A stretch of 58,975 bases of DNA from Actinomycetota bacterium (GTDB lineage: Bacteria > Actinomycetota > Acidimicrobiia > IMCC26256 > PALSA-610), in assembly GCA_005772765.1 (NCBI GenBank), contig SXIR01000170.1, positions 1-58,975 on the forward strand, in the 5' to 3' direction. The notes beneath the pieces were generated by a model. The model worked only from the letters and a program-made list of their open reading frames with translations. It searched no databases and was not told the origin of the DNA. Shown piece by piece: positions 1 to 58,975 of the stretch. Every line of letters begins with the position of its first letter. The first letter of the stretch is position 1. The position numbers and the translations under genes are program-made.

Positions 1-3000
1 AGCGACGGGGGCACCATCACCATGTAGAAGGCGTCCCCCTCGTCGTTCAACATGCGTGCCGTTGCGACGTTGGCGATGGTGCCGTTGAGCGCGAGCGCGA
101 CTTGCGACTCCTCGGCCAACCGGTTGACGTATCCCTCGCCGTAGGCCCATGGAACCTGTCGACTTGCGAGCGCGACGTTGTCGAACGCGCCTTGGTTGCC
201 GAGGTACGTGACCTCTGGGCCTTGCGGCTCGAGGGTGAACTCCGAGACCCGTCGTCCGACGAGGTCGCCGTAGCGCCCGCGCCGGTAGACACGGAGCGGA
301 TCGCCTGATCCTGGGAGGCCGGGATCGTCGAGCAGTCGAGCCCAACCGTCGGTGCCGTCGAACTCCAAGTACTGCTTGCCTTCGGGTGGGGCGAGCGCGT
401 CGGGTGGCTCGAAGATCAACTCGCCGTTCTGGTACATGCGTCGCGGGCCTTCGTCGCGCGGTTCGTCGCGTAGCGATCGTCCGTCGTACTCCGGAGTGTC
501 CTCGATTTCGAGCACGTCCGCGATCGTGGGCATCACGTCGATCGTGAGCGCCGGGCGGTCGTCCACACGACCCGTGGCCTCGCCGGGGTAATGCACGAAG
601 AGCGGCACCCACATCACGTCGTCGAAGTTCGATTCCGAAACGCTGCGCAACGGTTCGTCGTTTTCGAACGCGATGCCGTGGTCGGCCCCGACCACGACGA
701 TCGAATCGTCCCAAGCGCGGTTTGCTTCGAGTTTGGTGACCAGGTTGCCCAGCACGGTGTCGGCGGCTTGCGTTTGGATGACGTGTCGTCGGAATGCCAC
801 GTCGGCCGACTCTTGGTCGCTCCAGGAGAAGTACCTCGACCCGGGCGCACCACCGATGACCGTGGTGTCACGCAAGTCGGGGAGATAATGCCATGGCTGG
901 TGTGGAAGTTCGACGTGAACGAAATCGAGTTGCGGTCGATCGCTCTCGGCGATCGACCGTTGGAAGCGACGGGCGGTGGGGAGGGCCTGGAGGGCGCCTT
1001 CGAACTCGTTGAACGAGAACTCGCTGCGCGACGGCGCGGCGAACTCGGTCCACAGGTCGCGGGTGACCGACACCAGGCCCCGGAAGCCGCCTCCCGTGCT
1101 CTGGTCGACACAGATGTTGGTCGGACACAACGACGTCACCGCTTCGTGCACGTTCATGGTGTACGAGCCCGACAGCGTTGTGAACACGCTCTCGGGATAC
1201 TCGCTCGCCGAGGGCAACGCGTCGTTCCGTTCTGGATACTGGCCGGTCACCAACGACGGTACGGCGGTCTGGGTGTACGGCGAGACGGTGGTCGCGTTGC
1301 GGTACCAGGTGGAGCGGTCAGCCAGGCGGGCGAAGTTCGGGAACAGGTCGGCGTCGACAGCGCCGGTCTCGTCGAGCAACGTCGATGTCGGCAGTTCGTC
1401 GAAGAGAATCATGACGACGCGTTTGGGGTTGCCGACATCGGAGTTGCCGCCAAAGGGGTCAGCGGTGCTGCCGAAGAACGCATCGCTGGCTGGCGAGAAG
1501 CCCAAGAACAGCAATCCGTAGAGCGCCCCGGCCACCGCGAGATAGCGCAACAGGAGTGCGACCTGGCGGAAACGAACCAACGCGACGATCGCGAGCGCGC
1601 CAACGACGAACGCCGTGATGACGAGCGGTGTCGGCGACCACGCGGTCAACGTCTTGGCGAACTGGAGCGCAAACAGGCCGAGGAGCGCTGCGAGCGCAAT
1701 GACGTGCACGGCGCGGCGCAATCGGGCCGACACCAAACTGGTTGTGAGTTCGAGGAGGTAGATCGCCAGTGGCGGTCCGACCACGATCAACACGGCGAAG
1801 ACGATGGCCTGGGTGCTGGTGACGTTGCGGTCGAGAAAGATGCTCGGGTTCTTGCCGAGGAGATCGAGCACCGGTTGGGCAAACGCGATGCCAGACGCGC
1901 CGAGCAACTCCGCGATCGACCGCAGTTCGAACGAGCGTGGTCCGAAACGCGGCGGGCGGGTCGTCGGATCGGTGATGCGACCCACCCAGGGTTGCCCGGA
2001 TAGCCGGATGAACGGACGTTCGACGAGGTGCCACGACACCACGGCGAAGGCGAGCGTGATTCCTGCGACGAGTGCGAGCCAGAGCGCGAGGTTGGCGTCG
2101 ATCGCACCGCTCGTCGTCCACTGCTCGATGCGCTTGATCACGATCAAGTGCCACAGGTAGATGCCGTACGAGATCGTGCCGAGCCAGACGATGATTCGAT
2201 TCTCGAAGACGCGCTGTTGGACGCGACTCGTGCCGTCGTTGAAGACCGCCGGGATGAGCAACAACAGTGCGACGAATCCGTAGACGAACGCGATGCCGAA
2301 TGTCTGCACGCGCGTCACCCGATCGAAGACGCTGACCGGCAGATTGAGTTGGAGCGCGACCCAGTAGGCCTGCGCCGCGAGGAGCCAACTGACGAGCGGG
2401 TTTGCGGCCAGCCGCTCGATCGGCCACGGCAGCCGCCCACCGGTCGCCCGCCACGCGCTGCCGACTGCGACCGCCATGCCGATCGCGAACCAGTCGAAGT
2501 AGCCGATGATCGTCTTGTCGAGCACCTGTTGGATCGGGAACCAGACACCGCGCGGAGCGAGCGTGTCGCCGGTCCGCCACAGGTACCAGATGCGGGTGAG
2601 CATCGTCGCGACGTAGAGCGCCGCCAGTCCAACGAGGTAGCCGCGCACCTTGCGGCGCGGTTCGGCGTCGGCGGGGGAAAGGCGAGCGAGGCCGGCGGCC
2701 AGCATCGGCAAGACGAGGTAGAAGGACACTTCGATCGCGAGGGTCCACTCGACGCCGAGACCGAACAACTGGTAGCCGCCGCGGTAGTTCCCGAGGAGTG
2801 CGTAACCGGTGAGCCAGTCCGTCCAGTCGCCAAAGGTGACGTAGGCGGCAATCGCGGCGGCTGAGAACGCAACCCAGTAGGCGGGGATGATGCGAAGGAA
2901 TCGGCGCGTATAGAAGCGCGCGTGATTCGGTGCTGCGCTGCCGACGAGATTGCTGACGACGAAGGGTCGGAACAGCAGAAAACCACTGATGAGAAAGAAC

Positions 3001-3185
3001 ACCGATACGCCGAAGTTGCCGAGCCGGTTGATCCACTCCCACGTTGCGTACTCGAGTGTGAAGACGTTGTAGTGCGTGACCGTGTGGTAGAGGAGCACGG
3101 CGAGCGCGGCGAACGCACGGAGCCCCTCGATGGCGCCGAAGCGGCCGCGGTCGTTGGCCTCGGTGGTCACGTCCTCGGCGGTCAC
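1..3185 (-). CDS. Acyltransferase-3 domain fused to membrane-anchored sulfatase/alkaline-phosphatase-superfamily domain (3' end beyond window, >1060 aa)
   Basis: Manual translation from GTG 3185 (GTGA overlap with upstream stop): 'GAIEGLRAFAALAVLLYH', 'GVSVFFLISGFLL', 'RRFLRIIPAYW', 'SWHLVERP' (AT3). It continues in frame through TM helices to 'VVMILFDELP', 'SPYTQTAVPSLVTG', 'HVELPHQPW', 'VVGADHG'. No stop seen before the window edge, consistent with its absence from the ORF track. Confidence 0.85.
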   Translation of the reverse strand, partial: MTAEDVTTEANDRGRFGAIEGLRAFAALAVLLYHTVTHYNVFTLEYATWEWINRLGNFGVSVFFLISGFLLFRPFVVSNLVGSAAPNHARFYTRRFLRIIPAYWVAFSAAAIAAYVTFGDWTDWLTGYALLGNYRGGYQLFGLGVEWTLAIEVSFYLVLPMLAAGLARLSPADAEPRRKVRGYLVGLAALYVATMLTRIWYLWRTGDTLAPRGVWFPIQQVLDKTIIGYFDWFAIGMAVAVGSAWRATGGRLPWPIERLAANPLVSWLLAAQAYWVALQLNLPVSVFDRVTRVQTFGIAFVYGFVALLLLIPAVFNDGTSRVQQRVFENRIIVWLGTISYGIYLWHLIVIKRIEQWTTSGAIDANLALWLALVAGITLAFAVVSWHLVERPFIRLSGQPWVGRITDPTTRPPRFGPRSFELRSIAELLGASGIAFAQPVLDLLGKNPSIFLDRNVTSTQAIVFAVLIVVGPPLAIYLLELTTSLVSARLRRAVHVIALAALLGLFALQFAKTLTAWSPTPLVITAFVVGALAIVALVRFRQVALLLRYLAVAGALYGLLFLGFSPASDAFFGSTADPFGGNSDVGNPKRVVMILFDELPTSTLLDETGAVDADLFPNFARLADRSTWYRNATTVSPYTQTAVPSLVTGQYPERNDALPSASEYPESVFTTLSGSYTMNVHEAVTSLCPTNICVDQSTGGGFRGLVSVTRDLWTEFAAPSRSEFSFNEFEGALQALPTARRFQRSIAESDRPQLDFVHVELPHQPWHYLPDLRDTTVIGGAPGSRYFSWSDQESADVAFRRHVIQTQAADTVLGNLVTKLEANRAWDDSIVVVGADHGIAFENDEPLRSVSESNFDDVMWVPLFVHYPGEATGRVDDRPALTIDVMPTIADVLEIEDTPEYDGRSLRDEPRDEGPRRMYQNGELIFEPPDALAPPEGKQYLEFDGTDGWARLLDDPGLPGSGDPLRVYRRGRYGDLVGRRVSEFTLEPQGPEVTYLGNQGAFDNVALASRQVPWAYGEGYVNRLAEESQVALALNGTIANVATARMLNDEGDAFYMVMVPPS

Positions 3186-4501
3186 GGCGTCACGCTGCCG
3201 AGTTGCGGGGTGAAGAAGAACTGTGACCAGGCAGCTCGTTCCAGGTGAAGACCGTCGTACGCGATCAGACCTATCCCCGTTTCGTCGGCGAGGGCCGGTT
3301 CGTCGACCGTCAAGAGCCGATCCTTGTTCACCGAGACCGCGATCTGTGACCCCGAGTACTCGATGTTGATCGCAACACCGGGAGCATTCGAGACCAGCGG
3401 CAGGCTGCCGAGCCTGGTTTCGACCCCATCGACCCGCTTGGCCAGGTTCCAGGTCGCGAAGCCCGGCACAGCCGTCAAGTACAAGCAGTTCTCGGCGTCG
3501 CGGCACCGGAATGCGACGCCGGCACCGGTTTGGTGCGGCATCATCGCGATCTGAACGACTCCGTCGCTCGCAGCTGCGTCGACGAGCGCGAGGTTCGGCG
3601 AGCCGTCCGACGCACGTTCGGTCAGCACCGCTCGTCCGTCTGCGATCGCGAAGTCGCCGTTGACTTCGCGCCAGGCAATGCTGCCGTCGCCCGCGGCGAG
3701 ATCGGAGGAATCGTCGCGGTCGAACTCGTCGCCGATCACCGCCACCTCCGCGGTGACGAGACCTTCGGACTCGACGGGGATCGCGGCGAAGTTCGCCCAC
3801 CGTGCCGTGGCGGCGCTCTGCGGCTCGCGGAGGGAAAGGCCCGCACCGCCCTCTTCGCGGAACTCGGGGTCGCGCACGGTGAGCGCCTCGACGCCATCGA
3901 TCGAAATCGTGATGACCTCTTCGACGGTTGTCACCGACACCTCGGTCGAATCGGCGATCGGGACGATTCCGAGATTGCCTGCCTCGACCTCGATCCCGCC
4001 GGTCACCTTGATGAGGTTCCAGGTGCCGAGTTGCGGAACCGCTTCGACTCGCCAGCAGTTCGCGGCATTCCGGCATCGAAATGCCAGTCCGAGCCCCGGC
4101 GCCATCACGTCGGCGACGACACTGATCCGGGCGTTGGGCGCGGCGACAGGGAGCAGGGCGAGACTCAGCCCGCCATCGGCGGACGTGACGGCGGCTTGGC
4201 CGTCACCGACGTTCCAGGTTCCCTTGACCTCGCGCCAGCGCTTCCCGCTCGACGCGACGCCCAGTGCGTCGGTTTCCGAGCGGTCGAAATCATCCGCGCC
4301 TCCAGGCGGCGGCACGGGCAGTTCCTCCGCGCCGATGTCAGGATCGTCGACAACGTTGGGCGCAGTGAGACGATCGAGCCCGACGCCGAGCCCGAAAAGT
4401 CCGACCACGGTGACACCCAACAGGACTCGAGCCGCGACCGACCGGTCGGAGGCCGCCCGCGGGGCGGCGGCAGGGGGCGGCGAGGTCGGGTCGGCATTCA
4501 T
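3182..4501 (-). CDS. Membrane-anchored protein with two tandem concanavalin-A/lectin-like (DUF1080-like) domains
   Basis: Likely ATG at 4501; N-terminal TM 'VLLGVTVVGLFGLGVGL'; two homologous ~180-aa halves (DDFDR..WREVKG..GLAFRCRNAANC / DEFDR..WREVNG..GVAFRCRDAENC). Confidence 0.6.
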   Translation of the reverse strand: MNADPTSPPPAAAPRAASDRSVAARVLLGVTVVGLFGLGVGLDRLTAPNVVDDPDIGAEELPVPPPGGADDFDRSETDALGVASSGKRWREVKGTWNVGDGQAAVTSADGGLSLALLPVAAPNARISVVADVMAPGLGLAFRCRNAANCWRVEAVPQLGTWNLIKVTGGIEVEAGNLGIVPIADSTEVSVTTVEEVITISIDGVEALTVRDPEFREEGGAGLSLREPQSAATARWANFAAIPVESEGLVTAEVAVIGDEFDRDDSSDLAAGDGSIAWREVNGDFAIADGRAVLTERASDGSPNLALVDAAASDGVVQIAMMPHQTGAGVAFRCRDAENCLYLTAVPGFATWNLAKRVDGVETRLGSLPLVSNAPGVAINIEYSGSQIAVSVNKDRLLTVDEPALADETGIGLIAYDGLHLERAAWSQFFFTPQLGSVTP

Positions 4502-4695
4502 GTGGGGGATCGGTGAGGATAGGTCCCGGACCGACGACCTGACCAGGCGCGGCGTTCCCGAGCGGCGCGCGTCACCACCGCGGCGGTGTCTGACGAGCCG
4601 CCTTGACGACGCGTCAGCGTTCCGCGAACCTGGCGCACCCCGAATTCTCGGGGTCGACACGTCGTGTTCGCACACCAGCAACCGGGGACGGTTCG

Positions 4696-6486
4696 ATGAC
4701 ACCAACGCCGGGCGGCGGCCGGGCGCAACGATTGGGCGCCATCGCGCCGGCCCTCGTGCTGTTCGTGGTCGGGGTCGTGGTCCCCGTACTCGTCGCCCGC
4801 CACTACAGCGCCCTCGGCGCTCCGAGGGGCGACGACTGGTCGTACCTCCGAACCCTGTTCACGTGGGTGGACACCGGGGAACTGAACTTCAACAACTGGG
4901 TGTCGATGACGTTGCTCGGCCAGCTGGTCGTCGCCGCTCCGGTGGTTTGGCTCTTCGGACGAGACATCGCCGTGGTGCAGACCCTGGTGGCGTTGGGTGG
5001 GTTCCTCGGGCTTCTTTCCGTGCTCGGCTGGGGCAAGTATCTCGACGGGCGACGCACCACAGGACTCGGGTTGGCGCTGGTCGTCGCGTCGGGCCCGATG
5101 TACGGCACGCTTGCCGTGAGCTTCATGACCGACGTCCCCGGTGTTGCTGCGTCGTGCGCGGCGGTGTTGTGCGGCCTGTACGCCGCGTCGGCGCCGAACA
5201 GATTGGCACGCGGTCTCCTCGGCGCGTTCGCCTTCGGGCTGTTCGGATTCACGATCCGTCAGTACTGCGTCGTGCCGGTTGTCGCGGTCACGGTTGTCGC
5301 CTGCTTGCTCGCCCGAACCGAAGGCGATCGAGGGTTTCAGCGAAAAGCGCTCTTGGGGGCTGCATCGATCGTGGGACTCGCCGTGCTCTTTCTCGTTGGG
5401 TGGAGCGCGGTGCCCGACGCGAAGGCGTTGAGCCCCAAGTGGCCCGACGGCCATGCGGTGCGTGCGTTGGTGTACGAAGGCGGCGGCATGTTGCGTCTCG
5501 CGGGGTTGTGGCTGGCCCCGGTCCTCGTCTGGGCGGGTCCGAGCGCGATCGTGCGGCGAGCGTGGCGCGCGTCATCGTGGATCACGGTGATTGCGGCCGG
5601 TTCGTGCGCCCTCGTGCTCGCCTTCACCGGACGAAACGCCCCGCGGATCGCCTTTGCGGGGAACTACTTCGTTCCCGATGGGATCCTGTCGAACGGAGTG
5701 AGCGCCGGGCCGCGCCCGGACTTGGTGCCGTCACCGTGGTGGGGGGTGCTCATTCTCGTGGGCACGGTCGGCGCCGTCGTGTTGGCGATTGCGATGGTCC
5801 CGGTCACGGTTGCGTGTTGGAAGCGGCTTCGCAGCCGCGATCTTTCTTTGCGCGACCCCGTCACCGTGTTGTTGGCGCTGACCAGCTTCGGATACGCCGC
5901 GACCTATGCGCTCGCCGCGCTGGTCGGGTTGCCGCTCTACGACCGCTATGTGTTGCCGATCATTCCGCTGGCCGGCGCTTCACTCATCCGGGCGGCACAC
6001 CTCGAGCGAGTCGCAGGAAACGCCGATGCGACACCACCGCGCCAGATGTCGTGGCGCCCTGCGGTGGCCGTGCTCGTCATCACGTCGGCGCTCGGGATGC
6101 TCTACACCGTCGACTCCGCGTCGTTCGACGGTGTTCGTTGGGGCGTGGCGAGCGACGCGACTCGCGCGGGCTGGCATCCGAAGCAGGTCGGCGGCAACTT
6201 CGAATGGATCAACTACTTCTCGGCCTCGCCCGGCTCGCTGGCGCGACGGCGGGCCCGCATCTGTGTTGTTGTGGTGCTGCGCGAGAACGGCCAGGGACCC
6301 ATGACCGCAGCACCACCGATCACCGATATCGCGGGTACCGAAATACGCGGGACGTACCGGCCGCCGTTTCGCGATCCGGTCGATGTCGTCGCGGTTCGCA
6401 ACCGACGTCCGTGCTGGCCGGGATTGGTGCCGGTCGAGCCCGTTCTCGGCGGAGATGAGGCGGCCGCCGCGGTGATCGGCCGATGA
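4696..6486 (+). CDS. GT-C superfamily (PMT/GT39-like) multi-pass glycosyltransferase, paralog 1
   Basis: 'PRGDDWSY' acidic motif after the first TM, 'SFMTDVPG', 'IRQY', 'YDRYVLP', many TM segments; ATG 4696 chosen as start. Confidence 0.75.
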   Translation: MTPTPGGGRAQRLGAIAPALVLFVVGVVVPVLVARHYSALGAPRGDDWSYLRTLFTWVDTGELNFNNWVSMTLLGQLVVAAPVVWLFGRDIAVVQTLVALGGFLGLLSVLGWGKYLDGRRTTGLGLALVVASGPMYGTLAVSFMTDVPGVAASCAAVLCGLYAASAPNRLARGLLGAFAFGLFGFTIRQYCVVPVVAVTVVACLLARTEGDRGFQRKALLGAASIVGLAVLFLVGWSAVPDAKALSPKWPDGHAVRALVYEGGGMLRLAGLWLAPVLVWAGPSAIVRRAWRASSWITVIAAGSCALVLAFTGRNAPRIAFAGNYFVPDGILSNGVSAGPRPDLVPSPWWGVLILVGTVGAVVLAIAMVPVTVACWKRLRSRDLSLRDPVTVLLALTSFGYAATYALAALVGLPLYDRYVLPIIPLAGASLIRAAHLERVAGNADATPPRQMSWRPAVAVLVITSALGMLYTVDSASFDGVRWGVASDATRAGWHPKQVGGNFEWINYFSASPGSLARRRARICVVVVLRENGQGPMTAAPPITDIAGTEIRGTYRPPFRDPVDVVAVRNRRPCWPGLVPVEPVLGGDEAAAAVIGR

Positions 6487-9400
6487 CCGACGCCCGTTCG
6501 TTGCCTCGCCCACTGATGTTCGGTCGTCTCGCCGAGCCGCGCGTGCAGCGGCTCGGCATCGCCGTCTTCGCGGCGCTTTGTTACGTCCCGCTGCTGTTGA
6601 CCGATCCGGGCAAGGTCCACGCGGATACGAAGAGCTACTTGTATCTCGATCCTTCGCGGCTCCTCGCCGGTGCGCGGTCGATGTGGGATCCCGAGATCGG
6701 CTTGGGGACGACGAGCCACCAGACGATTGGGTATCTGTTTCCGCTCGGCCCGTACTACTGGTTCACGATCGACGTGTTGGGAATGCCGGCGTGGATCGCG
6801 CAGCGGCTTGCGTTGGGAACGATGCTGTTCGCGGCCGGCATGGGCGTGCGGTATCTCCTGCGCGTCGTCGGGATCGGGGGCGCAGGGGTCGCCGTTGGCA
6901 TGATGGCCTACACCTTCACGCCGTACGTGCTCCAGTACTCGGCGCGCTTGAGCGTCTTGCTCGGTCCGTGGTCGGCGTTGCCGTGGTTGACGGCCTTCAC
7001 GATGTTGGCCCTCCGGCATGGCGGGTGGCGTTACCCGGCGCTCATCGCGCTGACGATCCAACTCGTTGGCTCCATCAACCTCACTGCCATCGTGCTCGTC
7101 GTCATCGGTCCGGTGCTCTGGGCTCCGTACGCGGTGATGGCGTTGCGTGAATGCGACTGGCGTCGGGTTGGTGGGCTCGCAGTGCGCGTCGCGTCGTTGT
7201 CCGTGTTCGCGTCGTTGTGGTGGATGTCGGGTTTGTGGGTCGAAGGCGGCTACGGGCTCAGCATCTTGCGGTTCACCGAGTCGATCCAGACCGTGGCCGC
7301 GACGTCGTATCCGTACGAGTTGTTACGCGGGCTCGGGTACTGGTTCTTCTACGGGAGAGACCGCATCGGTCACTGGAACGACGCGTTCTTGGTGTACTCG
7401 CTCAACGCATCGGTCGTCTTCGCAAGCCTTGCGATCCCGGCGCTGGCGTTCGCCGCCGCGGCCGTGACCCGATGGCGGCTCAAGGGCTATTTCGCGTTGC
7501 TCGTGTTGATCGGCGTGGCGATCGCCGTGGGATCCGCGCCGTACGACGACCCGTCGCCCCTCGGTTCGGTGTACAAGTCGTTTGCGACGACCTCGACGGT
7601 GGGGTTTGCCCTGCGCAGCACGGCGCGCGCTGCGCCGCTCATGGTGCTGGGATTGAGCGTCCTATTGGCCGCTGGCGTGACGGCATTCACCCGCGAACTG
7701 CGTGCGCTCGGGCGCACCAGGAGCGCCACGCTGATCCCCATCGTGATCGTGGGTCTTGTACTGCTCAACGCGCCAGGCGTCTGGAAGGGGAGCTATTACA
7801 GCGACTATCTCGCCCGCGACGAAGCGATCCCGCAGTATTGGACCGACGCACTCGCCGACCTCGACGCTGCGTCCCACGACACGAGGGTGTTGGCACTGCC
7901 GGGTGCCGACTTCGCCGCGTACCGATGGGGTGACACCGTCGATCCGATCGAACCCGGGCTGATCGATCGTCCGTACATCGCTCGCGAACTGGTTCCGTGG
8001 GGATCCGAAGCCACGACGAACCTCCTCGTTGCGCTCGATCGTCGGTTGCAGGAGGGGACGCTCGATCCCGACGCCGTTGCGCCCATCGCTCGGCTCATGG
8101 GCGTTGGCGACATCGTGTTGCGTTTCGATCTCGAAACAGACCGCTTCACGTTGATACCCGCCGGCCCGCTGTGGCAGACGTTCACCGACGCAAACGCCGA
8201 CACGGGTTTGCCCGACGGATTACGTGAGCCCGTGGGCTACGGCGACGAGATCCCGGGTTCGCTGCGATTCCCCGAGCTCGGCGACCTGGCCCGGCCGCCG
8301 TCGGAGGATCCCGACCCGCCGCCCGTCGCGGTCGTCGGTGTCGACGACCCGGTTCCAGTAGTTCGTTCGAAATCGGCCGTGCCGATCGTCGTCTCGGGCG
8401 ACGGCGACGGCCTCGTCGACCTCGCGGCAGCAGGTGTCATCGACGGCCACAGCCCCATCGTCTACTCGGGGTCGAATGCCGACGATCCTCGCGTGCTGCG
8501 CGATCTTCCCGATGGGGCCGTCCTCGTGGTCACCGACTCGAACCGTCGGCGCGGGATGCGCTGGGCCGGTCTCTACACGAACTACGGCTACACCGAAGTC
8601 GCGGGTGAAGAGCCGCTCCTCGATGATCTGCTCGACCAACGCCTCGTCGTCTTCCCCGACGCGGGCGACGACGCCGCGACGGTGACCGAACTGCGCGGCA
8701 TCGCGGACCTCCGCGCATCGCGCTACGGCACGGCTTCGTTCGGCTACAGCCCGGGTGAACGCCCGGCCATGATGTTCGACGGGAACCGCGAGACGTCGTG
8801 GGTTGTCGACGGCGGGTCGGAACTCACGAACCAATGGGTGACGATGGCGTTCGACGCGCCGATCACCACCGATCGCATCGAGATCGTGCAACCTCGAACG
8901 CAACGTACTCGGCGCTTCCTGTCGCGGATTTCGGTGCGGTTCGACGGTGGCCCGCGCGAGTTCTTCGACCTCGGGGCTGCGTCGCGGCGAATCGGCGGCC
9001 AGGCGCTGACGTTCGAAACGCGCACCTTCGAGCGGCTCGAGATCCGCATGGAAGCGACGAGCGGCGGCGGCGGGATCTACCTCGGAAACCTCAATCCCAT
9101 CGGCATTGCCGAGCTGCGAATCCGTGACACCGATCGCGGTCGTCGCATCCGGGTCGAGGAAGTCGCCCGGGTGCCGGTCGACCTCCTCGACGCGCTCGGA
9201 GCCGACAGCGACGGACATCCACTCGCGTTTGCCTTTGCTCGCGACCTGACGATGGACGGCACGAACCTGTGGCGCCGCTTCGAGGTGCCGAGTACGCGCT
9301 CGTTCGGATTGTCGGGGACGCTCCAGCTCAGCTCGTTTGCGGACGACGCCATCATCGACGAACTCCTCGGTATCCCGGCTGCGCGCGATGGCGGTGTCAC

Positions 9401-10901
9401 CGCAACCTCGAGCGGGCGACTCGGCGATCCGGCGACGAGAGGATCGGCCGCGCTCGACGGTGATCTGTCGACGGCGTGGATGACGCCGATCGCGTTCGTC
9501 AAGGAAGCGGCGATTCGGGTCGACCTTCCCGCACCTCGCGTCATCGATCACCTCGACCTGGCGTTCACCGCCGATGGTCGCCACTCGATGCCGACGCAAC
9601 TCACGATCTCGACGGCAACGGGCGACGAACGCGTTGTCGATCTGCCGGTGCTCGACCCTGCCCCGACGCCGACCGGTTACGTCACCGCTCGCGTCGACTT
9701 CGAACCGATCGAGACCGACGACCTCGAAGTCGAGATCAGCGACTTCCAGCCGGTCGAGCGCAGCGAAACCGTCATGCCGGCGGGCATCGTCGAACTCGGC
9801 ATCGAGGGCGTGCAGCGAGGTGCGCCGCAGGCGGGTCTTGCCCTCGAATGTCGTGACGATTTGCTCGAAATCGACGGAACGCCGATCGGAATTCGCGCCC
9901 GGGCTACCACGGTTGACCTCCTCGACCAACGGCGCGTCGAGTTCACGGCATGTGAGCCCGTCGAACTGGCCGGGGGCGCGCACGAACTGCGCAGCCGCAT
10001 GAATCCCGATTCGAGAACCGCGCTCGATCTCACCCGTGTGTTGCTCGTCTCGGACAGCCGCGGCGAGGCAGGGTCGATCGACGACGTCCGCCCCGTCGCT
10101 CAGGCGACGGCGCCGGTGATCATCGAGAACGGGCGAAGCCGGGTCTCCGCCCAGATTGCACCCGATGGCGGCAAACAGTGGTTGATCCTGGGCCAGAGCA
10201 TCAACCGCGGCTGGGTCGCGACCCTCGATGGTGAAGACCTGGGTGCGCCAGCGCTGATCGACGGGTATGCGAACGGCTGGCTCGTCGACACGGCGAGTTG
10301 GGATGGGCCGCGTCGCGTGGTCTTCGAGTGGCGTCCGCAGCGCATCGTGAGCCTGGCCACCTGGATCTCGGGCCTCGCGGCCGTCGGTTGCCTCGCGCTC
10401 GTCTGGCGGACCCGCCGGCGCCGTGGTTCTGCGCCCGCGCCGTTGTGGCCTGACGAGACTCCGTCGTTCGTCGGCGGCCCCCGATTCGCTCGACCCGCTG
10501 GCGAAAGCAACGTCGACTTCGCGGTGCCAGGTCTGCTGTCGACGGTGGTGCTCGGGTGCGCGGCTGCGTTACTGGTCGGGCCGATGGCTGGCGTGGCGGT
10601 CGTGGTCGTCTTGACGCTCGCAAGGGTCGACGGATGGATCGGTCGGGGTATCCGTTGGTTGCCGACCGCCGTGCTCGGCTTTGTCGCCTGTTTCATGGCT
10701 GGATCGCAGTTGCTCCGCGATCTGCCGCCCCGATTCGATTGGCCTTCGCAGTTCGAGTCGTTACGAGTGCCGACGTGGATTGCATTGTTTGCGTTCGTCG
10801 GGCTCGCAATCGCCGGGAGCCGAGCGTCGGCGCGGATCACGACGGCGGCCAACGCGACTGCGGCCATTCATGCGGCCATTCATGCGGACGGGGAACCGTG
10901 A
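6483..10901 (+). CDS. aftD: Alpha-(1->3)-arabinofuranosyltransferase AftD-like / DUF3367 protein
   Basis: 1472 aa; 'ADTKSYLYLDP', 'HQTIGYLFPLGPYY', 'ELLRGLGYW', 'IPQYW', two discoidin-like 'FDGNRETSW'/'LDGDLSTAW' modules, 'DGYANGW'; ATGA coupling. Confidence 0.85.
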   Translation: MTDARSLPRPLMFGRLAEPRVQRLGIAVFAALCYVPLLLTDPGKVHADTKSYLYLDPSRLLAGARSMWDPEIGLGTTSHQTIGYLFPLGPYYWFTIDVLGMPAWIAQRLALGTMLFAAGMGVRYLLRVVGIGGAGVAVGMMAYTFTPYVLQYSARLSVLLGPWSALPWLTAFTMLALRHGGWRYPALIALTIQLVGSINLTAIVLVVIGPVLWAPYAVMALRECDWRRVGGLAVRVASLSVFASLWWMSGLWVEGGYGLSILRFTESIQTVAATSYPYELLRGLGYWFFYGRDRIGHWNDAFLVYSLNASVVFASLAIPALAFAAAAVTRWRLKGYFALLVLIGVAIAVGSAPYDDPSPLGSVYKSFATTSTVGFALRSTARAAPLMVLGLSVLLAAGVTAFTRELRALGRTRSATLIPIVIVGLVLLNAPGVWKGSYYSDYLARDEAIPQYWTDALADLDAASHDTRVLALPGADFAAYRWGDTVDPIEPGLIDRPYIARELVPWGSEATTNLLVALDRRLQEGTLDPDAVAPIARLMGVGDIVLRFDLETDRFTLIPAGPLWQTFTDANADTGLPDGLREPVGYGDEIPGSLRFPELGDLARPPSEDPDPPPVAVVGVDDPVPVVRSKSAVPIVVSGDGDGLVDLAAAGVIDGHSPIVYSGSNADDPRVLRDLPDGAVLVVTDSNRRRGMRWAGLYTNYGYTEVAGEEPLLDDLLDQRLVVFPDAGDDAATVTELRGIADLRASRYGTASFGYSPGERPAMMFDGNRETSWVVDGGSELTNQWVTMAFDAPITTDRIEIVQPRTQRTRRFLSRISVRFDGGPREFFDLGAASRRIGGQALTFETRTFERLEIRMEATSGGGGIYLGNLNPIGIAELRIRDTDRGRRIRVEEVARVPVDLLDALGADSDGHPLAFAFARDLTMDGTNLWRRFEVPSTRSFGLSGTLQLSSFADDAIIDELLGIPAARDGGVTATSSGRLGDPATRGSAALDGDLSTAWMTPIAFVKEAAIRVDLPAPRVIDHLDLAFTADGRHSMPTQLTISTATGDERVVDLPVLDPAPTPTGYVTARVDFEPIETDDLEVEISDFQPVERSETVMPAGIVELGIEGVQRGAPQAGLALECRDDLLEIDGTPIGIRARATTVDLLDQRRVEFTACEPVELAGGAHELRSRMNPDSRTALDLTRVLLVSDSRGEAGSIDDVRPVAQATAPVIIENGRSRVSAQIAPDGGKQWLILGQSINRGWVATLDGEDLGAPALIDGYANGWLVDTASWDGPRRVVFEWRPQRIVSLATWISGLAAVGCLALVWRTRRRRGSAPAPLWPDETPSFVGGPRFARPAGESNVDFAVPGLLSTVVLGCAAALLVGPMAGVAVVVVLTLARVDGWIGRGIRWLPTAVLGFVACFMAGSQLLRDLPPRFDWPSQFESLRVPTWIALFAFVGLAIAGSRASARITTAANATAAIHAAIHADGEP

Positions 10902-12721
10902 CCGACGACCAAGCGATGATCCGAGACATGACGATGCGCTCCGGCGCCAGCGCGTCTGGTCGTTGGGAACGTCGTGATCTGCTGTGGATCGCTGCGTTCG
11001 TCGTTGTCGCAGTCGTCGTTCCGCTGGTGCTCACTGCCGGTGCCGGAGCGCTCGACGTACCGCGCAGTGACGACTGGTCGTACCTGCGGACCCTGTTCGC
11101 GTGGGACCGGACGGGGCGTTTCGACTTCAACGACTGGGTGTCGATGACGTTGGTCGGTCAGCTCGCGCTCGCCCGACCTGTGGTTGCGGTCTTCGGCGAG
11201 AGCATTGTTGCGGTGCGGGTCTTCACGGCGTTGTTGGGTGCTGCGGGCCTCGTCGCGGCGTACGGGTTCGCCCGCCGGTACGGCCTTCGGTCCTCCCACG
11301 CCGCGCTTGCGGTCGGTGGGCTCGCCTCGGGTCCGTTGTGGGGCCCGCTCGCGGCGAGCTTCATGACGGACGTCCCGGGGTTCGCGTTGCAGTCCGCTGC
11401 GTTGGTCGCCGCAGGTGTCGCGTTCGCGTCCGAGCGAGTGCGGCGCCCTGCCCTGGCAGTCGCTCTCGCTGCCGGTGTCGTCGCGATTTCGATCCGGCAG
11501 TACGCCGCGATTCCGCTGATCGCGATCGGACTCACCGCGTTGGTCGTGGCGGCGCGTCCCGCAGGCCGGGCCGATCGGCGCTGGATCCTTGCTTCGCTCG
11601 TCATTGCCGCGGTCGCGGTCGTGGCGGTGCTGGCGTCGTGGAGCGGCATTCCCAACCGACTCGCACTCGGGCCGCGCCTGCCCAACGGCGCGTCGTTGAA
11701 GCTCGCCTACATCAGTCTCGGTGGGTTCTTGCGCCTTGCGGGACTGTTCCAACTTCCGCTGCTGTTGGCGATCGGGCCGGGTCGCCTCCTGGCGCGGGCC
11801 TCGTCGACGTCGCGGGTCGCGACCCTGATGACGAGCGCGCTGGCCGCGACGGTGATGGTGACGACCTGGGCCCTCCAGCCGACCGTTCCGTTCGTCGGGA
11901 ACTACTTCGATCGTCGGGGAACGCTTGCCGACGACATCATCCACGGAAATCGACCCGATCTGATCCCGGGAATCGTGTTCGAGCTACTCACGGTCGCGGC
12001 ATCGCTCGCCGCGATCGCGATCGTTGTCGGTCTCGTCCCTGCGATCCAACGGATCGCGACATCGCCACGGGAGACGGTGCGGCACTGGCGGCGCGATGCG
12101 TCGCCGCTCGACCTGATCTTGGCGCTGACGTTGTTCGGCCAACTCGTGGCGTATGAACTCGCCATCGCGTTCCGCCTGCCGATCTTCGATCGGTACGTCC
12201 TCACCGCGCTTCCGCTCGTCGGTGTGGCGATGGTGCGCGCGGCGGGCCACGCCGGAACCGAACGCGCGAATGCCGCCGACGCCCGCCAACCGATATCGCA
12301 ACGTCCGCGCGTTGCGATGGCGTTCGCCGGTCTGGGTGTGTTGGCGGTGCTGGGAGCCACCTACACGTCGGAGTCGGCGGCGTTCGATGGCGGCCGGTGG
12401 CGGGCGGCCGAAGCGGCGGTCGCTGCGGGCCTGGCCGCCGAAGACATCGACGCGGGCTACGAGTGGAGCGGATGGTTTCGCGGTGTGGCTCCCGGGGTGC
12501 GTCCGTCCATCGAGGAGCGACGTCGGCTCCGTCGTCAATACGTCCAAGGTCTCTGCGTCCAGGTCGTGATCGATCCGCAGCGCCCACCGACCCGAGTGGT
12601 AGCCGAAGTGGCCGTCGACGGGTGGTTCCGGTCTTCGGCGCGGCTCTTCGTCGTCCCGACGGGCCGGGAGTGCGCTTCGGGAGCGGATCTCGATGCCATC
12701 GCGCCCGCGCCGGGCTCCTAG
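10898..12721 (+). CDS. GT-C superfamily glycosyltransferase, paralog 2
   Basis: 'PRSDDWSYLRTLF', 'SFMTDVPG', 'IRQY', 'FDRYVL'; clearly homologous to 4696-6486; GTGA overlap with aftD stop. Confidence 0.75.
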   Translation: MTDDQAMIRDMTMRSGASASGRWERRDLLWIAAFVVVAVVVPLVLTAGAGALDVPRSDDWSYLRTLFAWDRTGRFDFNDWVSMTLVGQLALARPVVAVFGESIVAVRVFTALLGAAGLVAAYGFARRYGLRSSHAALAVGGLASGPLWGPLAASFMTDVPGFALQSAALVAAGVAFASERVRRPALAVALAAGVVAISIRQYAAIPLIAIGLTALVVAARPAGRADRRWILASLVIAAVAVVAVLASWSGIPNRLALGPRLPNGASLKLAYISLGGFLRLAGLFQLPLLLAIGPGRLLARASSTSRVATLMTSALAATVMVTTWALQPTVPFVGNYFDRRGTLADDIIHGNRPDLIPGIVFELLTVAASLAAIAIVVGLVPAIQRIATSPRETVRHWRRDASPLDLILALTLFGQLVAYELAIAFRLPIFDRYVLTALPLVGVAMVRAAGHAGTERANAADARQPISQRPRVAMAFAGLGVLAVLGATYTSESAAFDGGRWRAAEAAVAAGLAAEDIDAGYEWSGWFRGVAPGVRPSIEERRRLRRQYVQGLCVQVVIDPQRPPTRVVAEVAVDGWFRSSARLFVVPTGRECASGADLDAIAPAPGS

Positions 12722-12766
12722 CCGGGCAAACTCACGCTGATAGCCCTGCCCGACCACGCTGGGTGG

Positions 12767-12775
12767 TGCTACGGT
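12767..12775 (+). promoter_or_regulatory. Possible extended -10 promoter (TG-n-TACGGT) for the surface-protein/PqqD operon
   Basis: tgctacggt in the 167-bp gap before ATG 12889; matches TGnTANNNT only. Confidence 0.25.
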
Positions 12776-12888
12776 GCCCGGATGGAACGGGTGGAGAAGG
12801 CTTCTCGGATCGTTGCTGGGCGCCCCAGTCGCGGGCCGCAGACCTTGCCGCCGAACGCGAAGCGCGCGAGACTTGGGCGGTGGCCGTC

Positions 12889-13683
12889 ATGAGCACGAAG
12901 ACAGTGACGCGACGCAAGGCGGTCGTGTGGAGCGCTCGTGCCGGAGCCGTGGTTGCCGTTGGCGCGTGGGCAGCACCCAAGTTCGAACTCGCGGGTGCGA
13001 CCGGCACCGGAACGGGCACCGGGACGGGTTCGACGACGATTCCGCCGACCAACCCTCCGACGACCGATCCCACCGTCACGACGGCCGGGACGGGTACTGG
13101 CACCGCTGGCTCACCGTGTCCGGATCCAGATGCTCCGGCGTGCAACGAAGAAACCACCACGACGCGCCCGGGCGCCGGCAAGCGCGTCAGTTGTTCGGTG
13201 GAACCCGAAGAAGTTCGACCGAATGCCAAGGCAACGTTTCGCGGTGAGGGCTGGGAATCATCGAGCACCGTGATCATCAAGATCGTCGGCTTCGGCAAGA
13301 TCGGTGAGGCCGCAGTGCAGCCGAATGGTTCGTTCGAGCGCTCGTTGACGATTCCCGACCTGGCGAACGGCAACTATCGCGCCGAGGTCGTCGGCAGCGA
13401 CGCCGAGGGTGACGAAGCCCGCTGCTTCGACGACATGACCGTCAACCGTCAAGGCGGTACCGGCACCGGTTCTGTGACCACCGGTGGCGGCAACTCCGGC
13501 AGCGGCGGATCCGACAACAACGGATCGGGCAGCGCAGGCAGCGGGGGAGGCACCTTGCCCTTCACCGGCTCGGATTCGACGAACCTGCTCGCACTCGGTG
13601 CTGGTGCACTCGTCGTCGGTCGGGTGCTCTACGGCGTACGTGAGCGGCTGGCCGAACGAGATGCCGCCCTCGCCGATTCCTGA
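12889..13683 (+). CDS. Sortase-anchored (LPFTG) surface protein with Tat-like/RiPP-leader-like N-terminus, Thr-Gly repeats and one Ig-like domain
   Basis: MSTKTVTRRKAVV...GAWAAPKFELAGA-TGTGTGTGTGS; Pro/Thr linker; ~90-aa beta-rich domain; Gly/Ser linker; LPFTG (13555-13569) + hydrophobic stretch + RER tail. Confidence 0.75.
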   Translation: MSTKTVTRRKAVVWSARAGAVVAVGAWAAPKFELAGATGTGTGTGTGSTTIPPTNPPTTDPTVTTAGTGTGTAGSPCPDPDAPACNEETTTTRPGAGKRVSCSVEPEEVRPNAKATFRGEGWESSSTVIIKIVGFGKIGEAAVQPNGSFERSLTIPDLANGNYRAEVVGSDAEGDEARCFDDMTVNRQGGTGTGSVTTGGGNSGSGGSDNNGSGSAGSGGGTLPFTGSDSTNLLALGAGALVVGRVLYGVRERLAERDAALADS

Positions 13684-14014
13684 ACCGCAGTCGAGCACTC
13701 CGCATCGGACGTCGGCTTCCTTCGTCGTCGGCGCCGACGTCGTCGTTCGTCGCTACGGTGACGTCGTGCTTGCCTGCTCCAGCTCCGTTGGCACCTTCGT
13801 TGCTCCGACCGTCGTGCGGATCAGCGGCACCGCCCTCGTGGTGTGGGACGCATTGGCGGCCGAACCCGATCTCGAGCGGCTCGGTCGACGCATCGCGCAG
13901 CGTTACACGATCGACGAGACCGTCGCAGCAGCCGACGTCCGTGACGTCGTTGCAGATTGGTGCGCCGCTGGCATCGTCGAGGTGATCGACCCGAGCGAAG
14001 CGCCCAAACCGTGA
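13661..14014 (+). CDS. PqqD-family RiPP recognition element (RRE) protein 1
   Basis: 'ISGTALVVWDAL..DLERLGRRIAQRYTIDETVAAADVRDVVADWCAAGIVE' fits the PqqD 3-strand/3-helix pattern. Confidence 0.8.
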   Translation: MPPSPIPEPQSSTPHRTSASFVVGADVVVRRYGDVVLACSSSVGTFVAPTVVRISGTALVVWDALAAEPDLERLGRRIAQRYTIDETVAAADVRDVVADWCAAGIVEVIDPSEAPKP

Positions 14015-15132
14015 CCGACAACGCGCCGTCGCGTTCGGTTCCCGCTCGGCGCGATCTTGCGGTCGCGATTGCCACGTTCGGCATGACGGAAGGGCCACGA
14101 TTTCCGCGCGCGCCGCTCGACGCGGAGGCGTGGGCGCACCTCATGACCGACGTGTCGTCGCAGCGTCTGCTCGGGCTCGCGGACGCCGCGATCACCGCGG
14201 GCTTTCCCGTGACCGAGCCGCAGGCAACCGACGTTCGGCGCGCCGCCGAGGCGCAAGCGATCGATTGCCTCGCGCTCGACACCATGCTGGTTGGTCTCGC
14301 CGACGAGTTCGATCGGGTCGGCATCGATTTCCGAGTGTTGAAAGGACCCGGTGTTGCTCGCCGCTTCTATGCACGGATCGAATGGCGGCCGTATGGCGAC
14401 ATCGATCTCCTCGTTCGACCCGACCAATGGGATCGCGCGGCTGCACACCTCGTGGAACTCGGTTGTGTACGCCGGTTCGACGAGCCGCGCGCCGGTTTCA
14501 CGGCACGTTTCGGGAAAGGTGCAAGTTTCGTCACGCCGTCGAACTACGAGGTCGACCTGCACCGCACTTTCGTCGCGGGCCCGCACGGATTGGCGTTCGA
14601 CCCGAACCTGTTGTTCACATCGCCGGTGACCTTCGATGTCGGCGGTCGGACCTTGCCCATGTTGAGTGACGTGCACGGGGCGATCCACGTCGGGATGCAC
14701 GCCATACTCGGCAGTGCTGCGCCGCGATGGATCCCGCTCCGCGACTGCATCCAGATCGTTCGGTCCGGGTTGGAGGTCGACGACCTCGTCAGCGCCGCCG
14801 CCGACCTCGGCGCGCGCTGGCCTTTGGCGCTCGCACTGCGCCACGCGCACCGCGACCTCGCGATTCCGATCGACAGCGCGATCGAACAGTGGGGCAATGA
14901 CTACCGCCCGACCGCACGAGAAGCGCGCGCGGCCGAGGTGTATCGCAGCACCGATCAGCGTTACTCGCGCCAGGCGCTGGCCGGACTGCGCGCCATTCCC
15001 ACTTGGCGGGCACGCGCCGAGTACGCCGCAGCGCTCGCCCTTCCTGACCCCGCGTATCGTCGGCGGCGCGAGCAATCACTCGTTGGCCGTCTTCGGTTGT
15101 CGGCCCGTCTGGCGCGACGCGCCCGACCATGA
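14011..15132 (+). CDS. Nucleotidyltransferase family protein (NTP_transf_5 type)
   Basis: 'RVLKGPGVARRFYARIEWRPYGDIDLLVRP' and 'EVDLHR'; GTGA coupling to PqqD. Confidence 0.85.
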   Translation: MTDNAPSRSVPARRDLAVAIATFGMTEGPRFPRAPLDAEAWAHLMTDVSSQRLLGLADAAITAGFPVTEPQATDVRRAAEAQAIDCLALDTMLVGLADEFDRVGIDFRVLKGPGVARRFYARIEWRPYGDIDLLVRPDQWDRAAAHLVELGCVRRFDEPRAGFTARFGKGASFVTPSNYEVDLHRTFVAGPHGLAFDPNLLFTSPVTFDVGGRTLPMLSDVHGAIHVGMHAILGSAAPRWIPLRDCIQIVRSGLEVDDLVSAAADLGARWPLALALRHAHRDLAIPIDSAIEQWGNDYRPTAREARAAEVYRSTDQRYSRQALAGLRAIPTWRARAEYAAALALPDPAYRRRREQSLVGRLRLSARLARRARP

Positions 15133-15938
15133 CTCGCGCGGTCGCAACTTTTCGGGCGCTCGACGCGCGATGGACCGTCGAGGCCTCTCCGTGGTGGGTC
15201 GAACGGATCGCGACGGTCTTCGCCGCGACGCAGGTCAGCGACGATGCGAACGAACCGGCGGATCTGCAGTTCCGGATCGAGGGCGACGGTCCCGCGACGC
15301 TCACGAGCGCCGGACATTCGCTTTTGCGGGATGTACGTGTGGCCGCTGTGCTCGACCGCATCGTGTGGGAGGTGAACCAACTTGCGTGGCGTGCGAATCC
15401 CGCCGCGGTCTTGGTGCACGGCGGCTTGGTCGAACGCGCTGGACGTGCGGTCCTCGTGACCGGCCCCTCCGGGGTTGGAAAGACGACCCTCGTCGCGAGC
15501 CTCTGTCTACGCGGATTCGGTTACCTCTCCGACGAGATTGCCGCGCTCGGTCCGAGCGGACCGACTGCCTTCGCGAAACCGTTGTCGATTCGGCCCGGGG
15601 CGCAAGCGAGGTTCGGTCCGTTCGCGCCGCCCGCTGATCTTTCCGAGCTGATGACGAGTGCCTGGTACGTCCCGTTGGCGTCGGCGACCGCCAACGAGGT
15701 CGCAGTCGTTGTCTTCGTCGATCACGACGACCAGCGCTCGACGGCGCTGCGTCGCGTGCCGCGCGCCGAAGCCTTGGTCCGGCTCTGCGACCAGACCCCC
15801 AACCTGGCGGCGTCAGGTGCCGTCGGTTTTCGGCGGCTTGCCGCGATGGTCCGCGGCGCGCAGTCGGTCGACCTTGTGGCCAACGATCTCGGCCTTGCGG
15901 CGGATCTCGTCGTCGACGTGCTGGAATCACCCCGATGA
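15129..15938 (+). CDS. HprK-related P-loop kinase (PadeK / HPr-rel type)
   Basis: 'VLVHGGLVERAGRAVLVTGPSGVGKTTL...GFGYLSDEIAAL': His, Walker A and SDE signature; ATGA coupling. Confidence 0.85.
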   Translation: MTRAVATFRALDARWTVEASPWWVERIATVFAATQVSDDANEPADLQFRIEGDGPATLTSAGHSLLRDVRVAAVLDRIVWEVNQLAWRANPAAVLVHGGLVERAGRAVLVTGPSGVGKTTLVASLCLRGFGYLSDEIAALGPSGPTAFAKPLSIRPGAQARFGPFAPPADLSELMTSAWYVPLASATANEVAVVVFVDHDDQRSTALRRVPRAEALVRLCDQTPNLAASGAVGFRRLAAMVRGAQSVDLVANDLGLAADLVVDVLESPR

Positions 15939-16171
15939 CGGTGCGTCCGGTGGGTGCGTTGGTGGTCGAGGTGCTCGACGGCGAAGCGGTGATCTTTGCA
16001 CCCGCCGATGGACGCGTGCACCGACTCAACGAGATTGCCACTCGGTGGTGGTCGAACATCACTGCGGGAATCGAACCCGATGATCCAGCCGATCGAGAGG
16101 AATACGCCGAGTTCGTTGCGCAACTTGCGACCGCAGGACTCGTCGTCGATGTCGACGGGCGGCGTCGGTGA
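15935..16171 (+). CDS. PqqD-family RRE protein 2 (short)
   Basis: 78 aa: 'VEVLDGEAVIFAPADGRVHRLNEIATRWW...FVAQLATAGLV'. Confidence 0.8.
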   Translation: MTVRPVGALVVEVLDGEAVIFAPADGRVHRLNEIATRWWSNITAGIEPDDPADREEYAEFVAQLATAGLVVDVDGRRR

Positions 16172-17226
16172 ACCTCGATGCGCTGGCGCTCGGTGTGCTG
16201 TTCGGAGGCTTCGGTGTCCTCGTCGGCGCGGTGTTCATCTTCTTGGTAGGTCGGCGCGGGCACGCCGATGGTGGTCTCGGCGTGTGGGTGGCCGCAGCCG
16301 GACTGTTGGCCGTCGAGTACACGAGCGAGGTCACCCAGCTCGTGCCGTGGGCGGCGATCGCTGCGATCGTTGTCCTCGCTGGTGGTGGGCTCTTCTTCGA
16401 CCGCGTGCCTGCTCGCTGGTCGCCGCTGGTGTTCGTGCCCGGCGCGAGTGCTCTGGCGCTGGTGCCCTTGAACGGGATCGAGCTGCAGACTCGAGTTGCG
16501 CTCGGGCTGATCACACTGGTTGCGTGCGTCGGGGCCGCCGACTTCGAACGCGCCCACGTGAGTGACGGCTTCGCCTTGTGGCTGTTCCCCGTCACCGCGC
16601 TTGTCCCCGCGCTCCTCATCGATGGTGGGACCGAACCGGGTTGGGCCTTTGCCGGTGCGTCGGCCGTGATGGTGGTCAACGTGATTCCTCGCCCGCGGGC
16701 TCGGCTCGGCGCGCCGGGTATCGCAGCGCTCGTCGGTGCGTACCTCTGGGTCGGAACGCTGTTGTCGGCGAATCGGGCGGTTCGGATGGCAACCCTGTTT
16801 GCCGGCTTGGGGTTTGTCGTCCTCGAGCCGCTTGCGCGCAATCTCGGGCGCATCGAAGCGCGGGGGCGCCGTCGGACGGGCAAGCGTCTCCAGGATCGTG
16901 ATGCGGTCATCATCGCGACTGGGGTGTTCGGCCAGGCAATCATCGGGTTCTTCGCAGTCCGCGTCACCGGGCACAGCCGCCGCTCCGAGTATGCGTTGTT
17001 GGTGTTGCTGGCGGTGCTGTCGGCGTTCACCGCAACCGCCCGGGCGTTCGTGCCCGCGGCGAACCGTCGACGCACAGGCGACTCGCGGCGACGCTCAGGC
17101 GGGCGTTCTCGGCGCGGGGCAACGTGGGTGCGGGCGGTTACCGGCGACCGATCGCACCGGAGCCACCGCGGTCGTCACCGCGGTCGTCATCGCAGTCGTC
17201 ATGGCGACGGTCGCGACAACGTCTGA
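16168..17226 (+). CDS. Multi-pass membrane protein, possibly degenerate MraY/WecA (glycosyl transferase family 4)-like, with Arg/His-rich tail
   Basis: About 10 hydrophobic segments; 'NVIPRPRARLGAPG' loosely resembles 'N.PPA.IFMGD.G'; GTGA coupled to PqqD2. Confidence 0.5.
   Translation: MNLDALALGVLFGGFGVLVGAVFIFLVGRRGHADGGLGVWVAAAGLLAVEYTSEVTQLVPWAAIAAIVVLAGGGLFFDRVPARWSPLVFVPGASALALVPLNGIELQTRVALGLITLVACVGAADFERAHVSDGFALWLFPVTALVPALLIDGGTEPGWAFAGASAVMVVNVIPRPRARLGAPGIAALVGAYLWVGTLLSANRAVRMATLFAGLGFVVLEPLARNLGRIEARGRRRTGKRLQDRDAVIIATGVFGQAIIGFFAVRVTGHSRRSEYALLVLLAVLSAFTATARAFVPAANRRRTGDSRRRSGGRSRRGATWVRAVTGDRSHRSHRGRHRGRHRSRHGDGRDNV
17164..17203 (+). repeat. 12-bp imperfect tandem repeat (caccgcggtcgt) encoding HRGR-HRGR-HRSR-H
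   Basis: Read directly from the sequence. Confidence 0.7.
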
Positions 17227-17263
17227 ACCGGCGCGAACGACGTGGTTGCGCAGGTTGGTGCGA

Positions 17264-18835
17264 TCAAACCGATTCGGGATCGAGTTCGAAGCGTCGTTGC
17301 ATGATCGACGTGTACTTGACCGGCTTGGGCCGCTCGGGCATCGAGAGCAAGATGAACAAGAACGGCAGGATCTGCGTTCGTTGGCGAGCGAGAATGCCGA
17401 AGTTCGCGAAGTTGCCGAACACGATGACGAAGAACACGACCGCGACGATGGCGAAGATCGCGTACGCGTAATCGCGACGAATCGATTTCAGGAGGCGTCG
17501 TCCCGCGATCGCGAGGGCGATCGCGTACGCAAACGACTCGACCGACGTGACGAGTTCTTGGGGCGAGGTGGCCTCGACGGGTAGCGGGCGGAACAGCACG
17601 GTGATCGCACGCATCGGAAAGTTCCAAGCTGGCGCAGGCGTGAACTGCGACCCGCCCTGTTCGGTGCGGTCCTGGGCGGCGTCGAACTCGTCGGTGACCG
17701 CGCTGGTGCCGTCGAGCAGGTTCGTGCCGAAGTAGTCGTTCGCCTGAGTGAGGACGAACGACCCAAGGGTGATCAGTAAGAAGAACGTCGCCACCGTGCC
17801 CGATGCCTTGACGCCCTTGCGCTTGCGCAACAAGAGCGCGATTGTCATCGCAACGGTGACGACCATCGCGACGTGGGTGCGCACGTAGGTGACTTCGATG
17901 ATCCCGCCGGCAATGCACACCGCGCCGATGATCGTTGCGTTCGTGAGCATCAGCGCCACGCCGTACGTCGCCAGTCCGAGACCGAAGATGGCGAGCGCTT
18001 CCTTGCCGATCGATGACGGCCAGTACATGAGCGACGGCGCGAACATCACGAGCAGCAGGTACCGACGCTGGGCTTCGGGGAACACCCTGCGAAAGCCACG
18101 GGCGAAGAGCAACAAGCCCATGAGGCCGATCCACGAGAAGAACACGAAGCCACCGATCTTGGTGGGTGTCGTGTAGTGGTAGAACTCGGCGGTCACGATC
18201 CGCACGAAGTTGGTGCTGGTCCACTTGTTGACGTTCGGCAGCGTTCCTTGGCTCAGGTAGTCGGCCGCCCACTTCCGGCCGTAGAGGTCGTACTCGCTGG
18301 CATCGGACCGGTCGTAGACGCTGGTACCGACGTAGAACCGGGCCAGTGTGCCGAGCAGCTTGAGTGAGAGCGACGCGCTGAGAATGACCGTCAGCTCGGG
18401 CGCGCCATCGGCCTTGGCGAGACGTTTGAAGATCGAGATCGAAAGGGTCGCTAGCGCCGCCGCGATGAACGTCGCTGCGACCAGCTCGGAGTCGCCGGTG
18501 GCGATTCCCGATGCCAGCATCGTGGCGACCGCGAACCCGCCGGCGACACACAAACCAACCGCCCATCCGTGGTTCGCTGCATCGCCGTCGTCGAGACCGA
18601 GCCGCGCGGCGGCATCGTCGGATTCAGCTGCAGGTTCGGTTGCCTTGTCGTGATCGAACGGCAGCAACGTATCGTCGGCGAGTTCGAATCGGCCTCGGGG
18701 CGCGGGAGACGGCGCGCCGTCGGGCAGGGTTGGCGACGCGGCCGGCTCGTCGTCGTCGAGCCAGTGCCCCCGTCGATGGACGCGCGGGGCCGGACGTTCG
18801 GGCTGCTCGCCCTGGTCGTCGAGCCAGGCGCGCAC
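17264..18835 (-). CDS. Putative polysaccharide polymerase / GT-C-like membrane protein
   Basis: Likely GTG 18835 just after the kinase stop; 'SDASEY', 'PSLMYWPSSIGKEAL', 'NFGILARQRTQILP', many TMs. Confidence 0.6.
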   Translation of the reverse strand: MRAWLDDQGEQPERPAPRVHRRGHWLDDDEPAASPTLPDGAPSPAPRGRFELADDTLLPFDHDKATEPAAESDDAAARLGLDDGDAANHGWAVGLCVAGGFAVATMLASGIATGDSELVAATFIAAALATLSISIFKRLAKADGAPELTVILSASLSLKLLGTLARFYVGTSVYDRSDASEYDLYGRKWAADYLSQGTLPNVNKWTSTNFVRIVTAEFYHYTTPTKIGGFVFFSWIGLMGLLLFARGFRRVFPEAQRRYLLLVMFAPSLMYWPSSIGKEALAIFGLGLATYGVALMLTNATIIGAVCIAGGIIEVTYVRTHVAMVVTVAMTIALLLRKRKGVKASGTVATFFLLITLGSFVLTQANDYFGTNLLDGTSAVTDEFDAAQDRTEQGGSQFTPAPAWNFPMRAITVLFRPLPVEATSPQELVTSVESFAYAIALAIAGRRLLKSIRRDYAYAIFAIVAVVFFVIVFGNFANFGILARQRTQILPFLFILLSMPERPKPVKYTSIMQRRFELDPESV

Positions 18836-18840
18836 GGGAC

Positions 18841-20592
18841 TCAGTCGCCGATACCGATCGGGACGTCGAGGTCGAGGTCCGTGTCGTCCTTGCCCTTGCG
18901 ACCGAAGAGCTTGCGCGGCTTCTCGCGACCGGCGGGCGCGGGCGGACCGACCTTGCGGCCGTAGCCGTAGCCGTAGCCATACCCGTAGCCATACCCGTAG
19001 CCGTACCCGTAGCCATACCCAGGACGGGAGCTGACCGCACCGACGAGCACGATGCCCAGCACGGGGGCGTCGAGGCGGCGAAGCTGTTGGGTCGCTCGTT
19101 CGAGCGCGTTCACCTTGGTGACGGCATCCTTTGCCATGAGCACAACGGCGTCGGCGTAGGGGAGCAGGTCGAAGGGGTCGTTCGTCACGAGCAGCGGCGG
19201 CGTGTCGATGAGCACGATGTCGAAGAGTTCTCGTGCCTTGACGATGGCGGCCTGCCCGGCGAGCGTCGCATCGGCCGGCGACGACGAGGGCGAGGCGCTG
19301 TTGATGAAGAACACGCCCGGGATCGACGTTTCCTGCGCGAGCGCTTCGACGTCGACGATCGGGTCGGCAAGCGTGCCGGAGTTCTCGAGGAAGAGTTCTG
19401 CGTCGGTATCGAGGAACTTGTGCAACCGCCGGCGGCGGTAGTCGAGGTCGAGCACGAGCACTCGCTTGCCCATCTCGGCGTACGCGGCGGCGAGGTTCGC
19501 AGTGCTGGTCGACTTGCCCTCGGACGGGCCGGCCGAGGTGACCATCACGCACTGCGGCGCGGGCGGGTCGCCTTCTTGCGCATTCGCCATCCACATCAGC
19601 TCGACCGAAGTGCGCAGTCCCCGATACGCGTCAGCAGTTCTCGAGCTCGGAGCTTGGTGGGTCAACACGTCGAAGCGTCGACGACGCGAAGGCGATACGA
19701 ACGGGATCTCGGCAAGCACGGGTAGGCGAGTGACCGTCTCGGCGGAGCGAACGCCGAAGATCGATGTGTCCGAACGATTCATCGCGTACGCAGTGATTGC
19801 GCCGAGCAAGAGTCCAACGACCAGGCCGAGCGCGAGGCGGGCCGGACGGCTGTCGGGAATTTTCACGCTGTCGGTCGTCGACAGCGGTAGCGGTTGCACG
19901 TCGGCGAACTGCACCGAGAACACCGGCTTCTTGCGGTTGAACAAGTCCTCTTGGCGGCGGAACTGTTGGCGAAGCTCGCGCATTTCGCTGCGCTTCGCCG
20001 TGAGCGCTCGACCAATGACCCGCTTGTCGTCGGCGGTGAGCGCAGCCGCGAAATCCTTTTCGAGATCGGCTTGTTCTTCAGACGCGAGGTTGATCTTGTC
20101 CTGGGTTTCCTGCAAGCGAGCGGTGAGCTTCAGGTCGTCCTTGGCGTCCTCGAAGCGGACGAGTTCATCGGCGAGTGACTTGACGATTCCGCGTACCGCG
20201 AACGCGTCCGGTCCGGTCCCCGTGATCGTGATGAGGTTGCGTGGGGCTTCGGGGTTCGCGTCGATGCTCACGTTCGCGATGCGCGTGGTGCGAGGGGAAA
20301 ATCGGTCGTCGGTGTTCTTCAGTTTGGACGGCGTGAAGTCGGGCGGCTGCAGCAAGATCTTGCGGATCGCGTTGGGTACTTCGCCTTCGGTCGCGTCGAG
20401 CGCCACGACATCGAGGTTCACTTTGCCGGTGGCCTTGACGCGCTGGGTTCCGACCCACTGCGTCGTCGTCTCGGAGGTCGACGTTCCGCCCGGCGACGCG
20501 GTGAAGAACGAGACGAGGCAACCGATCGCCATGAACATCGCGATGAGACGCCACCGGCGTCGGATCGCGATGAGGATGTCGAGTGCCCGCAC
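18841..20592 (-). CDS. wzc: Wzc-like polysaccharide co-polymerase / BY tyrosine autokinase
   Basis: Two TMs flanking a coiled coil; Walker A 'SAGPSEGKST', A' 'VLVLDLD', B 'VLIDTPP'; C-terminal (GY)10. Confidence 0.9.
   Translation of the reverse strand: MRALDILIAIRRRWRLIAMFMAIGCLVSFFTASPGGTSTSETTTQWVGTQRVKATGKVNLDVVALDATEGEVPNAIRKILLQPPDFTPSKLKNTDDRFSPRTTRIANVSIDANPEAPRNLITITGTGPDAFAVRGIVKSLADELVRFEDAKDDLKLTARLQETQDKINLASEEQADLEKDFAAALTADDKRVIGRALTAKRSEMRELRQQFRRQEDLFNRKKPVFSVQFADVQPLPLSTTDSVKIPDSRPARLALGLVVGLLLGAITAYAMNRSDTSIFGVRSAETVTRLPVLAEIPFVSPSRRRRFDVLTHQAPSSRTADAYRGLRTSVELMWMANAQEGDPPAPQCVMVTSAGPSEGKSTSTANLAAAYAEMGKRVLVLDLDYRRRRLHKFLDTDAELFLENSGTLADPIVDVEALAQETSIPGVFFINSASPSSSPADATLAGQAAIVKARELFDIVLIDTPPLLVTNDPFDLLPYADAVVLMAKDAVTKVNALERATQQLRRLDAPVLGIVLVGAVSSRPGYGYGYGYGYGYGYGYGYGYGRKVGPPAPAGREKPRKLFGRKGKDDTDLDLDVPIGIGD
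18961..19020 (-). repeat. 6-bp coding repeat giving a (Gly-Tyr)10 tyrosine cluster
   Basis: 60 nt of gtagcc/ataccc/gtaccc units. Confidence 0.9.
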
Positions 20593-20993
20593 GAGATGTC
20601 CCAGCTTCCGTTACGTTCGCAGCCCACGGCGAGCTTGGCGATCCAAGCCCCGACGCCCCCCGTTCGCTCGGGTTTCTCGCGAAACCCTCGCATTCGGGTC
20701 CTCACGAACCCGAGTTCCCTCTGGGTGGACGAAGCTCCGACCACTGACCGTGGCCCGCCATTACAGCACAGTGTCCACCCGGCGGGCAATGGGGCCGATG
20801 ACCTGAAACCGGCCAGGGTTCGCCGTGGAGTCGTTGGTCACCTCCGGATCACGCGTTTGTGCCAGTCCGAATCACCGGTCTGTGATTCGTGGCACGATCC
20901 ACGCCTGGGTGGGGGCCTAGATTCGCCGATCACTCCGGACCGGGCCGTGGGGCGCCCCTGAACCGTCTGGACCGAGCCCCGAGGTCACCGAAC

Positions 20994-22421
20994 GTGGTCT
21001 TCAACTCGATCGAGTTCGCCATCTTCGTCGTGATCTTGTGGCCGCTGTATTGGGCTGCCCGACACCGATTGCGGATGCAGAACCTGCTGCTGCTGGGCGC
21101 GTCGTACCTGTTCTACGGCTGGTGGGACTGGCGGTTCCTGTTCCTGCTCGGTGGGACGACGCTTGTCGACTTCTGGGCGGTGCGCCACATCGGCAGGGCC
21201 GTCAGTCCGGTCGCCCGTCAGCGCTGGATGATCTTTTCGGTTGCGGTCAACCTGGTGGTACTCGGCTTCTTCAAGTACTTCGAGTTCTTCGTCGACAGCG
21301 GCGTCGATGTCGCGAATCAGCTCGGACTCGAGTGGACTGCGCCCGCGTTGCACTTCGTCCTGCCCGTCGGGATTTCGTTCTACGTCTTCCACGAGATCAG
21401 TTACGCAATCGACGTCTATCGCGGTCGTGTCGAACCCGAGAACGACCTCATCGTCTACGCGCTGTACATCGCGTTCTTTGCGCAACTCGTCGCCGGGCCG
21501 ATCACACGGGCGGGACACATGCTGCCGCAGTTTCGTCGGGCTCGCGTGTTCCCCGACGCCGAAGCGCGCTACTCGGGTTTCGTCCTGATTCTCACGGGTC
21601 TGTTCAAGAAAGTTGTGCTCGCCGACGGCATTTCGCCGTGGGTCAACGAAGTGTTCGACGCACCGCAGGACCGCGGCTTGTTACCCGCGCTTGTGGCCAT
21701 GTTCGGATTCGCAGTGCAGATCTACGGTGACTTCGCCGGATACACCGATATCGCGCGCGGCGTTGCTCGCCTGTTCGGGATCGAGATCGCCCGCAACTTC
21801 GAACAGCCGTACCTCTCCCGCAACATCACCGAGTTCTGGCGGACGTGGCACATCTCGTTGTCGAGTTGGCTCCACGACTACTTGTATGTGCCGCTCGGCG
21901 GAAATCGCAGCGGGCGCTTCGGCACCTACCGTAACCTCATCATCGTCATGTTGCTCGGCGGCCTCTGGCACGGCGCGTCATGGAACTTTGTCGTGTGGGG
22001 CGGGCTTCATGGTGTCGCCCTCGCGGTGCATCGGGCGCTGTCGCCGTCCACGGATCGACAACGACAGGGTGTTCCCGCGCTGCGGGCCGTGCCCGCCGTT
22101 GCCGCGAACTTCGTGTTGGTGACAGTGCTGTGGGTGTTCTTCCGGGCGAACTCGCTCGATGCTGCGCTCGACTTCTTCGGAGGAATGACCTCGGGCCTCA
22201 CGGGTTCGGCCGCCGGCGCGTGGAAACCGCCCGCGATGATCCTCTCGTTTGCGCTCGTCGCGATGTTCGCGATGGACGTGGTGGACCGATCGCGGATGCC
22301 GAGGTCGCCATTGCGTCGGATCCCGATGGCAGTCCAGGGCGTCCTCGCCGGACTCGCGATCGTCGCGATCGTCGTGTTCAGCGGCCAAGACCCCGAACCG
22401 TTCATCTACTTCCAGTTCTGA
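20994..22421 (+). CDS. MBOAT O-acyltransferase, AlgI/DltB family
   Basis: 'LPVGISFY', 'QLVAGPI', 'QIYGDFAGYTDIARG', 'EFWRTWHISLSSWL', 'GLWHGA', C-terminal 'FIYFQF'. Confidence 0.92.
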   Translation: MVFNSIEFAIFVVILWPLYWAARHRLRMQNLLLLGASYLFYGWWDWRFLFLLGGTTLVDFWAVRHIGRAVSPVARQRWMIFSVAVNLVVLGFFKYFEFFVDSGVDVANQLGLEWTAPALHFVLPVGISFYVFHEISYAIDVYRGRVEPENDLIVYALYIAFFAQLVAGPITRAGHMLPQFRRARVFPDAEARYSGFVLILTGLFKKVVLADGISPWVNEVFDAPQDRGLLPALVAMFGFAVQIYGDFAGYTDIARGVARLFGIEIARNFEQPYLSRNITEFWRTWHISLSSWLHDYLYVPLGGNRSGRFGTYRNLIIVMLLGGLWHGASWNFVVWGGLHGVALAVHRALSPSTDRQRQGVPALRAVPAVAANFVLVTVLWVFFRANSLDAALDFFGGMTSGLTGSAAGAWKPPAMILSFALVAMFAMDVVDRSRMPRSPLRRIPMAVQGVLAGLAIVAIVVFSGQDPEPFIYFQF

Positions 22422-22481
22422 GGTAACCCGTCCGCGGAATGAGAAGTACCTCGACCGCGGCGACGAATAGCCTCGACCGCC

Positions 22482-24197
22482 ATGCGCATGAGCCGACTCT
22501 TTCTTCGCACGCTGCGGGACGCCCCTGGCGATGCCGACGTCGAGAGCCAACGGCTCTTGGTGCGTGCGGGTTATATCCGCAAGGTCGCGGCCGGCGTGTA
22601 CTCCTGGTTGCCGCTGGGGCAGCGGGTCCTGCGCAAGGTCGAACAGATCGTGCGCGACGAGATGGACGACGCAGGCGCGCAGGAACTCTCGTTGCCGATC
22701 ATCCAGCCGCTTGAGTTGTGGGAACAGAGCGGTCGCGACGCGCTCTATGGGCCGCTCATGTTTCGGCTGCACGACCGCAAGGAGACCGGTTTCTGTCTCG
22801 CACCAACAGCAGAAGAGGTCATCACCGCGACCGTGCGCGGCGAGTACTCGAGCTACCGAGACCTACCGGTCAACTTGTATCAGATCCAGTGGAAATATCG
22901 AGACGAGTTGCGGCCGCGTTTCGGCCTGCTGCGCGGTCGCGAGTTCTTGATGAAGGACGCCTACAGCTTCGACGCCGACGTCGAAGGCCTGCGCGAGTCG
23001 TATCGGTTGATGTACGACGCGTACCACCGCGTCTTCGATCGGTGCGGGCTCACGTTCCGACCCGTCCAGGCGCAGTCGGGCGAGATCGGCGGCGACGTCA
23101 ACCACGAGTTCATGGCGGTGGCTGCGGTCGGCGAGGACGATTTCGTTTGGTGTCGCTCGTGCAACTACGCCGCCAACGTCGAAGCGGCGCGGCGACGCGA
23201 TCCCGACCCGGTCGCGACCAACGGTGATGAGGCCGCGCTCGAGCCGGTCCATACCCCGGACATGCCGGGAATTGCCGCCGTCGCGCAACATCTGGGCCTC
23301 GGCGAAGACGAGCTGTTGAAGTGCATGGCGTTCGAGGCCGATGGCCGGCTGGGCTTGGCGTTGGTTCCGGGCGATCGGGAGGTCAACGAGTATGCGCTCG
23401 GGACCGCCTTGGCCGGCTCGAAATTCGCGTTGCTCGACGAGGATGGTTTCGCGCGGCGGTCGTCGTTGCCGAAGGGCTACATCGGTCCGCACCATCCCGA
23501 TGTCGAACTCATCGTCGCCGACCCATCGATCCTGGCACGCACGGAATGGGTGACGGGCGCGAACACCACCGATCACCATGCGTTACATGCCGTGCCCGGC
23601 CGCGACTTCACGATCACCACCGTTGCGCCGCTGACCGCGGTGGTCACCGGCGACGCATGTCCGAACTGCGGGTCGGAGCTGTCGGTCGATCGCGGGATCG
23701 AGGTCGGACACGTTTTCCAGTTGGGCACGAAGTATGCCGAGTTGTTGGGCGCGGTCTACACCGACGAGCACGGCGCGCAGCATCCGATGGTCATGGGGTG
23801 TTACGGCATCGGGGTTTCGCGAGTGGTCGCTGCGATCGTCGAGGAGCACCATGACGGACACGGCATCGCGTGGCCAGCGAGTGTCGCGCCCTATGCCGTC
23901 CACCTCGTGGCGCTCGCGGGCAAAGGCGATGCTGCGGCGGCCGTGCGCGATGCGGCCGACCATCTGTATGCGGCATTGCGATCCGCTGGCGTCGACGTGC
24001 TGTACGACGACCGCGACTCGAGCCCCGGTGTGAAGTTCGCCGACGCCGACTTGTTGGGAATGCCGGTGCAGCTCACCGTTGGAGCCAAGGGACTGGCGAG
24101 AGGTGTGGTCGAGCGCAAGATCCGAGCGAGCGGCGTGCGCGACGAACTCGCGGTCGACGTCGTCGTCGACCAGATGGTCGCGAGCGCGATGACGTGA
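22482..24197 (+). CDS. proS: Proline--tRNA ligase
   Basis: 'LAPTAEE', 'KYRDELRPRFGLLRGREFLMKDAYSF', 'GIEVGHVFQLG', 'MGCYGIGVSR'. Confidence 0.98.
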   Translation: MRMSRLFLRTLRDAPGDADVESQRLLVRAGYIRKVAAGVYSWLPLGQRVLRKVEQIVRDEMDDAGAQELSLPIIQPLELWEQSGRDALYGPLMFRLHDRKETGFCLAPTAEEVITATVRGEYSSYRDLPVNLYQIQWKYRDELRPRFGLLRGREFLMKDAYSFDADVEGLRESYRLMYDAYHRVFDRCGLTFRPVQAQSGEIGGDVNHEFMAVAAVGEDDFVWCRSCNYAANVEAARRRDPDPVATNGDEAALEPVHTPDMPGIAAVAQHLGLGEDELLKCMAFEADGRLGLALVPGDREVNEYALGTALAGSKFALLDEDGFARRSSLPKGYIGPHHPDVELIVADPSILARTEWVTGANTTDHHALHAVPGRDFTITTVAPLTAVVTGDACPNCGSELSVDRGIEVGHVFQLGTKYAELLGAVYTDEHGAQHPMVMGCYGIGVSRVVAAIVEEHHDGHGIAWPASVAPYAVHLVALAGKGDAAAAVRDAADHLYAALRSAGVDVLYDDRDSSPGVKFADADLLGMPVQLTVGAKGLARGVVERKIRASGVRDELAVDVVVDQMVASAMT

Positions 24198-25270
24198 GCT
24201 TTCCGGTCGAGCCGCCAATCGAGCCGATGCTCGCGAAGCTCGCTCGCGAGTTTCCGGACCGTGCTGGTCTCCTGTACGAGCCCAAGTGGGACGGGTTTCG
24301 TTGCCTGGTGTTCCGCGATGGTGACGAGCTGTACTTGCAGAGCCGCAACTCGAAACCGTTGTTGCGATACTTCCCCGAACTGGTCGATCCGCTGCGTGCG
24401 TTCCTGCCCGAGCGGTGCGTCGTCGATGGCGAGTTGATCGTGATCGGCAATGACGGGCTCGACTTCGATGCGCTCCAGCTTCGTCAGCACCCCGCTGATT
24501 CGCGGGTCCAACGCCTCGCTCGGGAGATCCCGGCGAGCTACGTCGCGTTCGACCTCATCGCCGAACACGACGCGGTGCTCTTCGATGTCGAGTTCGGCGA
24601 GCGCCGGGCCCGTCTCGAACGCGGTCTCGCCGACGCCGCTGCACCGGTGTTCGTGACGCCGGCATCGACGGATCCTGCGGTCGGTCGGGACTGGTTCGAT
24701 CGATTCGAAGGCGCGGGATTCGACGGGGTCATCGCCAAGCCGTTGTCAGGACGCTACGAGCCCGGAAAGCGAACCTTGATCAAGGTGAAGCACGAGCGAA
24801 CCTGCGATTGCGTCGTTGCCGGTTATCGGGTGCACAAGGACGGCGCCGGCGTCGGATCGCTCCTCCTCGGGCTGCACGACGCCGACGGTGTGCTCCACCA
24901 CGTCGGCGTGGCCGCGAGCCTCGACGCCAAGTCTCGAAGTGCGTTGCTCGAGGTCGTCGAACCGCTGCGCGCGGGCGCTCTCGAGAACCATCCGTGGCGC
25001 GAGTGGGCTGAGTTCATGGCCACCGAAGTGGCGACCGATCAACGGATGCCCGGTGGTTTCAGCCGGTGGAACGCGACCAAGGATCTGCGCTGGGAGCCGT
25101 TGCGTCTCGAACTCGTCGCCGAGGTGGCGTACGAGGGTTTGCTGAACGGTCGGTTCCGACACAACGCGCGCCTTCGTCGGTTGCGATCGGACCGCGATCC
25201 GGCGACGTGCGCGTACGCGCAACTGGAGGTCGTCGCGCCGGCCGAACTCAGTTCGCTGCTGCGCACCTGA
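24194..25270 (+). CDS. ligC: ATP-dependent DNA ligase, LigC type
   Basis: 'PMLAK', 'YEPKWDGFR', 'DGELIV', 'KVKHERTCDCVVAGYR', 'RFRH'; GTGA overlap with proS. Confidence 0.9.
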   Translation: MSFPVEPPIEPMLAKLAREFPDRAGLLYEPKWDGFRCLVFRDGDELYLQSRNSKPLLRYFPELVDPLRAFLPERCVVDGELIVIGNDGLDFDALQLRQHPADSRVQRLAREIPASYVAFDLIAEHDAVLFDVEFGERRARLERGLADAAAPVFVTPASTDPAVGRDWFDRFEGAGFDGVIAKPLSGRYEPGKRTLIKVKHERTCDCVVAGYRVHKDGAGVGSLLLGLHDADGVLHHVGVAASLDAKSRSALLEVVEPLRAGALENHPWREWAEFMATEVATDQRMPGGFSRWNATKDLRWEPLRLELVAEVAYEGLLNGRFRHNARLRRLRSDRDPATCAYAQLEVVAPAELSSLLRT

Positions 25271-25447
25271 ACCACAGCAGCAACATCTGTCACACCACCA
25301 TCAATGGCCTCACCCTGGTGGAAATTCTTCGCGATTTTGCGTCACGAAAGTGGTCCCTGCCTGGTCCTGTTGCTGTCCAGCGCGAGAAACTGCACGCGCT
25401 GGGGCGGGAGACAGCGACGGTGGCGTCGCGAGAAGGGCTGGGGAGCA

Positions 25448-28400
25448 ATGCGAGGCGTACGTGGGGTGAGTCGTTTCGCGGCGCGCGCAAGCGCGATCGC
25501 GATCGTGGCGGTTTTGGTCGCAGGTTCCGGGGCCGCAAGCGCGGTGAACTATCCGCAGGACTCGGTCGTCGGTACGAACCCGATCGACACGACGCCCTAC
25601 GTGATGAATGGCAAGGTGCTCGCGATCGCCAAGTACGGCGACACGATCGTTGTCGGCGGCAACTTCAGCAACGTGCGCAACTGGAACTCGGCCACCGACA
25701 TCGCCCGGACGCACTTGTTTGCGTTCAGTGAGAGCACGGGGCAAGTGATCGCTGGCTTCAATCCTTCGCTGACCGGCGAAGTGCAAACGCTGGCGATCTC
25801 TGCCGACGGACAGTGGGTCTATGTCGGTGGATATTTCACCCACGTCAACGGCGTTGCGCAGCGCGGCATCACGAAGATTTCGTTGGCGTCGGCGACGCGT
25901 GATCCGAACTTCACCGGATATCTCAACGATGGGGTCGTCAACGACCTCGCGCTCGTGGGGAGTCGTGTCTACGTGGTTGGCACGTTCACGGCGGTCGGCA
26001 ACGTTCCCAAACTCAAGATCGCAGCCGTCGACGCGACGACCGGCGCCACGAGCGACGAGATCCAACTATCGGTTACCGATCCGCGCAAAGGGGCCAACGC
26101 CTGGGTGCGCAAAATGGACGTCAGTCCCGACGGCACCAAGCTCGTGCTCATCGGCAACTTCCTCACGGTCGGCGGGCAGAGTCGTAATCAAGTCGCGATG
26201 ATCGATCTCGCGACCACCCCCGACACAGTTTCGACGTGGAGCACCCCGAACTATGCCGACACGTGTTCGAACTCGTTCGAGACCTACATGCGCGAGATCG
26301 ATTTCTCGCCCAACGGCAGTTACTTCGTCATCGTCACGACGGGCGCGTTCGGGCTGAACAAGATGTGTGACAGTGCAGCGCGCTACGAGACCGTGTCGAC
26401 TCCGAACCAGCAGTACAGCTGGATCGCCTTTACGGGTGGCGACACCTTCTTCTCGGTTGCGGTCACGAACGCGGCGGTCTACATCGGCGGTCACCAACGA
26501 TGGATGAACAACGCCTACGCCGGCGACACGCCCGCCGCGGGCGCCGTCGATCGACCCGGAATCGCGGCTGTCGATCCGGCGACGGGCTCGGTGCTGTCCT
26601 GGAATCCGACACGCGAACGCGGCGTCGGCGCGTTCGCGCTGTTGGCCACCGACTCCCGGCTGTACGTCGGGAGCGATACCAACCTCATCGGCGGCGAATG
26701 GCACCCCCGCCTGGCCGCATTGCCGCTCGCCGGCGGCACCGCCAACCCGCAGCCGACGCCGGTCACGCTCCCGGTCCGGGTGCACGCGCTCGACGGCACG
26801 CCGGGGCTCAACCAGTTCTGGTTCGACGGTGCGCATTCCGCCAGCCTCGGGTTGGCTGCGACGGCGAACGACTGGTCGACCACGCGAGCAGTGTTCCAAG
26901 ACGCTGGATCTGTCTACTCGGTCGGGAGCGACAACCGACTGCACCGGGCCGGTTTCGACGGTGCCTCGACATCGGGTGACGTCGACCTGTACACCCTGGC
27001 CAACTACGTCGTGTTGCCGTCGAACTTCGGCACATCGATCGACGAAGTCGCCTATCTCGGCGGTCGCTTGTTCTACACGCGCTCGGGTAGCAGCCAACTC
27101 AAGTGGCGTTGGTTCTCGCTCGAGAGTGGAATCGTCGGGAGCTACGAGTACACGGCGACGACGGAGTCGGTGTCGAACTGGGAGGGAGTCGAAGCCGCGA
27201 ACGGACGGCTCTACTACTCGACCTCCGACGGGCGGTTGTACTCGGTGACGCCGGCCGCGAACGGCAGCGTCAGCCTTGCGAATGCAACCTTGGTCGAAGG
27301 CCAGGGGAGCGCGGCGCGCTGGGCGCTGCTCGACGACTTCTTCTTCACGCCGACCGCCGAGCCTGCTCCGGGCGCGGTGCCGCCGTGCGCGGTGGGCGAG
27401 TTCTGGACGAGCTACTTCGACGGAACGGCGTTCGACACACTCGACACGCAACGGTGTGAAACCGAAGCGGTTCATGTCGACGGCGAACCGCCGGGCACCA
27501 ACGTCGGTTCGACCGACTTGACGATTTCGTGGGACGGCGTGTTCGACCTCGGAGCCGGTGACTGGACGTTCACGACGATCACCGACGACGGTGTTCGCCT
27601 CTGGGTCGACGGCACCCTCGTGATCGATGATTGGAACTTCCAAGCCGCGCAACAAAACGTCGCGATCGTCACGCTGAACGCCGGGCTGCATCGGGTCCAC
27701 ATGGAGTACTTCCAAGGTGGAGGGCCCGGCGAGGCGTCCCTGTCGATCGACGGTGATGTCCCCATCGTGTGCAGTCCGAGCGAATGGCGCGCGGAGTATT
27801 TCGCGAACACGACGTTGTCGGGTGATCCTGATACGGAACGGTGTGAGGCCACGGTTCCAGACGTGATCTTCGGACTCGACGCTCCGGTCGGCACGACCGT
27901 CGGCGTCGACGGATTCTCGGCTCGTTGGACCGCAACGATGCAGGTGGCCGCGGCCGAGACCTACCGCTTCACGACCACCTCGGATGACGGCGTTCGGCTG
28001 CGCGTCGATGGAGCGCTCGTGATCGACGAGTGGCATGCGGTGGTTGCGCCCGAAACCCACACGGTCGACCTCGCGTTGACCGCAGGCGATCACGCGGTGG
28101 TGCTCGAGTACCACGACGTCGTCGATCACGCCGAGGTGCAGCTGGGCTGGGTAGCCCTGCCTCCGCCGCCCGACGTCGCGATGGTCGTTCCTTCGCCCGC
28201 GACCTTGTCTGCGGGCGAGCTCGCGGTTCGTAACCGCTTGGAAGCACAGGGTGCAACCGTCACGGTGGTCGACGACAACGTGGTGACCTCGGCGATCGCG
28301 AACGGTTACGACCTCGTCTACGTGTCCGGCCGAGTCGTGTCGGGCACGGTCAACACCAAGTTGAACGCGACCCTCGCGCCTGTGGTGGTGGCACGGCTTT

Positions 28401-28786
28401 GGCTCTACGACGACCTTCGCCTGACCGGCGCTGCGGTCAACACGCACTACGGGCTGGTCAGCACCAATACCCTCACCATCACCGACCCGCTCAGTCCCTT
28501 GGCCGCCGGCCTGTCGGGGTCAGTGCAGTTCCTCGCAGCGGCGGCGTCGGTCGGTTGGGGTGTGCCGGGCGGGGCCGGCGGTCAGGCCGTCGCCTCGACC
28601 CCCGCCGGTCCGGGGATCTTCCACTATCTGCCAGGGAGCATGATGTTCGGGGGCAACGTCGCGGCCGGTTGCCGCCTGGCGTTGCCGCTCGACAACGACG
28701 CAGTCGCGCAACTCAGCACCGATGGATGGTCGCTCTTCGATGCCTCGGTTGCCTGGACCCTTTCGACGCCGTGTGATCTGACATGA
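25448..28786 (+). CDS. Large secreted protein: beta-propeller + 2 PA14 domains + C-terminal alpha/beta domain
   Basis: Signal peptide; 'YVGG.F' propeller blades; 'TDDGVRLWVDG..VIDDW' and 'SDDGVRLRVDG..IDEW' PA14 motifs. Confidence 0.8.
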   Translation: MRGVRGVSRFAARASAIAIVAVLVAGSGAASAVNYPQDSVVGTNPIDTTPYVMNGKVLAIAKYGDTIVVGGNFSNVRNWNSATDIARTHLFAFSESTGQVIAGFNPSLTGEVQTLAISADGQWVYVGGYFTHVNGVAQRGITKISLASATRDPNFTGYLNDGVVNDLALVGSRVYVVGTFTAVGNVPKLKIAAVDATTGATSDEIQLSVTDPRKGANAWVRKMDVSPDGTKLVLIGNFLTVGGQSRNQVAMIDLATTPDTVSTWSTPNYADTCSNSFETYMREIDFSPNGSYFVIVTTGAFGLNKMCDSAARYETVSTPNQQYSWIAFTGGDTFFSVAVTNAAVYIGGHQRWMNNAYAGDTPAAGAVDRPGIAAVDPATGSVLSWNPTRERGVGAFALLATDSRLYVGSDTNLIGGEWHPRLAALPLAGGTANPQPTPVTLPVRVHALDGTPGLNQFWFDGAHSASLGLAATANDWSTTRAVFQDAGSVYSVGSDNRLHRAGFDGASTSGDVDLYTLANYVVLPSNFGTSIDEVAYLGGRLFYTRSGSSQLKWRWFSLESGIVGSYEYTATTESVSNWEGVEAANGRLYYSTSDGRLYSVTPAANGSVSLANATLVEGQGSAARWALLDDFFFTPTAEPAPGAVPPCAVGEFWTSYFDGTAFDTLDTQRCETEAVHVDGEPPGTNVGSTDLTISWDGVFDLGAGDWTFTTITDDGVRLWVDGTLVIDDWNFQAAQQNVAIVTLNAGLHRVHMEYFQGGGPGEASLSIDGDVPIVCSPSEWRAEYFANTTLSGDPDTERCEATVPDVIFGLDAPVGTTVGVDGFSARWTATMQVAAAETYRFTTTSDDGVRLRVDGALVIDEWHAVVAPETHTVDLALTAGDHAVVLEYHDVVDHAEVQLGWVALPPPPDVAMVVPSPATLSAGELAVRNRLEAQGATVTVVDDNVVTSAIANGYDLVYVSGRVVSGTVNTKLNATLAPVVVARLWLYDDLRLTGAAVNTHYGLVSTNTLTITDPLSPLAAGLSGSVQFLAAAASVGWGVPGGAGGQAVASTPAGPGIFHYLPGSMMFGGNVAAGCRLALPLDNDAVAQLSTDGWSLFDASVAWTLSTPCDLT

Positions 28787-30516
28787 CCGACGAACACGCC
28801 CGAGTCGATGTCGGCTCGATCGAAGACCCCATTTCCACCGTCTCGCCGGATTTGACGCAAACGCGAGCATCTGCATGGCGTGAGCGATATACTCCCGAAC
28901 GGAGCGGAGGCCAGGCGGTCGTTTCCGGTGTCGATCGATCAAGCGATCGCGTCGGTGCTGTACGACCCGTCCAGATTGGCGCCGCAAGGGCGGGATTTGG
29001 AGGGGCAGTGGGGCGGATGCCGTCGGCGACGTTGTCGACCGGAACCGGACAAAACGTCGAGCCGCGCGCCGGTTCGGCACGAGAACCGCGATCGATGCTC
29101 TTCGCAGTGTTGGTGGGGCTCGACTCGCTGGCAGCGCTGTTCGCGTGGACCTTGGCGTATTCGGTCGTCGCGGTGCCCAGCCGTGGCGTCGGCGGTGTGG
29201 GGCATCTCGTGCTCACGCTGGCGTTGAGCGCGATCACCCTGGTGATGTGCGCGACCCAAGCGTTGTATCGAGCCCGAACTTCGGTGGTGCGCTCGGTCGA
29301 GACGTTGGCGTTGTTGCGAGCGAGCGCATCGACCGGTGTGGTCGCGCTCGCCGCGGGTCAGGTGTTCGAGTCGATCACGCTGGCCGTCGCCGTGACCGGT
29401 GCGGTCGCGAGCTTCGTGACGTTGCGCCTCGGCCGGAGCGCGTTCACCTCGTGGGTCGCAGGTCAACGCCGGCGCGGTCACTTCGTCCGCAGCGTGATTC
29501 TCATCGGCGCGAACGAGGAAGCCGCGCGCATCGCCGGGATTCTTCGTGACCACCCCGAAGTCGGGTACTCGATTGCCGGCGTTGCCGGAGACCGCGACGA
29601 GTATCAGGATGCGGGCTTCGTCGAGCCGTGGGTCGGTCCGGTCGCGGCGGCGTTGTTCGCCGCACGAGCGCAGTCGGTGACCGGCTGCATCATCGCACCC
29701 ACCGCCGTCGACGCAGCCTCGTCGAATCGGCTTGCTCGCGAGATGCTGGCGCAGGGGTTCCACGTCCAAATGACGTCGGGTCTCTCACGAGTCGATCACC
29801 GACGGCTGCGCGTGCAGCACATGATGCACGAACCCATCATCTACGTGGAACCGGCCAACGCCCCGCGGTGGGCCCGCATCGCCAAACGCGCCATCGACGT
29901 TGTCGTCGCCGGTACGACGTTGGTCTTCGTTGCCCCGGTGCTCGCAGCGGTCGCGCTCGCAGTGCGACTCTCCAGCCCAGGTCCGATCATCTTCCGCCAA
30001 CAGCGAGTCGGGCGTCACGGCGAGTTGTTCACGGTCTACAAGTTCCGCACGATGGTGGCCGACGCCGAAGACCAGCTCGAAGAACTCATCGAGCACAACC
30101 AGCGAAGCGGACCGCTGTTCAAGCTCGCGCGCGATCCGCGGGTCACGCCGATGGGTGGATTGCTGCGCAAGACCAGCCTCGACGAACTGCCGCAGTTGTT
30201 CAATGTCTTGCACGGCGAAATGAGCCTGGTCGGGCCGCGACCGGCGCTCGAGACGGAAGTCGCCGAGTTCGACGACGAACTACGCGGCCGCCTTTCGATG
30301 CTGCCGGGAATTACCGGACTGTGGCAGATCGAAGCCCGCGACAACCCGTCGTTCGACGCCTACCGCCGCCTCGATCTCTTCTACGTCGAGAACTGGTCGA
30401 TCGGGCTCGACCTCGTGATCCTCGGCCGTACCGCGTTCGCCGTCGGCGCGCGTGCACTTCGCATGCTCCTCCCACGTCGACGAGGCGATGTGTCGATGAC
30501 CGCAACCCTCGACTGA
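28783..30516 (+). CDS. Priming polyprenyl glycosylphosphotransferase (bacterial sugar transferase)
   Basis: 'KRAIDV', 'KFRTM', 'DPRVT', 'SLDELPQLFNVLHGEMSLVGPRP', 'PGITGLWQ'. Confidence 0.93.
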   Translation: MTDEHARVDVGSIEDPISTVSPDLTQTRASAWRERYTPERSGGQAVVSGVDRSSDRVGAVRPVQIGAARAGFGGAVGRMPSATLSTGTGQNVEPRAGSAREPRSMLFAVLVGLDSLAALFAWTLAYSVVAVPSRGVGGVGHLVLTLALSAITLVMCATQALYRARTSVVRSVETLALLRASASTGVVALAAGQVFESITLAVAVTGAVASFVTLRLGRSAFTSWVAGQRRRGHFVRSVILIGANEEAARIAGILRDHPEVGYSIAGVAGDRDEYQDAGFVEPWVGPVAAALFAARAQSVTGCIIAPTAVDAASSNRLAREMLAQGFHVQMTSGLSRVDHRRLRVQHMMHEPIIYVEPANAPRWARIAKRAIDVVVAGTTLVFVAPVLAAVALAVRLSSPGPIIFRQQRVGRHGELFTVYKFRTMVADAEDQLEELIEHNQRSGPLFKLARDPRVTPMGGLLRKTSLDELPQLFNVLHGEMSLVGPRPALETEVAEFDDELRGRLSMLPGITGLWQIEARDNPSFDAYRRLDLFYVENWSIGLDLVILGRTAFAVGARALRMLLPRRRGDVSMTATLD

Positions 30517-30555
30517 CCGTCCTCGCCCGATCCTCGCGACCCGCTCCCGAGCGGT

Positions 30556-30612
30556 CGCGTTGCCAGCCAGTTCGTTGCCAGCCAGATCGTTCCCAGCCAG
30601 ATCGTTCCCAGC
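30556..30612. repeat. Intergenic 15-bp tandem repeat, about 4 copies (nncgtt[gc]ccagccag)
   Basis: cgcgttgccagccag/ttcgttgccagccag/atcgttcccagccag/atcgttcccagc. Confidence 0.85.
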
Positions 30613-30638
30613 ACGAGTAAGCACCAAGGAGATCGAGA

Positions 30639-33600
30639 ATGTCCTACCGTCGCCCGGTTGCGGTTGCGCTGTCGGCCGTCGTTGCGATGGGCGCGCTCGT
30701 CGCTCACCCGACGGAGTCCAACGCCGCAGCTGTCACCGAGCGCGTCTCGCTGAGCGCCACGTCGACCCAGGGAACGGGCGGGTCCGTCGATCGCATTGCG
30801 ATGTCGGCCGATGGGCGCTACGTCGCGTTCGACGCCACGATGACCAACCTGGTCACCGGCGACACCAACGCGGTTGCTGATGTGTTCGTTCGCGACCGGG
30901 TGGCGGCAACCACCGTACGGGTGAGCGTGGCGACCGACGGATCGCAGTCGAACGGCTCGAGCACGGCCCCGTCGATCTCGGCCGATGGTCGTTACGTCGC
31001 GTTTCAGTCGCTCGCAAGCAACCTGGTCACCGGCGACACCAACGCCACGACCGACGTCTTCGTGCGTGATCTCCAAGCCGGCATCACGACCCGGGTGAGC
31101 GTCGCCACCGGAGGAACGCAGGGCAACGGCGTCAGCGATCAAGCGTCGATCGCAGGGAACGGCCGTGTTGTCGCGTTTCGCAGCACCGCGACGAACCTCG
31201 CGCCGAACGAGATCTACTCCTGGTCCGACATCTTCGCCCGCGACCTCGACGCGCTGACGACCGAACGGGTCAGCAACACCGACGGCGGTGCGAATGCGAA
31301 CGGCAACAGCCAACTCCCGTCGACGTCGTACGACGGGCGTTACGTGTCGTTCGACACCTACGCCTTCAACATCAACAGCCAGTACGGTGACGCGAACTCA
31401 GCCCGGGACGTCTACCGGCGCGATCGCCAGAGCGCGACCAGCGCGCGCGTGAGCCTCCCCCCGACGGGCGAAGCAAACGCCGACAGCAGCGGTTCTTCCA
31501 TCAGCGCCAATGGGCGGTTCGTCGCGTTCGAGTCGGTCGCCACGAACCTGGTCACGGGCGACACGAATTCGGTCAAGGACGTGTTCGTCCGCGACATCAC
31601 GGCTGCTTCGACGGCGCGCATGAGCGTGAGCTCCACCGGCGTTCAGGGGAACAACCTGAGCGAGCAGGCGACGATCAGTTCGTCCGGCCGGGCGGTCGGC
31701 TTCCGAACCCTTGCGACCAACCTGTTCACCGGCGACACCAACAACCAGTCCGACACCGTCGTGCGCGACCGGTACCTGTCCGTGACGACAAACGGGTCTG
31801 TTACCAGTGCGGGAACGCTCCCGAACAGCGCGTCCGGTCGACCGGTGCTGTCGTCCGACGGGCGCTACGTCGCGTTTCGCAGTGTGGGCACCAACGTTGT
31901 CAGCGGCGACACCAACGGCCAGGCCGACGCGTTTGTCCGCGATCGTGACCTCCTCGCAACGCCCGATCTCCTCCTGACGGCGACAGACACCAGTGACCCG
32001 ACGCAGCTCGGCGCCGAGACGACGCTCGACTTCACGACGCGCAACCTCGGAACCGCCGCAGCGACCGAGGTGGTGCTGACGGTCACACTCGATCCCGGTA
32101 CCGCGTTCGCCTCGGCCGCCGCCGGATGCTCTGAAACCGGGGGTGTCGTCACGTGCACGATCGGCAGCCTGGCTGCGGGACTCAGCGCGACGAGAACCAT
32201 CACGGTGGTCGCCGCTGATCCCGGGTCGTTCGTCACCTCGGGTTCGGTCGTCGCAGAAGAGACCGAAGTGAGCACGGCGAACAACACCGCGGCCGAATCG
32301 ACGAACGTGGTGCAACCCGACCTGCTGCTCAGCGGCTCGCTCGGGCCGGATCCGGTCGTCGTCTCCGAGACGCTGTCGGCGCAGTTCACTGTTGTAAACC
32401 AAGGTGCAGGGACGGCGCCCGATTCGACGCTCGACGTGGTCGTCACCGGCGACGTTGCGATCACTGCGGCCATTCCGGGTGACGGTTCGTGTTCGATCGC
32501 GGCCGAATCGGTCAGCTGTGCCCTCGGCGCGATCCTCCCGGGCGCGGCTGTGACGGTCGACATCGACCTCGTTCCCAACTCGACGGCTCCGATTGCGTTT
32601 GAGGCGATGACCGCGACAAGTGGTGTCGACGCGATGAGTGCCAACAACGAGATCGGGTTGGGAGCCGGCGTCGTCCAGCCCGACCTTTCGGTTGCGGTGA
32701 CCGATCGTGCCGATCCCGTGGCCCGGCTCACTTTGTTGGAGTACGAGATCGTGGTCACCAATCACGGCGACGGCGTCGCGCGTTCGGTCTCGATCTCGAA
32801 TCCGGTTCCGGCGTCCACGACGTTCGCGGCGGTGACGACGGACGTCGGGTCGTGCGGCGAAGCGGACGGCGTCGTGGACTGCGCACTCGGTGATCTCGCG
32901 GTCGGCGCAACGGCGACTGTCGTGCTCGGGGTTGTCCCGAACAGCATCGGGACCGTCACCAACGAAGCCACGGTGACGACCACAGGAATCGAAGCGTCGC
33001 TGCTCGACAACACCGCCTCGGCCACCACGACGATCACGAACGAGCCGGAGCCGAACCTGCGCGTCGTTGTCTCGGATCTTGCCGACCCGGTGCGGGTGAG
33101 CGAGCCCATGTTGGTGCAAATCGCGGTCGACAACCTCGGTACCGCCTCGGCGACTGGTGTCGAGCTCGATGTGTCGCTCCCTGCGCCCTACGTCAGCGCC
33201 GTTGCGTCGCAGGGCGCGTGTGTGCTCGTCGACGTGACGCTGGAGTGCGACCTCGCGATGTTGGCTCCGGGAGCCGGTGTCGTCGTCGACGTCGAACTCG
33301 ATCCCGACCTCGAGACGCTGTTGACGACCGCGGCGGTGGTGACATCGGTCGAGACCGACTTCGACCCGAGCGACAACAACGCGACCGAAACAACACTCAT
33401 CGGCGAGCCTCGGCTCGCGCTCGCTGCGAGCACGGACCCGAGCGACACGCTGCTGGGTTCGGTGCGCACGGCTGTGCTGACCGTCACGAACGGCGGCACC
33501 GCGCCGGCCGACGGCGTCACCCTGACGCTGACACCTCCCGCCGGCGCGGTGCAGTCGATGACATCGGCTGCGGGTACGTGCGAACTCGCAACCGTCACCT

Positions 33601-35645
33601 GCACCCTCGGGACGTTGGCGCCCGGCGCGGCCCCCGAAGTCGAGTTCGTGATGTTCCCGGAAGCGACGGGTGCACAGTCCATCGATGGCGCCGTCGCGGC
33701 GACGCAGGTCGAATCGGACACGACCGACAACACGGCGTCGGCAGCATTCACTGTGATCGCGCCGGACCTTGTTGTCACCGCATCGGACGCTCCGGACCCC
33801 GTGGATCTCGGTCAGTCGATCACCGTTTCGGCGACGGTTGCGAACACCGGCACCGCAGCTGCGTCCTCGGTGACGGCAGCAGTGCCGATCCCGAGCAACG
33901 GCACGATTACCGCGATCACTGCGCCCGTCGGAACGTGCTCGGTGAACGGCGACGGCTCGGCGCTCTGCACGCTCGACGACCTCGCAGTCGGCGCAGTGAT
34001 CCCGATGACGGTCACCGTCTCCCCGCTGGCCAAGGGCACGACCGCGGTGCTCGTCGTCGGGGCAACGACTGGAGTGCAGCCCGACGTCGACAACGACGCG
34101 GCAGCGACCTCGACGCTCGTGCGGGCCCCCGATCTCGTCGTTTCGATCGTGGACACCGTCGATCCGCGTGCGGTCGGTCAGAACATCTGGTACACCGCGA
34201 CGGTTCGCAACGACGGCGACATCGCGGCCACGGGTGTCCAGCTCGCGATGGCGCTACCGGCGGGAACGACCTTTGGTTCTGCGTTCTGGTCGGGTGGTCC
34301 GTGTCCGAGCGACGGCGCCGACGCCCGCTGCACGATGGGAACTATTTCGCCGGGTCAAACCGTGACCGCGACCCTCGGAGTCGTCGCAGTGACGGAGGGA
34401 ACGACGACCACCCAAGCAGTGGCAACCTCGACCAACGTCGATGCCAACCTGGCGAACAACACCGAGGGCGAAACGACCAAGGTCACGCTGCTGTCGGAGT
34501 TCCCGGACAACACGTACCAGACCAACGGCAAGGTCGACGCGATCGTCTACTCCGGCAACGTCGTCTACTTGGCCGGATCGTTCACGAGCGTCCGACCGAA
34601 GGGCGCAGCGCTCGGGGTCAACGAAGTCGCCCGCAACGGGCTGGCCGCGTTCGACGTCACCACCGGCGCGGTGTTGCCCTGGAATCCCGCCCCGAACGGA
34701 CTCGTCAACGCGATTGCGGTGAGCGACGACGGCGCAACGGTCTACGTCGGTGGGCTGTTCACGAGCATCGGCGGCCAGACCCGACTCCGGCTGGCGGCAC
34801 TGTCGGCCGCGACGGGATCGGCGACCGGTTGGAACCCGGCTCCCGACGGCGAGGTTCGTGCGCTCGCATTGGCGCCCGGCGGCGTGATCTACGTCGGTGG
34901 GTTCTTCGGTGTCGTCGCCGGCCAGCCACGTCGCAAGTTGGCTGCGGTGTCGACCGCGACCGGCGCGGCGGTGGCGGGATGGGACCCGGTGTTCACCTAC
35001 CCGAACAAGGAAAACCTCAACGTGGTCGCCGCGCTAGCGGTCGAGCCCGACGGATCCGCCGTGTACGCCGGGGGCTTGTTCCAATACGTCGATGGTGTGT
35101 TCCACAACTCGGTGGTCAAGCTCGACGGCGCCACCGGATCGGTGGTTGACCCGTGGAATCCGGGACTCGAGGTGAAGAACAACCGCTTCGAAACCAACGT
35201 CTACGAGCTCGTTGTCAGCGGAACGAAGTTGTTCGTCTGCGGGGACTGGTACCGAGTCGGGGGAGTGATCTCGCCGAACCTCGTCGCCGTCGACACCGTG
35301 CTCGGAAGCAAGCGCACCGACTGGATCGCGACGACCGACGGTGCCGTGAACGCCTGCACCGTGTCCGGCCGTCGTCTCTATATCGGTGGCCACTTCGACC
35401 GAGCCGGCGGAGCGAACGCCGACGGTCGCCAGAACCCGAGCCCGACGGGCGCGCCCCGGCAACACATCGCCGCGCTCGACCTGGTCGACGGTGCGCTCGA
35501 TGCATGGAACCCGGGCGCCGACTCGGTGGAAGGCGTCTACGCACTGGATGCTGCGGGGAACAAGCTCGGGGTCGGCGGGGTCTTCGCCAAGATCGGGAAT
35601 TGGACCGCGCAGCAGGGCTTCGGGCAGTTCAACGGCACGCCCTGA
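30639..35645 (+). CDS. Large secreted adhesin-like protein: TolB/PD40-like propeller + 7 DUF11-type Ig repeats + C-terminal propeller
   Basis: Repeated 'SADGRYVAF.S.A.NLV.GDTN..DVFVRD'; seven 'P[DNR]L.....D..DP' Ig units; C-terminal 'YVGG.F..W.P' blades; RBS aaggag. Confidence 0.85.
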   Translation: MSYRRPVAVALSAVVAMGALVAHPTESNAAAVTERVSLSATSTQGTGGSVDRIAMSADGRYVAFDATMTNLVTGDTNAVADVFVRDRVAATTVRVSVATDGSQSNGSSTAPSISADGRYVAFQSLASNLVTGDTNATTDVFVRDLQAGITTRVSVATGGTQGNGVSDQASIAGNGRVVAFRSTATNLAPNEIYSWSDIFARDLDALTTERVSNTDGGANANGNSQLPSTSYDGRYVSFDTYAFNINSQYGDANSARDVYRRDRQSATSARVSLPPTGEANADSSGSSISANGRFVAFESVATNLVTGDTNSVKDVFVRDITAASTARMSVSSTGVQGNNLSEQATISSSGRAVGFRTLATNLFTGDTNNQSDTVVRDRYLSVTTNGSVTSAGTLPNSASGRPVLSSDGRYVAFRSVGTNVVSGDTNGQADAFVRDRDLLATPDLLLTATDTSDPTQLGAETTLDFTTRNLGTAAATEVVLTVTLDPGTAFASAAAGCSETGGVVTCTIGSLAAGLSATRTITVVAADPGSFVTSGSVVAEETEVSTANNTAAESTNVVQPDLLLSGSLGPDPVVVSETLSAQFTVVNQGAGTAPDSTLDVVVTGDVAITAAIPGDGSCSIAAESVSCALGAILPGAAVTVDIDLVPNSTAPIAFEAMTATSGVDAMSANNEIGLGAGVVQPDLSVAVTDRADPVARLTLLEYEIVVTNHGDGVARSVSISNPVPASTTFAAVTTDVGSCGEADGVVDCALGDLAVGATATVVLGVVPNSIGTVTNEATVTTTGIEASLLDNTASATTTITNEPEPNLRVVVSDLADPVRVSEPMLVQIAVDNLGTASATGVELDVSLPAPYVSAVASQGACVLVDVTLECDLAMLAPGAGVVVDVELDPDLETLLTTAAVVTSVETDFDPSDNNATETTLIGEPRLALAASTDPSDTLLGSVRTAVLTVTNGGTAPADGVTLTLTPPAGAVQSMTSAAGTCELATVTCTLGTLAPGAAPEVEFVMFPEATGAQSIDGAVAATQVESDTTDNTASAAFTVIAPDLVVTASDAPDPVDLGQSITVSATVANTGTAAASSVTAAVPIPSNGTITAITAPVGTCSVNGDGSALCTLDDLAVGAVIPMTVTVSPLAKGTTAVLVVGATTGVQPDVDNDAAATSTLVRAPDLVVSIVDTVDPRAVGQNIWYTATVRNDGDIAATGVQLAMALPAGTTFGSAFWSGGPCPSDGADARCTMGTISPGQTVTATLGVVAVTEGTTTTQAVATSTNVDANLANNTEGETTKVTLLSEFPDNTYQTNGKVDAIVYSGNVVYLAGSFTSVRPKGAALGVNEVARNGLAAFDVTTGAVLPWNPAPNGLVNAIAVSDDGATVYVGGLFTSIGGQTRLRLAALSAATGSATGWNPAPDGEVRALALAPGGVIYVGGFFGVVAGQPRRKLAAVSTATGAAVAGWDPVFTYPNKENLNVVAALAVEPDGSAVYAGGLFQYVDGVFHNSVVKLDGATGSVVDPWNPGLEVKNNRFETNVYELVVSGTKLFVCGDWYRVGGVISPNLVAVDTVLGSKRTDWIATTDGAVNACTVSGRRLYIGGHFDRAGGANADGRQNPSPTGAPRQHIAALDLVDGALDAWNPGADSVEGVYALDAAGNKLGVGGVFAKIGNWTAQQGFGQFNGTP

Positions 35646-35671
35646 TCCGAGCCCATCACGCGATGTCGAAT

Positions 35672-35703
35672 CGGGAGGGGCCGAAGAAACCCGGCCCTTC
35701 TCG
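35672..35703 (+). terminator. GC-rich hairpin after the DUF11 gene
   Basis: cgggaggggccg-aagaaacc-cggcccttctcg (with G-U pairs); no strong U tract. Confidence 0.45.
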
Positions 35704-35942
35704 GTGAATTCTTCACTCATCGTGGCTGAAGGGCCGCGAATCGGTCACGTAGCGTCACGGATGGGCTCGCGCGACCCTCTAGGGTCGCCGCTCGACCACG
35801 CAATGTGACTACCGCCTCAAGTCGGGCGGGTGGTTGTCCGATAGAGACCCTGGGTTTGGAGCGTTCGACCGGTCGGGACACCGGTGGAACCTCGATGGGG
35901 CGGGCAGTCCAGTTGCGGATGGCCCACAGGAGTGTCAAACAG

Positions 35943-37583
35943 ATGCGTTCCACCCGTCGTCGTCAAATCAGAGCTGCGCTGTTGCTCGCCGTCGCCTCAG
36001 TCGGTGTTGCCTCAACGCTGCACCAGCCCAGTGCCGAGGCCGGAGGGAACGGTCGTTCTGGCAAGTTCGTGCCCGCCGAAGGCGCCTTGTTGGGGCTGTG
36101 GTCACGTCGCGGTGACATGACCCAGGCCAACGTGAAGGCCAACATCACGAACAAAGAGACCCAGCTCGGGCGCAAGCTCGACATCGACCACCACTTCTAC
36201 AAGTGGGAGGCGACCCTTCCGTCGTGGAAGGAGACCTGGGACATCAGCAACGGCCGGACGCCGATGATCGCCTGGTCAGTGGTGAACACGCTCGATGTCA
36301 ACGCCGGCGCGTGGGACACCCACATCCGTAACAACGCCCGGGGCTTGAAGGCGCTCAACCACCCAGTGTTCCTCCGCTGGTTCTGGGAGCCGGAGTGGAC
36401 GCAGCGCACGGCGCTGACCAACGGTTACGCCGAGTATCAGAAGGCGTGGCGCCGCATCCACAACATCTTCCAGCAGGAGGGTGCGACGAACGTCGCGTTC
36501 GTCTACTGCGCAACTGCCTGGGGCTTTGTCACCGGGACCGCGCAGAGCTACTACCCCGGTGACGCGTACGTCGACTGGGTGTGCTCCGACGGCTACAACT
36601 GGGCACCCGGCAAGCCCGGTTCGAAATGGGAGAGCTTCGAGAAGATCTTCCGCCCGACGCACGACTTCGCGGTCGCCCACAACAAGCCGATGATGGCTGG
36701 TGAAATCGGTGCGCAAGAAGGTGCTGCCGGTCAGAAGGGTGCCTGGTTCACCGAGGCTCGCGAGCAAGTGAAGTCGTCGTTCCCGAACCTCGCAGCGTTC
36801 GTCTACTACGACGAGGACCGCAGCATGTATGCCGGTGAGTTCAACTGGGAACTCGACACGTCGACCTCGTCACTCAACGGATGGATCGGGCTCGGTCGCG
36901 ACCCCTACTTCAACACGAAGGCCGGTCCGGTCCCGACCACGACCACCGCCGCTCCGACGACGACTGCGGCGCCGACCACGACGGCCCAGCCGACCACGAC
37001 CACGGCGCCTCCGCCGCCGCCTCCCTCAACGGTGTTCGCCGATGACTTCGAGGGCACGGCGCTGTCCGCCTGGACTCGCTCGGCCAAGGCGACGCAGAGC
37101 ACCACGCATGCACAGGCCGGTGGAAAGGGCGTCGTTGTCACGACCTCGAACGGTGGTGCGTACCTCGCAAAGACGCTGTCGTCGAGCAAGGCTGGCGTCA
37201 CCGTCGACATGTGGATCAAGGTGCTCCAGCGCCCGAGCGTCGGATCCTCGCTTGTCCACTTGCGAGACGGATCGGGTACTGGTCTCATCAGTGTCAACCT
37301 CCGGCCCAGCGGGGAGGTGGTCATCCGTGACCCAGCCACTGGCCAGATGACCTACTCCGGTTCCATCGTGCCCAACGGCTCCTGGCAACGCCTCACCCTG
37401 TTCTTCAACAGCACCGGTGGCACGGCGACGGTGGCGCTCAACGGTGCCGCAGTTCCCGGGCTCACGGTGTCGGGTGGCGGTTGGGTCGGCGGCAACGTCG
37501 CCTCGATCGAACTCGGCGACGTCGGCGGGCAGCGGGAAGCGAAGAGTTTCAGCTTCGCCTTCGACACGTTGACGGTGATGTAG
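35943..37583 (+). CDS. Secreted glycoside hydrolase family 26 + Pro/Thr linker + lectin-like domain
   Basis: 'FLRWFWEP', 'YYPGDAYVDWVCSDGYNW', 'KPMMAGEIG'; PTTT linker; 'FADDFE' beta-sandwich. Confidence 0.85.
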   Translation: MRSTRRRQIRAALLLAVASVGVASTLHQPSAEAGGNGRSGKFVPAEGALLGLWSRRGDMTQANVKANITNKETQLGRKLDIDHHFYKWEATLPSWKETWDISNGRTPMIAWSVVNTLDVNAGAWDTHIRNNARGLKALNHPVFLRWFWEPEWTQRTALTNGYAEYQKAWRRIHNIFQQEGATNVAFVYCATAWGFVTGTAQSYYPGDAYVDWVCSDGYNWAPGKPGSKWESFEKIFRPTHDFAVAHNKPMMAGEIGAQEGAAGQKGAWFTEAREQVKSSFPNLAAFVYYDEDRSMYAGEFNWELDTSTSSLNGWIGLGRDPYFNTKAGPVPTTTTAAPTTTAAPTTTAQPTTTTAPPPPPPSTVFADDFEGTALSAWTRSAKATQSTTHAQAGGKGVVVTTSNGGAYLAKTLSSSKAGVTVDMWIKVLQRPSVGSSLVHLRDGSGTGLISVNLRPSGEVVIRDPATGQMTYSGSIVPNGSWQRLTLFFNSTGGTATVALNGAAVPGLTVSGGGWVGGNVASIELGDVGGQREAKSFSFAFDTLTVM

Positions 37584-37658
37584 CGCCACGGCACCATCGA
37601 CCCGCCGGGGCGGCGCACTGCCGCCTCATGCAAATGGGTCAGCGCTCGAGTTGCTGAT

Positions 37659-37690
37659 GAGTTCGCCCCGCCGATTGGCGGGGCGAACTC
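37659..37690. terminator. Perfect 14-bp stem-loop
   Basis: gagttcgccccgcc-gatt-ggcggggcgaactc between GH26 and the wzz-like gene. Confidence 0.65.
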
Positions 37691-37860
37691 GCGCGTAACG
37701 CGAGGTCGATCGCGCTGACGGTCACACTGCCGGGACGGAACCCAAACAGATTCCTTGGAAATCACTCGTTCACGACGATGAAGTTTTCGCGCGAACTGTC
37801 CGGCCGACGGGACAGTTGCGACACGACCCCGATACTCTCGACCGCTCTCGAGGAGCGACC

Positions 37861-39294
37861 TTGGAACTCACGACTGCTGACTATCTGGCGATTCTGCGTC
37901 GGCGCGCCGCGGTAGTTATCGCGGTCCTGGCGCTCACCGTGATGATCGTGGTCGCCATGGCGGCCAAGTCCGAGTCGACGTTCAGCGCGACGAGCGAAGT
38001 GCTCGTGACGCCAATCATCGACCCGGTGTCGAACACGCCGAACGTCGCCAAGCGCGACACGCTCGTGAACCTCGGAACCGAGCAACGTCTCGCGACGTCG
38101 CTCGTGGTTGCCGAGGCGGTCCGAGCCGAACTCGAGATCGACGATCTCAGCGCTCGGGAGCTCCGAAATCGTGTCTTTGCCGTGCAGGTACCCGAGACGG
38201 AGCTGTTGCGCATCTCCTACCGTGATGACAACCCTGACGTTGCCAAGGAACGCGCTGCGCTGTGGGGACAGACCTTCCTCGACCTGCGTCGCGAACGTGC
38301 CGCCGAGAGCCGGCGCGAGGTCACCGACCTTATCGAGGACGACATCGACGTCGCGGTGGCGCGACTCGCCGAGCTCAACGCCACGATTGCGGACGCTCGC
38401 CTCGGCAGCACCGAGCGGTTCAATGCCGAGGCGCAACGCGAAGCAACCGTGAGCGACCTTCAGATTCTCCAGAACAACTTGGTGAAGGTCAAGACCGCGT
38501 CGCTGGACCCAGGCGCAGTTGTCACGACGCCTCAGAACGCCAACGAACAGAAGTCGTTCGGCACCAAGCAAATGTTCGTGCTCATCATGGTGGGCGGTGT
38601 TGGTGCGCTCGCACTGGCGTTGCTCGTCGAGCGGCTCGACCGTCGAGTGCGCGGCGAAGCCGATCTCGCAGGCACCGGCGTCGAGGTACTCGGAGTGCTT
38701 CCCCGGACGCGAGCCGATGCGGTGGCGGCGAACCGTTTGCGCAACGTGTTGAGTCGCGGCGGCGCCATACCGCGCTCGGTGCTTGTCACCGGCGACGACA
38801 CTCGCGGAACCGCGATCGTCGGGTCACAACTCGGGCGAGCGTTGGCGTCGGCAGGTGTGTCGACGCTCCTTGTGTCAGCGAACCCGGAAGCCAGCGAACT
38901 CGAGCGGTTGTTCGGTCTCACGCCGAGCGCGGGACTCGCCGAAGCGGTGAACGGCTCGGTCGACTCCGACTCCGTCATCGATGCAGTTGACGGCGCAGGT
39001 CCGCTCTCGGTCCTGCCAAGCGGCGATGCCGGTGCCTGGCGCCCCGGATTACTGGCTCGTCCGAGTGCCACTCGTTTGCTCGATCGCGTCGCCGCGGCGT
39101 ACGACACCGTCGTGTACGTCGTGCCGTCGGTGTTGTCGAATACGACTGCCCTCGACCTGGCCGGACGCGCCGAATCGGTGCTCCTCGTCGTCGGCCACAA
39201 GGACGCGAACTCGGACCGCATCGCCGAGGCCGCGGCCGAATTCGAGCGGGTCGGGGTGCATGCCACCGGCGCCGTCCTCGTTACCCGGAAGTAG
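37861..39294 (+). CDS. Wzz/Wzc-like chain-length regulator with degenerate kinase domain
   Basis: TTG start with aggag RBS; 'DYLAILRRR', two TMs, coiled coil; 'LVTGDDTRGTAIV' at the Walker A position. Confidence 0.8.
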   Translation: MELTTADYLAILRRRAAVVIAVLALTVMIVVAMAAKSESTFSATSEVLVTPIIDPVSNTPNVAKRDTLVNLGTEQRLATSLVVAEAVRAELEIDDLSARELRNRVFAVQVPETELLRISYRDDNPDVAKERAALWGQTFLDLRRERAAESRREVTDLIEDDIDVAVARLAELNATIADARLGSTERFNAEAQREATVSDLQILQNNLVKVKTASLDPGAVVTTPQNANEQKSFGTKQMFVLIMVGGVGALALALLVERLDRRVRGEADLAGTGVEVLGVLPRTRADAVAANRLRNVLSRGGAIPRSVLVTGDDTRGTAIVGSQLGRALASAGVSTLLVSANPEASELERLFGLTPSAGLAEAVNGSVDSDSVIDAVDGAGPLSVLPSGDAGAWRPGLLARPSATRLLDRVAAAYDTVVYVVPSVLSNTTALDLAGRAESVLLVVGHKDANSDRIAEAAAEFERVGVHATGAVLVTRK

Positions 39295-39298
39295 CGAC

Positions 39299-39772
39299 AT
39301 GAACGACGCGGCAGCTTCGGTGACTCGCGTGCTCTTCGTGTGCTCGTCGGGAGGGCATCTCGCGCAACTCGTGCGCTTGCAGCCCTGGTACCGCCAACAC
39401 CAATGTCATTGGGTGACCTTCGACAAGCCCGACGCGGTGTCGGTGCTGGAAGGTGAACACGCGATCTGGGCGCACCATCCAACGACCCGCAACGTCAAGA
39501 ACCTCGTGCGGAATTGGTTCCTTGCTCGCCGCGTCTTGCGCACGTTGCAACCCGATGTCGTCATCTCGAGCGGTGCGGGGGTGGCGCTGCCGTTTTTCGT
39601 GCTCGCCCGCCGACGGGGGATTCCGACGGTGTACGTCGAGGTGTACGACCGCATCGACAGTCGAACCCTGACGGGCCGACTCTGCACGCCGTTCACCGAC
39701 CTCTTCTTGCTGCAATGGCCCGAACAACAGGCGCTGTACCCGAAGGGCGTCTTCGTCGGAGCGTTGTACTGA
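39299..39772 (+). CDS. Alg14/PssD/Cps14F-like glycosyltransferase subunit
   Basis: 'VCSSGGHLAQL', 'PDVVISSGAGVALP', 'LTGRL', 'QWPE'. Confidence 0.9.
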   Translation: MNDAAASVTRVLFVCSSGGHLAQLVRLQPWYRQHQCHWVTFDKPDAVSVLEGEHAIWAHHPTTRNVKNLVRNWFLARRVLRTLQPDVVISSGAGVALPFFVLARRRGIPTVYVEVYDRIDSRTLTGRLCTPFTDLFLLQWPEQQALYPKGVFVGALY

Positions 39773-40320
39773 TGGGGAAGGTCGATGTCTTCGTGACGGT
39801 CGGAACCGACCATCACGCGTTTGATCGCGCCGTGCACCGAGCCGATGAGCTTGCCCGTCGCGGCCGCTCGGTCGTCGTGCAGTACGGAACGTCGCGCCCT
39901 CCCGAGGTCGCGGAGGGGTACGACTACGTACCGATCGGTCGTCTCGAAGAACTCATGCGCACCGCGGCGGTCGTCGTGACCCACGGCGGGCCGGCGACGA
40001 TCATGCAGGCTCGCGACCTCGGCGTGCTTCCGGTCGTCGTCGCCCGCGACCCGGAGCACCACGAGCACGTCGATGGCCACCAGATGCGATTCGCCGCGCG
40101 TCTCAGCGGGTTGGGCACCGTGGTCGACGGCCAGGCCGACGAGGCCTTCTACGCGGCAATCGACCGCGCGCTCGCGAACCCCGACGAGTTCCGAGTGGCG
40201 ACGACCTCGGCGCGCACCGACGAGGTCGTTGCCACGATCGGCGATCTCATCGACACCATGGTCGCAACCCGACGTGACGGCGCGAAACCGGCGCGCACCC
40301 GCCGGTGGTGGCGACGATGA
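39772..40320 (+). CDS. Alg13/PssE/Cps14G-like glycosyltransferase subunit
   Basis: 'FVTVGTDHHAFDR', 'VVTHGGPATI', 'EHVDGHQ'. Confidence 0.9.
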   Translation: MGKVDVFVTVGTDHHAFDRAVHRADELARRGRSVVVQYGTSRPPEVAEGYDYVPIGRLEELMRTAAVVVTHGGPATIMQARDLGVLPVVVARDPEHHEHVDGHQMRFAARLSGLGTVVDGQADEAFYAAIDRALANPDEFRVATTSARTDEVVATIGDLIDTMVATRRDGAKPARTRRWWRR

Positions 40321-41264
40321 CAACCGTCGTCTTCGTTGCCGGTGTGGGGCGCAGCGGCAGCACACTCCTCGAGTCGATCCTCGGGTCGCTACCCCGCTGG
40401 ATCGGGGTCGGCGAGACGATGCATCTGCCTGAACGTGGATTGCGTGAAAACCAGCGCTGTGGTTGCGGAGAGTCGTTCTTCGATTGCGCGTTCTGGTCGC
40501 AGGTGGGAACGCACGCGTTCGGTGGGTGGGATCGCGTCGATGTCGACGACTGGCTCGGCCTCGCCGGCCGAGTGGACCGGAACCGAAACCTTCCGCTCCT
40601 CCTCAGGCCGAACCTCTCCCGAGATTTTGCGGCCGACCACGCCCGCCTCGTCGAACGATTGGGTTCGCTGATGCTCGCGGCCGCGTCAGTGGGCGATGCC
40701 GAGGTGGTCGTGGAGTCGAGCAAGCATCCGTCGTATGGGTTGCTGCTCGCGGCCGACCCTCGCCTCGACGTTCGATTCGTGCACGTCGTACGAGACAGCC
40801 GCGGCGTCGCGTACTCCTGGACGAAGAAGGTGCCGCGGCCCGAGATCGCCGATCGGGTCGAGTTCATGCCGACGTACCCACCTGCACAAATCGCGCTGCG
40901 ATGGTTGGCGTGGAACGGAGCGTTGAGCCTGGTCGGAGCCCGACGTGCGCTGCCGTCGCTGCGTGTTCGCTACGAAGATTTCGTCACCGATCCGACGCGA
41001 GTCGTGCAACAGGTTGCGTCGTTCGCGGGAACCGCCGCCGACGATGCGACGGTTGATGACATCCTCGAGCGCGGCGCGGCCGACGGGCAGCACTCCGTGG
41101 CGGGGAATCCCATGCGGTTCGGCACCGGGCCGATCCGGCTACGTCGCGACGAGCAGTGGCGGTCAGAGCTACGACCGCGCGATCGCGCCCTCGTCACCGG
41201 CGTCACCGCGCCGATGTTGTGCCGGTACGGCTACCGCCTGCGCCCGTCGAAGGAGAGCGTATGA
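40317..41264 (+). CDS. Sulfotransferase (Sulfotransfer_3-like)
   Basis: 5'PSB 'GVGRSGSTLL', 3'PB 'HVVRDSRGVAYSW', 'RYEDFVTDP'. Confidence 0.88.
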   Translation: MTTVVFVAGVGRSGSTLLESILGSLPRWIGVGETMHLPERGLRENQRCGCGESFFDCAFWSQVGTHAFGGWDRVDVDDWLGLAGRVDRNRNLPLLLRPNLSRDFAADHARLVERLGSLMLAAASVGDAEVVVESSKHPSYGLLLAADPRLDVRFVHVVRDSRGVAYSWTKKVPRPEIADRVEFMPTYPPAQIALRWLAWNGALSLVGARRALPSLRVRYEDFVTDPTRVVQQVASFAGTAADDATVDDILERGAADGQHSVAGNPMRFGTGPIRLRRDEQWRSELRPRDRALVTGVTAPMLCRYGYRLRPSKESV

Positions 41265-42169
41265 GCGCGCCCGGCGTCACAACCATCATCTGTACGCACA
41301 ATCGCCCCGAGTTGGTGCGGGTGGCCATTGACGCTGCGATCGCGCAGCGATACGACGGAGATGTCGAGGTCGTCGTTGTCTTCGACCGCACCGATCCCGA
41401 CTTGTCGCTCGAGCGCGAATCGCCAGGGCGCCGGGTCCGTGTCGTGGCCAACGATCACGTCGGTGGTCTGGCTGGCGCTCGCAACGCGGGAGCGGCCCAC
41501 GCAACGGGTGAGTTCATCGCGTTCTGCGACGACGACGATGCGTGGTTGCCCGGCAAGCTGGCCGCGCAGGTGCCATTGTTCGACGATCCGGCGGTCGGAG
41601 TCGTGACCAGCGGGATTCTGGTTGCGTTCGGCGACAAGATCATTCCGCGCGTCCCCGAAGTCAGCCGCATCACGACCGACGCCCTGCTCGCCGACCGAGT
41701 ATTTGCGGCGCACCCATCGACCGTCGTCGTGCGCCGGTCGATCTGGAACGACCTCGGCGGCATCGACGAAGCGATTCCCGGGAGCTACGGCGAGGACTAC
41801 GACTGGATCTTGCGCGCAAGCCGAGCCACCGAGGTGGCCGTGGCTCCGACACCGCTTGTCAAGGTCCTCTGGGGCGCGACCTCGATGTTCAACGACCGTT
41901 GGCAGATGCAGGTCGATGCCTTCGGATATCTCCTGGCGAAACATCCCGAGTTCGATGCCGTACCGCACGGCAAAGCTCGGGTACTCGGGCAGTTGGCCTT
42001 TGCGCAGGCCGGTGCTGGTCACAAACGCGACGCGCGCCGGACTGCCTGGCAAGCGTTTCGATTGAACCCTCGCGAACGACGGTCGTACCTTGCGATGCTG
42101 ACTGGCCTCGGTGTCGTCAGTTCGGTTCGCATCCTCCGGACGCTCAATCGCTTCGGCCGAGGTTTCTGA
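41261..42169 (+). CDS. GT2 glycosyltransferase
   Basis: 'ICTHNRP', 'GARNAG', 'AFCDDDD', 'GEDYDW'. Confidence 0.92.
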   Translation: MSAPGVTTIICTHNRPELVRVAIDAAIAQRYDGDVEVVVVFDRTDPDLSLERESPGRRVRVVANDHVGGLAGARNAGAAHATGEFIAFCDDDDAWLPGKLAAQVPLFDDPAVGVVTSGILVAFGDKIIPRVPEVSRITTDALLADRVFAAHPSTVVVRRSIWNDLGGIDEAIPGSYGEDYDWILRASRATEVAVAPTPLVKVLWGATSMFNDRWQMQVDAFGYLLAKHPEFDAVPHGKARVLGQLAFAQAGAGHKRDARRTAWQAFRLNPRERRSYLAMLTGLGVVSSVRILRTLNRFGRGF

Positions 42170-42173
42170 CCGG

Positions 42174-43496
42174 ATGAGCAGCGTCGCCCTCCCGATGCAC
42201 GAACGCCAGTCGCGTGCCTCGAGCGCGACCGGAGCGCGGCGCGATCGGCGAGCGCCATGGATGCGGCCCTATTGGCCGATCGACTTCCTGCTGGTCGGGT
42301 TCCCGATCTGGTTCATCACTGGTCTGAGCGGCATCATTTTCGTGCTGCTCGCCATCCCGCTCGCGATCCGGCTCGTGCTGGCGCGCCGCGTTCGTGTGCC
42401 GAACGGAACCGGCTGGTACGTGGCCTTCCTGGCGTGGGTGTTGCTGTCCGGCGTGAACCTTCCGAAGGTCACCAACCTCGTGTTCTTCGGTTGGCGGTTC
42501 GCGACCTACGCCGCAGTGCTCGTGTACCTCCTCGCGATCTACAACGCCAGCGAGGAGGAACTGTCGACCGAGCGAGTCACGCGCGGCTTGTCGATCCTGT
42601 GGGTTGCGACGATCGCGGGTGGATTCCTCGCAATCTCGTTTCCGTACTTCAACTTCTCGTCGCCGATGGAGTTCGTGCTGCCGAACATCTTCACGTCGAA
42701 CGACTTCATCTTTCTGTTCGTGCATCCCCAACTCGCGGACGTGCAGGAGATCCTGGGCAATGTGCCGCGCCCGGCGGCGCCGTTCGTCTACACGAACAAC
42801 TGGGGGAGCAGCATCACGTTGCTGCTGCCGTTCGTGCTGCTGCGCGCGAACCTGATCGGCACAGCCGCTATTCGCCGGACCGTGGTGATCCTCGGCCTGC
42901 TCGCGCTCGTTCCGTTCATCTATTCGTTGAACCGATCAGCGTGGTTGACGGTCGGGCTGATGGCGGTGGTGGCGATCATCACGGCAAGCCCCCGGGCACG
43001 CGCCCGGGCAATCGTCGGGGTCGTCGCCACAGGTCTCGCGGTCGGCGCGCTGATCCTGTACACCCCGCTCGGTGGAGTGGTGACCACTCGCCTCGAAACC
43101 GGTCACTCGAACGAGACGCGCGAGGACCTCGCCGCGCAATCGGTCGAGGTCACCAACGAGTCGCCGCTGATCGGTTACGGCCGGCCCCTGCCCAACCTGC
43201 GATTCCCGCTGCGTTCCGAGATCGGAACCCAGGGATTCTTGTGGACCTTGATGGTGGGTCAGGGCTGGGTCGGCCTCGGGTTGTTCGCGTTGTGGTTCCT
43301 CGGCGCCGCGGCCCGAGCGTGGTGGGGTCGGCGACGACCCGAAGCGCGCTTTGCGTTGATGATCATCGCGGGGTTCGCGTTGCAGTTGCCGTTCTACGAC
43401 ATGATCCCGTACCAGCTCACGTTCCTCGGCATAGCGATCGCACTCGAACGGCGATCGGCGTGGGCGCGGTCGGTGCCGGCTCGGACGCCGGCGTGA
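42174..43496 (+). CDS. O-antigen ligase/Wzy polymerase family protein
   Basis: Multi-TM; 'RPAAPFVYTNNWG', 'SLNRSAW', 'PLIGYG', 'GWVGL'. Confidence 0.75.
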   Translation: MSSVALPMHERQSRASSATGARRDRRAPWMRPYWPIDFLLVGFPIWFITGLSGIIFVLLAIPLAIRLVLARRVRVPNGTGWYVAFLAWVLLSGVNLPKVTNLVFFGWRFATYAAVLVYLLAIYNASEEELSTERVTRGLSILWVATIAGGFLAISFPYFNFSSPMEFVLPNIFTSNDFIFLFVHPQLADVQEILGNVPRPAAPFVYTNNWGSSITLLLPFVLLRANLIGTAAIRRTVVILGLLALVPFIYSLNRSAWLTVGLMAVVAIITASPRARARAIVGVVATGLAVGALILYTPLGGVVTTRLETGHSNETREDLAAQSVEVTNESPLIGYGRPLPNLRFPLRSEIGTQGFLWTLMVGQGWVGLGLFALWFLGAAARAWWGRRRPEARFALMIIAGFALQLPFYDMIPYQLTFLGIAIALERRSAWARSVPARTPA

Positions 43497-44662
43497 ATCA
43501 ACCGAACGATGCCGTCGATCTGATCCGGACGACGTTCCTCGACCCGTGCGGCGTCGGGTCGGCGCGTCGATACTTCGCGTTGCGCGGCCGACTGGGCGTC
43601 GATGCGTTTCTCCCCGTCGATGCTCGACGCGCCGCAGCCAACTCGTTGCAGCGACGCACCGACGAGACCCGTTGGATCGGACTGTTCGGTCGGCGGTGTC
43701 TCGCAGCAGGTGTGCGGTGCGGAATCGTGCCGCGCGCGTCTCGGACTCGGTTCGAACTCCCGGCTCCCGACGCCGACAACTTGGCCGGTGCCGTTGCGGC
43801 CGCGCTCGGTCGCGATGACATCGTCATCGCCGGAGTGTTGGGCCCGGTGCGTCCGAATCTCAAACCGGTGCTGCAAGTCTTTGACGAGTCGGGTGCCACG
43901 CTCGCGTTCGTCAAGATCGGGTGGAACGACCTCACGCGTCGGCTCGTCACACACGAACACGACGTTCTTGTGTCGTTGCGGCCCGACTCGACGATGTCGG
44001 TGCCGCAAGCCATTGCTCGCTGTGAAGTCGGGGCGGCGGTCGGGCTGGTGCTGTCGCCGCTCCCGTTATGGCATTTCGGTCGACGGCCGCACGATGCTCC
44101 GGCGGGGTCGGTGATCGCCGCCATCGCGACATTGCGCGGTCCCATGGTCGAGCGAGGACTCAGTGACTCGACCTTCGTGCAGTCGTTGGCCACCGTCGCC
44201 GACGAATCGACGACCGGCGCGGCGACGCTGCGGCGGGCCCTCGATCGCGTCCTGGCCGATATCGGATCGACGACCCTTCGGTTCGGAGCGAGCCATGGCG
44301 ACTTCTCGCCATGGAACACGCTGCGGACCGGCGGCCATATCGCCATTTGGGACTGGGAGCGGTTCCGAGCCGACGTTCCAGTCGGTCTCGATCTCATCCA
44401 CTACATCACCCAGCAGCAGGCGCGCCGACCGCTGGAGTCACTCCCAGCCGTGGCGACGGGTGATTTTGGTGCCGCGCAATCCGCCTTGGCAGAACTTGGC
44501 GTCGCACGCAACATGGTCGATGCCTTTGTCACGCTCTACTACGCGGATCTGTTGACGCGCTATGAACGCGACGCCCAGGGCGGCGACGCGCCAGGGCTGC
44601 GTGCGATGCGCGACGTTGCCGAGCGTGCGTTGCGCGCCCGTCTCGATCGGACCTCGACATGA
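43493..44662 (+). CDS. APH/choline-kinase-fold phosphotransferase
   Basis: GTGA-coupled start; 'AFVKIG', Brenner motif 'HGDFSPWN', 'WDWE'. Confidence 0.75.
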   Translation: MNQPNDAVDLIRTTFLDPCGVGSARRYFALRGRLGVDAFLPVDARRAAANSLQRRTDETRWIGLFGRRCLAAGVRCGIVPRASRTRFELPAPDADNLAGAVAAALGRDDIVIAGVLGPVRPNLKPVLQVFDESGATLAFVKIGWNDLTRRLVTHEHDVLVSLRPDSTMSVPQAIARCEVGAAVGLVLSPLPLWHFGRRPHDAPAGSVIAAIATLRGPMVERGLSDSTFVQSLATVADESTTGAATLRRALDRVLADIGSTTLRFGASHGDFSPWNTLRTGGHIAIWDWERFRADVPVGLDLIHYITQQQARRPLESLPAVATGDFGAAQSALAELGVARNMVDAFVTLYYADLLTRYERDAQGGDAPGLRAMRDVAERALRARLDRTST

Positions 44663-45531
44663 GTGGGACCGGGCGTTCGCTCAAGTCGCGAGTGTGGCGC
44701 GCCGCGCAACCCATTGCGATCGCGGCCGGTCAGTGGAACGCCCAGCAGCGCGTCTTGCCCGATTTCTTGATCATCGGGGCGCAACGTTGTGGCACGACAT
44801 CGTTACACGAGTGGTTGGCCCGCCATGATGCCGTGCGATTTCCCCGTTTGGGCAAGGGCGTTCACTACTTCGACACGGCGTCGCATCGCGGCGAGCGTTG
44901 GTATCGAGCGCACTTTCCGACCCGACGATCGATCGATCAGCTGCGGCGTGAGCACGGCGCCGCCGCAGTTGGTGAGGCGAGCCCGTACTACCTGTTCCAT
45001 CCGGCGGTCCCTGAGCGCGTCGCCGCGCTCGACGCCGAGATTCGCTTCATCGTCGTTCTGCGCGACCCGGTGAGCCGAGCGTGGTCGCACTATCTCCACG
45101 AAGTGCGGCGAGGACACGAGCACCGCACGTTCGAAGCTGCGATCAAGGCCGAGGCCGACGCGGTGGACCAGGTCCCGGCGTCGGATCTTGGCCGGCGTGG
45201 GTTCGTTTCGTACGAACACCAACATCATTCCTACGTCGCTCGTGGCCGTTACGCGGAACAGTTGGCGCGTTGGTTCGACGTCGTTGGGCGCGAACGCGGA
45301 CTCGTGCTCGTGAACCACGAGCTCTTCGCTTCCGACGGCTCGGGCGGGAAAGCTGTCCTCGAATTCCTCGGATTGCCTGCTGCCGACCTCGGTGCGTTCC
45401 CGCGTGAGAACGCGACGACCGGCGGGTCGATGTCGGACGAAGCGCGGGCGTTGCTGACGGAGCGGTTTGCCGACGAGGCGATGCGAACGAGCGAGATCCT
45501 CGGTCGTGAGATCGCGTGGTCATCGCGATGA
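44659..45531 (+). CDS. Sulfotransferase (Sulfotransfer_1, heparan-sulfotransferase-like)
   Basis: 'PDFLIIGAQRCGTTSL', 'HYFD', 'GEASPYY', 'LRDPVSRAWSHY'. Confidence 0.9.
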   Translation: MSGTGRSLKSRVWRAAQPIAIAAGQWNAQQRVLPDFLIIGAQRCGTTSLHEWLARHDAVRFPRLGKGVHYFDTASHRGERWYRAHFPTRRSIDQLRREHGAAAVGEASPYYLFHPAVPERVAALDAEIRFIVVLRDPVSRAWSHYLHEVRRGHEHRTFEAAIKAEADAVDQVPASDLGRRGFVSYEHQHHSYVARGRYAEQLARWFDVVGRERGLVLVNHELFASDGSGGKAVLEFLGLPAADLGAFPRENATTGGSMSDEARALLTERFADEAMRTSEILGREIAWSSR

Positions 45532-47114
45532 GCACCAACGCGACCCGCAAGCTTGCGCGCGGCGGCGCGCTCAACTTCATTGGCCTGGTGTACTACGGCC
45601 TCGCCAACCTCGTGCTGGTCGTCGTCATTTCTCGCGAACTTGGGCCGAGTAGCGCCGGCGTGCTGCTCACCACGATCGCGGTCTTCAACATCGTGCAGCG
45701 AGCGCTCCTGTTGGGTGCCGACCTTGGGTTGGTCCGCACGATCTCGCGGTGGCTTGCCGTCGGACGACGTCGCGACGTCGAACATCTCTGGACCCCGGTG
45801 GGAGTTCCGCTGGTCTTCCTCAGTCTCGTGGCAGGTGCCGCGATCTGGACCTGGGCGGAGCCTCTCGCTCGCCTCGTCGGCGACCGCGATATCGCGCTCA
45901 CCGCCCAGCTGCGTGCCGTCGCACCGATCCTGCCATGCGCCGTCATCTATCAAGCGCTCGAAGCCGCGTCCCGCGGCTACGGCACGTTTTTTCCTTCCTT
46001 CGTCGTCGAGAAAGTCGGCAAGGTCACGCTGCAACTCGGCGCGGTTGGGTTCCTTGCGTCACAGAACGCACGACCGCGTTATCTCGCCCTCGGGTGGGCG
46101 CTTCCGTTCGTACTCGGCGCGGTGGTGTTGTTCGTCTGGGTGCAAGTGCTGCAGCGGAACAGTCGAGGCGAACACCGGGTTCACGGCGACGATGACCTCG
46201 TCCCGGAGGCGACGATGGGGCGCGTGGCCGGTGAGTTCTGGCGTTTCTCGGCCCCGCGTGCGCCGGCCGGTGTGTTCCAGTCGGCGCAACTCTGGAGCGA
46301 TTCGGTGCTGGTCGGTGCGCTGGCAGCGGGCGCGACTGCCTCGGGCTCGACGACCGCGGCGGGGATCTATTCGGCCGGGACCCGCTTCCTCATCATTGCG
46401 AGCTTCGTGCAACTTGCCATCGGGCAGGCGCTCCAACCGTTGATCAGTGCGGCCCTGGCGCGTCGCGACGACGGCACGGCGCAGAGCGTGTTCCAAGCGT
46501 CGACTGGGTGGACCGTGCTCTTCACGTGGCCAGTACTGATCGGCATCATGGGTTTCGCGCCGGCGTTGCTCGGGATCTACGGCGACGAGTATCGCGCCGC
46601 GTCGAGCGCGCTTGTGGTGCTCGGTGCCGCGTGGCTCGTCGCGACCGGCTGCGGCGCGGTCGACAGCGTTCTGTTGATGTCAGGTCGCAGCGCGATGACG
46701 ACGATCAACTCGGGGGTGGCGGTCGCGCTGAACATTTCGTTGTCGTTCTTGTTGATTCCTGATCACGGAATGCTCGGCGCCGCGATCGCATGGGGTGTCA
46801 GCCTCGTGTGGAACAACGTGATGCCGCTCCTGCAGGTCCGGCACTATCTCCACATGGCGCCGTGGGGGCCGTCCATGCGACGCGTCATCGTCCCGCTGGC
46901 TGCCTACTCGGCGGTGATCGTCGGCGCTCGTGCCGCGTTCGGCGCCACGTTGATCGTCGCGGCCGGCGCCGCGGTTGTAGGTTTGATCGTGTTCGTCGCG
47001 CTGGTGCGACCGCGACGCGATGCGTTGCAGTTGGCCGAACTGGCGGCAGGGTTACGACGTCGCCGCACTCCCGGTGCGAACGCCGTAACCCAATCGGATG
47101 CCGCGCGCGATTGA
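45528..47114 (+). CDS. Wzx/MOP-family flippase
   Basis: 12-14 TM segments, 'AGIYSAG', 'LIPDHGMLGAAIAW'. Confidence 0.85.
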   Translation: MSTNATRKLARGGALNFIGLVYYGLANLVLVVVISRELGPSSAGVLLTTIAVFNIVQRALLLGADLGLVRTISRWLAVGRRRDVEHLWTPVGVPLVFLSLVAGAAIWTWAEPLARLVGDRDIALTAQLRAVAPILPCAVIYQALEAASRGYGTFFPSFVVEKVGKVTLQLGAVGFLASQNARPRYLALGWALPFVLGAVVLFVWVQVLQRNSRGEHRVHGDDDLVPEATMGRVAGEFWRFSAPRAPAGVFQSAQLWSDSVLVGALAAGATASGSTTAAGIYSAGTRFLIIASFVQLAIGQALQPLISAALARRDDGTAQSVFQASTGWTVLFTWPVLIGIMGFAPALLGIYGDEYRAASSALVVLGAAWLVATGCGAVDSVLLMSGRSAMTTINSGVAVALNISLSFLLIPDHGMLGAAIAWGVSLVWNNVMPLLQVRHYLHMAPWGPSMRRVIVPLAAYSAVIVGARAAFGATLIVAAGAAVVGLIVFVALVRPRRDALQLAELAAGLRRRRTPGANAVTQSDAARD

Positions 47115-47138
47115 ACCTGGCTCGGTGCGCCGCCGAGC

Positions 47139-50100
47139 TCAGACGTAAGTGAAGAGCACTCGTGCGCTTCCCGTGCGGTCGTAGTGCTCGACGACGACGG
47201 TGTGCGCACCTGCGGTCATCATGTATTGCGTGCTGTACGACGTTGGGAGGTGGTCCGACCAGCCGTTCAGCACGAGCACGCCGTCGATCCACAAACGGAT
47301 GCCGTCATCGCCTCGGATCGTGAAGGTGTACTGCCGGGCCGCGAACGTGTCGGTGCGGGTGTATCGCGTGGAGAAGTTGTCGACTGGCAAGCCGGAGTTC
47401 GGGGGTGCGCCGGCCCACGTCTCGTTGATCGTGGCGTCACAGCCGGATGTCGTGGGTATGCCACCCAAGGTCGGATTGGCGTAGTACTCCACCCGGAACG
47501 AGGTTGTCGCACACGCAGGCACCGGCACCGGCGCGTGCTGGAGCCGAGCGACGGCGCGCCCTGTCCGTTCGTAGTACTCCATGACGACGGTGTGATTTCC
47601 TGCAGTGAGGTTCGTTGTTGCCGCGAAGGTCGCAGGTGTCGTTCGGTCGTTCCATTGGTCGATCAGCACTGTGCCGTCGACGATGAGGCGAACGCCGTCG
47701 GACGCGCTGACCCAGAAGGTATGTGGGCCGGCGGGGTACGTCTGGGTGCCTGTCCAGCGGGCCGAGAAGTTGTCGGCTGGGCTGCCGAGGGCCGAGGGCC
47801 CGCTCCACGCCCAGTCATAGGCGGGTGGTGCGACCTCGCACCCGGTCGCCGGGGTCCCGCTCAACGTTCGGCCGACGTAGTACTCCGCCCGATACGTGCC
47901 GAGGGCGCAACCGGCAGCGACGAACGCAACTTGGTAGGTGGCATTGTTGGCGGGCGCGGTGATGGTGTGCGTTCGAGCGCCGCCGTCCGACCAACTCGCG
48001 AATGAGTAGGACGCGCCCGCGATCGTTTGCGGCGTCGCGGCACCGACCGACAGGGCGCTGCCGACGATCACCCGGTGGGTGACCGGGGACGGGCTCGTTG
48101 TCGCGCCGACTGTGACCTCGAGCCCGACGGGAGTCGAGGTGAACAGCAGGTCGACGGTGCGTGGGTCGAGCCGTCGACTCACGGTGGTCGACAACCCGCC
48201 GGCGTCCGTCGCGGTCAGGCGGAGTTCGAGGTGTGACGGATACTCATGGTCCGGCGCGGCGAAGCTCCCACTCGCGACGCCGGGCCAGGATCCGAACTGG
48301 TGCTCGTGGCAGTTCGACGGACAGTGCTGCATGATCAACTCCCACGACAACGACGTGGGCGGGAGCGCGCCCTGTTGCGCGTCCGTGGCCGCGCCGCTGA
48401 ACGACACGAGGTCGCCGACCGCCCAGGTGCTCGCAGCCAATGGTGTTGTGATGGTCGGAACCGGGGGAGTATTGCCCGGCGACACGGTCACCGTCGCCAG
48501 CGAACTGGCCCCACGGGTGTCCGTGACGCGGACCTGAACCTGGACCGTGCCTGCGACGGTGTAGGTCGCCGATGGGCTCACGCTCGTCGCGTCGTCGAAC
48601 TCGCCGTCGGCGTCGAGATCCCAGGCGTAGGTGAGGGGGAGATCGCCGTCGGGATCACTCGACGTCGACGCGTCGAATTGCACCGTGAGCGGCACCGCGC
48701 CTGACTGCGGGCTTGCCATTGCCGCCGCGATCGGTGGCGTGTTGCCCGTGTAGCTGATGCGGTGGAGCGTGCCACCCTCGATGTCGAGGTAGTAGAGGTT
48801 GCCATCCGGGCCCGTCTGGAGCCAGGTCGGACCGACCGCGCCCGATTCGAACTTGACGATTGCCGCCGGATTGGGTTCGCCGTTGGCGTCGGGGGTCATG
48901 GCCCAGATACAGCCGCGGCTGTAATCGGCGAAGAACAATGCGTTCCGGTACGGCGCCGGCCACGTCGGGTTGGCGACGAATGCGACGCCGGTGCTCGAAC
49001 TCGACCCGACCGGGCAACCATCTCCCGGTACGACCGGATCACTGTGACGGTACGTGAAATGCGGCGCGACGACGCCGCTGGTGCCTTGCGCGTAGAGCGT
49101 CTCGCACACACTCAGGTCGGCACCGTCGTAGCCCGCTTGGCGCCCGACGCCCTCGTAACACGGCCAGCCGTAGTTCTCCGCAATGCCGCCCGTGCCACCG
49201 GGGATCTTGTTGATTTCTTCCCAGGTCTGCCAGCCCACATCGCCGAAGTAGATGTCGCTCGTCCCGGGCCGGAAGGTGAAGCGCAGCGGGTTGCGCATGC
49301 CGTAGGCCCAGATCCGCCGCCGGTTCGGGTCGGTGCTGTTGATCATCGGGTTCCCGGGCGCGCCTTCGCCGGTGTCGGGGTCGATACGAATGATCGTGCC
49401 GTCGAGCGACGCGTTCTCGTTCAGGGCTCGACGCGGGGATTGCGACCGCAACGCACCGCCCTTTGCCGTCGGCGGCGTGAGGTTGGTACCGGCCGCGCTG
49501 GGTGGGTCGCCGCAGATGTTCTGCGTTTGGCCGTAGTCGATGGCGAGGTACCCAGCGCCGTCGCCGCCGCTCGCGTACAGGTAACCGTCGGGACCGAACT
49601 GCAACGACCCGATGGTGTGGGTCGAAAACTGGATACACCAGTCGTTGACCAGTACCTGTTCAGCTGTCGCGGTGTTGCCGCTCAGCGTCAGCTTCGAGAG
49701 CCGCGCGCTCGCGATGCAGCCGCCGGTGTTGATCCCGGGCGGCGTTGGGCAGTCGTCCCACTGCTTCGGCGGAACGCCCCAACGCGGCGCGGTGCCGCCG
49801 ATTGCGGCGTCGAACGTGTACAAGACGTAGAGGTAGGGACGGGTTGGGAACTGCGGGTCGAGCGCGAGCCCGAGTAATCCTCGGTCGTACTGGTTGTAGA
49901 CGCTCACCGAGAGGTCCATCACCGTCGTTGCGGTGTTGTCCGCGAGGTTGTCGTAGACCTTCACGACGCCCGTGCGGTCGCCGACGAAGACGCGACCATC
50001 GGGCGCGAACGCCAACGCGCCGGGAAAGTTCAAGCCCGTTTTGACGACGGTATCGGAGAACCCCGGTGGCAGACTCGGTGCCGCCAACGCTGCGTCCTGG

Positions 50101-50174
50101 CCGACGACGACCGGAACCAGTGCTGCGAGCGCGACTGCGCAAGCCGCGACGAAGGTCGTGCGCCCGTAGGACAT
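47139..50174 (-). CDS. Secreted PQQ-dependent sugar dehydrogenase-like (GSDH) + PKD + 2 PA14 domains
   Basis: 'DRGLLGLALDPQF', 'HTIGSLQFGPDGYLYASGGDG', 'GMRNPLR', 'NYGWPCYEG'; PKD 'YAWDLD.DG'; 'SDGVRL', 'DDGIRLWIDG'. Confidence 0.85.
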   Translation of the reverse strand: MSYGRTTFVAACAVALAALVPVVVGQDAALAAPSLPPGFSDTVVKTGLNFPGALAFAPDGRVFVGDRTGVVKVYDNLADNTATTVMDLSVSVYNQYDRGLLGLALDPQFPTRPYLYVLYTFDAAIGGTAPRWGVPPKQWDDCPTPPGINTGGCIASARLSKLTLSGNTATAEQVLVNDWCIQFSTHTIGSLQFGPDGYLYASGGDGAGYLAIDYGQTQNICGDPPSAAGTNLTPPTAKGGALRSQSPRRALNENASLDGTIIRIDPDTGEGAPGNPMINSTDPNRRRIWAYGMRNPLRFTFRPGTSDIYFGDVGWQTWEEINKIPGGTGGIAENYGWPCYEGVGRQAGYDGADLSVCETLYAQGTSGVVAPHFTYRHSDPVVPGDGCPVGSSSSTGVAFVANPTWPAPYRNALFFADYSRGCIWAMTPDANGEPNPAAIVKFESGAVGPTWLQTGPDGNLYYLDIEGGTLHRISYTGNTPPIAAAMASPQSGAVPLTVQFDASTSSDPDGDLPLTYAWDLDADGEFDDATSVSPSATYTVAGTVQVQVRVTDTRGASSLATVTVSPGNTPPVPTITTPLAASTWAVGDLVSFSGAATDAQQGALPPTSLSWELIMQHCPSNCHEHQFGSWPGVASGSFAAPDHEYPSHLELRLTATDAGGLSTTVSRRLDPRTVDLLFTSTPVGLEVTVGATTSPSPVTHRVIVGSALSVGAATPQTIAGASYSFASWSDGGARTHTITAPANNATYQVAFVAAGCALGTYRAEYYVGRTLSGTPATGCEVAPPAYDWAWSGPSALGSPADNFSARWTGTQTYPAGPHTFWVSASDGVRLIVDGTVLIDQWNDRTTPATFAATTNLTAGNHTVVMEYYERTGRAVARLQHAPVPVPACATTSFRVEYYANPTLGGIPTTSGCDATINETWAGAPPNSGLPVDNFSTRYTRTDTFAARQYTFTIRGDDGIRLWIDGVLVLNGWSDHLPTSYSTQYMMTAGAHTVVVEHYDRTGSARVLFTYV

Positions 50175-50240
50175 CCATCCCCCGATGTGTCAATCCGTGG
50201 CCCGGACGCGACCAGCCTCGCGCCGGGTGATGCTGGTGCT

Positions 50241-53200
50241 TCAGGTGATCGAAGATCCGATCATCCGGATCCTTCGATTGTTGCGGTCGGCGAAGAGCAA
50301 CGATCCGTCGGGCGCGAACGTCACACCGAAGGTTCGGTTGATGAGCGCGTAGGTGCCCGGCAGCCCGTTCCCCGACGAGCCACCCGTTCCGGCGCCCGCG
50401 ATCGTGGAGATCACTTGCGACGTCAGGTCGATCGACCGGATGCGGTTGTTGAAGAAGTCCGAGAACACCAACGTCGTGCCGTCCGCGGACAACTCGAGGT
50501 CGCTCGGTTGGTAGATGTCGGCGAAGGCGGCCGGGATGCCATCGCCGTTGTACCCGGCAATGCCGGTACCGGCGATCGTGCTCACGAGCCCGCTCGCTGC
50601 CTCGACGAAACGGATGCGGTTGTTGCGGTAGTCGGCGATGTACAGGTTGCCCGCCGCGTCGGGAACCACCGCGTACGGTTCCCAGATGGTCGTCGCGAGT
50701 GCATCGAGGCCGTCGCCGTTGTAGCCGGTGCCGCCGTTGCCGACCGCAGTGGAGATAACGCCGGTTGCCGCGGTGACCTTGCGGATCCGGTTGTTCGCTC
50801 GGTCAGCGATGAACAGGTTGTCGTTGGCGTCGAAGCTGATTCCGGCCGGGTTCCGCAGCCGGGCGCTCGTTGCTGCGCCGCCGTCACCAGTGAAGCCAGA
50901 ACTGCCGGTTCCGGCGACCGCCGTGATGACACCGGTTGCCGCGGTGACCTTGCGGACGACGTGGTTGTTGGTATCGGCGATGTAGAGGTCGCCGTTGGAT
51001 GCGATTGCCAAACCTTGCGGGCCGCGCATCTGCGCCGCGACCGCAGGGCCGCCGTTGCCGAGGTACCCGGCCGTGCCGGTGCCCGCGTACGTCGTGACGT
51101 TGCCGGTGATTGCGTCGATTCGCCGAACCTTGTTGTTGCCCGAGTCCGCGTAGTACACGTTGCCCGCGGCGTCGGTGACAACCTTGCTCGGCGTGTTCAT
51201 CGACGATTGCGTCGCGGGCACGTTGTCGCTGCCGGTGCCGGTGGCGCCATTGCCGCCGAAGATGCTGACCATCGTTTGACCGCAGCTCGTTGCCGCATAG
51301 TTCGTCGCCATGTCGAACAATGCGTACATCGTCGTCGACCAGGCCGATGGCGCTGGATTGGTACCCGGGAACCCGATGCGACACCCCGGTGCTGGGGTTC
51401 CGTCGTACAGCAGGTCTTGGGGTCGGTAGGCAAAGATCGTCGGGTTGCCCGCAACCGTCGCGACGACATCCGCAGTCGTCGCCGGAACGCCCCAGGCCGT
51501 GCTGCGATTCAAACCGGTCGCGTCGATCGTGATGGCCCCCGAGCGAGCCGCTGCCAATGGGTGAGTCGGCTGGGTAATCGTGATCTGCGCCGCGGTGGTG
51601 AGGCCACGATCGGCCGCGCCCGCGCCCGTCATGCGCATGAGGTCGTACATCGAGTGTTTGAACACGATGACCGGTTCTTGGACGTCACGCAGGCGGGTCC
51701 CGAGCGCCGAAGTGATCACCGACGAGGACAACACCACGAGGCGCTTGCCGGGGGTGTTCGCCGCTTGCACCGTGTTGTCATCCGCGACGGTCACCGTGTA
51801 GCCGCGAGCGATGAGTCGGCTGCGAACCGCCGTTTCCGCGGGTGTGAGCGCGGCGGGCGTGGGCACGACGAGCAAGACGTCGCCGCTGTTCGGAGGTGCC
51901 GTCATGTTGTGGGTGATCGACTGCGCCGCAACGACCGGGTTGCCGTTGTGGTTGCCGCCTGCCGTGAAGGTGACGCGCGGCTGCTCGCCGAACAAGCCGA
52001 TCACCGGCGCGGTGAAGTCGCAGCGGTACAAGGCGTTCGGCGCGATTGTCTGCGGGGCTGCGCAGTTGCCTTGTCCGTGGAGGTCGCCGAACAAGTCGGT
52101 GGTCAAGGATGACAGTTCGATCGGTTGGTGCAGGTCGAGGTTCATGACCGTGATCGAGTACTGCACGTCGGCGCCAGGGACCGGCACCTGCGTCATGGTG
52201 CCGACGACGCGAATGCGCAACCACGACGACGGAGCGTCGATGATCTCGACACCCGAGCGATCCGAACCCGAGATGGTCGCGCCGTTGGCGGTGCCCGACG
52301 CCGTGGAAACCGACGAGAGCACGGTGCCTTCGATGGTGCCATTGATCTGTTCAGGTACCGAGCACGAGTAGGTCGTGCCTGGACCAAGGAGTTGCGGTAC
52401 CGCGCACGTCCCGACGCCGTTGAGGTTGCCGAGCGAGGTGTCGTTCAGCGTCGTGACGTTGATGTCTCGATCGCTGAACGTGTTCTTCAGTGTGATGGTG
52501 TGCGTCGTGGGCCCACCTGGGTCGACAACGAAGAACGGGTAGGAATATTTTCGGACCTTCAAGCCCGGGGTGGGCGCAGCAAACTGTGCGTAGCCGCCGT
52601 GCGCGACACCACCGAACAACGTTCCATCATGGCCTGCGAGCAAACCGACTGGCGTGGTCTCGAGGGTCAGGACGCCACGGAACCCGTTCGTGGTCGGGTT
52701 CCACGACAGCGCACTGCCGTCGAGGGGACTGAGCGCGGCGACCTGGAAGCGGTCTTCGGTGTCGGTCTCGGTTTCGAGGTATCGGAAGTGGCCGCCGATG
52801 TAGACCGCGTCGGTGGTATAGGCGACGGCTTCGATCGTGTCGCCGATCTTCTTGTACCACTCGACGGCGACACCCGCGCCGCCGGCTACGGGGAACTGCA
52901 CGGCAGTGTCACACGCCGTGAAGTAGTGATGGCCGGACGTGACGATCACCATCTTCTGACCGTCGGGTGAAATGGAGACGTCGCGCATCCAGCCCTTGCG
53001 GCCCGATGAGCACGGCACGTCGAAGAATGGCGTGGTCCAGCCGTTGACTTCCGCGGTGAGACCGGTCAAGTCGATCTGGGCGATCATCGGACGTTCGATG
53101 CCGTCGACGTATCGGAAGTTGCCGATGACGACGAGGGTCGCAGCGTCGGGGGTGATGTCCATGGCGCGAACCTCTGCGGTTGGCGCGAGGTCGTTGGTGG

Positions 53201-54905
53201 GGCCAGTGATCGGGAGGTCGAACGTGACGTCGATCGCTCCGGTTGTCAGATCGACGGAGCCGATCTGGTTGCGCGGCTGACCTGCGATCGTCAGGAAGTT
53301 GCCGCCGAGGTAGATCTTGTTGTGCACTGAATCGACGGCGATGTCTTTGACGTAGCCGCCGCCGACACTGCCGATGAATCCGGCAACGAGATCGCCGTTC
53401 ATGTCGAGCTTTGCGAGCTTGGGGCTCGGCACTCCGTTGACGGTGTTGAAGTCGCCGCCGATGATGAGGTTGCCGGAACCGTCGGGTTTGGCGATGAAGA
53501 CGGGGCCGTCCAACACCGGATCAAAGTTCAGGTCGATGGCCTTCGTCGCTGCGTCCATCGCGATCAGGTAGTTGCGGCCGATCACGCCGTAGTCGCTGAA
53601 GTCGCCGCCGACGAGCAACCGTGTGCCGTCGCGCACCAGCGTTTCGATCCCGAAGCTCACCTTCGGCGTGCGCGCCAGCGCCAGCGGAGTCGCGAACGGC
53701 GACGTCACGAAGGACACGGCGTTGGTGGAGATGTTCACCCGACCGAGGTGGTACGGCGCGCTGCGCTCGGGGTCGAGTCGGAAACTCCCAGCGAACTCGA
53801 GATTCGAGTTGGTTGCATCGAACGAGATTGCTTTGACCATGCTCGGCGGTCGCCAGTTGCCGACCGTCACGGCCCGCAAGGCGTTGGAGTCGGTTGCGAC
53901 GCCGCCGATGTACTGACGCGAGACGCCCCCGATCGTGGTGAACGCGCCGCCGAGATAGATCGTCGCGTCGTCGGCGCTGATCTCGATGTCGGCCACGGTC
54001 CCGTTGAGAATCGGATTCCACGGGTCGAGCGCACCGGTCGTCGCGTCGACTGCGGCGACGAACTTGCGATCGATGTTGTTGACCTTCACGAAGTCGCCAC
54101 CGACGAACAAGCGCGTGCCTGCTTGATCGATGGCCCGGACCGCGAGGTTCACCGGGCCGGGCACGAAGGTCGTGTCGTGTGCGCCCGTCGCGGCGTCGAG
54201 CGAGGCGAGTCGCTTGACGTTGGTGTTGCCGTTGAGCGACGTGAAGTCGCCGCCGACGTACAGACGCGTCCCGTCGTCGGACAGCAAGATCGCACGCGCC
54301 GTTGCGTTGATCGGCCCGCTCCACAACAACGCACCCGTCGTGCGGTCGACCTTGGCGACGCGTCCAGTCGACGCACCGTTGACGTTGGTGAAGGCACCGG
54401 CGAGATACACGCCGTCGACGCCCACCTGCACCGACCACACGGGCGCGTTGGTGTCGGCAACGAAGGCGGTCACTGCGTTCGCAACGTCGACGTGGACGAC
54501 GTTGGCTCGCGGGAGCCCGCCTGCGTTCGCGAAGTCGCCAACGAGATACCAACCGCCGCTTCCATCGCGCGCCGCGGCATGCACTGCGCCCTGGATGTCA
54601 GGAAATCCGGCCGTGAAGCTCGAACTGGTCACGTCGGCGACGCCCGCGCCACCGCGCATGCCCGGTGCGACCTGGGTGAACGTGCCGCCGGCGAAGGTTC
54701 GACCACTTGTGTAGGCGACCGTGCGCACCTCGCCGTTGACGGTGTGCGCGGTGTCGTCGACCGGACGTTCGGCCACCACGCCCCCGAGATCGGTGCCCAC
54801 CGCTCCCGCAGGCTGCGGGCGATCGCCCGTGGCCGCAATGGCCCCCACGAGTAATCCAGCTACCAACGTCGAGGCAGCAACTACTTCAATCGGTCGATTT
54901 CGCAC
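50241..54905 (-). CDS. Large secreted protein: tandem propellers, two Ig-like domains, alpha/beta domain, NHL repeats
   Basis: Signal peptide; 'LYVGGDF' blades; 'GDLYIADTNNHVVRKV..AGTG..G..GDGG.A' NHL repeats. Confidence 0.85.
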   Translation of the reverse strand: MRNRPIEVVAASTLVAGLLVGAIAATGDRPQPAGAVGTDLGGVVAERPVDDTAHTVNGEVRTVAYTSGRTFAGGTFTQVAPGMRGGAGVADVTSSSFTAGFPDIQGAVHAAARDGSGGWYLVGDFANAGGLPRANVVHVDVANAVTAFVADTNAPVWSVQVGVDGVYLAGAFTNVNGASTGRVAKVDRTTGALLWSGPINATARAILLSDDGTRLYVGGDFTSLNGNTNVKRLASLDAATGAHDTTFVPGPVNLAVRAIDQAGTRLFVGGDFVKVNNIDRKFVAAVDATTGALDPWNPILNGTVADIEISADDATIYLGGAFTTIGGVSRQYIGGVATDSNALRAVTVGNWRPPSMVKAISFDATNSNLEFAGSFRLDPERSAPYHLGRVNISTNAVSFVTSPFATPLALARTPKVSFGIETLVRDGTRLLVGGDFSDYGVIGRNYLIAMDAATKAIDLNFDPVLDGPVFIAKPDGSGNLIIGGDFNTVNGVPSPKLAKLDMNGDLVAGFIGSVGGGYVKDIAVDSVHNKIYLGGNFLTIAGQPRNQIGSVDLTTGAIDVTFDLPITGPTNDLAPTAEVRAMDITPDAATLVVIGNFRYVDGIERPMIAQIDLTGLTAEVNGWTTPFFDVPCSSGRKGWMRDVSISPDGQKMVIVTSGHHYFTACDTAVQFPVAGGAGVAVEWYKKIGDTIEAVAYTTDAVYIGGHFRYLETETDTEDRFQVAALSPLDGSALSWNPTTNGFRGVLTLETTPVGLLAGHDGTLFGGVAHGGYAQFAAPTPGLKVRKYSYPFFVVDPGGPTTHTITLKNTFSDRDINVTTLNDTSLGNLNGVGTCAVPQLLGPGTTYSCSVPEQINGTIEGTVLSSVSTASGTANGATISGSDRSGVEIIDAPSSWLRIRVVGTMTQVPVPGADVQYSITVMNLDLHQPIELSSLTTDLFGDLHGQGNCAAPQTIAPNALYRCDFTAPVIGLFGEQPRVTFTAGGNHNGNPVVAAQSITHNMTAPPNSGDVLLVVPTPAALTPAETAVRSRLIARGYTVTVADDNTVQAANTPGKRLVVLSSSVITSALGTRLRDVQEPVIVFKHSMYDLMRMTGAGAADRGLTTAAQITITQPTHPLAAARSGAITIDATGLNRSTAWGVPATTADVVATVAGNPTIFAYRPQDLLYDGTPAPGCRIGFPGTNPAPSAWSTTMYALFDMATNYAATSCGQTMVSIFGGNGATGTGSDNVPATQSSMNTPSKVVTDAAGNVYYADSGNNKVRRIDAITGNVTTYAGTGTAGYLGNGGPAVAAQMRGPQGLAIASNGDLYIADTNNHVVRKVTAATGVITAVAGTGSSGFTGDGGAATSARLRNPAGISFDANDNLFIADRANNRIRKVTAATGVISTAVGNGGTGYNGDGLDALATTIWEPYAVVPDAAGNLYIADYRNNRIRFVEAASGLVSTIAGTGIAGYNGDGIPAAFADIYQPSDLELSADGTTLVFSDFFNNRIRSIDLTSQVISTIAGAGTGGSSGNGLPGTYALINRTFGVTFAPDGSLLFADRNNRRIRMIGSSIT

Positions 54906-55201
54906 AGCCCACTCGATCTGTTCGCGCCGCGATTTGGCGCGCGTGCATCAGCACACGTGCGGGCGGCTCCAGCCCTCTCCACCCGGCGCGACCACCCTAC
55001 GTGGTGCTCGGCCGCGAGTTCAAGCGGTATCGGACGATCCGTCAACCGACCTGAGTGGCTTTGCTGTTGACGATGTGGGGCTTCGATGCGCGCTTGGCTC
55101 CCGACAGGGTCACACTCGGTGAGCGACCTTCGGTCACATCCTCGACGGCGGGCGGGGCCGAGACCAGGCGGCTGCCCGTTCGTCCCCTAACTTCGGCGGC
55201 C

Positions 55202-56173
55202 ATGCGAACCTTGGTCATCGGCGGTGCCGGCTACATCGGCAGCGTCGTCTCGTCGTATCTCATCGCCGAAGGCCACGAGGTGATCGTTCTCGACGATTTG
55301 TCCAAAGGCCACGATTGGGCGGTACCTGACGGCGCCGACTTCGTCCGCGGCGACGTCACGTGTCTGGATGACGTTGTCGGTGCGATGCGGGGCTGCGACT
55401 CGGTCATGCACTTCGCCGCGCTGTCGCTCGTCGGCGAGTCGATGACCGATCCGCTCCGATATTTCCGAGTCAACGTCGGCGGGACCGTCAACGTTCTCGA
55501 TGCGATGACGCTGACAGGTTGTTCGCGGCTCGTCTTCTCGTCGACCGCCGCCACCTACGGCGAACCCGAATCGGTGCCCATCTTGGAATCGGCACCGACT
55601 CGACCCACCAACGCCTACGGAGCCGCCAAACTCGCGGCCGACCACGCCATTTCGTTTGCGTGTGCAGCAAGTGGACTCGCAGCCACGAGCCTGCGTTATT
55701 TCAATGTGGCTGGCGCGGCCTACGGCTGTGGCGAGGATCACGACCCCGAAACCCACCTCATCCCGCTCGTACTCCAAGCCGCCGCCCGCACTCGCCCCCA
55801 TATCTCGGTCTACGGCACCGACTACCCAACCCCCGACGGCACGGCGATTCGCGACTACATCCACGTCGCCGACCTCGCACGGGCGCACCTGCTCGCACTG
55901 GGCGGAGCCGAACCCGGCGAGCATCGTGTCTACAACCTCGGCAACGGGCGGGGATTCAGTGTGCGCGAGGTAATCGATGCAGCTCGCCTGGTCACCGGGG
56001 TCGACATCCCCGTCGTCGAGAGCGATCGGCGCGCCGGCGACCCGGCTGTGCTCGTCGCGTCGAGTACGAGAATCCAGGCCGAGTTGGGCTGGTCGCCCCA
56101 ATTGCCCGATCTCGAAACGATGATCGGCGACGCGTGGGCATTCGCGCAGACCCACCCCGACCATCACCACTGA
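55202..56173 (+). CDS. galE: UDP-glucose 4-epimerase
   Basis: 'GGAGYIGS', 'FSSTAATYG', 'YGAAK', 'LRYFNVAGA', 'RDYIHV'. Confidence 0.95.
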   Translation: MRTLVIGGAGYIGSVVSSYLIAEGHEVIVLDDLSKGHDWAVPDGADFVRGDVTCLDDVVGAMRGCDSVMHFAALSLVGESMTDPLRYFRVNVGGTVNVLDAMTLTGCSRLVFSSTAATYGEPESVPILESAPTRPTNAYGAAKLAADHAISFACAASGLAATSLRYFNVAGAAYGCGEDHDPETHLIPLVLQAAARTRPHISVYGTDYPTPDGTAIRDYIHVADLARAHLLALGGAEPGEHRVYNLGNGRGFSVREVIDAARLVTGVDIPVVESDRRAGDPAVLVASSTRIQAELGWSPQLPDLETMIGDAWAFAQTHPDHHH

Positions 56174-56317
56174 CGCCGACCAACTGGCTCGACCAATTGC
56201 GGTCGACGTGCGGTCCACATGGGCTCGACATGGGGGCGACGTGTGGTCGGCCTCCGGTCGACGCGTTTCGCAGCGCTATTTCTGTTGTTCGTGCCGGTAC
56301 CGAGACCTCAGCGCGGG

Positions 56318-56390
56318 TAGGATCGGGCGAGTTCGGTTCCGAGTGCCGGTCAGGCCGGCGGGAAACGTGCGCCGCGGCGCACGTTTTTTC
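56318..56390 (+). promoter_or_regulatory. Putative rimP leader: -10-like TAGGAT followed by intrinsic terminator/attenuator
   Basis: 24-bp perfect palindrome aaacgtgcgccgcggcgcacgttt (56363-56386) running into a T tract, about 40 nt upstream of rimP. Confidence 0.65.
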
Positions 56391-56426
56391 TTGGGCTGAC
56401 GCCGGTGAACGAGTGCGAGAAGGCAG

Positions 56427-56975
56427 GTGATGATGAGCGCAACCAACGAGTCGATCGAACGCGCCATCGCCCCGCTCGTCGCGGCTCGCAATCTGTGCCT
56501 CTACGACATCGAACTCTCGGGCTCGGGGCGAGCACGCGTCCTGCGCGTGACCGTCACCGACGCCGAAGGGCGCGGGCCCGACATCGACCAACTCGCCTCC
56601 TTGACGCGCGAGATCGACCCCGTGGTCGAAGCCGCCGTCGACGGAGGCTTCTCACTCGAAGTGTCGAGTCCTGGTCTCGAACGATCGTTGCGCCGGCCCG
56701 AGCACTTCGCAACGGCGCGCGGTCAGCGGGTTGCGTTGAAGGCTCGCGGCGACGATGGCGCCTCGACCCGCCTGGTCGGCACGCTGACCAGCGCCGACGC
56801 CACCTCGATCGAAGTACTCGATGACGACGGTGCCATGGTCACGCTCGACCTCGACGCGATCACCTCCGCACGAACCTTGTTCGAATGGGGACCCGCACCT
56901 CGGCCCGGCAAAGGCTCGAAGCCAGGGTCGGCCAAGCAGCACGCCGCCAAAACCTCGACGACAGGACGCACCTGA
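56427..56975 (+). CDS. rimP: Ribosome maturation factor RimP
   Basis: 'LEVSSPGLERSLRRPEHF'; synteny with nusA. Confidence 0.93.
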   Translation: MMMSATNESIERAIAPLVAARNLCLYDIELSGSGRARVLRVTVTDAEGRGPDIDQLASLTREIDPVVEAAVDGGFSLEVSSPGLERSLRRPEHFATARGQRVALKARGDDGASTRLVGTLTSADATSIEVLDDDGAMVTLDLDAITSARTLFEWGPAPRPGKGSKPGSAKQHAAKTSTTGRT

Positions 56976-57025
56976 ATCATGACGTCTTGCGCAGCAACGA
57001 CGACGACACGACAAGGGGACCGACG

Positions 57026-58291
57026 ATGAGTAACCCCGAGATGATGGAGGCCCTGCGCGCCCTCGCGGTCGAGCGCGGACTCTCCGAAGACGACCTGCTG
57101 CTGGCGCTCGCCAACGCGCTCGTCACCGCGTACAAGCGGTTGCCGAACGCCGCGGAAGAGGCCGAGGTCGAAATCGACCCCGACACCGGCGAGATCCGCG
57201 TGATCGCGCTCGAGATCGACGAGGACGGCGCGATCGTTCGCGAGTGGGACGACACCCCGAAGGACTTCGGGCGGATTGCTGCACAAACGGCCAAGCAAGT
57301 GATCACCCAGCGGATCCGCGAGGTCGAACGCGAACGGAAGTACGAGGAGTACGCCGGTCGCGAGGGCGACATCGTGACTGGCATCATCCAACAAACCGAC
57401 CAGCGTTACACGCTGCTCGATCTCGGCCGAGTGGAGGCCCTGCTGCCGCAGGCCGAGCAGGTCTCGAACGAGCGCTACGCGCACGGATCTCGGGTCAAGG
57501 CGTACATCGTCGAGGTCCGCAAGACCGCCAAGGGTCCCCAGATCGTCGTGTCCCGTACGCACCCTGGTTTGGTGAAGCGACTCTTCGAACTCGAAGTTCC
57601 CGAGCTCGTGGACTCGGTGATCGAGTTGCGCGCGGTGGCTCGCGAACCGGGTCATCGGACGAAGATCGCCGTGGCATCGAACGACCCGAACGTCGACCCG
57701 GTCGGCGCGTGCGTCGGCGCTCGCGGTATGCGAGTGCGTCAGGTCGTCAACGAACTGCACGGCGAAAAAGTCGACATCGTTCCCTACACCGACGATCAGG
57801 TCGAGTTCGTCGCGAAGGCGCTGGCTCCCGCGAAGGTGAAAGAGGTTCGCCTCGACGAGTCGCGCGCCGTTGCCGAAGTCATCGTGCCCGACTTCCAACT
57901 GTCGCTCGCGATTGGCAAGGAGGGGCAGAACGCTCGCCTTGCGTCGCGACTCACCGGATGGCACATCGAGATCAAGAGCGAGACCCAACTCGCGGAAGAA
58001 GAAGCGGGCTACGCGCCCGGCGAGTGGGTCGAAGGCACCGACGGCGAGATGGTGTGGGTTCCGGCCGAAGGCGGCGACAGCGTGTCGTTGGCCGAAGCCG
58101 GTTACGGCGCCGCAGGTGCCGCCGCGTCGTCCGAACCGCCGCAGCCCGAAGCCGCGACCGAAGCGGCTGATGAGCAAACAGCGCCCGACCCCGAACCTGC
58201 GCCAGCAACCGCTGCGCCAGCGTCGCAACCAGCAGCGTCGTCGGAGCCCGAAGCCGACGATTCGGACGAAGGAGCAAGCAGCGAAGCATGA
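57026..58291 (+). CDS. nusA: Transcription factor NusA
   Basis: '[13 protein letters not shown]', 'SRTHPGLV', 'AREPGHRTK', '[15 protein letters not shown]'. Confidence 0.98.
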
Positions 58292-58526
58292 ACCACAGCG
58301 CACCTGTATCGGGTGTCGTCGCCGCGACACGCCGAACGGGTGGGCACGGGTGAGCGCCACGGCGACGGCCTTCGGGTATGGCGCCAGCGCACCCGGGCGT
58401 GGCGCCTGGATTTGTTCGTCGGACTGCTTCGAACAGGCAGTCCGACGAGGAAATCTCGCTCGGGCGCTGCGACGGCCCGTGTCGAACGCCCAAGCGCTGA
58501 TGATTCGCGCGACACTGTTCGGCTGA
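58170..58526 (+). CDS. ylxR: YlxR/DUF448 RNA-binding protein (start uncertain)
   Basis: 'PQRTCIGCR', 'PGRGAWIC..DC', 'LARALR'; lies between nusA and infB. Confidence 0.8.
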   Translation: MSKQRPTPNLRQQPLRQRRNQQRRRSPKPTIRTKEQAAKHEPQRTCIGCRRRDTPNGWARVSATATAFGYGASAPGRGAWICSSDCFEQAVRRGNLARALRRPVSNAQALMIRATLFG

Positions 58527-58610
58527 GTTCTGCAAGCGGCGGCGACGCCGCCAGGCCGGCACCGCGCCGGCCCGCACCATCGCAGCACCACGAAACACAA
58601 AGGGAATCGC

Positions 58611-58975
58611 TTGGCAACGAAGAAGATCCGGGTCTACGAGCTGGCGCGAGAGCTCGGCGTCGAGAACGCCGTCGTCGTCGAACTCGCCACCGAGCTGAAG
58701 CTCGGTGTCAAGGGCCCGAGCTCGAGCATCGACGACCCGCTCGCCGACCGCGTGCGTCGCCTGGCGGATTCGCGCGGGCTTCGACGTGAACCCGAGCCTG
58801 AGGCGGCACCCGAGCCGGTGGCCGAACCGGTTCCCGCTGCGACTGCGCCGACCGAGCCCGCGCCACGTCCGCGCGACGCCGTCATCAAGGCCGAGCCGCC
58901 GGTCAGCGCGGGCGTTGACGCGCCGGCCCCGGACGCCGCGGCAGACGCGCCGATCGCGCCGACCCCGGCGGCACC
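58611..58975 (+). CDS. infB: Translation initiation factor IF-2 (5' part)
   Basis: TTG start; 'KKIRVYELARELGV...VKGPSSSI' IF2_N domain; synteny. Confidence 0.9.
   Translation, partial: MATKKIRVYELARELGVENAVVVELATELKLGVKGPSSSIDDPLADRVRRLADSRGLRREPEPEAAPEPVAEPVPAATAPTEPAPRPRDAVIKAEPPVSAGVDAPAPDAAADAPIAPTPAA

What the first reader, a model, noticed from the sequence alone, without database searches (positions are those of the whole stretch)
12889..17226. Candidate new system: RiPP (RRE/kinase/nucleotidyltransferase) machinery dedicated to a sortase-anchored surface protein
Seen: an overlapping, translationally coupled run of LPFTG surface protein, PqqD, NTP_transf_5 nucleotidyltransferase, HprK-like kinase, PqqD and membrane protein, inside a surface-glycan locus. 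No lasso cyclase (asparagine synthetase-like), B2 peptidase, radical SAM enzyme or short precursor ORF was seen in the window. Known: an RRE, an HprK-like kinase and a nucleotidyltransferase are the tailoring set of paeninodin/pseudomycoidin-type lasso clusters, where Ser is phosphorylated and the phosphate further decorated. Similar HPr-rel kinase/PqqD genes occur near proteobacterial EPS/PEP-CTERM loci. Inference: the substrate here is a 264-aa cell-wall protein that is bound by the RREs, phosphorylated and nucleotidylated or phosphoglycosylated in the cytoplasm, then exported and sortase-anchored.
Basis: partly seen in the sequence, partly recalled or inferred. Interest (0 to 1): 0.9.

Follow-up and report, generated by a model that had tools for sequence, protein, structure and literature searches.

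The report
RiPP-type cassette modifying secreted surface proteins
A freshwater actinobacterium pairs peptide-docking, kinase and nucleotidyltransferase genes with a neighbouring wall-anchored secreted protein whose export signal carries the docking motif, which would extend a recently described peptide-phosphorylation system to whole surface proteins in another phylum.

Summary
Window 12889-17226 encodes an LPFTG protein, PqqD/RRE, NTP_transf_5 nucleotidyltransferase, HprK-like kinase, a second PqqD/RRE and a membrane protein, joined by 4-base start/stop overlaps. No lasso cyclase, B2 peptidase or radical SAM gene lies on the contig.

The new evidence is a leader motif. The LPFTG protein starts with a twin-arginine, Tat-like signal containing W-x-x-P-x-[IVFLM]. 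This is the form of the RRE-docking motif of lasso and LPP leaders. ORFs with this leader lie beside kinase/RRE cassettes in 54 of 80 distinct Actinomycetota loci. The same filter hit 1 ORF in the other 3.54 Mb of this genome.

The leader defines the substrate class, not the sortase anchor. Only 14 loci have an LPxTG-type end. Others have Cys-rich proteins, some in tandem arrays.

The closest known system is the Bacillota "linear polyphosphorylated peptide" (LPP) family (Nat Commun 2026). This cassette lacks its dedicated signal-peptidase-like protease and ABC exporter, and the Tat-like signal appears to stand in for them.

Phosphorylation and decoration of the phosphate are inferred by homology, not shown. 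Verdict: a new variant of a known kind.

The parts
12889..13683 (+). Precursor or substrate protein, 264 aa. Tat-like leader with R8 R9 (nt 12910-12915) and W27-A-A-P30-K-F32 (nt 12967-12984). A T/G-rich disordered linker follows. Ig-like beta-sandwich at residues ~98-188 (nt 13180-13452). G/S-rich linker. LPFTG at residues 223-227 (nt 13555-13569). Transmembrane helix and a long conserved tail, GRxLYxxRxRxA.
   Evidence: invariant R8 R9 W27 P30 C102 C179 L223 P224 G227; fold; no Pfam or NCBIfam family; 6 relatives, all unnamed or 'hypothetical'
13661..14014 (+). PqqD1: discrete RRE (PqqD family), paired with the NTase gene.
   Evidence: Pfam PqqD 1.3e-8. Family profile hits PqqD at 3e-9 and the lasso RRE TfuB1 at 3.5e-8. 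A PqqD-like ORF lies just upstream of 36 of 45 NTase genes.
14011..15132 (+). NTP_transf_5 nucleotidyltransferase with an intact G-D130-x-D132 metal motif (numbered from the GTG at 14011).
   Evidence: Pfam 5.3e-24. D130 and D132 conserved in 14 of 14 homologues. Compare the inactive PsmN D134A/D136A mutant (PMC6993621 passages).
15129..15938 (+). HprK-like P-loop kinase.
   Evidence: Invariant H97, G117-K118-(S/T), D135, E136 in 13 homologues.
15935..16171 (+). PqqD2: second discrete RRE, paired with the kinase gene. It is roughly 15-20 residues shorter than its homologues.
   Evidence: Pfam PqqD 5.7e-5; alignment; profile hits TbiB1 at 7.8e-13
16168..17226 (+). 11-helix membrane protein with a MraY/WecA (PNPT)-like predicted fold. 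No family hit and no DD motif seen. Present only in the 'type I' loci.
   Evidence: AF2 pLDDT 67. The top 37 Foldseek rows are all MraY/DPAGT1, E 1e-3 to 0.1, TM about 0.5. Atlas TM 0.58. Alignment.
17264..18835 (-). Polytopic membrane protein, probably a GT-C/PMT_2-like glycosyltransferase (a lead, not a family assignment). In 17 of 61 loci its homologue lies between the NTase and kinase genes.
   Evidence: No Pfam or NCBIfam hit. ESM-Atlas feature score 0.98 to clusters carrying PMT_2 on 48-77% of members. Synteny.
18841..20592 (-). Wzz-type polysaccharide co-polymerase fused to a BY tyrosine autokinase, with a C-terminal (GY)n tail. It flanks the cassette in most loci.
   Evidence: TIGR01007 9.2e-24 and Wzc 2e-22, both below cut-off; sequence; synteny
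10898..12721 (+). PMT_2-like GT-C glycosyltransferase immediately upstream of the precursor gene (context).
   Evidence: Pfam PMT_2 3.7e-7. The same neighbour occurs in L025.

Best explanation
This is an actinobacterial relative of the LPP and paeninodin-type phosphorylation systems. It acts on a secreted protein rather than a short peptide.

Proposed path:
1. The 264-aa protein is made with a twin-arginine (Tat-like) signal peptide. The end of its hydrophobic region carries W-x-x-P-x-[IVFLM].
2. In the cytoplasm, one or both discrete RREs (PqqD1, PqqD2) dock on that motif.
3. The RREs present the adjoining Ser/Thr-rich start of the mature region to the HprK-like kinase. The kinase adds one or more phosphates.
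4. The NTP_transf_5 enzyme decorates the phosphate with a hexose or nucleotide.
5. The modified protein is exported. The general signal peptidase removes the leader at the A-rich site about 12-15 residues after the W.
6. In this window's subtype, a sortase fixes the protein to the wall through LPFTG.
7. The co-conserved GT-C-like membrane protein, the BY-kinase and the PNPT-fold protein probably elaborate or use this mark on the cell surface.

Shown here: gene content, translational coupling, intact catalytic motifs, the leader motif and its strong co-location with the cassette across the phylum, and the absence of lasso genes.

Inferred: RRE-leader binding, the modified residue, the chemistry, Tat dependence, sortase anchoring and any link to the glycan.
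For: 1. Leader motif.
- In 26 aligned neighbours, R8, R9, W27 and P30 are the only invariant columns.
- In 70 unique leader ORFs, two positions my filter did not impose are conserved. Position +5 from W is I/V/F/L/M in 70 of 70. Position +7 is S/T in 58 of 70. An A-rich stretch lies at +12 to +15, and a G/S/T/P/C-rich region follows.
- This matches the [Y/W]xxPx[L/V/I/F/A] RRE-binding motif quoted for lasso and LPP leaders (PMC13381572, sections 6 and 9).

2. Co-location.
- A leader ORF occurs in 39 of 61 loci, 38 of 60 once the overlapping L084/L085 are merged. In 27 loci it lies within 1 kb of a cassette gene.
- It occurs in 16 of 20 loci from other Actinomycetota.
- The same filter hit 1 ORF in the remaining 3.54 Mb of this genome.
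- The only genome-wide signal-type match is the window's own protein.
- Tandem arrays of 3-4 leader ORFs lie beside kinases in L075, L080 and L072.

3. Enzymes look active.
- Both PqqD proteins are RRE-type.
- The kinase has invariant H97, K118, D135 and E136. Lasso kinases carry a His-Lys-Asp-Asp motif (PMC9266682 passages).
- The NTase DxD motif is invariant.

4. Precedent.
- LppK polyphosphorylates Ser3 of a 45-aa core. LPP precursors range from 35 to 200 aa and sit in capsule loci (PMC13381572, sections 6-7).
- PsmN adds hexose to phospho-Ser.

5. Export signal.
- TIGR01409 (TAT signal) is over its cut-off in 5 of 9 tested family members.
- TatC, one signal peptidase I and three sortases are present in the genome.

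6. No lasso B2 peptidase in this genome or in 0 of 5 relatives of 89-100% completeness.
Against: - No experiment or RNA data exists.
- The window's own protein is not reported by TIGR01409 even at E<=1, and its n-region (TRRKAVV) departs from the usual SRRxFLK form. Sec export cannot be excluded.
- 26 of 80 loci show no leader ORF within the fetched flanks. Some of these end at contig edges.
- I loosened the leader filter twice after seeing sequences. The loci come from related genomes chosen by kinase score, and the background comes from one genome only. The enrichment is therefore real but not a clean statistic.
- A GT-C-like gene lies inside the cassette in 17 of 61 loci, and BY-kinases sit beside it. 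The enzymes could be working on glycan intermediates instead.
- The kinase has a weak FomB (small-molecule kinase) hit.
- LppN had no detectable activity in the published heterologous system, so the role of the NTase is open even in the best-studied relative.
- The cassette's codon usage differs from its flanks. This suggests either horizontal acquisition or weak expression.
Confidence: 0.6

Rival explanations
1. The cassette belongs to the polysaccharide machinery. The HprK-like kinase and NTP_transf_5 would act on a sugar, a polyprenyl-linked intermediate or a machinery protein such as the BY-kinase. The PqqD proteins would be mere adaptors. The LPFTG protein would be only a co-regulated surface protein, perhaps an O-glycosylated one.
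For: - The commonest architecture is Wzz/BY-kinase, PqqD, NTase, GT-C-like, kinase, PqqD. The membrane glycosyltransferase-like gene lies inside the cassette in 17 of 61 loci.
- The window is a glycan locus.
- The kinase has a weak FomB-type hit at 4.6e-5.
- In type I loci a PNPT-fold membrane protein is coupled to the cassette by a GTGA overlap.
Against: - This does not explain why a specific W-x-x-P-x-[IVFLM] leader, the known form of the RRE ligand, sits next to the cassette in 54 of 80 loci.
- Many of these loci have only a kinase, PqqD genes and tandem small Cys-rich leader ORFs, with no GT-C hit nearby.
- Both PqqD profiles match peptide-binding lasso RREs.
Confidence: 0.17
2. The RR...WxxP N-terminus is simply a lineage-specific flavour of Tat/Sec signal on secreted proteins. 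Such proteins would cluster with these genes because both lie in surface loci. On this view there is no RRE-leader recognition.
For: - The motif lies inside a genuine-looking signal peptide.
- The co-fold gave no verdict, so no binding has been shown.
Against: - Only one such signal exists in this 3.6-Mb genome, and it lies beside the only PqqD/NTP_transf_5 locus.
- Other LPxTG proteins of the genome lack it.
- 27 of 61 loci have the leader ORF within 1 kb of a cassette gene.
- Position +5 is hydrophobic in 70 of 70 ORFs, as in RRE ligands.
Confidence: 0.08
3. These are tailoring genes for a lasso peptide whose cyclase, B2 peptidase and precursor lie elsewhere, in the missing 20% of the MAG.
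For: - The same enzyme trio tailors paeninodin and pseudomycoidin.
- The MAG is only 80% complete.
Against: - No Transglut_core3 hit over the cut-off in G000.
- None at all in 5 relatives that carry the same locus and are 89-100% complete.
- Among those five relatives, only G012 has a full-length Asn_synthase hit, and no B2 accompanies it.
- There is only one PqqD locus in G000.
- The C-terminal Ser of the window's protein is not conserved in 7 relatives.
Confidence: 0.03

Closest known systems
LPP (linear polyphosphorylated peptide) RiPP clusters of Bacillota (Popov et al., Nat Commun 2026, PMC13381572). I read the abstract and sections 6, 7, 9 and 12.
   Same: [quoted passage not shown]
- Embedded in capsule or polysaccharide loci.
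- Precursors up to 200 aa, with a conserved N-terminal leader holding [Y/W]xxPx[hydrophobic] and a variable rest.
- The leader is removed by a signal-peptidase-type enzyme.
   Different: - Phylum Actinomycetota. The paper calls LPPs restricted to Bacillota.
- The leader is itself a twin-arginine signal, with W in place of Y.
- No dedicated SipW-like peptidase and no MsbA-like exporter on the contig.
- Two RREs, one paired with each enzyme.
- Substrates of about 100 to over 1000 aa. Here the substrate is an LPFTG wall-anchored protein with an Ig-like domain.
- A GT-C-like protein and a BY-kinase are co-conserved.
Paeninodin and pseudomycoidin lasso-peptide tailoring (PadeK/ThcoK/PsmK kinases, PsmN). 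I read passages of PMC6993621 and PMC9266682.
   Same: - HprK-like kinase and NTP_transf_5-type enzyme.
- The NTase DxD motif lies at nearly the same position as PsmN D134/D136.
- WxxP-type leader.
   Different: - No cyclase, no B2 peptidase and no short precursor.
- The modified residue cannot be a conserved C-terminal Ser.
HPr-rel-A cassettes (TIGR04352 HprK-related kinase A with a PqqD-family partner) near proteobacterial EPS and PEP-CTERM loci. The link to those loci is recalled, not seen in any call.
   Same: - TIGR04352 is the kinase's best NCBIfam hit.
- A PqqD partner and an EPS/BY-kinase neighbourhood.
- A neighbouring protein with a C-terminal sorting signal.
   Different: - Scores 71 bits against a cut-off of 200.
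- No TIGR04353 hit at E<=0.01.
- Gram-positive-type LPxTG sorting rather than PEP-CTERM.
Tat signal-peptide chaperones such as TorD, DmsD and NapD (recalled from general knowledge, not seen in any call).
   Same: A small cytoplasmic protein is proposed to bind a Tat signal peptide and hold the substrate until a cytoplasmic maturation step is finished.
   Different: - Unrelated fold: an RRE winged helix rather than the TorD family.
- The maturation step would be phosphorylation or glycosylation, not cofactor insertion.
- Binding has not been shown.

Membership tests
LPP RiPP cluster (PMC13381572) | Discrete RRE (PqqD-like) gene | tested here: met
   Two are present. Pfam PqqD hits. Family profiles hit the lasso RREs TbiB1 at 7.8e-13 and TfuB1 at 3.5e-8.
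LPP RiPP cluster (PMC13381572) | HprK-like kinase plus uncharacterised NTP transferase | tested here: met
LPP RiPP cluster (PMC13381572) | Archaeal-type signal peptidase I (LppS) in the cluster | tested here: not met
   The only Peptidase_S26 hit in G000 lies on contig C55, not on the window's contig. Every cassette gene is otherwise accounted for.
LPP RiPP cluster (PMC13381572) | MsbA-like ABC exporter in the cluster | tested here: not met
   11 ABC_membrane hits in G000, none on C155
LPP RiPP cluster (PMC13381572) | Precursor with an N-terminal [Y/W]xxPx[LVIFA] leader next to the enzymes | tested here: met
   Met in the W form: W27-A-A-P30-K-F32. The motif is conserved in 70 leader ORFs. The longer LPP consensus (..VLxHQxIxFETxxS) is not present.
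LPP RiPP cluster (PMC13381572) | Kinase-dependent polyphosphorylation of a Ser near the start of the core | not testable with these tools
   Needs mass spectrometry. S/T-rich residues do follow the predicted cleavage site.
Paeninodin-type lasso cluster | Lasso cyclase (Asn-synthetase-like) and B2 transglutaminase-like peptidase | tested here: not met
HPr-rel-A system (TIGR04352/TIGR04353) | Kinase and PqqD partner reach the models' cut-offs | tested here: not met
   Kinase scores 71.1 bits against a cut-off of 200. No TIGR04353 hit for either PqqD at E<=0.01.
Sortase substrate (LPXTG cell-wall protein) | C-terminal LPXTG, hydrophobic stretch and basic tail, with sortase genes in the genome | tested here: met
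   LPFTG at 223-227, a transmembrane stretch and the tail RVLYGVRERLAERD.... Three sortase genes. Actual anchoring is not testable here. The tail is about twice as long as in the genome's other LPxTG proteins.
Tat substrate | Twin-arginine signal recognised by TIGR01409, with Tat machinery present | tested here: inconclusive
   RR is invariant and TatC is present. TIGR01409 is over its cut-off in 5 of 9 tested family members. It does not report the window's own protein at E<=1.

The most novel reading that the evidence does not exclude
The RREs act as Tat-signal 'proofreading' chaperones. They hold a surface protein in the cytoplasm until the kinase and NTase have placed a phospho-glycosyl mark on a Ser/Thr at the start of its mature region. 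After export, that mark is the acceptor or primer on which the co-conserved GT-C-like enzyme, PNPT-fold protein and BY-kinase machinery build or attach a polysaccharide. The product would be a sortase-anchored proteoglycan, that is, a protein-borne route for fixing capsule to an actinobacterial wall. It would also give LPP-type modifications a biological role.
Probability: 0.15. Interest if true: 0.9.

Novelty: new variant of a known kind. Interest (0 to 1): 0.68.

Why it matters
LPP and paeninodin-type phosphorylation was described only for short peptides of Bacillota, and its biological role is unknown. If this reading is right, three things follow.

- The same RRE/kinase/NTase logic is widespread in Actinomycetota. 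The kinase family occurs in 59 of 301 Acidimicrobiia genomes and 41 of 401 Actinomycetota genomes sampled.
- The system uses a general export signal as its RiPP leader.
- It can act on full-size, wall-anchored proteins. That blurs the line between RiPP biosynthesis and ordinary protein post-translational modification.

It also gives a simple sequence handle, RR-x(12-24)-W-x-x-P-x-[IVFLM], for finding the substrates. And it points to a testable link between these modifications and surface polysaccharide assembly.

Tried and rejected
- Co-folding of PqqD1 (residues 20-117), PqqD2 and leader residues 1-48, each given as an alignment. Score 0.24 against a mark of 0.32, so no verdict and no controls were run. 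It is not used as evidence either way.
- Expression. The look-up of sequencing runs listed no RNA holder, only 5 DNA metagenome runs from 3 studies.
- Two crude GC3-based gene callers missed the cassette. I replaced them with a codon log-odds caller trained on G000.
- Single-linkage clustering merged NTase, kinase and PqqD. I replaced it with best-hit labels and then with HMMs built from the loci.
- Leader filters. Two versions were too strict, finding 0-22 loci. The background was recomputed each time and gave 4 matches in 2 ORFs, then 1, then 1. Because I loosened the filter after seeing sequences, the counts are descriptive only.
- Idea: the kinase targets the C-terminal Ser, as in paeninodin. 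Rejected, because the terminal Ser is not conserved in the 7 aligned relatives.
- Idea: the 352-aa membrane protein is an exosortase-like sorting enzyme. Nothing supports it, and the predicted fold resembles MraY/WecA instead.
- My first label of 'O-antigen ligase' for 17264-18835 was dropped. It has no Wzy_C or any other Pfam hit, and the Atlas features point to GT-C/PMT_2.
- The search for related loci on genome contigs returned only 8 loci. I used it only to learn that the named relatives are Acidimicrobiia or 'Actinomycetes' MAGs.
- Literature searches bearing on novelty:
  - 'HprK-related kinase' or PqqD. No listed paper holds the first term.
  - Twin-arginine + RiPP recognition element + leader peptide: 0 papers.
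  - NTP_transf_5 or PF14907: 2 papers, 1 listed, which is on phosphonates.
  - HPr kinase, PqqD, exopolysaccharide, exosortase with at least 3 terms: 0 papers.
  - RRE-Finder (PMC7470986) has no occurrence of HPr, nucleotidyltransferase or kinase.
The LPP paper's Supplementary Data 1-2 list the taxa and domains of its clusters and could show actinobacterial members that I could not see.

Full report
**What is there**

The window is contig C155 of a 3.6-Mb, 80%-complete MAG. The named relatives returned are Acidimicrobiia or 'Actinomycetes' MAGs. ORF listing, a codon log-odds gene caller and family scans give a co-directional run of six genes:

| Gene | Coordinates | Evidence |
|---|---|---|
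| LPFTG protein (264 aa) | 12889-13683 | no family |
| PqqD1 | 13661-14014 | Pfam PqqD 1.3e-8 |
| NTase | 14011-15132 | NTP_transf_5 5.3e-24 |
| HprK-like kinase | 15129-15938 | TIGR04352 7.6e-20, 71 bits against a cut-off of 200; Hpr_kinase_C 1.8e-5 |
| PqqD2 | 15935-16171 | Pfam PqqD 5.7e-5 |
| Membrane protein (352 aa) | 16168-17226 | no family |

The junctions are GTGA, ATGA, ATGA and GTGA overlaps. The PqqD1 start lies 23 nt inside the LPFTG gene.

The flanks are glycan genes:
- an AftD-like GT-C and two PMT_2-like GT-Cs upstream;
- a polytopic membrane protein (17264-18835) and a Wzz/BY-kinase (18841-20592) downstream on the other strand;
- then an MBOAT.

The cassette genes have lower GC3 (0.66-0.78) than their flanks (0.81-0.84) and lower coding scores.

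**Is it lasso tailoring?**

- No lasso B2 peptidase family hit reaches the cut-off in G000.
- The single Asn_synthase hit is an MnmA-like PP-loop protein beside a cysteine desulfurase.
- G000 has only one PqqD locus and one NTP_transf_5 locus, both here.
- None of the 10 radical SAM hits lies on this contig.
- Five relatives carry the same locus and are 89-100% complete. None has a B2 hit. Only G012 has a full-length asparagine synthetase.

The lasso reading is therefore very unlikely.

**The neighbour is conserved, and what is conserved is its leader**

Kinase homologues occur at three sampling depths:
- 40 of 61 close relatives with a single-protein query at E<=1e-3, which includes weak P-loop hits;
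- 59 of 301 Acidimicrobiia at E<=1e-15 with a 13-sequence profile;
- 41 of 401 Actinomycetota at E<=1e-20. Five of those 41 are genomes flagged as unpublished, and I fetched nothing from them.

I fetched flanks for 80 loci chosen by kinase score. L084 and L085 overlap, so with the window there are 80 distinct places.

In the window's own family, seven loci repeat the window's order. These are L025-L029, L031 and L032. The order is a ~260-aa LPFTG-type protein, PqqD, NTase, kinase, PqqD (detected in L025, L026, L029 and L031, not in L027, L028 or L032), membrane protein, then the divergent GT-C-like and BY-kinase genes.

Elsewhere the commonest order is BY-kinase, PqqD, NTase, GT-C-like, kinase, PqqD. 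This occurs in 17 of 61 loci. There the LPFTG-type gene, if present, is small and lies on either strand.

When I read these neighbours from stop to stop, all of them showed the same N-terminus. It has a twin arginine, a hydrophobic stretch, then W-x-x-P. In an alignment of 26 of them, R8, R9, W27 and P30 are the only invariant columns.

A filter for RR-x(12-24)-[WY]-x-x-P with a hydrophobic run finds such an ORF as follows:
- in 39 of 61 loci (38 of 60 distinct), and in 27 of them within 1 kb of a cassette gene;
- in 16 of 20 loci from other Actinomycetota lineages;
- in only 1 ORF across the remaining 3.54 Mb of G000, and that one is not signal-like.

An earlier genome-wide scan with a looser pattern found the window's protein as the only signal-type match.

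Caveats apply. The filter was loosened twice after inspection. The genomes are related to each other. The background comes from a single genome.

**The motif is the known form of the RRE ligand**

Across 70 unique leader ORFs, several features that the filter did not impose are conserved:
- position +5 from W is I/V/F/L/M in 70 of 70;
- position +7 is S/T in 58 of 70;
- positions +12 to +15 are A-rich, like an AxA signal-peptidase site;
- the sequence then turns G/S/T/P/C-rich.

The lasso and LPP literature gives the RRE-binding motif as [Y/W]xxPx[L/V/I/F/A]. In that work W or Y is the main specificity determinant (PMC13381572, sections 6 and 9).

Both PqqD families are RRE-type by profile:
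- PqqD2 hits the lasso RRE TbiB1 at 7.8e-13, and two 2026 PqqD-family entries at 5e-7.
- PqqD1 hits PqqD at 3e-9 and the lasso RRE TfuB1 at 3.5e-8.

A PqqD-like ORF sits just upstream of 36 of 45 NTase genes. One sits next to 51 of 79 kinase genes. This suggests one RRE per enzyme.

**The leader is also an export signal**

TIGR01409 (TAT signal) is over its cut-off in 5 of 9 tested family members. Two more fall just under it. It does not report the window's own protein. G000 has TatC, a single signal peptidase I and three sortases.

**The enzymes look active**

- The kinase keeps H97, the Walker-A K118, D135 and E136 in all 13 homologues. HprK/P is the closest solved structure. [quoted passage not shown] Mapping our residues onto that motif is my inference.
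- The NTase keeps G-D130-x-D132 in 14 of 14 homologues. The PsmN D134A/D136A mutant is inactive.

**The substrate protein**

AlphaFold2 with 8 homologues folds only residues ~98-188. This is a seven-strand Ig-like sandwich with pLDDT above 95 and two invariant Cys. Its Foldseek hits are generic: CARDB, MG and FN3-like domains. The rest is disordered T/G/S-rich linker, plus the signal helix and the anchor helix.

The post-anchor tail, GRxLYxLRxRxA...D, is conserved. It is about twice as long as the tails of the genome's other LPxTG proteins. I have no explanation for this.

Only 6 relatives were found in the large protein collection, all unnamed or 'hypothetical'.

An LPxTG-type end occurs in 14 of the 61 Acidimicrobiia loci and in none of the 20 others. 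Other leader ORFs end in ..CC(P) or are small and Cys-rich. They sometimes form arrays of 3-4.

**Other parts**

- The 352-aa membrane protein has 11 helices, with AF2 pLDDT of 67. Its top 37 Foldseek rows are all MraY, WecA-type or DPAGT1 (E 1e-3 to 0.1, TM about 0.5), and then the list drops to noise. The Atlas model gives TM 0.58 to a WecA-like cluster. I saw no DD motif among its invariant residues.
- The protein at 17264-18835 has no Pfam or NCBIfam hit. It scores 0.98 by Atlas features to clusters carrying PMT_2 on 48-77% of members. This is a lead, not a family assignment.

**Comparison with what is known**

The closest system is the LPP family (Popov et al. 2026). [quoted passage not shown] Its precursors are 35-200 aa with a conserved YxxP leader. 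LppK polyphosphorylates Ser3 of the core. The authors describe LPPs and paeninodins as restricted to Bacillota, and the biological role is unknown.

Three of that family's defining parts are present here: the RRE, the kinase and NTase pair, and the leader motif. Two are tested and absent: the dedicated peptidase and the exporter. The Tat-like signal plausibly replaces both.

The system is therefore best filed as a new variant of a known kind. It works like LPP, but it is not a member as that family was defined. No paper in the searchable library combines twin-arginine signals with RREs.

**Most likely mechanism and its standing**

1. An RRE docks on the WxxPx[IVFLM] part of the signal peptide in the cytoplasm.
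2. The kinase phosphorylates Ser/Thr just after the cleavage site.
3. The NTase decorates the phosphate.
4. The protein is exported and the leader is removed.
5. In this subtype, sortase anchors the product.
6. The co-conserved glycan enzymes act on or around it.

Gene content, coupling, motifs and co-location are shown. Every biochemical step is inferred. I put 0.6 on the core claim that the neighbouring leader-bearing protein is the substrate. I put about 0.17 on a glycan-directed role, 0.08 on a coincidental signal flavour and 0.03 on remote lasso tailoring.

Noticed in passing
window 12889-17226 versus flanks: The cassette genes have lower third-position GC (0.66-0.78) than the flanking genes (0.81-0.84). 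They also have roughly half the codon log-odds score per residue. This suggests either horizontal acquisition or weak expression.
   Followed up: partly
L025 (G001, same genus) about 10949-11634: The homologue of the LPFTG protein matches in two pieces in different frames (query residues 1-128 and 138-258). This is either a frameshift or an assembly error. The leader part is intact.
   Followed up: no
L033, L035, L039, L042: A kinase-only variant without an NTase. It has the kinase, a PqqD, a ~300-aa Cys-rich protein and a PqqD fused to an AhpC/TSA thioredoxin-like domain. These sit next to GT4 and WecA-like genes. No leader ORF was detected in any of the four loci.
   Followed up: partly
L043 8982-12278 and L061: The NTase and kinase appear as one long open frame (1098 aa in L043). 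A Cys-rich leader ORF of ~155 aa without LPxTG is encoded divergently about 1.1 kb away.
   Followed up: no
L040, L059, L060, L063, L064, L067, L069, L077, L079, L082, L108: Many leader ORFs of 160-490 aa end in a conserved hydrophobic run followed by a Cys-rich end, for example ..YCCP and ..CCPR, with variants such as ..YCRP and ..FCCKP. This is a second C-terminal signature distinct from LPxTG. Its meaning is unknown.
   Followed up: no
L027 12101-13150, L028 12193-13233, L032 336-1322; window 40305-41264: A Sulfotransfer_3 gene lies directly upstream of the precursor gene in three type I loci. A sulfotransferase also lies 23 kb downstream in the window.
   Followed up: partly
G000 contig C55 8959-9459 and 11446-12096: The genome's only detected signal peptidase I gene and its tatC lie about 2 kb apart.
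   Followed up: no
window 13570-13680: The cytoplasmic tail after the LPFTG anchor (GRxLYxLRxRxA...D) is conserved across 8 homologues. It is about twice as long as the tails of the genome's other LPxTG proteins. No explanation so far.
   Followed up: partly
window 15935-16171: PqqD2 of the window lacks roughly 15-20 residues that are present in all 8 aligned homologues, in the region after the conserved W. It may be impaired or simply minimal.
   Followed up: no
window 1-3185, 6483-10901, 25466-28786, 30639-35645: There are large surface or glycan proteins around the locus: an Acyl_transf_3 plus sulfatase fusion, a 1472-aa AftD-like GT-C with carbohydrate-binding modules, a PA14 protein and a 1668-aa DUF11/CARDB protein.
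   Followed up: partly

Follow-up and report, generated by a model that had tools for sequence, protein, structure and literature searches.

RiPP systems operate with a leader, an RRE and tailoring enzymes, and they normally act on short peptides, which depend on a peptidase and an exporter of their own. Can this logic also serve a whole protein that is secreted and attached to the cell wall? A stretch of DNA of 58,975 nucleotides from an Actinomycetota bacterium (GCA_005772765.1, SXIR01000170.1:1-58975; referred to in the following as the window) raises this question. In it, the gene for a surface protein stands in front of a gene cassette for two PqqD-type RREs, a nucleotidyltransferase-like protein and an HprK-like kinase. 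An earlier note on this DNA had read the N-terminus of the protein as a hybrid signal peptide that acts as an RRE docking site and as an export signal at the same time. We retain this dual role, which is favored by the tie between leader and cassette and by the RRE homology of the PqqD proteins, whereas its framing as a lasso leader did not hold. On balance, and with some reserve, we lean towards the view that an actinobacterial relative of the LPP system has this protein (the cargo) as its substrate, and that the leader doubles as a Tat-type export signal and an RRE recognition sequence, so that the cargo would be modified, exported, cleaved and anchored. LPP stands for linear polyphosphorylated peptides, described from Bacillota clusters of the type lppA-K-B-S-D-N (Popov et al., Nat Commun 2026; PMC13381572).

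The cargo protein and its gene neighborhood

The ORF at positions 12889-13683 (plus strand, 795 nt) encodes 264 amino acids, and its translation begins with MSTKTVTRRKAVVWSARAGAVVAVGAWAAPKFELAGATGTGTGTGTGS; the first 48 residues correspond to positions 12889-13032. The peptide and the coordinates quoted in the earlier note match this translation, which also contains the spacing W27-x-x-P30-x-F32-x-x-x-G36-x5-T42 that had been pointed out. A Pfam scan of the 264-aa protein found no family, and a search of the genome contigs with the cargo alignment produced 599 pattern stretches without a relative among them. When 8000 candidates from a large protein collection were scored, five homologues with 49-73% identity were recovered, and we therefore consider the cargo gene to be real.

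The cargo comprises, in this order, the leader-signal, a T/G/P-rich linker, an Ig-like beta-sandwich, a G/S-rich stalk and an LPFTG sorting signal. The sandwich (residues 98-190, with C102 and C179; positions 13180-13458, plus strand) is predicted by AlphaFold2 to have seven strands, with pLDDT values >90 for the strands at residues 101-185 and the remainder of the protein disordered; CARDB/Ig-like domains are its top Foldseek matches. The sorting signal (13555-13680, plus strand) consists of LPFTG (L223-G227, invariant), a hydrophobic stretch and an RERLAERD tail. The LPXTG motif, the hydrophobic segment and the basic C-terminal tail are features of sortase substrates, three sortase genes are present in the genome, and the cargo is hence, as judged from its sequence, a sortase-anchored cell-wall surface protein.

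At the N-terminus, a twin arginine (R8-R9 in TRRKAVV; 12910-12915, plus strand) precedes a moderately hydrophobic stretch. It is followed by W27-A-A-P30-K-F32 (12967-12984, plus strand), which we propose as an RRE docking motif of the form [Y/W]xxPx-hydrophobic that is given in the LPP report (PMC13381572), and by A35-G36-A37 (12991-12999, plus strand), where conservation suggests a likely signal peptidase I site (AxA). The subsequent (TG)5-S48 repeat (13000-13032, plus strand) offers hydroxyl residues from +11 to +21 past W27 and is a candidate modification region. The RR pair, the hydrophobic residues and the AxA resemble those of a Tat signal, and the genome encodes TatC and a LepB-type signal peptidase; the TIGR01409 Tat-signal model had no match to the cargo among those listed at E<=0.01.

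The cassette genes follow on the plus strand in the order PqqD1, NTP_transf_5, HprK-like kinase and PqqD2, with overlapping ends. PqqD1 (13661-14014, ~117 aa) is a discrete RRE that scores 35.4 bits against Pfam PqqD (cut-off 23.4) and reaches 1e-4, below the cut-off, against the lasso_PqqD model NF033530; from the ATG that we chose as its start codon, it overlaps the end of the cargo gene by 23 nt. The NTP_transf_5 nucleotidyltransferase-like protein (13957-15132, start uncertain) contains a YGDIDLLV motif (PF14907, 5.3e-24, 85.6 bits). The kinase (15129-15938) has an intact P-loop, GPSGVGKTT, and matches Hpr_kinase_C (1.8e-5) and, as its best-scoring curated model, TIGR04352 (HprK_rel_A, HprK-related kinase A; 7.6e-20). 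With 71 bits against a cut-off of 200, it is a relative rather than a member of this latter family. The start of PqqD2 (15935-16171, 78 aa), a second discrete RRE, overlaps the kinase stop; its Pfam PqqD score of 23.8 bits lies at the cut-off, and in the family alignment it is shorter than its relatives, with the second helix region missing. No PqqD was found elsewhere in the assembly, a MAG that is 80% complete and distributed over 233 contigs. Related contigs are labelled as Acidimicrobiia or Actinomycetota.

Downstream of PqqD2 lies a gene for a polytopic membrane protein (16168-17226, plus strand) that has no Pfam or NCBIfam match and tblastn matches in three loci (L009-L011). It stands beside the cassette in the closest relatives and is confined to a subclade. 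We considered it as the missing leader peptidase and found no support for this, its sole lead being a Glycos_transf_4-like fold (a Glycos_transf_4-cluster structural match with a TM score of 0.58, below our bar for naming). On the minus strand, a long ORF without Pfam match (17264-18700, start approximate) encodes a putative membrane protein of the Wzy-like polysaccharide polymerase type. Its product resembles ~480-aa membrane ORFs situated between the NTP_transf_5 (NTP5) and HprK genes in other loci (L012, L013 and L015), with which it shares, by our own reading, the stretch ...YWPS.IGK.AW.... It is accompanied by a gene for a Wzc-like polysaccharide tyrosine autokinase whose C-terminus carries a GY repeat (18841-20592, minus strand; TIGR01007, 9.2e-24, below cut-off). 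Further neighbors encode AftD-like and PMT_2-like GT-C glycosyltransferases, an MBOAT protein, a sugar transferase, two sulfotransferases, GT2, Wzy_C and MatE proteins and giant DUF11/CARDB/PA14 surface proteins. In view of this gene content, the window represents a cell-envelope polysaccharide and surface-protein locus.

The earlier note had assumed that signal peptidase I replaces a missing leader peptidase, and indeed the window holds no dedicated one, while the AxA site is conserved. A SipW-type peptidase (TIGR02228) is lacking in the cluster; the only genome match above the cut-off sits on another contig (C92), where it adjoins a TasA-like ORF that we read as its own substrate, an arrangement that lends no support to a role in this system. 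A Pfam scan of 27 window ORFs, a set that excludes small ORFs, detected no MsbA-like or other ABC exporter.

Conservation of the leader and comparison with lasso leaders

In the six-member cargo family, 18 of the 37 leader residues are invariant, as are 26 of the 93 residues of the folded domain and 105 of all 264 residues. V6, T7, R8, R9, W27, P30, F32, A35 and A37 are among the invariant leader positions. That a signal peptide is better conserved than the mature domain is unusual. Comparing the N-termini of homologues had been suggested as a check in the earlier note, and it bore out the motif: R8, R9, W27 and P30 are invariant in all 18 aligned N-termini, and the fifth position after the Trp is always F, L, I, M or V. 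In general form, the leader consists of RR, a run of 14-20 hydrophobic residues that are for the most part small, the motif W-[AVST]-[AGT]-P-x-[FLIMV] and then A-x-A; an A-[FYL]-A is found at the equivalent place in distant members. With RR in 18/18 N-termini and both alanines fixed in the six-member family, a Tat-like signal ending in A-G-A is an accurate description of the sequence anatomy. Two leaders from the wider set of loci described below (L073 and L077) are exceptions, as they are otherwise similar and have no Trp ("AGLPLVRSF...GSPP").

The resemblance to the lasso-leader consensus extends over one half of it. The full pattern [YW]xxPx[LF]xxxGx5T matches two of the 33,750 six-frame ORFs of the genome; one of them is the cargo ORF and the other is a chance match, so that the pattern taken alone is weak. 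G36, the Gly at +9, is replaced by F or S in two of the six aligned family members, and indels vary the distance between the leader motif and the TG repeat; for these two reasons, the Gx5T half fails. RR, W27, P30 and the hydrophobic residue at +5 are conserved, whereas the Gly at +9 and the Thr at +15 are not. The part that exceeds chance is RR...WxxPx[FLIMV] together with AxA.

Could the likeness to an RRE leader be fortuitous, arising in an Ala/Gly/Thr-rich actinobacterial protein? The second occurrence of the full lasso pattern in the six-frame translation and the ease with which a Thr at +15 is found within a TG repeat are compatible with this explanation, but the Trp, the Pro and the +5 residue are kept over 18 cassette-linked N-termini on different cargo. 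The conservation data thus disfavor a chance match, which we hold to be very improbable.

The cluster shares its RREs with lasso systems. Across the loci, two paralogous PqqD types occur, one encoded just upstream of NTP5 and the other just downstream of the kinase. The profile of the PqqD2 type matches TbiB1 (6e-19), PqqD (4.5e-11), TfuB1 (1.7e-10) and two PqqD-family entries of 2026 (9x90_B, 1.3e-8; 9x8z_B, 5.9e-7), and that of the PqqD1 type matches TbiB1 (9.9e-9) and TfuB1 (3e-8). TbiB1 and TfuB1 are lasso B1 RREs whose structures were solved alongside leader peptides. At the profile level, both PqqD proteins are therefore to be regarded as homologues of lasso B1 RREs; profiles were required for this assignment, and PDB searches with either single sequence yielded nothing meaningful. 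We nevertheless rejected the idea of a lasso cluster. The Asn-synthase-like cyclase model PF00733 has a single genome match (contig C89) and none in the window, the B2 leader peptidase model PF13471 (Transglut_core3) has a single match of 21 bits, below the cut-off, on contig C233 and likewise none in the window, and the precursor has no Thr(-2). Hence, the cluster is not of the lasso type, although a B1-type RRE is present.

Linkage of the leader to the cassette and to different cargo

To follow the leader through other genomes, we used a profile made from ten N-terminal segments drawn from cassette-adjacent sequences. In the genome of origin, the cargo ORF reaches 45.4 bits with this profile, and none of the others among the 33,750 ORFs exceeds 11.6 bits. 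About 12 clear Tat-type signals are found elsewhere in this genome, none of them with WxxP. Among 41 related genomes, NTP5 is present in 22 and HprK in 25. Of the 19 genomes whose NTP5 reaches E<1e-20, 13 contain strong full-length leader hits (E<=1e-4), and the 22 others contain none; these counts overstate independence in that the 41 genomes are kin. Twelve of the 15 strong hits fall within ~6 kb of a cassette gene, two reside on contigs that are too short to reveal their neighborhood, and one is far away; the leader ORF of genome G009 lies ~690 kb from the cassette. Weaker hits in the 41 genomes cover the RR part only and fall on proteins of ~500 amino acids, and for these reasons we take them to be ordinary Tat signals. 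The earlier note had named equal frequency of WxxP in genomes without the PqqD cassette as an observation that would speak against its proposal; in the 41 genomes searched, the strong hits are confined to those with the cassette. It had also warned that RR..WxxP signals are common in actinobacteria. This caveat does not apply, since the leader is confined to the cassette and the other Tat signals of the genome of origin lack WxxP.

A wider sample consisted of 64 loci from other Actinomycetota species that were fetched by NTP5 alignment, several of whose contigs are shared with the 41 relatives. These loci stem mostly from Acidimicrobiia MAGs, with further representatives from Motilibacteraceae, Nitriliruptorales, Jiangellales, a Nocardioides isolate and strain IMCC26256. 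Of the 64 loci, 36 contain a leader ORF (at least 18 bits, with a match reaching profile position 29 or beyond), as do 26 of the 35 loci whose 10-kb flanks are complete. It accompanies both PqqD types in 23 of 24 full-flank loci, vs. 3 of 11 loci with one PqqD type or none. In the one locus of the 24 that departs from this (L051), an ORF of the LIYCCP family (see below) runs off the end of the fetched sequence. For the nine full-flank loci that gave no leader hit, a regular-expression search, too noisy to rely on, retrieved as alternative leaders only the Trp-less ones of L073 and L077 and, in L038, a weak WSAP leader. The motif thus recurs one to three times per genome, almost only beside the cassette, and the genomic linkage of leader and cassette is, on the sequence data, a specific one that a common RR..WxxP signal does not account for.

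The same leader is attached to at least five types of cargo that are apparently unrelated. Three of these are LPXTG proteins (Ig-like, small T/P-rich and S/T/G-repeat); the others are the "GTERPC...LIYCCP" family and small Cys-rich proteins. Homologues of the cargo adjoin the cassette in genomes G001, G012, G014 and G015, and an LPXTG protein does so in G020. To avoid circularity, the LIYCCP family was also defined from its mature part alone. This search recovered 18 ORFs in 18 loci, and RR...WxxPx-hydrophobic is present in 14/14 of those whose match starts away from the ORF beginning. Of the remaining four, three are truncated by the end of their locus, and the fourth (L054) has a leader according to a separate scan.

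A plainer interpretation must be weighed against these data, namely that the N-terminus is an ordinary Tat or Sec signal, with WxxP and AxA kept for the export, cleavage or spatial targeting of a set of surface proteins evolving in step with the polysaccharide locus, and with the PqqDs acting on another substrate. The YSIRK-G/S motif in the signal peptides of Gram-positive LPXTG proteins is a comparable case. RR, a hydrophobic stretch, a Pro with a basic residue and AxA are normal features of Tat signals; the cargo has to be exported in any case, as it carries LPFTG; and the Trp is absent from the L073 and L077 leaders. Moreover, the Sec signal of bufferins is reported to be dispensable for their modification (PMC11626156). 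Against this interpretation stand the other Tat signals of the same genome, which do without WxxP, the scarcity of the motif away from the cassette, and its occurrence on cargo both with and without LPXTG. In addition, scanning the window and the loci by motif and by profile brought up no [Y/W]xxP leader on another ORF, and the motif agrees with one defined experimentally for RREs (PMC13381572). We consider an ordinary signal, the main competitor of our reading, unlikely, though it has to be taken seriously.

Relation to known systems and a proposed mechanism

As described by Popov et al. (PMC13381572), LPP precursors have 35-200 amino acids, number one to three per cluster and combine the N-terminus YxxPxVLxHQxIxFETxxS with a variable remainder. 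The RRE motif is given there as [Y/W]xxPx[L/V/I/F/A]. The RRE presents the leader to the leader peptidase, a signal-peptidase-I-type enzyme (the SipW-type LppS), and the clusters lie within loci for capsular polysaccharide, beside a tyrosine autokinase (PMC13381572). The actinobacterial system has the same core of a discrete RRE together with an HprK-like kinase and an NTP-transferase, a cassette found in the 64 loci; its precursors too join a conserved [Y/W]xxP N-terminus to a variable C-terminal part; and its polysaccharide context is similar, with Wzc/Wzy genes adjoining the cassette in the window and a Wzy-like gene interleaved with it in other genomes. It differs in its host range (Actinomycetota, mostly Acidimicrobiia MAGs), in lacking a SipW-type LppS and an MsbA-like LppD among the window ORFs scanned, in having a pair of RRE paralogues where LPP has a single RRE, and Trp in place of Tyr, in the invariant RR and Tat-signal look of its leader, and in its cargo, which may be a folded, sortase-anchored protein of 264 amino acids instead of a peptide of 35-200. 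The LPP authors called their system restricted to Bacillota (PMC13381572). Our literature search found no actinobacterial, Tat or LPXTG version; the supplementary data of that paper, which lay outside this search, might list members from beyond Bacillota.

From these comparisons, we infer the following sequence of events. The first ~37 residues, with their RR, Ala/Gly-rich hydrophobic stretch, Pro-Lys and AxA, would form a Tat-type signal, and in the cytoplasm one or both PqqD/RREs would bind W27-x-x-P30-x-F32 at the end of its hydrophobic stretch and present the cargo to the HprK-like kinase and to NTP_transf_5. First the kinase and then NTP_transf_5 would modify Ser/Thr residues shortly after the signal; by analogy, this would be a phosphorylation followed by a phosphate-linked decoration. 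The modified cargo would then be exported by Tat, a housekeeping signal peptidase I of the LepB type, as opposed to a dedicated peptidase, would remove the leader at A35-x-A37, and sortase would attach the LPFTG end to the wall. Should this be true, the LPP family would extend beyond Bacillota to Actinomycetota and to whole secreted proteins, and the leader would be the first case of an RRE motif lying within a Tat-like signal. The use of Tat would find a simple explanation, as export would follow a modification made in the cytoplasm, and the leader-bearing cargo would constitute a clean set of substrates for the HprK-like kinase and NTP_transf_5.

The leader might also be a cassette-specific recognition sequence that is read by the kinase, by NTP_transf_5 or by the membrane protein encoded at 16168-17226, and not by the PqqDs. 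In keeping with such a reader, leader and cassette stay together in genomes that lack one PqqD type (G001 is without PqqD1 and G015 without PqqD2), from which it follows that neither RRE alone is indispensable, and the membrane protein is conserved beside the cassette in the closest relatives. Its restriction to a subclade, the near-constant company of the leader and both PqqDs in full-flank loci, and the fact that WxxPx-hydrophobic is a known RRE-type motif (PMC13381572) argue against it, and we regard a reader other than the PqqDs as improbable. A complex prediction for residues 18-117 of PqqD1 with leader residues 1-54, run without controls, returned ipSAE values of 0.01/0.02 and a mark of 0.32, which favor neither side of the binding question.

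Docking of the leader on the PqqDs, which we prefer, also invites comparison with systems other than LPP. Sulfotransferase genes are found near the clusters for paeninodin-type phosphorylated lasso peptides. As described in two papers, these clusters share with the window system a B1-type RRE, a WxxP leader, an HprK-like kinase and a nucleotidyltransferase, and their phosphorylation takes place on a C-terminal Ser (PMC13381572, PMC10368454). The window system differs in lacking a lasso cyclase, a B2 protease and Thr(-2), as well as any short core with an Asp/Glu for ring formation. Bufferins and other signal-bearing RiPP precursors rely on a general export signal and signal peptidase and have no dedicated exporter or peptidase; the signals described for them are of the Sec or lipoprotein type, in contrast to the RRE-type motif inside a Tat-like signal considered here (PMC11626156, PMC13056109; for DUF2282, PMC12710340).

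A further comparison concerns proteins that bind Tat signals: each of the PqqDs would, in analogy to such chaperones, be a small protein of the cytoplasm whose gene adjoins that of its substrate and which holds on to a twin-arginine signal until maturation is complete. TorD, DmsD and NapD are the Tat proofreading chaperones in question. They are unrelated in fold to the PqqD/RRE winged helix, and they attend to cofactor insertion instead of the covalent side-chain modification proposed here. More speculatively, and this we think doubtful, the PqqDs could represent a new class of such chaperones. With their grip on WxxPx-hydrophobic within the signal, they would retain whole surface proteins in the cytoplasm until the kinase and the nucleotidyltransferase have placed a phosphate-linked group on a Ser/Thr close to the later N-terminus, and this group would prime or attach the polymer made by the interleaved Wzy/Wzc genes. 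Acidimicrobiia and other Actinomycetota would then possess conjugates of protein and polysaccharide that are anchored to the wall. The tight link of the cassette with Wzy/Wzc genes may in any event bear on how the envelope of these bacteria is built.

The position of the candidate modification site can be compared with that in LPP precursors, where the kinase polyphosphorylates Ser3 of the core, located +18 from the Tyr, and where LppK did not phosphorylate Thr (PMC13381572). A hydroxyl residue ~18 positions after the aromatic residue is a feature of the actinobacterial leaders as well, a likeness that is one of position. In 53 regular-expression hits, among which are duplicates and some spurious frames, a G-[ST] pair follows the Trp mostly at +16 to +20 with the mode at +18 (14 hits at +18, six each at +17, +19 and +20, and four at +16). 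A point against our reading is that, in the largest cargo family, a Thr occupies the candidate modification site.

Physical coupling of cassette and polysaccharide genes

At three loci of other genomes, the genes for NTP_transf_5 and the HprK-like kinase are separated by a membrane gene of the Wzy-like polymerase type (L012, ~7329-8843; L013, 7685-9127; L015, 6846-8435; all on the + strand), and this membrane gene directly follows a Wzc-like gene. Hence, the cassette is physically interleaved with genes for polysaccharide polymerisation. The window itself encodes a Wzc-like tyrosine autokinase (18841-20592, - strand), whose C-terminal end is an uninterrupted, perfect repeat of the (GY)9-like kind that presumably serves as its autophosphorylation cluster.

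A polytopic membrane protein of 352 amino acids, which falls into no Pfam or NCBIfam family, is encoded next to the cassette (window 16168-17226, + strand) and is kept in this position in the closest relatives. Its Atlas structure model matches a Glycos_transf_4 cluster (WecA/MraY-like phospho-sugar transferases) with a TM of 0.58 over 260 residues; we take this model-based, Glycos_transf_4-like identity as a lead only. Two sulfotransferase-family genes are present at the same locus as the cassette (window 40278-41264 and 44566-45531, both + strand). Paeninodin-type clusters, which encode phosphorylated lasso peptides, reportedly come with sulfotransferases, and by analogy the two window enzymes might therefore add further decoration.

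Cargo proteins and leader variants in related genomes

The cargo-gene orthologue of G001, a genome of the same genus, is split into two overlapping frames (L009 7428-8173, - strand). The break falls within the Ig-like domain and reflects either a frameshift or an assembly error. The sorting motif of this orthologue is IPWTG, and G001 also lacks the PqqD1 gene.

One cargo family, represented by L066 15736-16857 (- strand) and found at 17 further loci, comprises proteins of ~240-570 amino acids that carry 'GTERPC' directly after the leader, end in '...LIYCCP[RQ]' and are devoid of an LPXTG motif. Two other leader-bearing ORFs (L073 11282-12601 and L077 11314-12699, both - strand) lack the Trp of WxxP; their leader variant reads 'RR.FLR..AAAG...AGLP.VR[ST]FD.PA[FY]G..GSPP', and the PqqD2 type is the only PqqD detected in either locus. 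An orphan small LPVTG protein with a leader (L090 8805-10295, - strand; G009:C1, ~1.795 Mb) is encoded ~690 kb from the cassette of its genome, G009.

Signal peptidase and DNA ligase genes

The sole archaeal-type (SipW-like) signal peptidase I in the assembly is encoded on another contig (C92:12565-18089, - strand), where it makes up the first part of an extended open frame that has beta-propeller-like repeats. Together with the ORF directly downstream, read as TasA/camelysin-like, it appears to constitute a SipW-substrate pair of its own that has no connection with the window. Within the window, the proline-tRNA ligase gene (22482-24197, + strand) and the longest ORF for an ATP-dependent DNA ligase (23870-25270, + strand) overlap by ~330 nt; the true DNA ligase start therefore probably lies further in than position 23870.
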